Part shown: positions 1-64,000 of the stretch, piece by piece
Layout: each line of letters opens with the position of its first letter
How positions within the stretch are numbered: the stretch's first letter is position 1
The notes under the pieces: model-generated
Databases searched by the model: none
What the model was told of the DNA's origin: nothing
The model's input: the letters and a program-made list of their open reading frames with translations, nothing else
Translations under genes and position numbers: made by a program
Origin: Setoptus koraiensis
Lineage: Eukaryota > Animalia > Arthropoda
Direction of reading: 5' to 3'
NCBI GenBank assembly: GCA_048013815.1
Contig: CM106586.1
Span: 17,980,001 to 18,044,000 of the forward strand
Length of the DNA stretch: 64,000 bases

Positions 1-1
1 C

Positions 2-553
2 ACCACATATTGGGCTCAACGCGCCAACCTAATCTATTTAACTGTAGCATTAGAAGATTGTAAAAACCCAACAATTAAGCTTGAGAAAGACAAATTATAC
101 TTTCGTGGCAAATCAGAATCCTTGCAACAGGACGCTGACCACGCGGACCATGAGGTCACCATCGACTTTAATCAGCCCATTAACACGGAGGAATCCAAAT
201 ATGTAACACGTGATCGAGGCACAGAGTTCGTTATTGTCAAAGAAACAAATGGATGGTGGCCAAGGTTGCTTAAGGGCTCAGCTAAGCAACATTGGCTCAA
301 GATTGATTTCACCAAATGGAAAGATGAAGATGACTCAGACGATGAGGCACCAAACTTTGGCGGTGCACCCGGACAACCAGACTTTGGTGATCTTATGAGA
401 CAAATGGGTGGAATGAACAACATGGAAGGCCTAGAAGGAATGGGAGGCATGGGTGGTCTAGGTGGTATGGGAGGCTTAGGCGGCATGGACGATGATAAAG
501 ACGAAGAAGAGGATGATTCAGAGGGAGACGATCTTCCTCCTGAGCTTGAATAG
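2..553 (+). CDS. PTGES3: Hsp90 co-chaperone p23 / prostaglandin E synthase 3 (5'-truncated by the window edge)
   Basis: The frame is open from base 2 (TTYWAQRANLIYLTVALEDCKNP...), upstream of the listed ORF start. It has the CS-domain p23 motifs WAQR, WPRLLK and WLKIDFTKWKDEDD, a GM-rich and acidic tail, stop TAG at 551-553 and AATAAA at 584-589. Confidence 0.95.
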   Translation, partial: TTYWAQRANLIYLTVALEDCKNPTIKLEKDKLYFRGKSESLQQDADHADHEVTIDFNQPINTEESKYVTRDRGTEFVIVKETNGWWPRLLKGSAKQHWLKIDFTKWKDEDDSDDEAPNFGGAPGQPDFGDLMRQMGGMNNMEGLEGMGGMGGLGGMGGLGGMDDDKDEEEDDSEGDDLPPELE

Positions 554-1309
554 TGTAACTTACTACCGGAGCTGAATAGCAGTAATAAAACGATACATTG
601 TCATACACTTTCTACAAACAAGGTATATCATTATTTTATCAATTATATATAAATATATTCAAATCCAAGTCTTTTCTGCATCATCAGTTTACTGTAATCA
701 CTCATTTAGTGTGAATAAATAACCTGGAGTTACTTATTTTCAGTTATAGGAGCGTTTTTTATTTATATCGGCAGGTTGCCCCGGCAAAAGAGATAACTAG
801 TTTCATTTTCAATCCTACCGCCGGTACATGAGAGTTATGTTATGCGACTTACAGTTAGGTTTTTCTCTTTTTCAAAAGCTGTATTCTCAATAGCTGCGGA
901 CAGGTGCCGCGCTAGTCTAGCCGAAAATCATTTGATCTCTGTAAAACTCACACTACAAGTTAACTACCGTAAGCAGTAAGATCAAGCAAGCACCGTCAGC
1001 TGCCAAAGCATTAATATCCATCAGCTGATGATGTATTTCTGTGCCACGCAATCGGCATTTGGAAACCGACAGTTTACTATTAATATCATAGTATTGAGGC
1101 TGCAAATGAATAATCCTCTTTTACTTTGTTAGTGGAAATACAATTCGCAAATCACTATAGATTTACAACTATATCTCAATATATTGCTGGTGATTTAATT
1201 TATCATACAACCATTCATACCTTCATACAATACCCGAGGACGATTCCTTGAGTTTGGATATAAAACTAATTCGTAATTTGTGACGACCATATACATTTAA
1301 ACATTCACA

Positions 1310-3022
1310 ATGGGAGCTGGTCAAAGTCTATCCGATATTGGAGGTTCAACATATGGATATCATGTAAGCTTGAGATTATACAGTGGGCGATATATAACCG
1401 TCGTATGGGTTTCTGTGTTGATGAGCTTTATTTCATTTGCATTTCTACTCTCTTTTTTGCAGGTGTTGAGGGTGCAACCGAACAGTCCCGGTAGCAGGGC
1501 TGGTCTTCAGTCATACTTCGACTTTATCCTGGCTGCTGGAAACACTAGATTCGACAAAGAAAATGGAGCAATAAAAGAAATTTTAAAGGCCAGTATCGAT
1601 CAAAGATTGAAGATGCTTGTCTACAACACAAGGACAAAGAAGACTCGCGAGGTTGACATTATTCCATCTACTACGTGGGGAGGTAACGGCTTGCTAGGAG
1701 TATCTATCAAGCACAATTCATTCGATAAAATAGATGAGAAGGTATGGCATGTGCTGGAAGTTCAACCTGGATCTCCAGCTCAACAGGCTGGCTTGCTGTC
1801 AAATGATGACTACGTCATAGGGTCAGACTCTACTTTACAAGAAAGCGAAGATCTATATAATCTTATTCAAGCGCATGATGGAAAACCGCTTAAACTATTT
1901 ACATACAATGTGGTAACCGATAGTTGTCGTGAGGTCATATGTACCCCAAATAGCGGTTGGGGAGGTGAAGGTAGTTTAGGTTGTGAGTTTGGCCACGGCT
2001 ATCTTCATAGAATTCCGTATAGAGAGAAAGATGAAGAGAAACGTTCTCTATTGTCAGGTGACCACCTACATGTGTCCGGTCAAACTAGAACTCATAACAT
2101 AATTCAAGAGGCTGGGCTAACCAGATATGTGAATCCATACCAGCAAGGCCAAGACACTTCTGCATCGATGGTTACACAAGTTAACCCAAATTCAATACAA
2201 TCGATGCCGTATCAAACTGATAAATACACGCCACAGCAACCGGGTATGTTACAAGAGATTGGGATCAGCTCATCGGAAAAACAGCAGATCAGTCATCAAC
2301 AATTTGCTGACCAACAATCTTCACGACATCAACAGACGTACCAACATCCAGGGCAGCAACTACTACATTCACAACTGCAACAGCTACAGCACCCAATTCA
2401 ACCACAGCCTCAACTACAGCAACAGCCCCAGTCGCAACAACTACAACAACCTCAACAACTACAATCGCATCAACAACCACAGCAACAACTACAATCGCAT
2501 CAACAACCGCAACAGCCACCACAGCAACAACTACAATCGCAATCACAGCCACAACAGCCGCAGCAACCGTTTCAACTTCCACATCAACATCAATCTTTCC
2601 AGCCTGTATATCAACAGCAGGAACAACAATCACAGCAATTTCAGCACCAACATCCTTCAACATTTGAAAGTTTAGCTAATTTACCACTATCGCCACAGCA
2701 ACCTTTTCACCTATTAGATCAACAGCAGCAAGCACAACATTTGCCACAGCACAATTCCCAAAAAAATCAGCAGCAACAACAACACCAACAGCAACCGTTT
2801 AAGCCTGCATACCAACAGCTACAACAAGAGCAACAACCACAACAATTGCAGTACCAATATCCTTCAACATTCGAAAGTCTAGCTAATTTACCTTCACCAA
2901 TTTCGCCCCAGCAATGGTTGGAGCAGCAGAATCTTGTTGATTCATACGTTCAAGGAGCTCAGGAGCAAACGTCCGACCTGCCACATGCTCAGGAAACTGA
3001 GTCAATAAATTTGAAGCAATAA
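1310..3022 (+). CDS. GORASP2: Golgi reassembly-stacking protein GRASP55/65; exons 1310-1363 and 1463-3022; 537 aa spliced
   Basis: The N-terminus MGAGQS has a myristoylation-type Gly2. GYH|VLRVQ is restored by removing a GTAAGC...TTTTTTGCAG intron (1364-1462, 99 nt). Tandem PDZ-like GRASP motifs are present (SPG, WGGNGLLG, WHVLEV, WGGEGSLGCEFGHGYLHRIP), followed by a Q-rich tail. Confidence 0.95.
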   Translation: MGAGQSLSDIGGSTYGYHVSLRLYSGRYITVVWVSVLMSFISFAFLLSFLQVLRVQPNSPGSRAGLQSYFDFILAAGNTRFDKENGAIKEILKASIDQRLKMLVYNTRTKKTREVDIIPSTTWGGNGLLGVSIKHNSFDKIDEKVWHVLEVQPGSPAQQAGLLSNDDYVIGSDSTLQESEDLYNLIQAHDGKPLKLFTYNVVTDSCREVICTPNSGWGGEGSLGCEFGHGYLHRIPYREKDEEKRSLLSGDHLHVSGQTRTHNIIQEAGLTRYVNPYQQGQDTSASMVTQVNPNSIQSMPYQTDKYTPQQPGMLQEIGISSSEKQQISHQQFADQQSSRHQQTYQHPGQQLLHSQLQQLQHPIQPQPQLQQQPQSQQLQQPQQLQSHQQPQQQLQSHQQPQQPPQQQLQSQSQPQQPQQPFQLPHQHQSFQPVYQQQEQQSQQFQHQHPSTFESLANLPLSPQQPFHLLDQQQQAQHLPQHNSQKNQQQQQHQQQPFKPAYQQLQQEQQPQQLQYQYPSTFESLANLPSPISPQQWLEQQNLVDSYVQGAQEQTSDLPHAQETESINLKQ

Positions 3023-3078
3023 TAAAAATTATGATATGTGCTCTACTCTAAATTGGTTCAATTCATTTGATGAATTCT

Positions 3079-4077
3079 TCAAGACAAAAATTTGTTTCTG
3101 TACATTTGATTGAATTGTTCTAGAAATATGAATGTTAACACTGTGTGAGGTCCCAAACGTGCGTAGTATGGGGTGAAGCCTTTCCATAAACTAAAGAATC
3201 CTTCATGCTTGGCAACCTTAATTAGAACATCGAACGCACCTGAATATTGTGGCTTGCCATTGATTGTTTTCATACTTTGAATCCTCGTTTTAGCGATGTC
3301 CACCGGCATAGATGCGGCAGTAGTGATTAGGCCAGAAATCATGGATGCGCAGAAATGCAACAAAATGTTCTCTTTGAAATATCCTGTCGCTATTAGTCTT
3401 TGTTTGGCTTGGCTGTATGAGGCTAACTGGCACGCATTAACAACTATAGACCTCCCGATTGTAGGAATACAACCGGTCCACAGAGCACGAACCCCCTCTT
3501 CTTTGACGATTCTTGCTAAGGCATTGAAGACATTTTTATAATTTCTTTTCTGCTCTGGTGGTAATCGTCCATCACTGGTCATTCGTATTAAGCAAACTTC
3601 GGCCGGAGTGCCAAAGAATGCTCCTGCCGCCCCGGCGGTGGATCCACAAAAGATCTGCGTAACGAACGAAGTTTTTCCATCTACGGCCATACGGTCAATC
3701 AAGGAACTATAGGCACCCATCCTAACAGTAGTGTAAGAGGCTTGACGAAATAAACCGGCCGATAATCCAGTGTAAAGAGAGACGAGTCCTTCATTTTTTA
3801 TGACAGTTTTAATCACACTAAAGCTGGTTACTTTGCCACCCTTTGCACCTGCACCCATAAGTTGCATACGGTTTTTCACTAGATCGAGTGGTTGCACGAC
3901 GCACGTTGCAGCCATACTGTGAGACGGGGACAAAAGTTATAGAATAAATATTACGCAATAGTGATGAATATTGGTGGATCATTGAAAAACATTAGAGACT
4001 TACCCGGATAACCCGCCGAACAGAAACTTCAAAGCTTCTGGGGTCTGCGCTACTGGTTTGCTGGTACCGGTGGCCAT
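3079..4077 (-). CDS. SLC25A11: Mitochondrial 2-oxoglutarate/malate carrier; exons 4077-4004 and 3916-3079; 303 aa
   Basis: Exon 1 MATGTSKPVAQTPEALKFLFGGLSG is joined to MAATCVVQPLDLVKNRMQ through an 87-nt GTAAGT...CACAG intron (4003-3917). Three carrier signatures are present (PLDLVK, PAEVCLIR, PVDIAK), plus RQASYTTVRMG and the OGC-typical RLGPHTVLTFIFLEQ. Confidence 0.95.
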
Positions 4078-4880
4078 CTTGGGTTTTGTATTGATGGGTT
4101 ATTGGTAGAGTTGTTTCTTATGAGTCTAATTAAATAGCTAGACTCGACAAGGCGAATAGAGGGCTGCAGTTGAATGAGACTACAATGTCAAGTTCACGGC
4201 TTTCACTGTTAATGTGGCGCTAACAAGCATCCCCTGAACATGTGTGCATCACTAGGGCACGATTGGCACTTTTATCGTCTCAAAGGGTATCGTACATATT
4301 TTGTCCGGAAGTTGGCGCTTTTCGATGGTAATTGGGTGTGCATGGTTACTTCTAGGAGACATTATGACTCCAGTGATTAGCTAGCCAGAGTGCACCGCAA
4401 CACAAATGTGCCAGTACGTGATGTGTTAGCAAGTGCAAATAAAAACGGTAGCTTTCACATAACGTCACAGCGCTACTCGGCGGCAAGAACTTGCGTCAGA
4501 TCTTTTTATAAAATAGTGGTACCAACACGCTGTACTGTATATAGTGCGCACTGCGCAGCAGCTGCTGAAACTCGAAACTGTACGCAATTTCGTTGTCTAG
4601 ACACCTATTTTACAGTAGAAAAGTTAGCGGTAAATCCAAATGTACCGTTTTTTTCCATCCCAGTACATCGTAAGGCCCGTGTGAAAAACATCCAGCCAGC
4701 TGTGCTGCACATCATCGCACAGAACGTTCAACATGTTTGTCGTGTGCCGCACGCGCCCAGTGTTCTGGGTGCGAAACTCAATACGCCTGTGTGTAGTGGA
4801 CAGAAAGTTCCGAAGCACAATCTGTGCCTCACAGGCAAATTACTGTGATTCTTTCAATTTTCAAAGAATTGCACCGAGTT

Positions 4881-4906
4881 AGAGAGAGAGAGAGAGAGAG
4901 AGAGAG
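4881..4906. repeat. (AG)13 microsatellite in the divergent SLC25A11/ESS2 intergenic region
   Basis: Perfect AG dinucleotide run about 190 bp upstream of the ESS2 ATG. Confidence 0.9.
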
Positions 4907-5091
4907 TAAACAGCCGAAAACAAACAATTGTAAACGATAAACAGTACAATTGCACTTACAACTGACACATTATCTATACAATCAACAATCGAATATTATC
5001 TCTATTATCACTGGAACAATAGGAGACGCCACTAATAGTAGCCAACAGATCAGATTATTGATAGGTCCACTTCGCTACCGTCCTTACTGAA

Positions 5092-6195
5092 ATGTCGCCC
5101 CAGCCCGGGGGCTCGTCACGGATGGAAACATCACCCTTGTCTCGGCCAAGTAAACAATCCGATTGCGGTACAACTATCACAACAAACAGTGAGAAAAACA
5201 AGAATAGGCCCATCGTATTAAATGAAGATGAATATCTGGACAGGATGGCCTACATAATTAGACGCGACTTCTACCCAGATGCAGATCTGCATAATATTGT
5301 CACGAATTCGCAACTCAGGCCTGGCCACCAGACCGCCTCGGCTAGAACAAACACAGATAGAGGCACAACAACTAGTCGATATCGATACTATTCGCCAGCC
5401 GCCACTGATATCTCAAGCAGATTTGACGACCAACTACGACCATTCGAGGACGACGGAAATTTGGATAAGTTTCTATCCACGCACAATAGTGAAGATAACA
5501 TGCTGTATGAAGAGTCTAAACGACAAGAGAGGATATTACACAAATCCAAACATCCCTGGCTCTATGCTAAGTCGTCGCTAGTTGATGAAGCCAATAACCA
5601 AACCAGCCTACCATCCATCCAAGAGCAATCGTCAATCGGAGGTAAAGATAAGATCAATCACGCCATAACATGGCCAAAAAGAAATCTACCTGTAAAACAA
5701 GACCCCTCAGATCACGGTAATGGTTTCAATAGATGTTCGACAATTAACTACTCTGCTACTAGAATCAGAGATGATTTATTCACCGAGCCCACACGACCAG
5801 CTTCGGAATCCCTATGCAGTGAAAGCGCTGCAGCTATTTTTGCCCAAAAGGTCGGCATAGATGGCAAATCGATGAGGCCAGGTGAAACTCCCAGAGTAGG
5901 GGGTTACAGCTTTGTTCCTATGACACCCAAGGCTGACCCATTAGACTCTCCAACTGATTCTAAAGTCCGAACCTCTACAAATACTCCTCAGTATAAGGTA
6001 CCGTCTACACCTGACCGGGAGCTATTGGCTCACGAATTAACTTGTAGAATAGGACGATCCAAGAGAACAATGAGTGCCAGGTATGGTATAAAACAAAGTC
6101 CTTACAGTATGCGATCTATGGATAGCAGATTAAGTGCATTATCGCCCGCAGCAAGAAATTTGTCGTCAAGAATTCATATCAAAAGAGAGAAATAG
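5092..6195 (+). CDS. ESS2: Splicing factor ESS-2 / DGCR14 homolog, intronless, 367 aa
   Basis: Recognised family motifs: VLNEDEYLDRMAYIIRRDFYPD, LDKFLSTHNSEDN, PRVGGYSFVPMTP, YKVPSTPDRELLAHEL and LSPAARNL. Confidence 0.88.
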   Translation: MSPQPGGSSRMETSPLSRPSKQSDCGTTITTNSEKNKNRPIVLNEDEYLDRMAYIIRRDFYPDADLHNIVTNSQLRPGHQTASARTNTDRGTTTSRYRYYSPAATDISSRFDDQLRPFEDDGNLDKFLSTHNSEDNMLYEESKRQERILHKSKHPWLYAKSSLVDEANNQTSLPSIQEQSSIGGKDKINHAITWPKRNLPVKQDPSDHGNGFNRCSTINYSATRIRDDLFTEPTRPASESLCSESAAAIFAQKVGIDGKSMRPGETPRVGGYSFVPMTPKADPLDSPTDSKVRTSTNTPQYKVPSTPDRELLAHELTCRIGRSKRTMSARYGIKQSPYSMRSMDSRLSALSPAARNLSSRIHIKREK

Positions 6196-6776
6196 CGAGA
6201 GTCCTCGATTGGAACGTTTTCGTTTACGATAAAACAGGCATTTTGATCTCATTGCTCATTCAGGATGGTTGCCAAAGTCACGAACTTTTTATCCATGTCT
6301 CCATTACAAGCTTACAAAGTTATTAACTTAACTTAACCTGAAGGATCATTACAAGCTTAAAAACAAATACAAAACGATGAAATTTGTTGTTAGAATTTCT
6401 GTAGCCAATGAGTACGCGAAGAGCGTGAGTTACAGTCAAGTTCACCCCATGGATGGATGGTTGCTGATCATGGGCAGTTTTTTGCGATGCGAAGCTTGTG
6501 TTCTTTGTATGCCCACTGCAGATCGGCCAACCTACTCGTGTCGCCAATTACTTATGTGCAAGCATACACGAAACACCAAGACCTGCCTGTTAGTCAAGAA
6601 ATGCCTATTGTTAATATGATAATACAATTAATTAAATATCAAATTAATTGAATAAATAAGAAATTGCTCGTGGTGCATTACTCAATATGTTTTGTCGCGT
6701 CAGTAAACGACTCAATTACTCATTGGCGTATTGATTTCTCGTCTATTACTCTAATAGTAGAACTTATAGTAATAAG

Positions 6777-7016
6777 ATGGATTTTAGGTCATCTTTTATT
6801 GATCTTGCACACTCCATAAAAAGGAAAAAGTGGAGTTTTAAAGTTAGACAGCCAGGTTGTAGACTTTTGGAATTGTTTGCCCATATCGCTGATTCCTATT
6901 CGCCGGATACCACGCTCATTACAGTTTACCCACGAAAACTCCGAGAGTTGGGCTTCAAACCAAATGAACAATTTGAAATTCGTTTGGTGCCTATAGCCGA
7001 TTTTAGGTGCAGATAG
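6777..7016 (+). CDS. Possible 79-aa microprotein with weak UBX/ubiquitin-fold resemblance
   Basis: The ATG has a good context (aagATGG). The pattern LLELFAHIA...LITVYPRK...LRELGFKPNEQFEI resembles the UBX consensus by eye only and would need internal deletions to align. Confidence 0.2.
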   Translation: MDFRSSFIDLAHSIKRKKWSFKVRQPGCRLLELFAHIADSYSPDTTLITVYPRKLRELGFKPNEQFEIRLVPIADFRCR

Positions 7017-8468
7017 ATTTTGTTTCTAGCATTTGTTCAAGACTTAATGTAAATTTTTAAGCTGACCTTAGCATCATATATCTAGATATTTCAAGGATTT
7101 CATGCATAGTAAAGATTCCAGAATGTACTAACAAGTCTAGACACATAACTAAAGAATAGGTCATTGTATATATAGCTCATCACGATACTTAGCAATCGAT
7201 CGATGAGTATTTCCGAAGAAATATAGTTATAGATGGAGTTTTGTTTGTTGTAGATTGTATCACGATATTAGTTGGATTGAAATGTCTAGTTCCTGATCAT
7301 TGACTAGTAATTTATTTGTGGGGAGGGATACAGACAGAGGAAGTCTATAAGTTCATCTGAATCTAGTTTGAACACCACTCGTCATAAGATATAATAATAG
7401 TGACTGCATTAAGACTAATCTATCGCCAATACTAAACACTTCTATATTGATCTATTTGGAACATGTTGACTTGTAAGGTCGAGCGCCACGCATGTTGTAT
7501 AATCTTTATTGTTTGTGTGTTTAGAAAACTCTAGACGTATCCCTATGATGGTGATCAATGATTAAATTGTTTGCCTGGGTGTAAAAGTCGTAATTACCGA
7601 TGGACATGAAACGAGACTTGTTATACTTACACGCTTACTACTGCCAGTACAAGTACCATTGCCAACACTAGCACTGCAACTATAGACGCGATGACATTAT
7701 CTACTAGAATTACAGATAGAGATTTAATTAAATAAAATGGAACTAAATAGTAATTCTAAAACAATTTGTTCGCGAACAATCATGTAAGTGGCATGAGATA
7801 GCTGCAACAACATTTCATCACTACGCGCGTCGTCAACTTGTGGCGTGTCATACATTATCATTAGTTAGCTGATATTATCATTTCAGACATAGTGATACAT
7901 TTATCTATATAGAAATAATAATAAAAACCATATTTTTGTTTGCCTCTATCATTGTTGTTGATATCGCCAGAACATTCATTCTTGTGCCAGATCACATGCA
8001 AACATTCATTATGACAAATGGTGATAACACCATTAAAGGCAGGCTGCAATAAGAACGCTACACTGTAAAGCGACTGATGGTATTGGTAAAAGTTGCCAGT
8101 ATAAGTGTATCAAAGATTGTCATTAAGGCTGGATTGTTCAGCATAGTGAAAAAAAAAAACTCACTTATTGGCCTCATAGTGAATTGAATAGGTGAAGACC
8201 TTTGTCGCTTGAGCCTGCTGCAAATCCATTTAGCACTCATTGCATTGGTGTCGTGTTTCGCCAAGACAAATGACACTGAAAGTTTCAAAGCATTACTATT
8301 TGTTGTCTCGTGTCTTGTTTCACTACAATGCTGACAACAGCATGGGTTTTGTAATTTCGCATCGAAAGAATATATTTGCCTTCTATCAAGGTCGCTCATT
8401 GCAACCACTATATACTGGTTGCGAACTAGGCCCGACTAGGTAGTCATATTAGTGATAATATGAGCGCG

Positions 8469-8515
8469 CACGTGAGTTCGGCGGAGAAGATGGAAGAACG
8501 GAGAAGATAGAAGAA

Positions 8516-8561
<46 letters not shown>

Positions 8562-8692
8562 GAGAGAAAGGACAAACAAAAACAAAACGTGTCTTCCCGT
8601 TGATATCACCGAGTGAAGTCATAATCGCTCATTCTATGTAATATCGCGGCCGAGGCGTGTTGTTGTCGTCGTTATAAAAGGAAAGTCACGTT
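8469..8692 (+). promoter_or_regulatory. Candidate clockwork orange promoter: E-boxes, GAGA tract and TATA box
   Basis: CACGTG at 8469-8474, (AG)n at 8519-8558, AACGTG at 8586-8591, TATAAAA at 8673-8679 and CACGTT at 8687-8692, about 1.8 kb upstream of the cwo ATG. There is no transcript evidence. Confidence 0.4.
8519..8558. repeat. (AG)~20 microsatellite / GAGA tract
   Basis: Direct dinucleotide run. Confidence 0.9.
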
Positions 8693-10516
8693 TGCCGCAA
8701 CCAGACCAAATCGCAGGAAGAGATCGCTTGCTGCTTCTGGAATATTTTCAACAGCACTTGCATTACCATATGACAGAGTTAATCACAGCGTCTCTTCTTC
8801 AGGTGATTAAGGAAAGAGAGATAATTGGCTGATTATAGCACTGCTAGGACTAGGCTAGCGGTACGATATGCGGCAAGTCGCCCGACTAGGCGATAGGTAT
8901 AGAGTAGGCACAAGTGCCGAGTTTGTATCAAGTACCCATGCTGTGCCTTTGTCGATGCACCGAGTTGCATCACACAAACAAAGCATACTCACTAGTTGAC
9001 AAATAATTGGCCATTTTGTTATTAGTCTCGCAGTGCCAGATTTATTGGTATGTATTAGTCATTGCTCATGCACCGGTAGTTTTGGCGTACGGATAATCGC
9101 GGTTGTGGCTCGTCAGAATGACACAAAAATAATTATTATTGGTAGAGAAATCAAAACGAAAAAAGTGCGTATGAGATGCATGCGTATCTCACCGACTGAC
9201 GGATATTCTAAGAACAACAAAAATGATACCTGCAAGCGGGCGTAAACGAGAGTTGAATCCTGCCAAGACAACTGCCGCCGAAAGCACGCGGCTGTCAACG
9301 TGACTAGAGCTCGTCGTTCATGTCTCGTGTCGCTCACTGCTTTCGAGCATCGGCAGCCGCTTTAGTTGTTGTTGCTGTTGTTTACATCAAGCCCTACCAA
9401 TGGCTGGCAATAAAAAGTCTGCATAGCTAGTTGATAAAGTGAATGGTTAACTGGCTCAATTACACATACTCACAGGCCGTATCGTCGCTATCATTGAGTC
9501 AGTGTGTTTGATGATTGAGTCAGCAAGCTCAGTCAGACACAGCAGCGGCAGCAGCAGCAGCAGATATTGGCCACAATCAGCATCGAGAGAGAGAGAGAAT
9601 GGGCCAATTTCATCGCCTGCCTAACCTAACCTAACTAACCGGCTAACAACTGGCCAGTGATCGAATGACAAAGTTTTGCCACTTTCAATCTAGCGCCCAA
9701 AGTCCAAAATCGCTACTGCGGCAGCGCCGGCGTCAATAGTAATTTTACAGCCACAACAACAAGTGTCTTGAGCAACGATTTTAGTTTATTTTTATAGTTT
9801 TGTTATTAGTATATTATCGTTATTACTATTGTCATTAGTTGCCGGTGATATTGTTTGCATTTGCATTTGTTTGCGCGCAGTGTTGGTGTTGATGGGCGCG
9901 AGCGAGCGAGCGACAAAAGTGCAACGGATAATAATAGTAATTGCACAAACAGATTAGACAATCCATTGACAACACAACACAGCACAGCACAACAACTGCA
10001 GCAGCGCGATACACATCAGACAGGTCCCGTGTCCGTAAGCATGAGCGAGTTACTCATCGTTGTGTCCCATCAAGATGACAATATAACACCAAATTATTTG
10101 CTACAATATCACAATACCAGACATATAGACAAACAAACTAGACACTTGTAACGCTGCAAGTGGCACTAATGGTTGCAATAATAGTTTTTACTATAGTAAT
10201 ATTTTGGTAATGATAGTATCTCATCATCGATATTTAAATATAGTTTCGATTACATCAGTGCAATTCATTCTTTTTACTCTGCAGACACACACACACACAC
10301 TCAAAGTTTTGATGGTCAACGATTATCACATTGAATTATTGGATCACTGAATTAGCATATCATTTTTAAATTATCAACAAACATAAAATAGCGCAAATAA
10401 GCCAAGTAAATGTCAACGAGCACACAAGTATTATTGTAGCAAGTATTTATTGTCACTAGCAAGCTTTACAGAGTCATGTGCCGCATTGAGCCAACGATTT
10501 ACATCGAAGGCGCGCC

Positions 10517-12025
10517 ATGAAAAAGAAGGACCCCACGTCGCACAGGATCATTGAAAAGAGGCGTCGTGATCGAATGAACAATTGCTTGGCCGACCTGAGT
10601 AAACTCATACCATCGCACTACATCAAAAAGGTAAGACACCCTCGCACTGATATCCCAAATCTATACAAAATTTTGTAAAATCAATGTGATCAAACTCGAT
10701 CATCAAAGGCCCAATATCTAACCGTTTGCAACGTGTTCCATTTCTATCGCTAGGGACGTGGTCGCATCGAGAAGACGGAAATTATTGAGATGACCATCAA
10801 GCACTTGAAGCATCTCATGGCAACGAATCAACCACAGCAACAGCATCAGCCACAATTACAGATTGATCAGAATTGCAAAAAGAACGACAATATCACAAAT
10901 GGCAGCCACAGTAGCGCCGACAGCATTAGTGACGAAACTAATTCAAGAAGCCAAAATGCAGCCATGAAACAACTTGGTTACTCCATAGACAAATGTTGTG
11001 TCAGATGCAGCTCAAGTGAAAGTGGCTCATCTAGCGGAAGTGAGAGCAGTGGCTTCATAAATAATCCAAGGCACACAGACAGCAACATAAGCTTGATGTC
11101 AACCTTAGATAGACAAGACAAAAATAATACTATTATGGACCACAATAGTAGTGGCCATATTAATAATCATAATCATCATCACAGTAATAATATAAATATT
11201 AATAATCAAAACGCCAACAACATGAGCCTAATGTTGTTGTCAGAAGAAGAGAAAAAAAAATATTTTGAATTTGGTTTTCATCAGTGCCTTCTCAGGTTGT
11301 CCCAGTACATGATCAATGAATTAGACTGGCCATTATTTAATAATAACTATAAGAATTGTAATGATCAAAAACAGATCGCCTTATTTACTGACCACTTAGT
11401 TAGTCAATTGAATAATTACGCGCAAAATCTCAAAGTATTAGCGCACAGGACTACCTCGATGGCAACAGTGAATCTATCATCATTATCATCCTCAGCATCG
11501 TCGGATCACCAATCATCGCCATTTTATGGTTTCAAATCAACAGCAACAACAACAACCACTACTACACCACCTCCAACTCAACAATCACTATTGATGCCGC
11601 CTGGGTCATCTTTACATTCACAACAGCCATCCAGGCCTCAGATACACCCGACTCCGACGCCCCCGACGCCGATTGCAGCACAGCAGCAACAACAACAACT
11701 GCAACAACAACAACATCAGCAGCAGCAACCATCACCACCACCACCACCACCAATACCATCATCATCATCATCATCAACATGTTCATACATGCAACAACAA
11801 CAATCCACAAATCACCAGTTACCACTTGCGCAATCGTTGCACAAACTGGTAATTTTAACACCTAGCCCTGCTACACCAATAACGCCGCCCGCTTCAACGT
11901 CAGCGGCGGCCAATAACCAGACAGATAATCAAAACAATCAGTCAAGATTGGATTTCAAATGCTCTTTTAGGTCGTTCAAAAAAGGTATGACGGATCGCTT
12001 TCAGCGCGGAGCACAGTTTTCCTAA
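10517..12025 (+). CDS. cwo: Clockwork orange-type bHLH-Orange transcription factor; exons 10517-10630 and 10754-12025; 461 aa
   Basis: The spliced b[37 protein letters not shown]|[21 protein letters not shown] closely matches insect Cwo. The 123-nt GTAAGA...CTAG intron spans 10631-10753. There is an Orange-like [16 protein letters not shown] helix and no C-terminal WRPW. The start is uncertain: an in-frame stop lies at 10487-10489, and further upstream exons are possible. Confidence 0.88.
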
Positions 12026-14754
12026 CGGAACAAACTACATGTTGTTTATTCGTTTCTTTTGATACATCAATCGACGATCATATCACAGTAAGAAAAAAAA
12101 TGTACAGAAAAAAAGTGATCATTTTTTCTCAAGGTTGTTTGTTTGATATGAATATTTGTTTTTCGCACCATTCGAATATAATCATAATATGAATATATGT
12201 TATAATAATAATTTTAGACAACTTTGTCACAAGAGCACCCGTATCTTCTTGTCTCTTGCATTCTTCATGGCGTGACATTCTTCGTGGTTGGCCCATTTTC
12301 AAAGACTCTTCCGGCGAGCAGTGCCCATCCCATTCGAGGCGCTGGCCAGCATCTAGTGTGCAGGCCCTTCGCGGCTATCGACAATCGAATAGTCAGACAT
12401 GAAAGCATTCAGTGAGTTTATTCGTTTGTTTGTATACTAACCAAGTCGAGCAAATAGATGATGTGAATGAGATGCGATAGTTGCAACAAACACAACAAGA
12501 CGAGATCATACCCATGAAGTTGCTGTCAGAACATACATTGCGTTAACGATAAACCAGGATACAAAACAATTGATATGCAACATGCTTATGGCTGCCCAAT
12601 TGAATGGAATGACAGCTGATGTCACCGAGGCAAGCGGAGGCCACGTGAATGTGGGCGCAGATTGAGGCTGCTGGGCCCATTGAGATGTAGGCCGCATCAC
12701 TTTCGCCAGACCATCATCTGATGCTAATGGTTTGCTTGTTCGATGATTTCGGCTTTGGGTTCGACAGGTAAAACCGATTATGCCCGGCCCGTAGTTGGAA
12801 CTGTTTACGCTTGAGGCGTCCCACGGGGCACCATCAACACGGAAGTGTCTTGACAAACCGTGCGCTTTTCTACCATTGTAACAATAGATAGTAACTAGAG
12901 AGATTCTCTGACGCTAGGCGCGCTTTTGTACCGTTGTCTGTAGACCAGATTACATAATCGAAAATGCCTCGTCCTTTGCACAAGCGTCACTACAACTAGA
13001 CTGCTAGTTGTTAGCGACATCCGGCGATATTTGAGTGAATTAGACAGAATAAGCAACACGATGCACACAAATAGACAATTTTGTACAAATCAGCTTAAAG
13101 CTTTTGAACTTTTACACACACACACACACGAGCATACATCCGCCACTTTCAACAAAGTATAGTGTGATCTTTTTCTAATGTATATATACCTGGCTTGAGA
13201 AAAATCCGACTGTGCCGATCATATTCAACTGCAAACTTTGGTAAAACTAGATAACTTTATCTATGTTTGCCATGGTACTACATAAGTGTGATACCAACGA
13301 GAATGGGCCTCCTTCAAAACACAAAACGTGTAAGATAGGAGAGAATAGGTGATATTTGTCGAAATAATAATTATCTGCCTCCGACAGTGAAAGCTGGCAA
13401 GCGCCTCTTGCGGAACTCATTCTAACTGGGTGTAGACGCTTTTGGGAGAGTGCACTCATACAGAATTTGTAGCGCAAGAACGACACACATGCACACAATG
13501 AAAACGAGACTAAAGGGGGGAAGGAAACAGAAAGTAACTGAGGAAACGTGACACTCTTCGGGGGACAGTAACTCGCACACATCAACCTATAGCTTGCTAT
13601 ACGCTCACGTTATTTAGAGAGGTCGCGTGAAAATTTGCACTATTCACTATTGAGAGAACGAAAAAAAATGTACACCACACAATGAGAGCTATGATTTTTT
13701 TTACGCAGTTCGTGATTTTTCCTCTAGAAGTCGCTTTGTATAAAAAAAAACGCACGGCTTTTGAAATACACGAACACCCTCTATGCATCGCATTGAACTG
13801 AATCTGAGTGTAACTATCCGCGAGCGCACATAGAACAGCACATGCATCATTTTAGTGTAAATTGTGCATGACTACAACAATCAGTGCACCGTTGGCTAGG
13901 CTTACAAGGTTGTTAGCTGCTGGAGCAGCACCGAGTTCACTTGCATAAAATTCAAAGTTGTGCAGCTCAATCTGTTACGAATGCACTGTGGATGGCAGAA
14001 TGGCCTTTCTAGTGTATGGTGGCCACTTTTAACCGACCACCCAATAAAATGTTTCACGCTGGCCTCTACAGTGCATATACAAAAAATACTGTGCCGCACA
14101 AAATCCGCCTTTCATACATTACTCTGCTGTAACTAGGTTGGTTAACGGCGCAGATTCAGAACTGAATTGTGCTGAATGTGGGCCTGCTAATGCACAACTT
14201 GTAACTGAACTGTCGCTGATCTGAATTTCTGCGCTTATTTCTGCTCCCGATTAATAGTTACACTGAGTTTAGTGACTTCACTACGCATAGAGGGGGCTTG
14301 TGTATGACATCGACTATCTATGTGAAAGAGGAGCGACGTCTGTAGTAGAAAAATCGAACCATGCGTGTTTTTGTAATTCACTTGGAACATTTCAGTGTAA
14401 ATTTTAGTGTACATTTTCACGCGACCACCCTACAAAATCTCTATTATCAACAGTCTCATATTATAGCTGAGATTGTCGATCGCTATACGAAAACTGATAT
14501 AGGAAATAATTGACTGATAAATAATTAATTGGTAGATGTGATTGCCAAAGTCCTCATTTATTCGATTTTCATTACCACTATATATTATCATCATTATTAT
14601 TAATATATTATTATTAAAATATTATCACCATATTATTATAGGTATCACCATCACTATTATCACTATTCCATCAAAAATTTTTACATTATATTACAATTGA
14701 TCACACATATTTTCTCGACTCCATATTTGCAAGATTATTACAAACTTGGTTACA

Positions 14755-17226
14755 ATGAGTAACCAACAACCCAGAACCAAGAACAAACTTAGAATGAGAC
14801 AATTTCCCACCCAGATGAATGAAAAGTTTGCTCAGACCATCTGGACCACTTTAAGGGCTGCTATTCAAGAGATACAAAAGAAAAATAATGGTGGACTTAG
14901 TTTTGAGGAATTATACAGAAATGCTTATACACTCGTATTGCACAAAAAAGGTGATACACTCTATGAGGGAGTGCGAGAGGTCATCAAGGAACATCTCGAG
15001 GATAAAATTAGGGTTGACGTATTAGACGCTCTAAACAATAACTTTCTTCAAGTGCTTAATAAGGCTTGGAATGATCATCAGACCAGTATGGTCATGATAA
15101 GAGACATTCTCATGTACATGGATAGGGTATACGTTCAACAAAATAAAGTTGACAATATTTATAATTTAGGATTGAATCTATTTCGTGATCATGTTATCAA
15201 TTATACCTGCATCAGAGATCATCTCAGGCACACACTACTATCACAAGTTCTTGTTGAAAGAAGAGGAGAGTGTATAGAAGCATTGGCAATCAAAAACGTC
15301 TGTCAAATGCTTGTTCAATTAGGCATAGATAGAAGAGATGTTTATGAGCAAATATTTGAGAAACCTTTCCTAGAACAATCGTCTGAATTTTACAGATGCG
15401 AGAGCCAAAAATTTTTAGCTGAAAATAGCGCCTCAACTTACATTAGAAAGGTAGAACAGCGTATTGAAGAAGAATCTGAACGAGCCAGAAGATATTTAGA
15501 TGAAGCAACCGAAGCTAAGATAGTTCATGTTGTTGAGGAAGAACTTATTACTAAGCATATGACATCTATTGTCGAAATGGAAAACTCGGGCGTTGTTGCA
15601 ATGCTCAGAGATAGGAAAATAGACGACCTCAATTGTTTATATAAACTATCGTGTCGGGTCCCAGATGGTCTTCAACACGTCATCAACTGTGTTAGCACTC
15701 ACCTTAGAGAGCAAGGTAAAGCACTTGTCTCTGAGGAGGAAGGAGGCAAAGGGGATGCGGTCCAGTTCATCCAGGTAAGACATTGAAACTAAACTGTCCA
15801 ACTATCGAATACCCAAGCCCAAATTTTTGTTAACTCATCCCTCTTCCTATTTGTTTAGAAACTATTGGAGCTCAAGGAAAGATTCGACATATTTCTTTTG
15901 AAATCATTTAATGGTGACAAAGAGTTTCGAAAGATGGTAGCCAAAGATTTCGAACATTTTCTAAATCTCAATAATAGGTCACCTGAATATCTATCGTTAT
16001 TTATTGATGATAAGCTCAAAAAAGGGGCGAAGAACATGTCAGAAACAGAGATTGAACAAGTCTTGGAAAACACTATGGTTCTATTTAGATACTTGCAAGA
16101 CAAGGATGTCTTTGAGCGCTATTACAAGCAGCATCTAGCCAAGAGGCTTCTTCTTGGCCGAACAGCCTCAGACGATTATGAAAAGAACATGATCTCCAAA
16201 TTGAAAACCGAGTGTGGCTGCCAATTCACTTCGAAATTAGAGGGCATGTTTAAAGATATAGCTATATCCAAGACAACAATGGACGAATTCCAAACCAAAG
16301 TCGAGCAAACAGGCGCCAACCTTCAAGGTATGGATATAAGTGTTAAGGTCTTGACGACAGGATTTTGGCCCACTCAATCAACACCGTCAAAGAGTATTAT
16401 GCCGCCGATACCTCGCGAAGCATTTGAAGTCTTTAGGGCATTCTATCTTGGAAAACATAGCGGAAGGCAATTGAATCTTCAAGCCCAACTAGGGTGGGCC
16501 GAATTGACCGCCATCTTTTACGGTCAAAAGAGGGAAGAGGGCATACCTGCAACACCTAATGGGTTTCCCAATGATACAACCTCTGGCGTAACATCATCTT
16601 CAAACATAACGAATTCAAACCCTTACGTACAGTTTCCTAAATTACAACAAGAATCACAGCGTACACGAAACAACATCGAGCCAAGAAAGCACATTATTCA
16701 AGTATCTACTCATCAAATGTGTATACTCATGTTATATAATCAAAGAGAATCATACACTTATGACCAGTTGTTGAAGTTAACTGATATACCCGAGAAAGAT
16801 CTTATAAGACAGCTTCAGTCTCTAGCGATGGGCAAGCCAACTCAAAGGATCCTCATTAAACATCCTAAAACTAAAGAAATAGAGCCCTGTCACATATTTA
16901 CAATTAACGATTCTTTCACATCCAAACATATCAAGTTGAAGATACAGGCTGTTGCTTGTCGTGGAGAATCTGAGCCTGAGCGTAAGGAAACCAGAACCAA
17001 AGTGGATGAAGATAGGAAGCACGAGATAGAAGCAGCCATAGTAAGAATAATGAAGGCCAGAAAACAGATGTCCCATCCAAATTTAGTAGCCGAAGTTGTG
17101 GAGCAATTGAAGTCTAGGTTCTTACCTAGCCCCGTGATAATTAAGAAACGTATAGAAGGTCTCATTGAGCGAGAGTATTTAGCTCGAACAGACGAAGACA
17201 GGAAGACTTATACTTACGTTGCGTAA
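14755..17226 (+). CDS. CUL3: Cullin-3; exons 14755-15774 and 15859-17226; 795 aa
   Basis: Motifs: [60 protein letters not shown], and the neddylation domain [13 protein letters not shown]...[13 protein letters not shown]. An 84-nt GTAAGA...TTTAG intron (15775-15858) keeps the frame. Confidence 0.97.
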
Positions 17227-18245
17227 ACTCACTATTACCTTGCCCGTTAATGTAAAATTCTAACTTTTAGCCCAACTTATTCCCAACATTACAAAACAAC
17301 AATTAAACGTAATATTAGTGCACATTTACTCGGATTGATATTCTATTTTGATCTAGCGGAGTTCTCTTCGTGATTTTGTGGTCCATCGATCTCGCAAAAG
17401 TATCCAAGCCGAGGACAGTCGGTTTTCCGCTACAATGGGAGCAGAGTCAATGCACATCCCCCAATTACAGCAGAGCCATTGATGGTTTAATTTTTGTTTT
17501 TTTTTTTTAAAGAGAAGTACCCCAGTGATGGGGTGGAAAAATTTTTAGTTAATGCTCCATTAGTGGCCGAGACACCATGCAATGTTTAGTAAAAGGCGAA
17601 ACATTGGTTGTCAAAACCAAGATGCCTCGACCAGAGCTACAGAAATATGTGTCGGGAAATATTATATACGTTGATGACCCTTTCACTGGTGGCAGTCAGT
17701 GAAGAGCCAATTTTTCTCTTGATTGGTCAAACAAATAAGTTTTTCCATTTTATCATACTACGAATCTCTTTGTGACATATGAAATATTCATAAAATTCAT
17801 AGCAATAAGAACACAAATCTAAAGAAAGGCGATTTTCACTGATTATTTTAATAAAATTAAATAGCACCTGAGCGAGTTCCCGGTCGGCCTCACACCAGCG
17901 CATCTTTATATAAATCGAGGTAGACCTGCGCTTAAACGAGAGAGTGAGCCCACCCTGTTTTATGTTGTTGCCGATATTGTCAATAGTTGGCTGTAATTAT
18001 AAGTCAGAAGTTCAATTATGATTACCTGGGCAACTCACGGATCGGATAGACAAAAATCAACTGTACGAGAGAGCGGAGCAGAGACACAATGTTGGATTGA
18101 ACCAGCAGTAGAAGCGAGCTGACTATAGCTAGACATACAGTCTACTCAGGAGGCAGTTCGAGTTGAGAACAATCTTCTTTCTAGTGACAACAATGTTAGA
18201 ATTGAATGGTCGATTTTAATATCAATTTATATTTATTTAATTTGA

Positions 18246-18835
18246 TCAAGGCTCGTCACCCATGGTAGCTCTGGTGTAGATCAGCTGGGAACCATGCTTC
18301 TCGACGCATTTTATGAGACCTTTCACCAGTAGTTCCTTGAGGATCTTCTTGGCCAGGCTGGCCCTTACTTTCATACGCTCGGATACAACTGAAGGTGTGA
18401 TGAGCTTGTATTTTGGAACCTCAGAGATGGTCTTATCATATGTGGCCTGATCGAACAATACTAGATTGTTGAGCTTGTCCCTGACTTTTCCTTTAGACCA
18501 TTTCTAAATATCGAATAGGATGTGAGATAGAACAAAGAATTTGAGTTAGTAATGATTCAATGCGAATGAAACAGTAGTGCCCTATTTATATAATGAATCC
18601 TTTGAGAACGTATGAGGTGAAAAACGATTGTCGTCACCGTTGCAGGCTTGTGATGGCTATACCCAATAATAGTGACACCTGCACCGTTGAGATTGAAATG
18701 TCGATGATGTCAAAGAGATTCACTGTATTTTCAGGATAGTTTACGAACCTTCTTTTTGGCCTTGCCTCCTCCGGAACCCTCCTTCTTTTTAGCCACTGGC
18801 TTATCTGATTTCTTAGAATCTTTTTTTGGAGGCAT
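18246..18835 (-). CDS. RPS25: 40S ribosomal protein S25; exons 18835-18749 and 18503-18246; 114 aa
   Basis: MPPKKDSKK...GGGKAKKK|[24 protein letters not shown]...[18 protein letters not shown]. The 245-nt GTTCGT...TTTAG intron has a TACTAAC branch point (plus strand 18545-18551). Confidence 0.97.
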
Positions 18836-19312
18836 TATGCCCGATTTATATAGTGAATCCTATGAAAATGTCTAAATTGAATGGCGTCTCAGTTAAATTA
18901 ATAAATGGTTACATGAGCTATAGTCGATAGCGACCAATTCACAGATACAAATGGTGTAGAAAATGGTCCACCATGTTACAATGCCGACAAGAATTGTGTG
19001 TCAGCATGTGCACATAATTTTTACACAGCAAAGAACGTTCATCTCACAGGAAGCACAGGGGAGAACACAGAAAGGCGAGCGAGCGCTCTCTCGCTTTGCG
19101 CATGTATCGATGGAGGCGCGTTTTTCAAAGTGCTGTTTTCTTTTTTTTTTTGTTTGTTTTCAAAAAAAACTTCGCGTGCCGAAGTACCTGTCACCCCTCA
19201 TCTAATCCACAATGATGTATACACTGTAATCTCTTCTAATTAAGATGGTAATAATAGGAACAATTAAGTGTGTGATCTTGTCAGATCTAGTTGTTTACTA
19301 TTTATTCAACAA

Positions 19313-22300
19313 TCAGCCGTGCAGTGCTCGATGTCGGTCTAATGGGAAAAATGGCATCATGGGATGAGGAGGAGGAGGAAGTAGATGTGGGGGATAGGGG
19401 TGCGGTTGAGGCTGAGGCTGTGGATTCAAAATTTGACCAATATAATGCTTGAAGAGCACTTTCGGTGGCTCCAGCAAGGCACTCAACATGTGAGAGTGAG
19501 GCGTAATCTTAAATTGACCATTGAGTATCGAGTAAGTGTTTGGAGCCTTCAAAGGCACAGGTAGCTTGAAAGTTTTACTCTTGCCGGTGGCAGCTTGATT
19601 AACGTTCTTATTGCTATTTTTTGATGATGATGATGACGTTTTTCCAGATTGTGCTGTTTTGGTGTGGCTCGTCGTATCCGCCGAGGACGAATCCTCCGAT
19701 TTGCTGCTGTCTGCCTCTGAATTGTCTGTATCAGATGTGTTGTCGGAATCCGAGTTTGTTTGATGTTGATCTGTTGTCGCTTGCTCGACAGTTTTCCCTT
19801 GTTTGACCTGGCCATTGCTATTTTTTGTTGTTGTTGGTGCTGATGTTGGAGTTGCTGCGAGCTTAGCTTGTTTTTTCTTTCTATTTTTGCTTGCCGGCCT
19901 TCGTAGTTGTTTCGACGACGACGACGACGGCAATGACGGACGCACCGACGTTTGTTGGTTGCGTACTCGTTTACTCTTTGGAGACTCGCCAATATTCAAA
20001 ATTGAGGGAGACATAGAGGCTAGATAATCTTCGTCAATTAGCGAAAGAGGCTGCGGTGGTCGCAGTTTCGGTGAAATATTCAATACCGATGACGTTGTCG
20101 GTATTGATGGCAACTCTCCGTAAAGCTCACTCTTAGATTGATCGTTCGTCGAAGCAGCGGCTTTGAAATCCCAGGCTACTTGTCGATTGCTGTCACCATC
20201 CATTTGATTGTTGACCCCTTGTGGGCCCTCTGAATCCGATTCCTCTAGCGAGGAAATTGGCCGAGTGTCCATGAGCATTGCTGCGGCCCACATTCCATCG
20301 TTGATTGCCTTCTTTCCGCTGTCAGATGCTTGATGTGACGGCATCATCATTGCTGGTTGCAGTTTAGTCTGTAGAGGGGTCATGATATTCATTAATTTCC
20401 ATTGAGATGATTGTGGCTGCATCTTGTCACTAGATAACATAGATGATGAGTATTGTCCAGGAATAGGACCGTTATTTTTCATGTTGTAGATCGGAGTCAT
20501 TTCTGACGGCTGACGGTGATGATTATTATAATACTGTCCCATGGACACAGATTGTTTCTCTTGTTCCACCTGTTGATCTGGAGAATCTTCTTGAATTGTG
20601 TGTTCATACATCATTGGATAAGAGTGCCCGGTTGAGTTTGAGGCTGGCTCATCGGACTCTGTATGATAAGGAATCTCGTGGTAACCATATGAGTTCGTGG
20701 GTATTTTGACACTGCTTGCCTTTGTTGCTGTCCTCTGTCTATATGACATCATGCTATTAACTTTTGTCGCTTCTTTGCCAATTGGTATTTTTGGATAATA
20801 TTCTAAATTGCTTACTGGTCGCCAAGCTGTTGGGCTGTGAGCCGATTTCGTTACCTCTCTGTTGTGGGGCACATATATTGATGGTTCAACTTTATATTGT
20901 TGCTGTTGATTTTTATTTTGTTGCATCAATATTTTAGCTCCCAATTTTTCATGGTACGACATTGGTTGCATGGTTGTCGATTCAGGCCGTGCATGTTTGG
21001 CAGGCACATAATCCACTTGATATTCCTGGGTCACCTTTGGCTCCTCTTCGGCGTAAACCAACGTTGGCTCAAGGTGGCTCGCTGTAGTCAAATACTTGGG
21101 CTTAGCAGTGGTAGCTGTAGTTCTCACGCCGCCAGGTATTACTGGATACTCTGATGAGATGCTGTCGTATTGTTTCGCTGGTGAGCTAGTTGTGGTTGTG
21201 GTGGTGGTTGTTGTTGTTGTTGTTGCCGGAATATAGGGAGCCGTAGTTGATGTGGGGCCCGGTGTTGTTAATGTCGGTGCCGATGTTGTTGTCGTTGTTG
21301 TTATCGGAAGGTCATAAGATGCAGCAACATCCGAGACTTGCTTGGCAGCAGCGAGAGAAGCTATCGAAGAAGTGCCACTAGTGTTATTATTAAGGGATGT
21401 TGTCTTTGACTTGGAATCTGCTAGCAAAGTTGATAGATCATTAATGAATGTTCCGTTGTTTGATCCTTGACCTGACATTATCATCTTTTGATTGACATCT
21501 ATCACATAGATTCTCATCATTTTGTTGTTTTGATTGGTCGACTGGGAGTCGTCCTGTCCTAGTATTGATCCCAAAGAATTCGTTGGTACGAACATTTGCT
21601 GGTGCAACGCGTCGTTAATTATCTTTGTATTGATATCGCCATGACCAGTGGTAATGTTATTGGTTGATGTAATTAAATTAAATTGATTCACGCCCACCTG
21701 CATAGTTCCCGTTTCCACTGGCATCATAGGTAGAATTGGCAGTGAAAAATTGTTTATTGTGGGATTTGTAGTCTGTGTATGTTTCGTAATACTACTTGTC
21801 GTGCTACTCCCCTGGTGTTTGTTGGTTGTAGCCTGATGGCTTGATTGATTCGCAAAAAACAATTGCATCTTACTGAGTTGATCGGGCGACAAAAAAGTAT
21901 GCTGCTGCTGAGGAGACAAAATCATGGCCAATTTACTGAACATTGATTGATCGGCCTCATTAGTTTGATTTATCACTACTGGCCTGGCGGTGGCTGGCGC
22001 AAGTTCTGGTCCACTTGTTGCGGCCTGAGTGCCATGAGTAACTGTGAGGCCTTCGAAAGTTTTAACTAGATCCGACTGCTGTTGTATATTTCCAGTAAAT
22101 GATTGTGGCTGTAGCTGCTGTAATCCCTTCACTCCTTGGACTACTTGCTGCTGATTCGATTGTTGCTGTTGGCTCGATTGTTGCTGTTGGTTAGATTGTT
22201 GCTGTTGGTTAGATTGTTGCTGTTGGTTAGATTGTTGCTGCTGTCTGATGAAGCTCACCAGGGCCTCCATTTGATCATTGACATTCAACGAAGCTTGCTG

Positions 22301-24265
22301 ACTGTGCGTGTTAGCCTGGTTTCCAATGAAATTTTCGCTATTGTCGTTGCTATTGTCTGTCTCTTGGTTTCCGTTGTTTGAGCTGTCGTCTTCACCAGCC
22401 ACAAATTGTTGTTGATCGTCATTGACTTGCTGATCGTTGCTCCTTTCACTTGTGTCGTCCTCTTGATGCTGCTGATTGTCACCAGAGTCATTATTTTCGT
22501 TCTGCCGTTGGTCTATCTGATCTGATTGAATATTCACCGTTGTTTGCTGGTTGTCTCTGCTTGACAAACTGTCCTCTTGTTGCACAATTTGTTGAGAATT
22601 TTCTCCTAGTAACCGATGATCACTCTTGACCATCCTCGATATAGGCATGCTATATGCAACGGTCAAGTCTCCGTCACCGTCGATTAATTGTTGATAATCG
22701 TTGGCATGTTTGTTGTGGCCAACAATTGTTGTTTGTTGTTGTCGTTGTTTCAAAGAGTGCGATTGGTGAACATTTGCACCACCAGTTGCCTCTTCCATTC
22801 TCCTGCCGTGGTTGGCCACTGAAGATATTGTAGAGTTGCCAATATTCTTGCCAATGTCATTCTTTTTCCTGGACAAACCCTTGCCCTTGCGGCTAGAGGA
22901 TTTACTTGATTTATTGCGAGTTTGCGAATTTGTTTTGCTCCTCGGCTTGTGTGTCGCGAGTGCAAATTCATCACTTTGTTTGTTGACTTGTTGAGTTCCA
23001 CCATTAGTATTACTATTACTATTATAATTATTATTATTATTATTATTATTGGTTCTCTTTCTCTTGTTCTTGCTGAGATTTGATCTGTTTTTAGCCGACG
23101 AATTCTTTCTGCTGCCATTAGCCCTCTTGCTGCTGTTATTCACGGCAGACCTTTTCGGTTGTCGCAAAGAAGACTCTGGCGAAGCGGAAATGGATTTCGT
23201 CGTTGGCTTCGGACTAGTGCTCTCGAGCAAGACATCAACTGAACTTTGCTCATCCGAACAATCTGCCTCCCCTGCTGATGCCGTTTCTTTGCCGACGTAA
23301 GCACCATCAGCCGCACTGGTCTGTCTGCCAGCTAACGATGAACCGGAATCGGAAGCAATTGTGGGGCTCATTGGCGGACTGTAGTTGAGCACTATGGCCG
23401 GCGGAATACCGTACGAACTGGCCGACTGATGCAACTGGGCCGTGGTTACTTTACCTGTTATTATTTGGTGCGCATCATTGTTTCCGCTGCTTTGTTGCGT
23501 GTTGCTGCCATCAATAACTCCGGTTAAACTAGACGGGAAGCGATTACCCTCAAAAGCCGACGTGGAACGGCCATTGTTCGCGGGGCCCATGCCTTCGGGC
23601 CCACGAGATGGCCCATTGACCGGTCTTGGCGCGTCAGTGTTCGAATGTCGATGATGCAACATGTTTCGCTGGCCATTGTTGCCATTGTTGCCATTGTGAT
23701 TATTGTTGTTGTTGTTGTTGTTTTGCGGCTCTGGCAAACCACTGAAGCCTCTTGCCATATTGTTGTCATGCTGACGTTCGAAGAGGCTCTGCATGGCAGC
23801 GCCCGAATCAACAGGTGAGCCGAATTGTTGCTGCTTGTTTGTGGCGAGTTGTTGTTGTTGTTGAGCTGTGGTTACTTTTGGAACGATGGGCTCCACAAAA
23901 TAGTCTTGTATAATGTCTGTTGCGAACAATAGTGGCGCTGTTGCGTATATAGACTCTGGCAATGGGGCCGAATCTTGCCTGGCCTCCAATTTGGCCGGCT
24001 TAATTTTGGAATTTGGTTCTTTGGTGTTCGGTTTGTTTGAATGAGGCTCTGGTGCTGCCAATGCGGCTGAAAACAAATTTGGAATCGTCATGATAAACAG
24101 GACAGATAATAAAATGCAATAGAGAGATATGTTGCTGATGATTTGGTTTTTGTGGCCACGTCGCCCAACTCTAATTTGGGTCGATTTTGGTTGACGCTGG
24201 TGGCCATGTTGAAGCATCGTCATCATTGAGCACTGGTGAAAATTAATTTGAATAATTGAATTCAA
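19313..24265 (-). CDS. Uncharacterised intronless 1650-aa Q/N/S/T-rich protein with an N-terminal hydrophobic (signal-like) segment
   Basis: A 4.95-kb stop-free frame in AT-rich DNA is far too long for chance. It has a hydrophobic ISLYCILLSVLFIMTIPNLFSAALA followed by APEP, plus polyQ, polyN and polyT tracts. No domain was recognised, and the true start Met is uncertain. Confidence 0.85.
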   Translation of the reverse strand: MNSIIQINFHQCSMMTMLQHGHQRQPKSTQIRVGRRGHKNQIISNISLYCILLSVLFIMTIPNLFSAALAAPEPHSNKPNTKEPNSKIKPAKLEARQDSAPLPESIYATAPLLFATDIIQDYFVEPIVPKVTTAQQQQQLATNKQQQFGSPVDSGAAMQSLFERQHDNNMARGFSGLPEPQNNNNNNNNHNGNNGNNGQRNMLHHRHSNTDAPRPVNGPSRGPEGMGPANNGRSTSAFEGNRFPSSLTGVIDGSNTQQSSGNNDAHQIITGKVTTAQLHQSASSYGIPPAIVLNYSPPMSPTIASDSGSSLAGRQTSAADGAYVGKETASAGEADCSDEQSSVDVLLESTSPKPTTKSISASPESSLRQPKRSAVNNSSKRANGSRKNSSAKNRSNLSKNKRKRTNNNNNNNNYNSNSNTNGGTQQVNKQSDEFALATHKPRSKTNSQTRNKSSKSSSRKGKGLSRKKNDIGKNIGNSTISSVANHGRRMEEATGGANVHQSHSLKQRQQQTTIVGHNKHANDYQQLIDGDGDLTVAYSMPISRMVKSDHRLLGENSQQIVQQEDSLSSRDNQQTTVNIQSDQIDQRQNENNDSGDNQQHQEDDTSERSNDQQVNDDQQQFVAGEDDSSNNGNQETDNSNDNSENFIGNQANTHSQQASLNVNDQMEALVSFIRQQQQSNQQQQSNQQQQSNQQQQSSQQQQSNQQQVVQGVKGLQQLQPQSFTGNIQQQSDLVKTFEGLTVTHGTQAATSGPELAPATARPVVINQTNEADQSMFSKLAMILSPQQQHTFLSPDQLSKMQLFFANQSSHQATTNKHQGSSTTSSITKHTQTTNPTINNFSLPILPMMPVETGTMQVGVNQFNLITSTNNITTGHGDINTKIINDALHQQMFVPTNSLGSILGQDDSQSTNQNNKMMRIYVIDVNQKMIMSGQGSNNGTFINDLSTLLADSKSKTTSLNNNTSGTSSIASLAAAKQVSDVAASYDLPITTTTTTSAPTLTTPGPTSTTAPYIPATTTTTTTTTTTTSSPAKQYDSISSEYPVIPGGVRTTATTAKPKYLTTASHLEPTLVYAEEEPKVTQEYQVDYVPAKHARPESTTMQPMSYHEKLGAKILMQQNKNQQQQYKVEPSIYVPHNREVTKSAHSPTAWRPVSNLEYYPKIPIGKEATKVNSMMSYRQRTATKASSVKIPTNSYGYHEIPYHTESDEPASNSTGHSYPMMYEHTIQEDSPDQQVEQEKQSVSMGQYYNNHHRQPSEMTPIYNMKNNGPIPGQYSSSMLSSDKMQPQSSQWKLMNIMTPLQTKLQPAMMMPSHQASDSGKKAINDGMWAAAMLMDTRPISSLEESDSEGPQGVNNQMDGDSNRQVAWDFKAAASTNDQSKSELYGELPSIPTTSSVLNISPKLRPPQPLSLIDEDYLASMSPSILNIGESPKSKRVRNQQTSVRPSLPSSSSSKQLRRPASKNRKKKQAKLAATPTSAPTTTKNSNGQVKQGKTVEQATTDQHQTNSDSDNTSDTDNSEADSSKSEDSSSADTTSHTKTAQSGKTSSSSSKNSNKNVNQAATGKSKTFKLPVPLKAPNTYSILNGQFKITPHSHMLSALLEPPKVLFKHYIGQILNPQPQPQPHPYPPHLLPPPPHPMMPFFPLDRHRALHG
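22146..22248 (-). repeat. Coding 18-nt tandem repeat, (SNQQQQ)x5, in the 1650-aa ORF
   Basis: Repeated GATTGTTGCTGTTGG(T/C)T(A/C) unit on the plus strand. Confidence 0.9.
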
Positions 24266-26606
24266 TGCCTACTTTCTCATGCCTAGTTACTCTATATTGA
24301 TCGATTGGCAAGATGAACCTAAATTTTGAGTGACTGAACCCAATCAGCTAGTTGAAAATTTCACTGGCAATAGATTTGTTTTTGGTGCAGCTTTGGATCT
24401 AAGCGGACAAGAGATTAAAATGCAACTGCAAAATTGTTTGACCATCTCGGCGACAATTCGTGCTCGTCGTCGTGGGTATGTGCGGCGTCTTGATGGGCGC
24501 CTCCCGTTGTAACACCATCAGCACCGCTACTTGTGACAATTATATAAATTGAGCTTGACACCCAACAATGTCCGTTTCCTCTCTCGTGAGAGGCATGCCT
24601 TAGATCAGTGACGGTGGCTTAGATGGGCAATAAGTCACACCATTGGACAGTTATATCATGATTAAGTGTTTGCTTTGTTTCCTGTTCTCGATGAAGTTGT
24701 CATGAGAGGCAGTGGCGATCGCATCACCTAAAGAAAAATTAATAGTTGCCACAGTCAATTGGGCAACTAGAGTGTCTATAGAAATTGGGCACCACAATAT
24801 GAGTCGCATAGTTCCTTTATTGCGTCATTCATTCAAGAAATTCTGGCATTTAGGTGCGTTTATGTTCGCCAACATGACAGAGCAGTGATGTCATACAGGG
24901 AAACTTTGTAACTGAGGCCATCAAAACAAACTCTCCCGCATGCCAGCGCTGTGAGCCTTATTATTATTATCATCATTATTTCATCACTCTGTTATCTTCT
25001 TCCCTATTGCAGCTACTAGCCGACTGCTCACTGTGTGTATATCACTTTTCATGCGCCATAATTTTGATCACATGCTAGTTATATAATCGTCAGTTTTGTG
25101 TAAACTGTGTGACTGAATTTTAATTAATTAGCTGCGAGTGTCAAGGAAGAGACGGTTGTATTGTTGTTACGCAAGGTCCTCGAGCTAATTATATCGCTCA
25201 AAAGGGAGACTGTTGTTGAGAGGCAGGCGAATAAACGAACCAGGCAAACATATACAAACTTTTCTCCAGTTGTTGTAGTGTTTTCAATGGACTGACAGAC
25301 AAACAAACAGTAAACTCTTTTTTGCAACAACAAGAGCATACACATGAAAAATAAGACCGCCAAGAAGAAGGCCACCATCGTCATCATTGACGCCATGCAG
25401 TTTCACTCTAATGACAAACTTCGCCCAAGAGACAAAAATCAACAAAACTAGATCTTCTCTACTAATTAGCTGAAGAACGAGAGAGAAATTGCAACTACAT
25501 TTTCGCTAGATTCATCGCTCGCTCGCTAGCTTCTTTTGCAAGCCTAGCTTTTGCATGCACTTTTGCATCCACAGTGGTTCGCCATCAACCACCAATCTAT
25601 CTGTATCTAGCCCAACAGACACATACACCAGAAACCAGGTATATGTTGCGATAGTGCTGATGGTTGAATTAAAACTAACTATTATAACGATAATTATAAT
25701 GAGAAATTAAACTATTTCTGTCTATGTGTCTATGCGGTTGACGGCAGACGGCAGACACACACACTCACGGCAAATATACGGCAATATGGGGGCAAAACCG
25801 AATTTGAGAAAAGTGAGACGGAGACTCATCTTGCTCAACTGCACTATCTGGATTACCTAGCTGTTGTTGTTACTCAACTAATCAAGATCATCAACCACCA
25901 CAACAACGCAATGACAGCAAACCAAATAAATGGTGGCCAATTGATTATATTGATGGATAGATGTGTTTTCTATCCCAAGCCAAACGCACACACACCCCTT
26001 GCCTTTAAACGACTTCTTTTATATTTTGCTGCTGCTGGTGTCCCTTGCTAACTAGTTTTCGCTTATCAACAACAAGTGTGTTGGCATCAGTTTGTGTTTG
26101 TGTTGGAGCTTTTTAAATTTAGCTAATGAAAAGTCAGATAAAATAAATAAGTATAAATTCTTTCTCTCTCTCTCTCTCTCTCTCTGTCTTTATCGCAATC
26201 ATGTTGCACACAAATGAAAAACTGCAAGAAAAAGGAAAACTCTGCTAACTTGCCGTATGCTAATATCTAAATTAAATGATTTACGATTAATTGAATTCAA
26301 TCATGAGATGACACTACGTCATACACACAGGCCCTTAGATGTATGTATATGGGTATGGGTGATTAGCAGCATACGTTTGTTGTTTTTTGTCATCATATTT
26401 GTCATCGGGTTTCGTTCAAATTTCATTCCATCGAGACAGCTTATTGTACTGCGCTAGACGACAACACTTTGACGACGAGCCAGATAAACGAGACGCAAAA
26501 TTCGAGATTGTTTATAAGCGGCGCTACTACGTTAGCGCTGCTTAAAAAACTTTGACAACTCTCTAATGACAGGTGATATCAATCAACAAATATTAATTCG
26601 ACTTTT

Positions 26607-26638
<32 letters not shown>

Positions 26639-29414
26639 GCTCTGTCTCAACTCTGAAAATCAATGAAGACGGAAAGAGATGTGCTTTTACAGTAGTAAGG
26701 CGCTGGGTAAACTTGAGCTGAATTTATAGACCGACAACGACAACAACATTGTGAAATGCAATCATTAATTGGAATTAATTAAATATTTTTCCACTTTAGT
26801 GTCACTTGCCATCGCCAGGTGCAGCTAGTGTGCCCGCTGCGGCCATTGCTATGGCAACAACTCTAGTTTCCGCTAATTCTCGAACGCCAGCAACAACAGA
26901 GGCAACTTGTTTGCCTCTGTTGTTGTTATTCAACTCATATTAATATCAGTATCAGTATCAGTATTAATATTATTATTAGTATTATGTTTCAATCCATTGT
27001 GATCCATGACGCAACGCTGGCTAATGAGAGTCACAAAGTTGCTTTATGTCGCTTTGTGTCGCCCTGAATGTATAAATATCAGCAATTGTTCGTGCTAGCC
27101 GGCAAGCCCAAAAACGTATCATGCCGCCTCTATTTGCGGTTACATCATTCACCTGATATCTTGCAATGTTAGCAGCAGCTCAGTGCTGTTGTGAGCCAGT
27201 TTAAATATAGTTCGTTAACCTTAATTTTGCACGGCCACTCCATAGTTATCACATAGTTAACATGGTTGCACCAACACGAATAGCAACAACAACAACAACA
27301 ACAGTTGATTGTGTTGTTGTTGTTGTTGGGTGATGCGACAACAATGGCACATCCACAATTGTTTGCGCAACCACATATAGGCTGCATCGTCCGACGGGAC
27401 AGGTGTCTATCAAAGAACGAACGGCCATAAGGCACCATAATAGAAAACATCAACAACAATGGCCACCGACAAAACGCCGGCAATGGCAACATAATGAAAC
27501 AGCCAACAACAGGTGAACAAAACTGGCCACTAGTGATCCCAAGTGATACAAGTGACAGAGGAACAACAACAAATAGGCTAACAGCAACAACTTTTGTAGA
27601 TTTGATCATTTAGATCGTTTATACGTATGTTTTTCTCTTTTTGTAGATGGTCTCATATATTTAGTATACATTCTTGTGTTCGTTTTTCTTTTCTGTGTGA
27701 TTTTTTTTCATTTCATTTCATATAGATCTCAATTTAAGTCATGGTTTCCATCATGGCCTTTGTAAGTATTTACATAGATAGATATATTTCTATTGTTGCT
27801 GTTCTCGTTTAGCCACACTGCATTACGGTATTATAATATAATACCTTGTGGCCTGTATAGTATGATGATAGAAATAATAATTAGCAGTTCGTCTAGGTGA
27901 TATTTTCTTCTTCTTCTATTTGTTTTCTTTTTTGTCATAGCTCATACTTATAATTTGATGCTGGTTTGTATGTTTGTTTGTTTGTCTGGTGGTGTTTGTG
28001 TGTCCTACTTATGATGATGACCATTGCGACTGCAGCGTGATGATGACGCCCGATGTGATATAACAATGACACAGCATCAGACAAGAACAAGATTTTTGCG
28101 CCAATTAACTCTTGTAATGATTATGACAATTTTTGTACAATTTGGCCAAACGGGCAAACTGTCATCACGCCGTATGCCGGTGAGTGCACTCTATTATATT
28201 TGTTTGTCTACTATATTGTCTCATATACATACTTGTGATGTATATGATAACATACGAGCAATTTGTTAATGTATGCTACTAATCCGTCCTATTTCATCAT
28301 GCCTCAACTACCACTACTAATAATAATTACAATAATAATCGCATGCCATAAGTGATGCTGTGTGTCGATTGAGGGCCAGAGCAGGTGGGGCAGGGCAGGG
28401 CTGTACAGATTAGAATACTCATTACTAGAATCCTGGTAGTATCATCCTGATGGGTTAAGTATCAAATATTATTATAATTAGTTGTATCAACTTGTTTGAA
28501 ATCAATTAAATTGTTTGTGTGTGTGTGTGTGTGTTGTGTTGTTATCGTTTAACCAATTATTGTATAAGTCAATCTAGCTTGTTAAATGTACATTTACATA
28601 TCTGTATATATGTGTCAGGTGTGTGTGTGTTTAAGTGCATTTGTTTGTGTTTGATGTTGTTGTGGGTTCTTAATTATTATTTACATTATTCAGCCTAAAA
28701 ATCCATCAATTTGTGTGTGAGTGTGTATGTGGTGGTGGTGGTGGTGGTGTGGTGACAATTATTTGTTGATTGTTATTACTATTCATGTTACATAACCAAA
28801 CAAGAGCTTGATTAGAGCCTCGATGATGGTGTCTGGCGGTGATTCACACTGTGTGTCGATGGGTGTTTAATCAAGTGGGCATCATCAATCAATGAATTTA
28901 CATTTGAATGGGACACAAACAAGGCAACAATTTCAGATATTCGTCTCACTATTATAGTGTGAGACGATGTGACTATGTGTGCAAATGTTGGATGTGTCCT
29001 AGATTCAATCAATTGATCCAGTGATTTTGGATGTGATGCAGACCCAGCAATAGTGATGTCATAATTGTTGTTGTTGTATTAGTTGTGATAGTGATAGCAT
29101 GATGATAATAATGATAATAGTAATGGTAATAATAATAAGTATCAATGGTTGTATATTTGGGTGTGTGTATGCTCCTGTATTATTGACCATGTCCCGTTGT
29201 CTTGTGTTTTTAGATGGTATTGTTGTTGTTTGTTTTGATTAATAATAACAATAATAGCATCAATAATTGTTGAGGCGCAATCATGACGTCGATGGCTCAA
29301 AATAATAATAATAATAATCTCATTGTCATCATGGTCACCACACACACACACACGCACACACGCACACGTACGCACATGTGAACAAAAGTTGACATCATAA
29401 TAATTAATAATAGT

Positions 29415-29447
<33 letters not shown>

Positions 29448-29471
29448 GTATCCAATTATATTAATAATATT

Positions 29472-29776
29472 CTAATAGTAGGGCTCTTGCGGAGGAGGTA
29501 GGGCAGGGTGTCCACCCATGGCATGGCTCATCATGCCCGGATGATGACCAGGTATCAGGCCCATAGCCTGTTGGGCCGAATGGACTGGACTACGGCCCAT
29601 CTGGCCTAATTGTTGTGAAGAATAGGCCGACATGGCACTAGACATGGCATGGGGCGATATGCCCATGCCAGAGCCGTCGACTACGCCTGGCGGGGGCCTG
29701 AATTGTTGGCTACCATCCATCATGTAGCCCATGGAGGCTTCGGGGCTGTAGGCTGGGCCGCCCGTTCCTATTGCAC
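29472..29776 (-). CDS. hth: hth terminal coding exon
   Basis: Acceptor ...CATAATAG (AG at 29778-29777), phase 1. Encodes [29 protein letters not shown]...QEPYY-stop. The upstream intron 30592-29777 is 816 nt. Confidence 0.85.
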
Positions 29777-32700
29777 CTATTATGATAATATGATTGTATG
29801 ATATTATGTCATGTGATAATATTAATATAAAAATAATAAAAATTTGGAAGATGAATTGCAAATGGTGCGTCACACATATCTGGCCCCTCATCACATGTTC
29901 TGGCTCGTATGTTCTGGCTCGTATGTGGCCATCGCAAGGCGCGTCGCAGCGCGCCTCAATATCGCGCAATGTCGCGCAATATCGCGCTCATAACAGCACA
30001 AAATCGCTCATAATGGCCCAATATGACTCGAGTAGAGCTCACGCTCATGACATATTCACAATATGCAGCAAATGACAGCCAGTCGTTGTCAAGACGCCGC
30101 CAGCAGCGACAAAAACAAAGCATCTGTTACGCAACCATCCAGTCGCGTAGTCGGTGTGTAATGGCTGGCGCGCTTATCAATAGGCGCGACTCAAAAGTCA
30201 GCTCAACTGTCACTTTGATGGCGACACTTTATCGGCGTTGATCTCTGATTGACACTTGCAAACACGTTGTCAGTTTATAGGTTTTTGCTGGCTGACGGGC
30301 TGGCTGATAGTGGCGCCCGTTTGCAATGTGTCACTGTTCAATCTATCATGCGGCATCGTGTGGCATCGTGCGATATCATAGGGCGCTGCGATGGTGTCAT
30401 TTGTGCGCGCCGGCATGTGTCATACGACGTCAACATAGTAGCATTATGAGGTGACACACATTTCATTTAAACGTCATCTTGGCATCATTTGCATGCATTT
30501 GATATTGCAAACGGCAAAAAGCTGACAGTGATACAGCTGACCATATAGAGTGTGTGCCATGATATAGGTTGGCTCCTTGGCGAGTCACTTACCTGCTCTA
30601 TTTGTTTGGTCAATCATTGGCTGCACAATTCTCCTTCTGGCATTGATAAACCTATCGATTGAAAGAGATATTGGGATAGACAGCAGTTCGAGGTTCGGTT
30701 AGTGTTATGGGCATTATGTTGGGCCAGTGTTATTGTTGTTGCATCTTGTGTTACGTAAGTGTCAGTTTAAATATCGCTACTAAGCGACCCATCGGCCGAG
30801 ATCGAGAGCATGTCGCAATGTTTGCGTCACAATGTTTGTGTCACAATGTTTGTGTCGCGACTTGGTGTCGCAATGTGTGGCCCAAACACTGTGACAGCTT
30901 ATTAGTCGGCTGTTAATCTCCGATCGTCAAATGGTGCGTTTAATCGTTGCGCAATTGTTGCTGTTTACAGCCGAGATTGCATTGGGATTGCGCCGAGATT
31001 GTGTCACGGCCAGCATTGTTGCTGCCTATTCGTCGGCGCGTTCGTCGGCGCATTCATTCGAACGATCCAACGGACACTGGTCAGCTCGGCGTGCCCGTCT
31101 CAAGCGGGCGCCGTTGGCCGTTGTTGCCCGTCACGTTGCGTGCGTCTCCAGTCATCGTGCTGGTCGTGTAGTGATGCGGATAAGTTGGCAAAAATGAATT
31201 TATTGAGTGCTGTTAAGTCAAGTGTGCCACTTGACCAGCCACCGCCGACACTGTCCAATGTCACTACGGACTGTCCAATGTCACTACGGACTGTCCAGTG
31301 TCACTGCAGACGATCTGCGCTGATGGTCCAATTGTGCAGCGAGATTTAATTGTCTTTGTTGTAACTGGCGTCTATGTCTTATCTGTCACGGCGTGTCCAT
31401 GTCGCATCTCACATGTAAGCGCGAGTGTGTGTACACAACAAATGCACGTTATGCTGGCTTGTCATTGTTGGCATCATGGCTTCATGACAAAAGTGACATA
31501 AATGCATGCGTTGCATAATGGCGCTGCCATGGCAACATTGTACGACAATGTGATCTGACAACTGATTCCACTGTCACTCAATCAGCGACTTGCTCATTGC
31601 TTGCCATTGGCGCCCATGCTGGCCAGTGGCCAATCATCACGCGACGCCTCGACGCAACTCTCCAGCCCGCAGTCTAGACTCTGCTGGCAAGACTCTGTTA
31701 CAGAGACTCTGTTACAGAGACTGTGCCGCCTTGCAAAGACGCCTTGATTGTTGCAAAGACACTGGCACAAACATACGGCTCGCGTTAGGCCAACAAGCGA
31801 GTGATTGCGATAATTAACAAGCATCGTCATTGGCTGTCACGTCGGTGTGTCGTCATAGTTGCGCAGTCGGTAGCTGCTAAAAAAGCGATTATGCAACATA
31901 CTTGCAATTGTGCAAAATTGTTGTTTGTCGGCCGGCGGCTCAGCGTGTGCCAGCGCTTGTTGCAACGACGCCAACCATGTCGGCAATAATAGTATTATAT
32001 GGCAATAGCATAGTTATAACATGCAATATGCAGTAACATAATGATAAAGAAATTAAATCATTTTTCTCTGTCTCTCGCACAGCTTGCACAGCTTGCCGAG
32101 CCAATGCCGAGCCAATGCCGAGCCAATGCCGAGACGACCTGTTAAGATTAATAATTTTCAATGATACACACACCACACAACTACCGCATTATCGCTCTTC
32201 GCTCACGCCGACCAGATTGTTGCAATGCACAAACTTGATTGATAATACCCTACTTCTTATCGTTATCTGGCTGCGAATCGTCGCTGGCTGCGAATCGTCG
32301 CTGGCTGCGTATCGTTCGCCGGCTTCGAATGGTCGCCCGTTCGCTGCGCTCGCCCGTTCGGCGCGGCTCGAGCTTCGTTTCGTCGGCTCGAGCCGGCGAC
32401 TGAGCGAGCCAACCGAAACAAGCATACGATCGCAAACGCAATATCGTTACCGTGGAGCTGGCGAGCGTCGCTTTTTATTATTCATGCCCTCTAATGAACG
32501 ATCGGATCGAGCCAACGCGCAGCCAGATTGCGTTTAACGGGCATGCATGAATAAGATTACGGCAATGCGTAATAGTTGATTAGTTTTAGCGCCGCTGCCG
32601 CAGCCGCAAAAGTTAAGCCATATCCTATAAATATCAAAAATGTTTGTTTGTTTGTGTGTGTGTTTGTGTGTCTCAATGAACATCTAGGCCAGCCCGATAT

Positions 32701-35700
32701 TAACAATCTTTTGTTGTTGTTCGTTTGTCGACAATTGGCTTGCAAGTTTTGTTGCGCACACTAATACTTTTTTGTTGCGGTGCCGAATTAACGAGACGCT
32801 CGCTCACTAGCTCGCTGACTGAATAATAAAAATTCTGACATTTATCAAAAATAAAGTTGCTCATAAACGTCTCCTCTTCTTTTTATCCATCTTACGCAGA
32901 GCCGTACACAGTCGCTCGGCAGAGCCTACACACAGTCGCTTGGCAGATCCGTCGCTGCCAGTCGGCTGGCGGTAGTTTGCCGAACAAAGCTGCCAGTTTA
33001 TTAGCCGCACTAACAACAACAACAATGGCAACAGCACGATTGCGTAAGACAATTGAACGGGCATCGCCACAAGTGAGCCAACCAGCCAGCCAGCGAGCTT
33101 ACCACTAGGAGCAGGCGTCATTAATGTCAATCATTATTATATATATTTATCAGGTGATCATGGTTGCGTCTGCGTGCATGTCGACATCGCCGGCCGCCTA
33201 AATGGCCTGTAATGTGCAATGGTTGCCGTTGTTGCAATGATGGCACCAGCGATCACCATGGCGACGACCGGGCAGCGCCAACAACGACAGCAACAACAAC
33301 GACGGCAACAGCAGCAGCGCCAACAACAATGATAACGACGACAATAACAGCGACACGCAGGCCGGAATGAACAACAATGGCTACATCAATTATCATGTAA
33401 TTGTTGGCCGCGATAAGGGGCCATTCTTCGCGTTGTTGGCTGCTGCTGCTGCTGGCTGCCGCTGTTCATTTGTTATGCAAATACCTCAAGTTTGGCCAAG
33501 TGCGCACCAGTCACCGGGTGAGCGAGATTGGATCAGATTACTTCCGCTTGTTTTGATGAACAAGCGATGTAGAAATGTTAATTGTGCCGGCGCCCCCTCG
33601 CCCCATTATACGCAATGGCTGCGCCAATGGCTGCATAGGCGTATCGGCGCTGTCGGTGCTGGCCGCCAGTGACAGGCACTGGCACCACCACAAGCATTGT
33701 CGGCAAACAGACGCACACTAAGTGGCATGAGTAATTTGCACGTGCTGCCTACAACAACAACAACGAGAACAACAACAACTAATTCAAATAACTGAAACCA
33801 ACGGTCGCATAACGGTCTAGCACGCGTTGCTCGCTGCATGTGTGTGTGTGTGAGTGCCATATATATAAATGTTGCCATATATTGCGCCGTGTGTATAGAC
33901 GAAATATAGAGTACGTGCACTGTTGTTTCACAGTACGTGCACGCCAGAATTATAGGGAAAGGCTATTTTTGTGTAATGTTGTTCCTATTTAGTTAGTTTC
34001 ACTTTTGGGCGCAGCCTCGCTGGGTTTGCCTGGCGCCCGGCGGCCCCGGCACTGGCGCCGCCATCACGTGCACCCGCCGATGGGAGGTGGTGGACATCGA
34101 GCGCATAAATTACTTTTGCTTTGCTTGTCAACCGGAAAGAGGGAGTACACCCCTGCGAGATGCTGGCGCTGCCAGCGCGCTTATTAGTTGCGTATCGCTG
34201 GCGATATTGGTTTGTTGTTGTTGTTGGCTCGGAATCGCCCTTCCAGGCGGCGACGGCGGCGGCGGCGGCATTGCGAGGCGCCATTTCGAGGCCGCTCGCA
34301 GTTCGGGGCCGCTCCGTGGCCGCGCCGCTCGGGGCCCGGCCACCGGCCGCCAACTGCAGCGCGACCCGCTGACACGGCCGGCTCGGCGTCTCGTTACCGG
34401 CAAAAACTGGCTCGCTCCGGCGCTCGATGGTCTTCTGTTTATGACGTATCAAATTTGACAAGCGTCGCACGATCGCGCGCGCCCGTTACCATAGTGTGTG
34501 TGTGTGTGTGTGTAACAAAAAGATGGCTCTTATATATTACATAAGAGTGATATTTGTGAATGCGAGCGCGTATGTGCCAACATCAACGCCTAATTACGCT
34601 GGTGGCAATTCTCGCCCACGGTCGGCCCGCGGTCTATGCGGCGACCGTTATACGTTTGCCATACGGCTGCCAGCGGCGCGGCATAACCGTACTTTTTGCG
34701 TTGCGTTTGTTGGCGTCGAGTTGCTGTGACGCTCGCCGTAGCCAGCGCCGAACAGAGCCCAAAAAAGAGGCACCGTGACCGGCCTCGCCTATACTAAATT
34801 CTCGTGTAATTGGACTTGTATGCCGACAGGGGCCGAGATTAGCCCCAGGGCCCGGCAGCGCGGGCCCCAGCTAAATCACAAGATTGCTGCTGCCGCTGCT
34901 GCTGCTGCCGCCGTGTGTAACAAAATTGCCAAGTGGATACGTTGCACATGTAATTACATACGCCACGTGTTAGACATCAACCACAGAGTCGATTGCATTT
35001 GATGCCAAATAGCCTCGTTCTGGCGTGCCCTCTCCGGACTGCCGGCGCTGGCCCGCGCTGGCGCTGATGCGGCCGGGCCCCACCAACGGCACATTGTCGA
35101 CAAACAATATCGCCGGAACGTCGTTTACGTAACGTCCGCGTGCTGTGCGTCGCGTATAAGTGTCTGGCGTGTATTATTAAACAGTCGGCAAACACACTCA
35201 CAGTTGGCCGAGAGCGCAGAAATTATTTTTATTTTGTCATTTTTCCAATGGCGCAGCAGCTCGCTGTTGCCGCTCGGTCTTGAGCCGCGCCATCAAGTTG
35301 GCCGCTATCATATTGCATAAGTGTGGCCCGTTGCCGGGCCGGGCCGGCCCTCAAATTGATAAATATCATACCCACGGTCTGCATGTCGGTCATATAACCC
35401 GGTTACGCGGCGCATGATTGATCGGTTAATCGCAAGCGCACCACTCTAGCCGCAGTTTGCCCACGAGGCGAAAGTTTGCCCACGCCACAGTTTGCACACG
35501 CCACAGTTTGCCGGGGCCAGAGTTTGCCGACGCCCGGGTTTGCGATCGCAAAATATCGCAAACCGGCCAAGAGGCAACGGTCAAGTGAGGTGTCGCCAGC
35601 AGTGACCAGCGCACTCGGAACGGGCCGGGATTAATATGGCCATATGTTGCTCGTTGGCGCCGCATGAAAAATCACTATTTTGGGGCCCCTCTGGTCGCCG

Positions 35701-38700
35701 TTTATGGCCGAGCCAAACAAGTCAACTGCTGCTGCCCGAGTCCATCAATATGCGGCCGGAAGAGAATTAAATATACTGGTTATAGGCTGGCCGGGGTATT
35801 ATATTATACAATTATGTATATATTCGCACTCCAGTTATTCGCTGGCGGCCAAGTCAGGGTCGTGCGTCAACACGCGGGCAGCGTGAGTGCGGATGACCGA
35901 GCGGCCGGCCGGCCGGATTAGGCCTGCGTTTGCGGTACATATACCACCTGAAACCGGCGACGTATCGACTAGATTAGCCGCTGGGTCAAATGGTTCATAT
36001 GAACCGTTATTGTGTAACTGTGGCACTTGTTACAATGTTGATCGGATTTAATGCTGGCCAGCAGCAGCAGCAGCCGCTGCCGCCTCTGCCGACGCCGCCG
36101 ACGCCGCCGCTGTTATGTCATTGTTAAGTAGGCGGACAGTGGCGGCCATGATGTAACATAATTCCTTCGGCTGGCGCGATGCGGGGCCCACGCGCTTAAA
36201 TGGCGCACGGTGGCTCAAGTGGGCGCTCGATTGCGCCAATTTGAGTGCATGCGGCATTGAGAGAGTCGATTAGATTTGACGCCACTGGATAGCGGATACT
36301 GATATTGGGCATATTGAGGCAGAGCGACAGAGAAAATCCCCTGATGAGTGCGATACTCATATTCTTTCCTATTATCGTGTTGTGTTGTTCAGTTCATCAT
36401 TTTGGTGGCGCTGCGTCATCACCCTGTGTATGGCTGGCAGGCTCAATTCAATTTCTATCCGCTCACAGCTATTGACTATTGCGTCACAACAACAGCGCTG
36501 CCCCTGTTAAAAGTAGTGGTGGCTACATAATACATAAGCCATAAGTTTGCGATCATAGCGCTGCCATCGACAATATTCACCATAACGAAATGAACGTGAG
36601 CAAATGGTATCAGGTTACAATACAGCGGCCGCGATAGATGCAAAAAAAAAATTGTATTATATATGAAAGTGTCCTCCGCTGTATGTACGGGCAATAATAA
36701 TCCAGTGCCTGCTATTTGGGCAAAATCGGATGAGCCGTCGTTGTTCTTCGCACTGCGTGCGAGCATTTGTTGACGAAGCCACCGAAGCGACAAAAGTCAA
36801 CCCGGCGGGCGCCCCCCAGTATATTATGTAATGGCGCATCCGCCGAAGTGAGCAATTTCCCTTTTGCCACTTTGAAAAATTTCACTCTATCTCTCGCTCT
36901 CAATGTGTTTGTGTGTACCTAAAGTAATCACCATAGTAATACAATATTTGCATCACTCCTCGTGCACGTGCTTCAGTAGATAGTTTGGATGTTTGGCCAA
37001 GTTGTTGGGGTTATTTTGCGCCTTACGCAGCAGTGTGGCAGCAGTAGTATGGCGGTAATATGGCGCAAGCAGTATGGCGGCACTGGCAGTCGACAGTGGC
37101 AGTTATGCCGGCTCTTAGATTGAGTTTGCTGATTCTTGCTGCTTTTGTTTAGCGACACTAAAATGCTTGCCCGTGCACAAGGCCACATACGGGGGCCCAG
37201 GCGGAGCGATGTTTGCGCCGGCGACCAAGAAAGTCGCCTCTCGCTCTATCACTCTAGAGAGGGGCATATTGTTGTTGTTGTTTGCTCGCAACTTCGACAC
37301 TCGCAACCACTACTTGAATTGCTGCTGTTGTTGTCGGTGGTGCCGTTGTTGTCGCTAGTGCCGTTGTTGTCGGTGCCACCAAATGACTGCTGGTGCTGAT
37401 GCAATTTTGAAAGAATGAGCCAAGCAGAACAAGTAGTAGTCGCGCAATGATGACGTGCAGCCAGTTTCGGGCTAGTTTGTCCAACTCGCAACGCGGTGAT
37501 GAAAGCCCTGTCCTGTGGCTCTCTCTCTCTCTTATTCTTTTCTTGCTTGGCCCCTCTGCTTTGCCGGCTCGCTCCCCAAGAATGCTGCCAGCCTCTGATG
37601 CGCTCTCTGGCTCGTTCTCTCCGCTGAGCCTCGAGCCTTGTGCCAATAGTGCCAAACTACCAGTTTGTGGAATTCTCTAGTTGGCGGCCACCGCCAGTTG
37701 TCGTTTTAGCGAAAGGTGTTGCCAGTGCCATTAATGATGGCACTGCCAGCACTGGCGCCTCAAACAAAGCGCCCCTACATTAAAGCTGTCTATATCCCCT
37801 GTGTATGCCCCCACAGTGTGCTCGCCCCATAGTCGAGCGGCCGTGCTCGGGCCTTGTGGGCGCCCCCGCCTCCCTCTGTGTGACATTCTGAGGCATTCTC
37901 ATTTATACTTGTCCAGAGATTAGATCACTATCTCTTTTATTCTATATGACGCTATATGTGCTCCCTCTGTCTCTCTCGCTCTCCCTCTCGCTGGCTGCTA
38001 TTCTTGCGCAATTTGCTGCCAGTCATTCAGTCAACAACAAAAACCAGCGGCAGCAACAACAACACTGCCTAAAGTTGTATAGACGAAAGACGAGTTGAGT
38101 TGGATGAGTTCAGTCATTAGTGCCAGCGACACGTATCTATGTGAGAGGCAGAGAGAGAGAGAGAGCGCGTCCGCGTGTGTGTTTTGGGCCCTCCCGAGAG
38201 TAAATCATTTTGAAATAATGATCCCTAATCTCTGAATGTGTTCCGTTATTGGTGACGGGCGCCCTACTACTAGCGCCGCCACCACTACTACCAATGCAAC
38301 AGCAAAACAACAACGGCAAATTCTGCTGCTGCTGCTATTAACTAAACGGCAACAAAGGCGACAATGACGACAACAACCCAGGATTGGCTGCAATGATCCA
38401 ATCCTAGCCAGTTGTGTAATTTCTGCCACCATCTATCGATGTCATCATTGCGCGCTGTCTGATCAGTGCTCTCGTGGACTTGAGCTAAAAAACTGTACTC
38501 ACATACATTTGTATCTATTTGTCCATCTTGGTCACACAATGAAAACTATTATTCCCTTATCTCCTCATTTTTCTCAAACACCAATAATGACAATCACTCT
38601 ACTCGCTCTGGCTATAATAGACGTGTTATAATTTCACACTAGATGTCTCTATCGGTATTGCTTCTTTTAATGTTGCCTTGTCCATATCTAGTTAGATGGC

Positions 38701-41700
38701 TAGCGTTCGAGTGCCAGGCGCAAGGTGAATCAACAATGGCTCCCCATGCCAGCCCACGATACAAAAGGCAACACTATATCCCTGTGTATAACCATGTCAT
38801 TGTTGTGTAAACGTTTACATCATCGTTGTCGTCATACTTGTCGCTTTGTAATCAAACAATGCGACGAATACAGCTACATTTTGTGTATGTGTGCGTGTGT
38901 GTTTGATATCATCCTAATTCATCACATACTTGGTTTTTGTAGTTAGTAGCGAGAAGACAACTAACCCGTGTTGATCGTGGTGCTTTTGTTCGCGATTGCC
39001 TTGCTCTCGTTAGGGTTCCCTCTATTCAATTTTGGTTGCTTGCTGTTAGTGTTAACTAAAGCTGCAAAAGAATTGAGAGAGAATTATTTTGGGAATGTTT
39101 ACAAGCCTAAGGCAGTATCGACTGTCTAATACCAAAGACACACGGTGATTCCAATTTTACACTGACAATATACTGAAAATATATATATGTGCTTGTGTGT
39201 CTATGAATAGAAACAACCCGATACAACTATTGGCCACCATTGGCTCTTTATCTCTCGTCGATTCCCGATGTGGTCCCAAACAGTATCCAGCAGCCAGCAT
39301 CAAATAAATACTAGACTAGCTGATACGCGCACTCTCACCAGGTGTCTCTATAACTAGGTGTAGTCTCTTTAGTTTTTTGCTATTCTCAAAATGATAGTTC
39401 TTCCCTCTATTCTGAAACTTTCAACACGAATGATACTGCTGCTGCCGCCGCCGCCTGATCTTATTTCCATGTGTTTCGTTTGTTGTTTGTTTGTTTGTTT
39501 GCTGGAAACAAGTCTCGAAAAATACAATTTTTTCCATCCACCATATACTATATAACAGCAACAGCAACAGCAGCCGTAGCAGCAGCAGCAACAGTGGTAG
39601 TTGACATGTTTTCAAAGAAGAACTACTGGATAAATGTAGCTGCCATAGCTAAATGTTAGTGTTAAATAGTTGTCGTCCACCATCACCTCCATGCCAATTT
39701 GTTTTAGCTGTTGAACTTGATGTAACAACAGCGTCAGCAGCAGTGGCACTTAAATGGTGTAGAATATGTTGAATATGACATGATGTAGAAAAGTCTATAT
39801 AGTATCTCTTTGTTGATAAGCGTGATGCTAGTAATAGTAGTAGTGGCAGCAGTGGCAGTTGAATCATAATATCAACTATTACCATGGTTTCGTATGAAAG
39901 TTTTAAATTGAAACAGCTTGCTAGGGCTTCAGATGATGATGGATTTGGATGGTTGGTTATATAACTATTGAATCTATATAGTGTGATATACAATGAGTTT
40001 CCATCTTGTTTATCCATGGCATCATAGCGATCTCTAAGTAAATAACAAACACTACAACTGTTGTGTACTGTTCGTGTGTTTCGCGAATAGTTGCGTTGCT
40101 TGTAAATAAATATCCTCTCTCGCTCCCTCTCCCTTGGTATCCAGCCACTTATATAAGAAGTACGTGTGGTTTTCTGTCTCTCACTTACATGGGCAAACAG
40201 TTGGCTGCTGAAGCTTATAAGCAATATTAGAAACAATCTTTTTCCTTCTACTTACTTGAAATAAGTAGTTATTTTTGTTCAAATATCCTATTCAATATAT
40301 ATATATATTCTATTCTACAGCGTACGAGCGTTGTCAAACACTGGCGTGAATTGTTGCGTGTAGTAACAATTGAGTGAAATCTGATACCAAACAATTGTGT
40401 ATGTATGTAGGCGAATCCAGTCACTCTATGTTCAGGTGACTAAAATGTATACAATTGCAAACATTTTTCGCTGACCTGAGGTACAAATTCAACACACACA
40501 GACACTCAATATGACTGACCATCACAGTCCATTTAGGGCTGATATTTGTCTGGTGAGGTAGGCAGGCACCTGACTGGCACTGCTACATGTGGCATCATTG
40601 TTGTTAGTGGCAGCGTGCTAGTCGCAACTACTTGCCGTAGTCTTAAATCAATCATGGCAGTAATGAGATGTTGAATTGTTGCCAACAATTATCGTCATCA
40701 TTATTATGTTGTTATCAATGTTGCAACAGTGGCAGCAAAAAAAAATCTGATAATAATAATAATGGCAAGGTAAGCAGCATTGGCGTGATTCTATTGGATT
40801 CCAGTTTGGTCTTCACAGTATACAGTATACACAACGCCACACAGGTGAACACAATTGAACATTGGAAAATATTGACCTTTGTCCTGTGTCGCAATGGCTT
40901 GGATGATGCCACTGGGCCCAGCATTGCTACCCCCGAATGTGTGTAAAATTAAATATAAAATAATCATGTCTGTGGTTTCACCCTCTAAGCTTCCAGAGTG
41001 AGCTTATCCCGAATAATGGAATAATGGAGCCTGCAATTTGCCTCCGCTGCCAACAACGCTTACGTATTGGCTTCTTTTTCTTCTTCTTCGATTGTGATCA
41101 TCAACTAATAATGATAATAAAAATTATAAACAAGATGGCTTCATACGATGGCTCCGTACGACATACGATTACTTGGGTAGGCAGACGTTGCGATGATGAA
41201 CGTTTATTTTTGATTTTCATTCGCATCACAGTTTCAATGGGCAAGCAGCAACAGAATAGATGTTGTGAAGTGCGCACAACAAAAGGTCACGAATTCTATA
41301 CGCCATCCGCCATTGTGTGCCGTCTACCAGATACCGTGCGTGTTGTGCAAAGCAAAACATTTTCCATGCAGCACCAGAGCAATTTTCGCTTTCGAAAGCG
41401 AGAATCAATAATGAAAATAATGAAAACATTTCTGACGTGTCCACCGGCATCGCGAAGCAATCACGCGCCGCCATCAGCGTGCCGATGGGGCCAAACTTGC
41501 TGGCCACAGCTCTGAAACTTGTTACTTATTATCGTCATGATCGTTTATAGAAACAGATCAGTGTTGCATCATCATATTTTATGCTCGCCTTATTGCGAGG
41601 GGCCTTGATCAGTGATGACTTTGAACGGTTGTTTGGCAAACAATTGCAAACTGGCAACGATAGTGGCTGAGAATAAACTGCTCACACCACATTGCACCAC

Positions 41701-44700
41701 TGACAAAGTGGGGATAATCTCTGGCTAATCTAGCTCCGGTATTCATGGCAATTTTTTGTTAGAAAAAAAATCACATTTTAAATTTAGCGCGCCCCGGATT
41801 ATGTTGTGTTATGGACAGCGAAGACGACGTTATGATTGTAGTGCAGGCAGAGCCAATTGTCGTTGCAATTGTCGAATCGGATCACTTGGGCACCAGATCG
41901 TGCCAGTTCGATTTGGCGCGACTCGATTCGGTCCGGTTCAGACGCTATCGGATCAGCCCGTGTGTGTGTGTGTGCGCTCAAAGCCAAACGGAGGCAAACA
42001 CAACAAAATGGAACAAATCGAATGGAATGAAATCAAAGTGTTCGATTCGATCCCCAAACCAATCGAATCAAACGGTTTGCACAACTGCTAAATAAGGGGG
42101 CGTGACAGGCCCTTTGTTATAGCCAATTGTGTGATGCGGCCATTGTGTGCTTTTGCGTGCCTTTGGGTTGTCGCCCATTCGCCAGCGGTACACCGGTGGT
42201 AGACCGGTGCTGGATACGCGGTAGCGGTGCGGGGCATTTTGGGTATGGGACGAAGATGTGCGCTCGTGACCAAGTAATTAATTCTTTTGCATCAATCGTT
42301 TGATGTTGCTGCTGCTCGTTTTGTCCTTATCTCTTGAGTGTGCAAATTGTTAAATTGCAAATTATTTTCTATTATTACTATCTTTAAAATAAATCTATCA
42401 TTCATCGTCAAACTTTTATGACAACGAACAGATAAATTAATGTCAGGCGTGTCCTATTTATTTTTAATGGAATAATGGAATTGTGATGGACACACAAACA
42501 CACACACACTGTCCGGATTATCGCCAATAACACGCACACACAGACCCGTAGGTGACAATAGAAAACAATCACGGATTTGTCTCCGTCTCTCTCTCTCTAT
42601 TCATCGGATACAACAAGCGACCATGGCCACCTCAGAGATGCATGTTGACTGCATGTCACTTGGTCGCCTCGTGTGACAACAACGGCTCACAATAGTCAAC
42701 TTTACGACAACCACGACCATACGTGACCACGGATCAAATTATTTATCACCACCACCCTCACCAATCATGACTGACCAATTGTGACTGACCAGCAACGACC
42801 AGCCACAATTTTTCACGATCATCATTGTATCTTATATTCCAGCAACGCGGCAATTGTAACAACACAGTCATTAACACATCAACGTTTTATGGGCCAAAAC
42901 ACGTAGCCCCCGTGAATGAGACACTGGTTGTGTGCTTGCTGAAGAACGCTGACAATTCTGCTGCTGCTGCTGCTCTCGTTTATCTTATCTTATTTATTTT
43001 ATTTCAACTGACAATCATCACGTCGTCGTCGTCAGCGAACCAACCAACAAACGAAGATTCTGTGGAAGATTGTTGGAAAATGCTCTCTAAGACTATACAT
43101 AGTTTCATTGCTGCTGTTGCTGCTGCAACTGCTGTTGTTGCCGTTCTTGATGCAGGTCGTAAAAAGATTATCATCACTGTTGTGAGAACAGCTACCAGTT
43201 TCTAGCGTACACAGGATCATGTTGCTGCCATGATGCTGGTGGCAGTGGCTTCGAAGCGCGTCTACTCGTTGCTTTTTCAGCATTACTTCACACTACCTTG
43301 TGTGTGCAAGCTCACCTGAGCACCGGCAACAGAAGCAACAACAACATCTAAAACGATCGAACCAGGGATGATTATGATGATGCTACCAATGATGCTAGAT
43401 TTGATAGGGAGAGTCGTCGTCGTCGTCGTCGTCGTCGTGAAATGTAAATCGCCACTATCATAGTCATATCAATGGTGAGCAATCAGCATCACTTCAATTT
43501 GAAATTGAAACTCATGTTCATGCTCAAGCTGAAATGCTGACTGTTTGTCCGTTCTCAAACAGACTGGACACACACGCATACACACATGAATTCGCTTCTC
43601 TCAGTTAATAGGTTTTTAACTCAGACACAGCATAACAAACAATTCTGCTCAAAGATGAGGAAGAAAAAAGATTTAGATACATCCATTATAACAAACTGGA
43701 AACTTCTTGATACTGTCGTCAAAAATGACGACAATGTTTGATAGGATGCCTCAAAAGCAAACTGTGCAATGGCTGCAATACCAGCCACCAGCAATTTTAA
43801 CTACTTGTCCGTGTCGTCAATGACCAGAGGCCACTTCATTGGTCATCTTCATCATTACTGTCCACGATGGACGCGGAACAACATCATCAATGATGTTAAT
43901 AGTACTGAAATGGTAGTGAAAGATTTTATAATTGTCGATGCTAGGGATCAATTGGTCAATTTGGCCAGTTAAAGAGAGATAGAGAGAAGAAAAATAACAG
44001 CTACAACTGTAAAATATCAAATCAACTACTAACTAGTTCGGCTGTATCCTACCTATTTTGCACTATCATCATCAGCAGCATCTTGTACACACACACACGA
44101 GCACAGACATGTTTAATAGGGAAGCAATCGAAGAATGTGTATTCAATATATATTTTAGGCGGTGGTGTTGAGCGTCGATTGTTGCTTTGGGATTCTAGAA
44201 TTGACCTTGGGCGTCGTCACCACGCTCATTATAGTCTATGCCACCAACACCGTGACCATCACACAACATCGACCACTTCTCATCTCTTCTTGTTCATTTT
44301 CTTCAACTTAGAAATCTAACAAGATACTGATGGCGGTGGTTCTGATGCTGCTGTAGTTAGTGATGTTGATGCTGTTGCTGCTGGTAATGTGGATACTATG
44401 TCGATGGTGGACAAGAATAAAAGGTGGAGAAGGCGAAGAAGAAAACTAAAAAGAAAAAGAAGGAGCAGAGCAACGAATAATAAGAAGTCTTTGTTGTTGA
44501 TCATGGAAAATGATAGTTGCAAGTTGATATGGTCAAGAGAAACAGACGAGAGGAAGCAGCAGGAGTTTGGTCTGCAACGATCTACCGGTAGATCGACCAC
44601 TGACTGCTGATTTTTATCTTTAGCTGCGCCCCTTCTTCCATAGCTGAATAGCGAAGAGCAGCCTGAAGCCACTACGGTATAAGATTTAATTTTGATTTTT

Positions 44701-47700
44701 GTCGTCATCACTGCTGGTCCATCTAATCAATAAGAAGGCATGGAATGAGATTTAGCACTTTTTGCCAACGTTTTCTTCTGCTTCTTCATCTATGGTGCAC
44801 TGATGAAAACCACCACTGTTGGCTATGATCAGGCGCGACAACAGCGACATGTGTTGGCAGAGGCTATTGATAGGTGAGTTTCGTTTGTTGATTATTTATC
44901 ATTATCTAAAGATTGTAGCTTCTTGTAGCGTGTGATGCTGTGAACATCTTGAAGAACTCATGACTATGGACAAGAACGAGAGGAGAATCCTTATTCTTAT
45001 TATAATTGTAGCTGGGTAGACAGACACATTATATCACTGGACCCGATCATCTTGATCTGATTAAAGGTAGACGCTGGTGGTAGTAGCAGTAGTCGGCATG
45101 TCCAATATATGTTGGTTGTGACCGGCCAAGAATGGAACAGACAGGAGCAAACATCTTTCTACTGGCTGACGTATTTTCATCATGGCCAGTGACACAGAGA
45201 AGTGACCAGTAGTGGAACCGATCAACAGATTGTTATCTATCTAAAATCAAATCTAATTCTAGGCGAGAGCGAAAACTTTAAAGAGTAGATGGAACTGCTA
45301 CTTCAGTGAGAATAGCGAGATTTTTTATCTTGGAGCCTGGTGAATCGATCTCAAAAAACAGAATAGATTATTTCAGAGGAGTAGGAGTAGAGAGCGATAA
45401 AGAGCGTTATCTTGCGAAGAAATTTATCGTCGTCGTCGTCATATTTGTATATGAAAAATAATGCACTAAATATGGATTTTTTCTGTTCATCATTTTTGTT
45501 GTTGGTGTTGTTTTGAGAGCATCGGCTCACAGAAAAAGAGCACAAATTAATTATAGACTCGCCCTTCATCCCTCTATAATTTTCGCATGTGTGTGTGTTC
45601 GAGTATCCCTAAACTAATCAAGTGCAATTTGGGTTTTGCAATAATATTATTCTCTATCGGACAGACAATGAGAATAGGCTAGCCGATAACAGAGGATAGG
45701 TACCACTTTTGGTGCGCCCTGCAATTGGTTCGCAGATGCCCCGCAAACAACACAGAGAGTTCACCTCGAAAAGAACAGCGTCACTGGCGCGATATATTTA
45801 GGAATGGGATGTGGATCAAATAGTAGGAGAAAATAGTGGTAGTAGATGTAGTGGTAGTAGATAATAGAGGCAGACAACAACTACACATTAAAACAGTGCC
45901 TGTCAGTCAAAGTGGACTTTTGGGGAGGGGGACAGGACTTTCCACTTGTCAATCACATTGTATGCGCCATGGAGTAGTAGTAAGCGCACATTAAATATTA
46001 ATTCTCTCTACAAACTATGGTGTGTCTCATTGGATAAATCAATAGGATCGCCATATTAGCAACAACAACAACAACAACACTGGCACTACTATATTTTTAT
46101 TCTGAGATCACTGCTAGCTCTAGAAGATTTGGCTGTGTCTATGCACATGGAATAGAGAGTGAACTTGTTATTATCGCCGCTACCACCACCACTAGTGGCA
46201 ACAGACTCACACTAACACTGTAGAAGGCGAAACAATATTCATAATGGTTGTTGCAGGAAGCATCATTTAAATGAGAAAACTAGTCTTGGGAATGGCGGTG
46301 GTAGTGGTGGTGTTGGTGTTGGCAGAGAGAAAAAACCTATAATAGTTACATGGTTACCATGTTACAATTTCCATTGGGCATCATCATCATCATCATACAG
46401 ATCCAATCCAATTGGAACAACACCAGCGTCTATGGGATTTGGATCAGCAGTGCTGGCAGTTGCAACAGCATTTGATAATTGACAATCAAAATCAACAACT
46501 ACTACAGAACACACGCATCACATTTGCATTGTTGCTCGCTGGCTGGCTTGTTGTTGTTCTCTTTAAAAGTTTCCACACCACCAACACCACCACCACCGCC
46601 GCCGCCGCCACCACCACTAGCATCACCAGCACGACTAGCGCCATCACTATGGCCACTATCACCACCATGGTCCCGCTGACAATCATGATGATGAGAGTGG
46701 CTACGAAGCGAAGAAAATTAGAGGGAGAGAGCGAGCAACTCGGGGGCTTTGGCGATAGACAAAACAAATGCTCTATAAACTGGTCCATGTCCTCTGACCA
46801 TTGACCATGTCCGTCTGTTGCTCTTGGTCGGCTGGTCGGTCGGCTGGTCTGCCGGCCAGCCAGCCAGGCTCGTCCGGCCAGCAACCGCTGCCAGTTCGAA
46901 TCCAACACACCAGCGTAGCAAGTGGGCAAGAAAGGAACTAGTCGCAACACAGTTTGATTGACAAGCGAAACTTGACTGACAGGCCAAACTGATGTTGGCC
47001 ATTCCAAATGGGATGGTACGTGTACTCTCGTCGTTTGGCCGCTCAAAAGAACTACCCGAGAACTACAACTCCAGTTTAGTTTATCTCTCTCAAAGTTTGA
47101 CCATGGTCTAAAAGGAGCGCTGAGAGCAACGTATGTGCTTGGCAAATGGTCAATTCTTGGCAACTTATTAACCATCATTTGTTGTTAGCGTCTATCTACT
47201 ACATTTGCTCTATGTTGTGTGTTGTGCCTATACATTTAGCATAGCAACTAAACAGGCTTTATTATCCAGTTGAAAACGAAACAACAACAGCAGCAACAAC
47301 AACAACAACAGCACCAGCACCAGCACCACCGCCGCCGCTGACAGGTGGTGTTGCCCGCCACACATTATATAGGACTGTCTAGCTTGCCAGCCAATGACCA
47401 ATCTTTATAGGACAAGTAGAGTGGTGCTGGTAGTGTCTGCATCAATTAATTAGCCTGTGTGGTAGTGGCGGTCTCTGTCTCTATTTCTGTCTTGCTGGTA
47501 TTGTATTGCATGTAACATGAGCTGGCTTGAAGCGGAGCGGAGGCATTCCATTAGCATGTCCACTGCTCGCGACAACAACGACAACAACAACAACAACTGC
47601 AACTGCTGGAATGCAACAAACGTGTCCTAGCGAGCGATCTAGTCAACTAAAAGAATTCCATAAGCTTCCCCCAATGATGATTATGCTACTTATCTAAGGT

Positions 47701-48144
47701 ATGTCAAGTATCTCATCAAAGACGCAGTGCGAGAGATGTGCCAAGGAAGAGCCAGACTCACTTGATGTGTCTCTATCCCCAATAATGATCTAATCTTAAC
47801 TGTGCTCACGATTATCATCATGATGGCCAGCCAAAGGTAGTATACGTGTGTGTGTGTGTGTGTGTTGGTGGATATTAGACATGGATACGCTATGATGTTC
47901 ATGAACACTTTCGGATATCGAGATGCCGATCTCATAGATCACACACACACACACTCACAAACATTCTTGTTGCACAAAGGTGAACAGTTTTGCAATTAAT
48001 GTAGCCACAGCAGATAACTGCATACCATCATCGGCATATTATCGGCTCTCATAGCAAGAATTTCATCAATTTAAATTCTAATACTTATGTGTATGTTGTG
48101 GCGCATTCCATCGCGACCGTGGCTCACGCCATGCTGCCATCGCA

Positions 48145-48176
<32 letters not shown>

Positions 48177-50386
48177 GAACAGCTCAATGGGGTATATTAT
48201 ATAATGTTGCTATCAAATATTAGTATCATACGCTGTTGTTGTTGTGATTTAATTAATTAGTCAAGCAATTGACAACTAAATGACTATGAGAGCAATAAAA
48301 TTTGTCGCTCAGCCATGGCCTGTCAAGATAATGACCAATCGCTTATTCAGGACACACATGCAGTGTGTTAGATATTATCAGCAATAGGGCAATAAATTGC
48401 TGTTCAACAACGACAACAATAGTAACCATAATAATTACTATAACAAGCAACATTATATAACATTAAATTAGCACCGATGGAGGTGGTGGTTGTATCTAAT
48501 CAAATATCAATCATCAGTGAAACAAGTCCATTCAGTAGTTAACTTGTTATACACCTTGTAGATAAACAACAACTTGTACGCTGGGCTTGTGTGCAAACAA
48601 GTGTGTGTTCAACAGCAATAGAACAGATTCTTAAGGTCGCTGACTTTTATGATAGAGGCAGCTATAAAAAATTTTAATTGTTTTCCTATTTAATGATGTC
48701 ACTGATGTGTCTACTGTGTATTTCTGCGTTCTTCAATCTACGCCAAGCGGCCATAAATGCGCTGATGGCGCACAGCTACTATCTAGATACAAACAACAAC
48801 AACAATGGCGACATTGTCTATGTTCGATCAACTGCATCATTTGATTGCTAATCACTGATATAAGACCACAATCGCCACCACCGTCGCCAACAACAACTAC
48901 TAATAATAATATTACCACCATCACCTGTTTCTAAAGAGCCTGCAATGGCTTGATGTGACTTGAATTGTGAGGGTGCCAGCTCCCCGAAGTCATTAATATT
49001 ATTGTCATTGTTGTTATTATTGCCGGACACACAACGATGCAGAGGAATCATAAAAACAAAGAGTCACATACTCATGGTGAACGCACTATATAGTGTCAAT
49101 CGATTGACAAATGAGCTACAATCACTCTTTTGGTTATTGTTGTTGTTGTTGCCACAGTTGTGTGATGCGCCACTGCAACAAACACACACACACACGCACA
49201 CGCTGCACGTGAATTGTCGTAATAATAATCAGATAATAGGAGGTATTATCCCCCATTTGCCTGATGGCCTTTATCTGGCCCTGATCCCCCTCCAACGAGA
49301 CACACACACACACAAGCAGACACAAACAAACAGTGAGACACACGGATGTGATGTTGGTCGGTGTAGTGACGCTCCCAAGTGGCCCAAGCGTCGCTCTTTT
49401 TGCCAGCACGTCGGGGCCCGAATCCGGGGCCCCAGCTCAGCCTGCGCCGCTATGATGTGTGTGCGCTATGAGTGCACGATTATAGGTGATCGGATTAGTA
49501 TCATCTGTTGTTATTGTTGCTGTTGTTATAGAGCGACGGTGGTCAAAACAACAAAACACTGCTGTGGCGCCATGACGAATTCCGGTCCAACAGGACCCAG
49601 ACTTTGTTTTCTGTATGTTTGACATGCAAGCGCATCTTACGTCATCAATTATAATGGATCTCGTGGTGGCAGTACTCTGGCGAGTTTATATACAACCAAC
49701 TCCTAGGGCCGCACACACACAGTACAGGACAGGACAGGGCGCACAAACACAATGAATACATAGTGGGCATAGTTATCAGCGGCATTGGGGAGCCCCAAAG
49801 ATGCTGTAATTGTGGTTTAATGGCCTCTACATTAAATTTGCGAACGAGCGCGCGAGATGCAGCAATTTAAGTTGTGTAAAGTGAGCATTGGTCATCATGA
49901 TAAGCCCAGAGTCTCGTGCGCGATCACGACACTCTGATGTAATATTATTGTTTTTGTTTGTGTGTGTAACTGCTGCTGCTGCTGTTGTTATTGCCGGACG
50001 AAGCTGGCCGTGTGATCGTTGTGGCCGGCGGACGGAATCGGCCGCACCACCGAAACGCTAATAACAATAATGGCACACACACACACATACTGAATATAAT
50101 GGTAATACTGGATAATAGCAATAAGTATAATAGCAATAATAGATACAATGGTGACTGGAAACTTACCAATTGTTTACTTGTAATATTGTTAGTCCCGTTT
50201 CAGTGGCCAATTGTTTCTTCTGATCTTCGCTTGGGTAGGGATGGGCTAAATGCTGAAACAGCCAATGGCGCATAATATTTGTGGCCGCCTTTGGGAAGAT
50301 TCCTCTTTTCTTTTGTCGTTTCTTGTTGCTTCTGTCCTCGTCGTCCTCGCATTCGGTTCCGTCGCCCGAGCCGACGCTTGCGTCGC
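29472..50386 (-). CDS. hth: homothorax / Meis TALE homeobox gene, 3' part (three exons; 5' HM-domain exons lie outside the window or were not found)
   Basis: Exons 50386-50167, 30651-30593 and 29776-29472 splice in frame with GT-AG junctions, giving a Meis-type homeodomain KKRGIFPK...[13 protein letters not shown]...[10 protein letters not shown]|[15 protein letters not shown] and an hth-like C-terminus ([13 protein letters not shown]). Confidence 0.95.
30593..30651 (-). CDS. hth: hth 59-nt exon encoding homeodomain helix 3 (W)[19 protein letters not shown]
   Basis: This exon is not in the ORF track. Read on the minus strand it is gatag|G TTT ATC AAT GCC AGA AGG AGA ATT GTG CAG CCA ATG ATT GAC CAA ACA AAT AGA GCA G|gtaagt. 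Confidence 0.95.
31251..31310. repeat. 20-nt tandem repeat x3 (CTGTCCAATGTCACTACGGA)
   Basis: Two exact copies and one diverged copy. Confidence 0.9.
31571..31584 (-). promoter_or_regulatory. Candidate Exd/Pbx-Hth/Meis composite site TGATTGAGTGACAG
   Basis: The reverse complement of CTGTCACTCAATCA contains an exact TGAGTGACAG decamer. Confidence 0.45.
32095..32133. repeat. 11-nt tandem repeat x3.5 (GCCGAGCCAAT)
   Basis: Direct inspection. Confidence 0.9.
32267..32314. repeat. 17-nt tandem repeat x~3 (CTGGCTGCGAATCGTCG)
   Basis: Direct inspection. Confidence 0.9.
45900..45955 (-). promoter_or_regulatory. Pair of Exd-Hth-type decamers (TGACTGACAG at 45900-45909; TGATTGACAA at 45946-45955)
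   Basis: Plus-strand CTGTCAGTCA and TTGTCAATCA, 46 bp apart. Confidence 0.4.
46955..46982 (+). promoter_or_regulatory. Pair of Exd-Hth-type decamers (TGATTGACAA at 46955-46964; TGACTGACAG at 46973-46982)
   Basis: Direct motif matches 18 bp apart. Confidence 0.4.
50167..50386 (-). CDS. hth: hth homeobox exon (helices 1-2, TALE loop, start of helix 3)
   Basis: (G)[74 protein letters not shown]|gtaagt. An alternative in-frame acceptor 12 nt upstream (exon start 50398) is possible. Confidence 0.95.
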
Positions 50387-50954
50387 CTAGGAACGAGCCT
50401 GGTGGCAAAATAATGCAATGGTGGCAAAATAATGCAATGGTGAAAATAACAATACAAACAAACACAGGTTAATTAGTTGATTGGTCAGCGGATGGTTTGG
50501 CATTGGTGAGATGATATTTGTGTGTAGAGATTGTATGGATGCTATACAATCTTTACGAGGGAGAATTGGCGAGGTGGCGGTAGCACGGTGCAAGTAGCGG
50601 CAGCAGCATTAGTGTTAGTGGCAGCGATAGTGGCAGTGGTGGCTATTACTCAACGTATTTGGCTAACGGTATTGGCGCTTCTCATGGCGCCCCTCGCAGA
50701 TTAGATTGGCTCTGATCTGGCTGGCAGAATGGAGAATTGATTATAAGTTTGCGGGCAATAAAAGTGTCACCATTGTGTGTGTGTGTCAGTCTAATCCGCT
50801 GTCCATTTGGCTGTCGGATACACCGCACAACATACATAGGAGTGGGGAATGTGCGTGTGCGGTCATGAATTGACAATTGCTACAATTGTCATTACAAGCG
50901 CCTAACTCATTAAATGACCATTCTTATATGGACACGATCGATATTAGCCGGCAC

Positions 50955-51011
50955 TGACAGCGACACTGACAGGGACAAGCACGATGACAGCCACTGAGTG
51001 ACAGTAAATCA
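50955..51011. promoter_or_regulatory. Cluster of Hth/Meis sites with an Exd-Hth decamer and an Exd-Hox site
   Basis: TGACAG at 50955, 50967, 50985 and 50999; TGAGTGACAG at 50995-51004; GTAAATCA (reverse complement TGATTTAC) at 51004-51011. Confidence 0.5.
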
Positions 51012-51590
51012 GAGGGTATCATCACACAATCGGGCCTCATTATTAATATCGCTCTTGCTGCTTGTTTGGATACTGTGTCGAGATGCCGACATCGTGTCGG
51101 CACCGGCGAGGCGCCTCATTTACCCGCGCGTCACTGTTTGTCCGCGCGTCGATGTTTGTCCGAGCGGAGGCCGCCAGAGGTGGGCCGCGACAAACGACCC
51201 ATGAGGCGACCCGTGTTTGCGTTTGGCCGCGATCGTGCGCCGGCGTCGCCGGCGCGAGTATCGGTGTCAAATATGACAATAGACGGATTTGATTTAATTT
51301 AATTCCGTGCCCATTACTATTCATGCTCTAATCTGCAGTTCGTGCACTCGTTGTCCGCTGGCGCTGCGCCTCCGCTCGCGCCGCGAACGCCGCCTTCGCT
51401 GCACGCTGCCCGCGTACGTGGCGTATTCTTTCGCCACGTAGCACGTGGTCAACAAACAATGGTACCGTCGGCTCTCGGTCGCCACACCCCCCGCTTTGGC
51501 TTGTGGGCCGGCCAACAAAGGCCGCGGCGCTTGACTCTTGTCTGCATATTGTCCGCAGTGCGCGCTGGCAATTGTTGTCGCTGCTGTTGT

Positions 51591-51622
<32 letters not shown>

Positions 51623-52360
51623 CTGTTGTTGCCGTTGTTGTACCGTGGCAACGCACGGCAAATAACGGCACAAATAGCGCGAATAGCACCGATAGCGCAA
51701 ATGGCACAAATGGCACCAATGGCACAGATACAGCAGATAGGCGGCATTGCGATGGCATATCTGCTGGCATTGGCTGGTCGACATGTGTGCTGTTTCGCTT
51801 CAATAGCCGCTCGTTTTGTTCGCCGCGTGGGCCCGCTCCTCGGGCTCGTCCACTGTCAACCTATAGCGTCGCGGGCTCCCCAACAAAGCCAACTTTTGAT
51901 TTGCGAACGAGCGCTCGTGGCAGCGCATCGGCGACGAGCCCGCAATTCGCTGGCGACGAGTCGGCGAACCGCGGGCTCCGTCCGAGTTGCGAGCTCCGAG
52001 CTCCGAGCAACGGAATCGGGACCCATGCGAGTTGCAGAGCGGCACAAAGGGCACAACGAACGCGCCAACAAAGGAACGAACGAGCGAAGAGAACGAACGA
52101 GCGAAGAGAACGACCCAGCGACGAGCACAACCGAGCGACGAGAACAAGCGAGCAGAGAGAAAAGAACAATGACACAGCGCCCTAGTGTCATCCGGCAGTC
52201 GCGGCGGCTCGAGTGACTGCGGCGCTGCCGTTGCAGCGCCAGACGCGCCACCAAATCGGACACCACAATTAATTGAATTTGTTGCCCGCTGCTCATTTGG
52301 CCGCTCCGACGCGGCCCAGCTCCGCTCTCTGGTGCGCAATTCGAATTGGAGCGCCGCCGA

Positions 52361-52452
52361 AGCCAGGAGAAGCCAGAGGCAGCCAGAGGGAGCCAGAGGA
52401 AGCCAGAGGAAGCCAGAGGAAGCCAGAAGAAGCCAGAAGAAGCCAGAAGAAG
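52361..52452. repeat. 10-nt tandem repeat x9 (AGCCAGA[G/A]GA-like)
   Basis: Direct inspection; variants occur in ordered blocks. Confidence 0.92.
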
Positions 52453-52869
52453 CGACCGAGCGGAGAGGCGCCCGAGAGAAGAGCCAACTACAGCGGCGTG
52501 CTGTATGGCCATTTAGTGCGCCTGTCTCTGGGGCCTGTCGCTGCCAATTTCTCATCGCTCGACTGTGCGGCCCAGCGGCGCGGCCCAGCGCTGGGAGCGG
52601 CGCCCAACCCGCACGCACCGCGGCCGGCCCGCTGCAACTGGGCGCGGACGCCAGCAGAGTTAATATCGGGCATTTAATAGTGATAATCGTAATGATTATT
52701 ATTAATGTCAACTTGCGCGATGATTTCTTCTGCTCTGCCGATCGCGCGCCGCTGGCACTCTTTGGCTCGTTGGCCCGTCGCGTCGGTCGCGTCGGTCCGC
52801 GCCGGTCGCCGTCGGATCGCCGTCAGTTTGTTTCAGTTTGCTTCGGCGTGTCTCTGTTTGGTCGGGCTC

Positions 52870-52913
52870 GCCCAGTGGCGGCCCAGCGGCGGCCCAGTGG
52901 CGGCCCAGTGGCG
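52870..52913. repeat. 11-nt tandem repeat x4 (GCCCAG[T/C]GGCG)
   Basis: Direct inspection. Confidence 0.92.
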
Positions 52914-53193
52914 GTGCGATACCCCGGCGTGATTGTGGCCCGCACCGGAGCGCGTCGCCGTTGTTTGCGCCCGCTCGGCTGGCCTGTTTGCCACTTGGAG
53001 CGGCCGAGTTGCCAGTTGGCAGCTCGCAACTCGCCATTGGCCGCTGCGACGGGCGCGCTTCGACAGTGACAACTGTTTATGATCGACAGTCGACAATCGA
53101 AAATCGACTGTCGCGTTCACTTTTTAATCTCCATTGTTTGTCGCTCTTTTTTGCGGCCCTCTCACTCTGTCTCACTCTGTCTGTGGCTCCCAA

Positions 53194-53280
53194 TTCGGCG
53201 GCTCTCGATTCGGCGGCTCTCGATTCGGCGGCGCTCGATTCGGCGGCTCTCAATTTGGCGGCTCTGTCAATTTGGCGGCG
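53194..53280. repeat. 15-nt tandem repeat x~5-6 (TTCGGCGGCTCTCGA), decaying at the 3' end
   Basis: Direct inspection. Confidence 0.9.
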
Positions 53281-54292
53281 CTCACATCATCGCCAACTGG
53301 CGCTGTTGCCGGCATAATAAGTCCGTTCATGGTTTGTTGGCGCTGGCAAAACGTTTTTGCCAGTGTTAACACACAAACTAACAAACTGACACACCGACAT
53401 TGTTGATAGAAGACTCGAGAGCGCCCAGTTGTGCCCGTCGCGCCGATTGTGCCCGTCGCGCCGGCGACCCGCGGAACAGATGGCCGCCCGTCCCGCGCCA
53501 AGGTGATGCCTGTTTGTGCGCGCTGTCTGGTCTGGCCCCAAACGCGCAAATATCCGCATATTTGGGATTGCCCATTATACGTTTGGGGCCATCGCATATC
53601 TGGGGCCATCGCATATTTGGGATAATGCGGATGCGGGCGCAATTATGCGCGCGACGGTATCGCATTATACTGCTGGATTATGTATCAATACAATATTATC
53701 TCGATAATAAGCGGTATATTATCGGGTGCACAGGCAGTCTGTGCCGGCCGCACCGGCCGTGCTGCGCGAGTTATGTAATGGCGAGTTAAGCTCGTGCCAA
53801 CAGTCAGCAGTGTGGTCAATGAGCTGTGCCGATTGACCGCACACTTAGCGCCAGTTAGCTGGTCATATTTTAATTGAGCTCGCCCCCGGCGCACTACGAG
53901 AGTATCGAGAGTATCAACACACACACACTATGAGTAGTATGTGTTGCAACTTGCCGGGGATTACTGGCTCGCTTGTCGCTGCAAGTGGCCGCGACTGTTA
54001 TGTAACACGGCCGGTCATGTCACAGCGGCGCGATGTCACCAGTGACACGAGCGGCTAATGCGCGCCGGTCAGCGGCGCACGGGCCGACAAGGGGGCGCAC
54101 TTAGATGGGGCGCACAAGATTAGACAGGCGATGGTGATGATAATCTACTGCTCGCGTCACAATCATCGGCTATGCACCGGCCATTGTCCATTGTTGCGCA
54201 ATTGATTGCCCTTCCTGCCCGCACTGCACAGCATCGCGATATCGCGCACAACATCGCGCACAATATTACGCATAATATTATACAGTTATATC

Positions 54293-54357
54293 ATGCAGTT
54301 ATATTATGCAGTTATATTATGCAGTTATATTATGCAGTTATATTATGCAGTTATATT
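54293..54357. repeat. 13-nt AT-rich perfect tandem repeat x5 (ATGCAGTTATATT)
   Basis: Five exact copies inside GC-rich DNA. Confidence 0.95.
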
Positions 54358-54803
54358 ATATAGTGCCCGTTGCATTGTGTTGTCGTCATTCGAATGTCCA
54401 CACGCCACTTCCGGTTGCGTGAACCCTCTCTCTCTCTCTCGCCGGATTCCATTCGCATTCGTTCGGCCACATTGGGCGCGCCGACTGAATGCGGCCGCCC
54501 GCTCGCCGGCCCAAACGAAGCTCGCCGGCCCAAACGAGGCTCGCTCAGCGAGTTGAGTGCGAGCCGAATGCGGGCCGCATCACTCAGCGCTGCCCCCGCT
54601 CAGTGGACACTGCATCCAATGCACTTATATGACCGGCTGACACGCTCTGACAAATGGACAAATGGCGACCCGCGCTGGGCGCTGTTGTCTCGACCGCGCC
54701 GTTACTGCTGTTCGTTACTGCCGGTCGGTGCTGCCCGTCGCTGGCCGCTCGTCGGGCTCGTCGGGCTCTCGGGCTCGTGGGGCCCAGACGAAAAATGCCC
54801 GAC

Positions 54804-54905
54804 GAGCCCGGCGAACAGACGAGCCCGGCGAACAGAGGAGCCCGGCGAACAGAGGAGCCCGGCGAACAGAGGAGCCCGGCGAACAGAGGAGGCCGGCGAA
54901 CAGAC
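54804..54905. repeat. 17-nt tandem repeat x6 (GAGCCCGGCGAACAGA[G/C])
   Basis: Six contiguous copies with no spacers. Confidence 0.95.
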
Positions 54906-57104
54906 GAGCGCCCAATGGCGCGATGGCAGCGGCCGCTTGATTATCGGCGCTGGCTCGTTATTATTTAGTGCTCACAATAGTGAGCGGCTCTGTCGATCGA
55001 TAAACAGCAGCAGCGGCAGCGGCGAGATTAATGTCTTGCCAGCGCGCTGGCAGCGTCCGCGCCGCTGCTCGCCACTTTGCCGGTCGCCCGTGGCCGGCGA
55101 AGGGGCCGCAAAGCGACTCCCGAAGCGACTGCCGGCCGACCGGCCAACACTGGGCAGAGCGGCGCGGGCTGTCTCGTTGACATTTGATGGATGGGATCGC
55201 ATCCAGCTCTATAGGGCGCCCGTTGGCGTTCGCGGCCGCTCGCGCTTTTACGCAAACTCGACTCGCTACAACTGGCGCCACTTATATAGCGCGCCAACTG
55301 CAAGCGATTGCGAGCGCACTCTGGCACGCCAATCCATTTCCTGGCGCGCCGTCGGCCGGGCCCATTTGTTAGTGGGGCCTCGGCGGGCTGAATTGGCGAG
55401 CGCCAGCGCGACTCGGGCGCCGTTCGCCGTTCGCAGTTGGCTGGGCCGGCGTTCGCTTTGCGTTCGCTTTGCGCCCGCTTCTCGGCTCGCTACTCTCAGC
55501 CTTGCGTTCGCTTCTCGCCACTCTGGCCCCCACTCTAGTCTCGGGGCCTCGGTTGGCGGCTCGCGAATGGCGGTTGGCGGCGCGCGGCTCGAACGGCGCC
55601 GAGCCGAGCCGCGATCGCGCGATCGCGCGATAGCCAAACAGCGACCGGCGCTAGGTGCTTTTTGGCAAAAGTGCCCCCGCGCTCGCCGCTGCCTCGTTCG
55701 GCCGCCGCCGTCTGCCACTGGCGCGTACAACGGGCTTGTGGGCACAATGTGTCATCCGCCGGGCCCCGTTATCTTGTTATTGTCGCTGGCAGCGCCGTTA
55801 CGATCCGAGTGCCACGAGCGCACTATAACTACGCGGCGCGGCGCTCGCTGATGCAGCGACTCGTCGTTTTACAACATTAGCTCGCCTCGGCTCACGAGCG
55901 CCCACCAGACAGATACCATCTCGGCGCGTTGCCCGTCCCATCTCCGCGCATCCGCTTACCCGCTTGCCCGTTTGCCCGTTTGCCCGCTTACCCGCGTCGC
56001 TGCGTCCCCGCGCCGCCGCGTCTGGCCGGCCCGCGAGCCCGCCGCTTGCTCAGGCGGCGACTGGCTCGGGCGGCGAGCGAGCGCGAGCAGCAGAGCTGTG
56101 CGGCTCGCCGGAATGACGCTAATAATTATATAGTATCCGCGCTGCGGGCACCATTATTGTGCCGCGCTGTCTGCGCGTTCCTCGTTGAGCGAGCACCCGA
56201 AAGCGACGCGAGCTGACGGGCGCTTGGCGCGCGATGCGGCGCCCACCGGGCCTATAATGGGGCCAGCGAGCGTTTAGCAGCCAAATGATGCAATTTGCAC
56301 TGGCGCCCGCTGCCGGCCCACGGCTGGCTGACGGCTATTGGTGGTGCCGAGGCGCGCTTCTCCGCGCTGGCTGCTCGTCGGTGCGCTCGCTCGCGCTTTA
56401 CAAACAATCGCGAGCGGCGCTCCAAATTGCGCTTCGCCAACTCTGGCCGCCGTTCGAAGCGCTCGAAGCGCCAGGCGCTCAGGAGCGTTCGCAGCGTTCG
56501 GGCGTTCGAAGCTTTGGGAGCGCTCGAAGCCTTGGGAGCGTTCGAAGCTTCGGGAGCGTCCGCAGAGGCCGAGATGCCCCAGCGCGTAACATTGCAGTGC
56601 TGCAAGCAGCGGCAACGCGGCGCGCGTTCACCTCCGGGCCGGCGCAAAGCATCCGCGAGCCAAAGGTAAAGAGTGCGCCAGCCAGACCAGCACAGACCCA
56701 CAAACTCACAGAGTCACGGCGCGAACGCAGGCAGGCGACGGGCCGATGGGAGCGCAGTGAGATCGTGACAGTGTTCGTCCGTGTTTCGCGTTGCCCGTTC
56801 GCTGCTCGGCCGGGCACCGTGAAACAGTCCGCAGATCCGCGACCCGAGCCGTCCGAGGCGCCGGGCACCGTTCGGCGCAGCGAAGATTCGGAGCGCGCTG
56901 CAAAGCGGCGCCACGAATCACGAGCCAAACGAGCTAAACTGGAGCGCTCGTGAACCCACGCCGACCAACTGAAGCGACTGCGGCCGAACCGACGCGCCAA
57001 TCACGGCCGCCGACGGGCCGCTTAATTAGAAACATCTTGCCGCTCGGCACGCCAATCGGCCGCTTGCACGCTCGCCCGCCGCCCGAGTTATAATTCGAAG
57101 CCAC

Positions 57105-57181
57105 GATTCTCTGATTCTCTGATTCTTCGATTCTTCGATTCTTCGATTCTCCGATTCTCCGATTCTCCGATTCTCCGATTC
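57105..57181. repeat. 8-nt tandem repeat x9.5 (GATTCTCT x2, GATTCTTC x3, GATTCTCC x4)
   Basis: Direct inspection. Confidence 0.95.
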
Positions 57182-57805
57182 GCTCATTTCTCCCAATCGG
57201 CGAATCGGGCGAATCGGCGCTGCCCGACGTGACTCTGCGAGTCGCGTCTGGCTGGCAGCGGCACGGAGCGGCCCGCACGCCAGAGGGGAGACGCGCACCG
57301 GCCGGCCCGACGGCACGCATGTCGGCTCCGGTCGGACGCAGCGTCCGATTGTGCGGCCCGTGCAACCGCACGCCGTCCGGTCGGAATTATTGTTCGAATT
57401 TGCAGTTTGAATTTGCACTTTGGGCACTGCGGGCCGCCGGAGACGCGCGCATTGTCGAGCGAACGGCGGGCCGGCCCGTGCAACGTTGTGTCGGCCAACG
57501 GCCGCAATGGTTACATAATGTATGATAAAGTTGCGCGCACACACACAGCATAATGTAACGGCACACGGCGCCATAATGTAATGCGGCCAGTGTGTCCGCT
57601 GGCCGGACCGAGAGCGGCCAGTTGAGGGCCGGCCGGCCCAGAGAAGCCACGCACTAATCTCATTTGCATATGATTAACACGTGCTCACGGCAGAGCTGGC
57701 TCGTGTGACCAGAGCGCTGGTTGCGCAACAATGATACACTTGAATGGAGCGCATTGTCGCTGGCCGCGCTTTGTTCCGCTCGCTCGTTGCCTGCGCCGCG
57801 GATAA

Positions 57806-57889
57806 TGATGCACCGCCAGTGAGGCACCATGCCAGTGAGGCACCATGCCAATGATGCACCATGATGCACCATGATGCACCATGATGCAC
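57806..57889. repeat. Compound repeat of 16-nt (GCACCATGCCAGTGAG) and 10-nt (ATGATGCACC) units
   Basis: Direct inspection. Confidence 0.88.
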
Positions 57890-58721
57890 TGGCCCCAATG
57901 TCGGGCCGCAACATTGTCGGCGCCGGACAGCGCTGAGGCCGGCACCGGGCCGGCGCTGGGGCCAGCGTCTTGATCATCAGCGCGATCGTCATGATGATGT
58001 TGACCAGCATCATCATAATCATGTATTATTCATGAGTGCGTGCGTTTGTGTTGTTGCGTAACACACGCACACACACACATAATAACACAAGCGGCGGAAC
58101 GGGGCCCTTGCGCCACGGTGAGCCGCGGATACGCACGGGCTACGGCTACAGAATGGCGGTTGGCGAGGTAGCGGCCGCTGGCCGCAGCGACAACCGGCAT
58201 TTGACAGCGACCGCCGCACCGAACAATGCTCAAGTGCGCAAGGTACCCTCAGCGCAGCGGTTGGCCTTTTTTCGGGCACACGGACGGCGCCCGAACGAAA
58301 GGTGCCGGCAAAGGGGGCCCGCAAAAGGTGCCCGTAGAAGGTGCCCGTGAAAGAGGCCAGCAAAAGGTGCCCGAAGGGAGGGCGCCCGACGGCAGCGACC
58401 AAACAAGCAATGCCCAAATGAGGAGTCCGTGCAACGTGGGCAAGATCGCGCACAACAGCCTATAATGGATTGAATTGGTGGCTACCGCTGGCTCGCTCGC
58501 CGATTGGCCTGTCGGCCCGTCGCCTTGTCGGCCCGTGCGCCCGTCGGTGCGGTTCGTCGGGCTGCCCATTATAGGCCGATGGGCATGCTATCGTGCTAGG
58601 TGAGTTACGTAAGATGATGATATGTTGTTAGCCGGCAGCCGCTCGTTTGCCGTTGGCCTGCGCACAACAAGCCGGCAAGTTGTCGCTGGCGTGCAAGCTC
58701 ACCGTGGCCGTTGTTTGCATG

Positions 58722-58815
58722 GTGCCGTTGTTGTTGCCGTCGCTGTTGTTGCTGTCGCTGTTGTTGCTGTCGCTGTTGTTGCTGTCGCTGTTGTCGCTGT
58801 TGTCGCTGTTGCTGT
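58722..58815. repeat. GTT/GCT/GTC triplet-based 15-nt repeat
   Basis: The unit GCTGTTGTTGCTGTC is repeated about 3 times, with degenerate flanks. Confidence 0.85.
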
Positions 58816-59793
58816 TGTGCAGCTCAGAGCGCCACAGTGCGTAGTGAGTCACTGCTAGCGAGCATCAATTCGACAACAACAAACAGCAGCAAAGTATCAA
58901 GTTGTTGCATAATCATAATGTTATGTAAGCATGCACCTGACTCGGCGTGTGCGTTTTTTGCGCTGTTTGCACTAGCATGTTGACTGTGGCGCTGTCACTG
59001 TTGCGGCTGCGGCGACTGTGGCGACTGGGCGACTGTTTGTTGCGCAACAACACAACTTATATAATGTACAAATGTTAATTGAATTTCAAACAGAGTGCGC
59101 TGCAAAATAGTAACAATAATAATAATAATTAATGTGCTTCCTCGTCCTTGCGCCATTGTGTGTTTATTCGCGCCGGGTAAGCTTGCGTAATAGTTAATAA
59201 CTGGCCATATCTGGCGTCTGTGCTTTAGCCGTGCTCGTTGCGCCAGCTCCCAACGCAGTTGGCTCACCTGGCCGCCAGAGCGCTGGCCAGCTGTGTTTGT
59301 TTGTGTTGGCTGGCACACACACAAACAAACACACAGTTGCTAATCCGAGCTGCGCCAAGCCATTTCGGGCCGGCCAAAGCCAACGGCGAGACGGCCAAGG
59401 AGACGCCAAGGAGACACCAAAAGAGACGGCTAAAGAGGGCGCAAACAACTACTGTGCGGGCATCATTTAATTATTTCAACAATTACCCGCAACAACTGGC
59501 CAGCAGCTCCAATGGTCAGCAGCTCCAATGGCCAGCTCGCCACCAACTCGCCAGGTAGCCGACAGGTCGACGGGCAACAGGCGAACGGCAATGCAAACAC
59601 GGCCAGCGGTTACAGCGCCAGTTACGTCACCGGCAGGCCAAACAAACCGTCGGCCGGCCGCTCATTTGCATGCGCACAGTCGCTGTTGGCCAGAGTTGTG
59701 GCCAGTGCACGGCATGCGGTTGTTGCGCAAAGTGTCCAGTTGGCACCGGGTCGGCGCAAGGTTGGCGCAGGTCGGCACAAGGTTGGCGGCCGA

Positions 59794-59833
59794 TTGCGGC
59801 CAGTTGCGGCCAGTTGCGGCCAGTTGCGGCCAC
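59794..59833. repeat. 10-nt tandem repeat x4 (TTGCGGCCAG)
   Basis: Direct inspection. Confidence 0.9.
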
Positions 59834-60302
59834 TAGCTCAGCGACAGTGGCGAGCCGCTGGCAACAGGTGCCCGAGACGCGCTCCAATGCCGGCCCGGCA
59901 ACGGACACGGCAAATTGAACGGCGGCTGCCGGGTCGCTCGGTCGCCCGCCAGCTCACAGAGCGGCCAGAGGCCGGGCGGCAACGGCGAGCGATCGGCCAG
60001 AAATAGCCCGACGCTGGCACGGTCGACGGGCGCAAGAGTTCACCGGTTCACCTGGCCGCGCTGACCGCCGCATGCGACCGGGCGAGCGCCGTCGTGCGCT
60101 TGTTGCAAGTCGCGAGCTGCCGGTTGCCGTTTGCCGTTTGCGAGCGCCAGCGGTTGTGGCGCCGGCCAAACGACCGAGCGGCCGAACGCCGAGCGTTTAC
60201 AAAGTGCCGGCCGAAGCGACACGCGGGCCCACACAATTGACAGCGTCACGTCCCGATAACCGATAATATATGGCGCTCGGCGCAGCGGGACGCGCGGGCA
60301 AA

Positions 60303-60380
60303 CGCACTGTCGGGCGAGCGCACTGTCGGGCGAGCGCACTGTCGGGCGAGCGCACTGTCGGGCGAGCGCACTGTCGGGCA
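60303..60380. repeat. 16-nt tandem repeat x5 (CGCACTGTCGGGCGAG)
   Basis: Four exact copies and one partial copy. Confidence 0.95.
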
Positions 60381-60673
60381 AACGACTGTCGGGCATACGC
60401 ATTATCGGGCAACATTATGCACACACACAATTGCGTACAGTGTGCGCTGTGTGCGCTGGCGTCTGTAATCTAGGCTGTCGGCGCGGCCCGGGACCTGCGC
60501 TTAACCACAGGTAGCCGCGTCCGTGTGCGTCGCGCCGAATGTGTCGGGCCGGCCCGCCGAACACACACGATACTGCGCTTACCTGTTTGCGCGGCCGCCT
60601 GCCCGGCCGGCCGCCAGTCGCCGCGTGAGTGCGCGCCACTGGCGGCCCGCCAGCGCATGTTTGCACACTGTTG

Positions 60674-60736
60674 ACATTCGGCGCACATTATGCAACATTC
60701 GGCGCACATTATGCAACATTCGGCGCACATCATGTA
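60674..60736. repeat. 21-nt tandem repeat x3 (ACATTCGGCGCACATTATGCA)
   Basis: Direct inspection. Confidence 0.92.
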
Positions 60737-60830
60737 ACATGCAGGCTGGCTGGCTGGCACGCAACGCTCACATGTATCTACTGCAGATACATGCGAGTAG
60801 ACTCATGCGAGCACGACAGTCAGCCGGCGC

Positions 60831-60898
60831 TCACTCGAATCGGTCACTCGAATCGGTCACTCGCATCGGTCACTCGCATCGGTCACTCGCATCGGTCA
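60831..60898. repeat. 13-nt tandem repeat x5 (TCACTCG[A/C]ATCGG)
   Basis: Two A-variant copies followed by three C-variant copies. Confidence 0.95.
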
Positions 60899-62877
60899 GT
60901 GGACGCCTAGGCGCGTCCTGTGCGACCGGAAGTGGCTCGCTTCTTGCGGCCACGGCATATCGGGCGCCCGTTCGGCCATTTGTGTGCGCTGGTCAGCGCT
61001 GGCGGGTAATTGCGAGCGAAACAGCAAGCGCGCAACGGTGCGCGTGCCAGCCGCCGGCCACGTGTTTGTTGTGTAATTTTGTTGTGCCTAGGCACAACAA
61101 AACGTTACCGGCGCTCGCTGTTGCCCGCGTGCACACGTGCATCGGTTTGCGCACACGAGCAGCGCTGACTAGACAGAGACACCAACTCACAGCGTGGCCC
61201 CCACTGTTACGCAAGCGTCGGCGGCCCCATTGGCGTCGGCGGCGGATCCAATATTGCGCAACAATGGCTCGCCAAAGCGACCTCTAATTGCTTTTCGCTG
61301 TTTGCGCCAGGCCGCTGACAGTTGGCGCCGGCGACTTGCCAGCGCCAATATTACCTGGGCACACTGTACCCGCTGTATGTGCGGGTACAGTGTACGGCGG
61401 GTATGCGACCCATACCGGGCCGTGTAATGCACATATGGGGTAACTAAACACCAGCGCAACTAAACAAGGCGAGCACGCACCAGCCACGACTGGCAGTTCT
61501 GTGCGCACGTGCTGCACGCTCAATCGCAGCACGCGCGTAGGTGCGCGCAATGCGAATCGGTGACGCGAAAAGAGCAAGCGCCAATGTGAGCAACTGCGGG
61601 ACCCGGCGCAAGCCGCTTTTGTTCCAATCTGGCCCGACACAACACACACTGAGTAATAATACACACTGAGTAACGCACGCGTTCCGGGCGCCGGCCCGTT
61701 TTGTCGTTGGTGTGTCGCGTCATTGTTCACACACACACACGCAATTTTACAAAAGTGATTTCACTCTGGCCCGTCGTTCCGGCAAACCGAGGGCCCCAGT
61801 TCGACAGTGCGCGACATTGGAACAAAGCGCCGGCGCGTGCACAGAGGCGGCCCGAAGCCGCGAGCGCGCCCGACAACGGCGAACAACTGCGACGCTCGGG
61901 ACGGCGCCTCATAGTTGGCCGGCAAACGCTGGCCCAGTTAGCGGGGCACTGAGGCGTCCACTGGCGTCCACTGGCGGCCAGCGCGCTGGCCGCTCGCCGG
62001 CGCAGCACGTGCGCCCGCGCTCATTACTGTGCCGCCGTGGGGGCCCGGCACACGGACCAGCCCAACCAACACAACTAACACAAGCCAGCATAACCGGCGC
62101 AATATTGGTCGCCCTTGCTTGTAATGCGCTCTCGGTCAATGTGACGGGCGGCGCAGACATGCCATCCGTCCGCAATTCTGCACATCATTTGCATCGCATG
62201 TTAATGAATGAGCGCGAGCGCGTATTGCGCGCACCCTCGGGGGGCCACGGGCTAAGCTACCGCAAGCGGATTTGGCGGTTTAGGCGGCCAGTCGAGTGTC
62301 ATGTTTGCGTTTTGTCGCGGGCGCCGCGTCCAGCGGCCCGTTCGTCCGACAGTCCGAGCGCCGGCGCTCGGACTGGCACTCGGCGAGCATCTGGCCAGTC
62401 GGCCCGGCGGGCCGTTGGGTAGCGGCAGCGCGCGATGAGCGCGGGCAGTCGCCAAGTGCGATGAGTGCCGTGAGTGCGGGTATTCGCTGAGTCGGCATCG
62501 GGAGGGACGCGAATGGGCGCTCGCGGCCGACGGGCGATCGTTATCGACACACCCTGCCGTGTCGGCCGGCGCGTCGCCGTGAGTGGCGCGCACGGCGCAC
62601 ACGACGAGACAAATATGGCAGCTCGATTGGCCGTCGGCCAGCCAGACGGCCGGCCGGCTGGCCGCAGTGGCCGCGGAACGAGCTCAGGCGAGAGAAACAA
62701 AAAGAACATAAACACAGGCGTTCGGTGGTGTGCGGTTGTTGTGCGAATTCCACAGTTGCCCGGTTGCAGCGAACACTGCAGCGAACACAACACTGCGCCC
62801 GTGTCGAAGGATGCGTGGGAATAGCGCCCGTGGAAGCCGGTGGCGGCCAGCAGAGCCAGTGGAGGCCAGAGAACGCC

Positions 62878-62980
62878 GAGAAGCCAGAGAAGCGAGAGAA
62901 CGCAAAGAAGCCAGAGAAGCGAGAGAACGCAGCGAACGCAAAGAACGCAGCGAACGCAAAGAACGCAGAGAAGCCAGAGA
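62878..62980. repeat. Compound purine-rich repeat (GAAGCCAGAGAAGCGAGAGAACGC / GAACGCAAAGAACGCAGC)
   Basis: Direct inspection. Confidence 0.85.
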
Positions 62981-63759
62981 GCCGGACAGTGTTTGCTCGG
63001 TGTTATACTATCCTCGCCCGTTGCTATGATACTTTGTGCGTGCGTGTGTGTGTGAGCGCTGGCCATTCAGTCAGTTGGCAATTAAAGCATTTAAATTTTT
63101 GGCTTGCACAAAGTGGCATAAATTGACCATTAGTCGTTGTATTTACACTGGCACACACACTTGGCGCTGCGACGCGCACACACACGCCAACACACACACA
63201 CACACGCACACTTTGCAATGCAAAGTTTGCATGGCCAGTAGCCAGCAAACAAAGCGCTGGCATGTTTGCCGTGCTCGCTCGGGCTGCGGACGGCGCTCGG
63301 GCTGCGGACGGCGCTCGGAACGGGCGCTCGAGCTGCCGAGTGGGACGGCCGCTCCACTGAATGCTGCCGGGATGGCCGCTGGACCGGCCCGACGGATCGA
63401 GGGCCGATGAGTCGCACTCGAATCGGCGGTCCGGCGCGAGCTTGCGGAATGCGCAACATGCGTGAGCCGCAAGCTGCGATTGTTGTTCCGATTGCGCTGC
63501 GATGTCGCGCAACGTTGTCCAACGTCGCAACGGCCGAATGCGGGCCGTTCGCGCCGCGCCAAGAATGCCCGAGTCTCGTCTGTGCGCTCGACGTGGCTCG
63601 CCGTGGCCCGGCGGCCGAGATTGGGACGGCGCGGACGAGGCCGGTGACGCGGACGACGCCGGCGACGCGCATGACGCTGATGGGCTGATATGCAGCGGCG
63701 ATAATGACCGTGGTATGTTTCCGCCGTTTCGCGAATGTCGCTCGGCCGTCGGCCGGCCG

Positions 63760-63852
63760 TTCGGCGATATTCGGCGCGTTCGGCGATGTTCGGCGCGTTG
63801 GGCGATGTTCGGCGCGTTCGGCGATGTTCGGCGATATTCGGCGATATTCGGC
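63760..63852. repeat. TTCGGCG-based 9/10-nt repeat with alternating, higher-order units
   Basis: TTCGGCGAT[A/G] alternates with TTCGGCGCG, about 9-10 units in total. Confidence 0.9.
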
Positions 63853-64000
63853 TCGTTCGAAGCGTTCGGCAGCGCTCGCCGATATTTAGATACTGCGACA
63901 GTGTTTGCTTTGCGTGCGTGTGTGTGTGTTTGCGGAGAAGTAGCGACAATCGGTTGTGGTTGTCTCTTGACTGCAAACACTGACAAACGGCCACAAACAG

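Follow-up and report, generated by a model that had tools for sequence, protein, structure and literature searches.

Do the giant introns of the hth gene of Setoptus koraiensis carry binding sites through which Exd-Hth dimers could act back on the gene? A first-pass annotation of the 64,000-nucleotide stretch analyzed here (the window) had proposed this after noticing six matches to TGA[G/C/T]TGACA[G/A] in hth, and had suggested that the introns are kept because they house such an array. The decamer class agrees with published Exd-Hth and PBX-MEIS/PREP sites. TGATTGACAG is given in PMC6023610 and 10.1101/706473, and TGAGTGACAG is reported as a Pbx-Meis motif in PMC8983046. The literature also covers the variants: G or A at the last position of the Pbx-Meis motif (TGATTGACAG/A, PMC3261376) and degeneracy of position 4 in the Pknox1 consensus SCTGTCAVTCAV, the reverse complement of which contains TGABTGACAG (quoted in PMC11240583).

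Results

The gene and its decamers

The gene in the window is hth, a MEIS-class TALE homeobox gene with an HM domain and a TALE homeodomain. It consists of four exons on the minus strand and hosts all six decamers, every one of them intronic (Table 1). The best database relatives of the HM exon are Meis/Hth proteins. For the exon encoding the first part of the homeodomain, the best solved relatives are Meis1/2 homeodomains (E = 1e-23), with 41 of 47 residues identical to the Meis2 homeodomain of 4xrm, followed by TGIF and PBX homeodomains as the next-best structural relatives of this class. The two homeodomain exons were searched one by one; the encoded homeodomain is Meis-like, with an intact WFINARRR recognition helix on the second of them. 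Two giant introns were found, one of 19.5 kb within the homeodomain and one of ~25.5 kb upstream, the latter running beyond the window end. The earlier description of an hth gene with giant introns in an intron-poor, here eriophyoid-type, genome holds. Long open reading frames of the 19.5-kb intron contained no Pfam domain, and the intron matched no Rfam family. The window part of the upstream intron is GC-rich, with 22% short tandem arrays.

Table 1. Features of the hth locus, in window coordinates unless a prefix is given
Feature	Position	Strand	Evidence or remark
hth last coding exon, C-terminal tail	29472..29776	-	acceptor AG 29778-29777; frame continuous to TAG; stop codon 29474-29472
Small hth intron (816 nt) with near-match TGATTGACAC at 30246-30255(+)	29777..30592	-	read from sequence
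hth exon, second part of homeodomain, with coding TGATTGAC inside	30593..30651	-	acceptor AG 30653-30652; donor GTAAGT 30592
19.5-kb hth intron, cutting the homeodomain within a Trp codon (TG/G); five of six decamers	30652..50166	-	splice signals
Solitary decamer TGAGTGACAG with TGAT just before it (TGATTGAGTGACAG)	31571..31580	-	CCAAT 26 nt upstream, same strand
Near-match TGATTGACAT	33124..33133	-	mismatch scan
Non-coding 2-kb block containing pairs 1 and 2	45537..47557	.	collinear with relatives' single contigs, three runs, ~95% identity
Pair 1: TGATTGACAA, 36-nt spacer, TGACTGACAG	45900..45955	-	inverted copy of the pair-2 module, ~28-nt insertion
Pair 2: 18-nt tandem repeat, 2.1 copies, units 15/18 identical	46954..46990	+	TRF; unit comparison
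hth exon, first part of TALE homeodomain	50167..50398	-	Pfam Homeobox_KN E = 2.9e-15; splice signals
Upstream hth intron, window portion; ends ~11.96 kb outside the window	50399..64000	-	sequence, flanking exons
Decayed 12-nt tandem array, four TGACAG	50952..51004	+	TRF: 50952-50977, period 12
HM-domain exon of hth, single 5' exon	L002:1963-3009	-	Pfam Meis_PKNOX_N (PF16493), E = 3.3e-43

All six exact matches lie where the annotation had placed them, at 31571(-), 45900(-), 45946(-), 46955(+), 46973(+) and 50995(+), as do the near-matches at 30246(+), 33124(-) and 21489(+), and positions 1-29 kb hold no exact match. The optimal decamer TGATTGACAG has no exact occurrence in the window; all six sites are one position off, departing from it at decamer position 4 or 10. 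Four of the six fit the Pknox1-type TGABTGACAG, and the remaining two fit TGATTGACAA. In pair 2, each repeat unit carries one decamer (TGATTGACAA at 46955 and TGACTGACAG at 46973). The decamer at 50995, TGAGTGACAG, forms the fourth and last unit of the 12-nt array, after which the sequence reads TAAATCA (minus strand: TGATTTA).

Strength of the motif excess

Genome-wide, the annotated motif occurs 1295 times in 48.76 Mb. For the 19.4-kb span that the annotation considered, this rate predicts 0.52 sites against six found (raw count P = 1.7e-5), and block dinucleotide shuffles of the span predict 0.47-0.56, so that the earlier expectation of ~0.25 has to be raised to ~0.5. The whole window holds six matches against 1.18 expected, a number reached in 0 of 100 shuffles. 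No 19.4-kb span within the initial 3.65 Mb of contig 1 has more than three, which speaks for a genuine excess in hth. Overall, the raw excess amounts to 6-10-fold; for the 3' half of hth, the figure is 3-10-fold. When duplicates were collapsed, about three events remained against 0.52 expected (P = 0.016 for the annotated motif). The enrichment in hth appears real, yet the annotation overstated it.

Related words gave a similar picture. TGABTGACAG accounts for four sites against 0.2 expected, and the core TGATTGAC occurs five times in hth against 1.3 expected, its reversed word not at all. In an unbiased test that allowed up to one mismatch to TGATTGACAG, we counted 11 sites in 30.2-53.1 kb, limits that were set after the sites had been seen, and 5 in the remaining 121 kb covered. 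Among control decamers matched for composition, just 0.1-0.6% equalled this stretch (0.07-0.7% with neighbours collapsed); with near-matches included, collapsing left 7 clusters where about 2 to 2.5 were expected. Over the whole hth gene, the corresponding numbers were 11 and 5.1 (P = 0.016). For the annotated intron alone, the collapsed count was equalled by 5-11% of matched controls and was not significant. Depending on the test, matched-decamer P values after removal of duplicates thus ranged from <0.001 to about 0.1. The excess is not spread over both giant introns, as had been supposed, but limited to 30.2-53.1 kb; the rest of the upstream intron, ~23 kb, contains one site. Neither the Hth monomer word TGACAG nor the Exd-Hox words TGATNNAT and TGATTTAY were enriched in hth, and exact DECA sites showed no concentration near homeobox genes among the matches listed.

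Origin of the site pairs

The six decamers trace back to about three independent events, with pair 2 a tandem repeat, pair 1 its inverted copy and the 50995 site part of a 12-nt array. Local DNA duplication thus made half of the hth decamers. The annotation had pointed to two tight pairs built from an identical set of two words. These pairs are present; the extra support it drew from them is lost, because an 18-nt tandem repeat and its inverted copy are related by duplication and therefore show non-independence. Between the arms of the inverted module, the decamers have 0 mismatches in 20 positions, and the flanking positions have 3 in 19 as well as all indels, a comparison that reaches only P = 0.11. 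Pair 2 with its 18-nt unit and the TGACAG cluster at 50.95-51.0 kb with its 12-nt unit are examples of the short tandem "stutter" arrays in this genome's non-coding DNA, which number 2-5 per kb across the hth and exd introns. The pair-2 module differs from these in that it recurs, inverted, at a distance of 1 kb, in a copy that has diverged except in the decamers.

The 2-kb block around both pairs is collinear with contigs of runs X7-X9, at a divergence (~5%) that gives conservation no power. In runs X7 and X8 the pair-1 decamers are unchanged, next to a 36-nt spacer that differs at four positions; the probability that 20 nt stay unchanged by chance is ~0.4.

The partner gene exd

Both DNA-binding partners, Hth and Exd, are encoded in the genome. 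The PBC-domain exons of exd lie at C2:16678033-16719561(-), over the Pfam cut-off, and its homeodomain at C2:16677695. This gene has giant introns too, and its cluster of TALE/Hox motifs is denser than that of hth: TGATTGAC occurs 8 times against 1.7 expected, TGATTTAY 9 against 2.0 and DECA-type sites 5 against 0.6. A canonical ATGATTGACAG adjoining TGACAG is also present at this locus.

Discussion

Three known systems come closest. In SELEX-seq, Drosophila Exd with full-length Hth prefers the head-to-tail TGATTGACAG within the 12-mer TTGATTGACAGC (Kribelbauer et al. 2019, 10.1101/706473). The mite pair-2 units TTGATTGACAAG and TTGACTGACAGG each match this 12-mer at 10 of 12 positions, whereas none of the mite sites is optimal, each deviating at decamer position 4 or 10. 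Conserved non-coding enhancers of vertebrate meis2 and PBX3 are rich in Pbx-Hox, Meis and Pbx-Meis motifs, and auto-regulation has been invoked for them; conservation of their sites spans lamprey to human, and reporter mutagenesis has proven their function (Parker et al. 2011, PMC3261376). In the mite, too, clusters of candidate sites for the TALE complex occur in the non-coding DNA of its cofactor genes. In contrast to the vertebrate case, the hth sites are sub-optimal and half stem from recent duplication, and Pbx-Hox-type words are enriched in mite exd and not in hth. In zebrafish blastulae, DECA sites (TGATTGACAG) are occupied by Prep:Pbx together with NF-Y; they are mostly exact decamers, defined by ChIP, and often do not act as enhancers alone (Ladam et al. 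2018, PMC6023610). The mite sites share with them a 10-bp layout in which Pbx and Prep/Meis half-sites adjoin near developmental genes and, at 31571, a nearby CCAAT.

Our tentative reading, to which we give slightly less than an even chance, is that 30.2-53.1 kb of hth is cis-regulatory DNA with a few sub-optimal Exd-Hth sites that provide TALE input, their count being inflated by duplication. The candidate regulatory stretch would comprise the intron that splits the homeodomain, together with the initial 3 kb of the upstream one. An Exd-Hth heterodimer would sit head-to-tail on each decamer, with TGAN contacted by Exd and TGACAR by Hth, and the input to hth could come from the gene's own product or via cross-regulation between it and exd, a scheme proposed for vertebrate MEIS2/PBX3. 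An 18-nt tandem duplication created the two-site module, an inverted copy of it arose at a distance of 1 kb, and a further site is a unit of the decayed 12-nt array. The hth introns are thus plausible candidates for TALE-responsive enhancers. Exd-Hth binding and enhancer activity at the decamers are predicted from their sequence, feedback on hth is a reasonable hypothesis, of a kind already known from vertebrates, and the decamers may have a role in keeping the giant introns. For enhancers, we counted the excess of sites with up to one mismatch, the TGATTGAC excess, the intact decamers in the inverted arms, the excess in exd and the vertebrate precedent (PMC3261376); against them, the reduction to about three events, the missing TGATTGACAG, the missing excess of TGACAG and TGATNNAT, and the pervasive arrays. 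We consider it doubtful that an ancient circuit of TALE self- and cross-regulation, like that inferred for vertebrate MEIS2/PBX3, links hth and exd and has survived in one of the most streamlined arthropod genomes, with the giant introns of both genes kept as enhancer housing despite general intron loss, and with new sites supplied by micro-duplication and then retained by selection.

It is nearly as likely that one to three near-consensus words arose by chance, were multiplied by the tandem and inverted micro-duplication found throughout the non-coding DNA of this genome, and caught the eye of a motif-minded reader, with no function at all. Both the 18-nt repeat of pair 2 and the 12-nt array suit this explanation, and short arrays are common in the hth introns (2.3-4.5 per kb). 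Genome-wide, TGACAG triplets are as frequent as those of the reversed word (330 vs 334), as are decamer pairs (5 vs 6 reversed pairs). The collapsed intron tests give P of about 0.05-0.11, and the absence of an optimal site and of an excess of TGACAG or TGATNNAT points the same way. Moreover, many transcription-factor genes were implicitly open to a like test, and spans with three sites are not rare, making up 8 of 100 site-anchored spans on contig 1 (first 3.65 Mb). Chance accounts less well for the collapsed excess with near-matches, for the lack of reversed words, for the independent enrichment of this motif class in exd and for inverted copies that have diverged everywhere except in the decamer segments.

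Functional sites could also serve without feedback, bound by TGIF-type or Iroquois TALE proteins, by bZIP/Maf-like factors or by Exd-Hth with Hox as upstream patterning input, which we regard as improbable. In the variants, the Exd half-site (TGAG, TGAC) or the Hth half-site (TGACAA) is not the optimal one, an Exd-Hox-like TGATTTA adjoins the 50995 site, TGIF and PBX homeodomains rank next after Meis, and Meis and Pbx-Hox motifs cooperate in vertebrate meis2 enhancers (PMC3261376). However, the Exd-Hox words are not enriched in hth, and the word that is enriched, the composite TGATTGAC or TGABTGACAR, has the arrangement preferred by Exd-Hth (10.1101/706473). As to the inverted pairs, arms about 1.1 kb apart with identical segments of 11 and 13 nt might suggest that a small, MITE-like DNA transposon with terminal inverted repeats had inserted in the intron. 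Yet the arms and the 1.2-kb stretch, like the entire 2-kb block, are matched elsewhere in the genome by simple repeats only, the two-decamer module is unique genome-wide, no target-site duplication is visible and the block is collinear in diverged relatives. This origin is largely refuted, and we consider it very improbable.

At present, the hth result is a modest motif excess read from DNA sequence. Its main practical value lies in two compact candidate enhancers, hth 45.5-47.6 kb and a 6-kb block of exd. If the sites are functional, TALE cofactor genes would be wired to their own complex in this mite, which would extend the logic from vertebrates to chelicerates. The locus would then also be a small test case for regulatory content that protects long introns during genome streamlining, and for tandem micro-duplication that seeds clusters of identical binding sites.

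The hth gene and its introns

The gene called hth in the first-pass annotation, on the minus strand of the window, encodes an HM domain and a Meis-like TALE homeodomain, which confirms its identity. Exons were searched one by one and not as a joined spliced protein. The homeodomain exon was nearest to solved Meis1/2 homeodomains (41 of 47 residues identical); the best Hth matches in the protein database were 56 to 65% identical, over the HM domain only, and no Hth of a close relative was among these matches. The homeodomain lies on two exons, and therefore the 19.5-kb intron between them splits the codon of the recognition-helix Trp. From the position of the HM exon, 12 to 13 kb past the window end, it follows that the upstream intron is ~25.5 kb long. 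The donor of the HM exon (L002:1963, CAG|GTGAGT) is in phase 0 and the only plausible acceptor of the homeodomain exon (50398) is in phase 1, needing one nucleotide from the exon before it, so this ~25.5-kb interval must contain either a small additional exon or a different splice site or donor.

Features of the hth and exd loci (unprefixed positions refer to the window; L002, hth-locus DNA past the window end; L015 and L016, exd-locus stretches; C2, contig 2; G000, the genome)
Feature	Position	Strand	Remark
hth exon, entire HM domain	L002:1963-3009	-	PF16493, E = 3.3e-43
hth exon, first part of TALE homeodomain	50167-50398	-	Pfam Homeobox_KN, E = 2.9e-15
hth 19.5-kb intron	30652-50166	-	between the two homeodomain exons
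hth exon, remainder of homeodomain	30593-30651	-	
hth last exon	29472-29776	-	preceded by an 816-nt intron
exd PBC exons	C2:16678033-16719561	-	
Dense 6-kb block in giant exd intron	L015:5001-10000 and L016:1-1000 (G000:C2:16705001-16711000)		

The genome comprises 48.8 Mb in two contigs. Because introns are absent from 84% of the genes in a published eriophyoid genome and the median intron there measures 170 bp (PMC7738191), the hth introns are outliers. The upstream intron (51000-64000, continuing to L002:1962) has a GC content of 0.52 to 0.64, consists to 22% of short tandem arrays with periods of 7 to 40, and contains many long open reading frames on both strands, with no Pfam match among those tested. 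Arrays with periods of 7 to 40 nt are widespread, at 2.3 per kb in the 19.5-kb intron, 4.5 in the upstream intron and 4.1 at exd.

The gene-dense part of the window harbors a full-length gene for the U5 spliceosomal snRNA at 17518-17639 on the minus strand (Rfam RF00020, 65.5 bits). A 1650-codon open reading frame at 19313-24265 (-), with no Pfam family at E <= 0.01, may encode a large orphan protein.

Raw excess of composite decamers in hth

A pattern search of the 64-kb window for TGA[C/G/T]TGACA[A/G], the Exd-Hth (PBX-MEIS) composite decamer as worded in the first-pass annotation, returned exactly the six matches claimed, at 31571(-), 45900(-), 45946(-), 46955(+), 46973(+) and 50995(+), and the near-matches at 30246, 33124 and 21489 were also present. 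Five decamers are located inside the 19.5-kb intron and the sixth precedes the homeodomain exon by ~600 nt. They comprise TGAGTGACAG, TGACTGACAG and TGATTGACAA, each twice; the optimal decamer TGATTGACAG, which is selected by the fly Exd-Hth dimer (10.1101/706473), is not among them. The degeneracy allowed in the motif is not arbitrary, as it matches published consensus variants: position 4 is C, G or T in the Pknox1 consensus (PMC11240583), TGAGTGACAG has been described as a Pbx-Meis motif (PMC8983046), and the final G/A belongs to the motif employed by Parker et al. (PMC3261376).

A CCAAT box at 31606-31610 (-) precedes the 31571 decamer on that strand by 26 nt, an arrangement that may recall the pairing of NF-Y and decamer sites in zebrafish (PMC6023610).

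Across the window, six matches compare with 1.18 expected, and none of 100 dinucleotide shuffles reached six. Genome-wide, 1295 matches to the motif (26.6 per Mb) compare with 926 to its reversed word, used as a control. At this rate 0.52 sites are expected in the 19.4-kb span holding the six (block shuffles, 0.47 to 0.56), twice the 0.25 calculated originally; the raw count there has P = 1.7e-5, and three is the maximum for any span of 19.4 kb within the initial 3.65 Mb of contig 1.

As an unbiased test, we counted sites departing from TGATTGACAG at no more than one position (genome-wide rate, 108 per Mb), of which the window contains 13 versus 5.75 expected. The 144 kb examined hold 16 such sites, 11 of them within 30.2-53.1 kb. 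In the rest of the upstream intron, ~23 kb, there is a single site, and the excess therefore does not extend across both introns. A permutation control of the decamer gave very small p-values; it was discounted, since dinucleotide composition predicts fewer occurrences of permuted words than of the real motif, and was replaced by control decamers matched for Markov expectation. These equal the real motif in 0.2 to 1.8% of cases for the 19.5-kb intron and 0.1 to 0.6% for 30.2-53.1 kb; after collapsing neighbors, the values are 5 to 11% for the intron proper and 0.07 to 0.7% for 30.2-53.1 kb, a span chosen post hoc.

Related words gave a mixed picture in hth. Neither the Hth monomer site TGACAG (14 clusters versus 13.6 expected) nor the Exd-Hox word TGATNNAT (14 versus 17.6) is enriched, while the composite core TGATTGAC occurs five times versus 1.3 expected, with one of the five coding. 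Among the sites listed, exact decamers showed no enrichment near homeobox genes.

The six sites reflect about three events

Four of the six decamers form two tight pairs. Tandem Repeats Finder resolves the pair at 46955 and 46973 (46954-46990) into 2.1 copies of an 18-nt unit; the units agree at 15 of 18 positions, and of the three differences two coincide with the two degenerate positions that the motif had to allow. The pair at 45900 and 45946 is the same two-site module, inverted, 1 kb away and with an insertion of ~28 nt. The decamer at 50995 represents the fourth unit of an array, now decayed, with a 12-nt period; this array also supplies all four TGACAG of the adjoining cluster. The six sites thus amount to approximately three events, for which P = 0.016. 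The sites of the proposed intron enrichment were described accurately; its statistics were overstated in expectation, independence and extent.

Tight pairing, cited earlier as support, lost its weight, since five pairs occur genome-wide versus six for the reversed word, although both hth pairs belong to the five. The four-TGACAG cluster was likewise dismissed as independent support, given its array origin and the genome-wide number of TGACAG triplets (330 versus 334 for the reversed word). Derivation of the inverted pairs from a transposon or MITE was rejected because the genome is without any other copy, and the metagenome contigs scanned contained no match to the two-decamer module.

The module in its two copies and in relatives

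Substitutions and four indels separate the inverted module copies, and the 20 decamer positions are free of all of them. In an objective alignment, mismatches between the arms number 0 of 20 in the decamers versus 3 of 19 outside (P = 0.11), superseding a hand alignment (0 of 20 versus 6 of 22, P = 0.02). In three public runs of diverged relatives, contigs align collinearly with 45537-47557 at ~95% identity. In two of these runs, X7 and X8, both decamers of the 45900/45946 pair are identical and four spacer positions are changed, which at such divergence carries almost no weight. A nested gene or RNA behind the conserved block was rejected, as the long intronic open reading frames contain no Pfam domain and the introns no Rfam family.

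Across the hth intron (window 45500-51400), the contigs of X7, X8 and the third run, X9, represent lineages ~3 to 9% diverged from the assembly. They can serve directly for proper footprinting.

Motif excess at the partner gene exd

Comparison with other long introns covered hth intron 1, the flanks and exd, which likewise has giant introns. Motif excess is greater at the exd locus than at hth: in 80 kb, sites with no more than one mismatch number 21 versus 8.6 expected and, with neighbors collapsed, TGATTGAC occurs 8 times versus 1.7 (reversed word, 1), TGATTTAY 9 times versus 2.0 (reversed word, 3) and the decamer class 5 times versus 0.6 (reversed word, 2). A dense 6-kb block within a giant exd intron likewise gives a stronger signal than hth, with collapsed counts of 11 versus 3.1 for TGATNNAT, 4 versus 0.24 for TGATTTAY, 10 versus 4.1 for TGACAG and 3 versus 0.14 for decamer-type sites. 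Within it, a canonical ATGATTGACAG adjoins TGACAG at ~L015:9149-9165.

Each of two candidate exd exons 12 kb apart, L016:9418-9561(-) and L015:7326-7469(-), encodes the first ~48 PBC residues, at 50% identity between them. They may reflect an exon duplication or may serve as alternative or mutually exclusive first coding exons.

Interpretation

The likeliest reading, which we hold tentatively, is that the 3' part of hth is cis-regulatory DNA with a few suboptimal putative Exd-Hth sites, some of them multiplied by microduplication. The site excess and the decamer positions spared by differences between the module arms are consistent with it. Chance plus duplication is nearly as likely an explanation: the tandem, inverted and array-derived copies speak for it, as do the collapsed control values in the intron proper, and the one-mismatch excess within 30.2-53.1 kb, which survives collapsing, speaks against it.

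Feedback of Hth on its own gene, and feedback as the reason for retention of the introns, are both conjectural. Self-regulation of TALE genes is an already known kind of system. Among vertebrate conserved elements, those of MEIS2 and PBX3 rank with the richest in Pbx-Hox motifs, an observation that has been read as autoregulation (PMC3261376), and the motif excess at mite exd parallels it. If real, hth would be a new member of this known self-regulating TALE kind, in a chelicerate.
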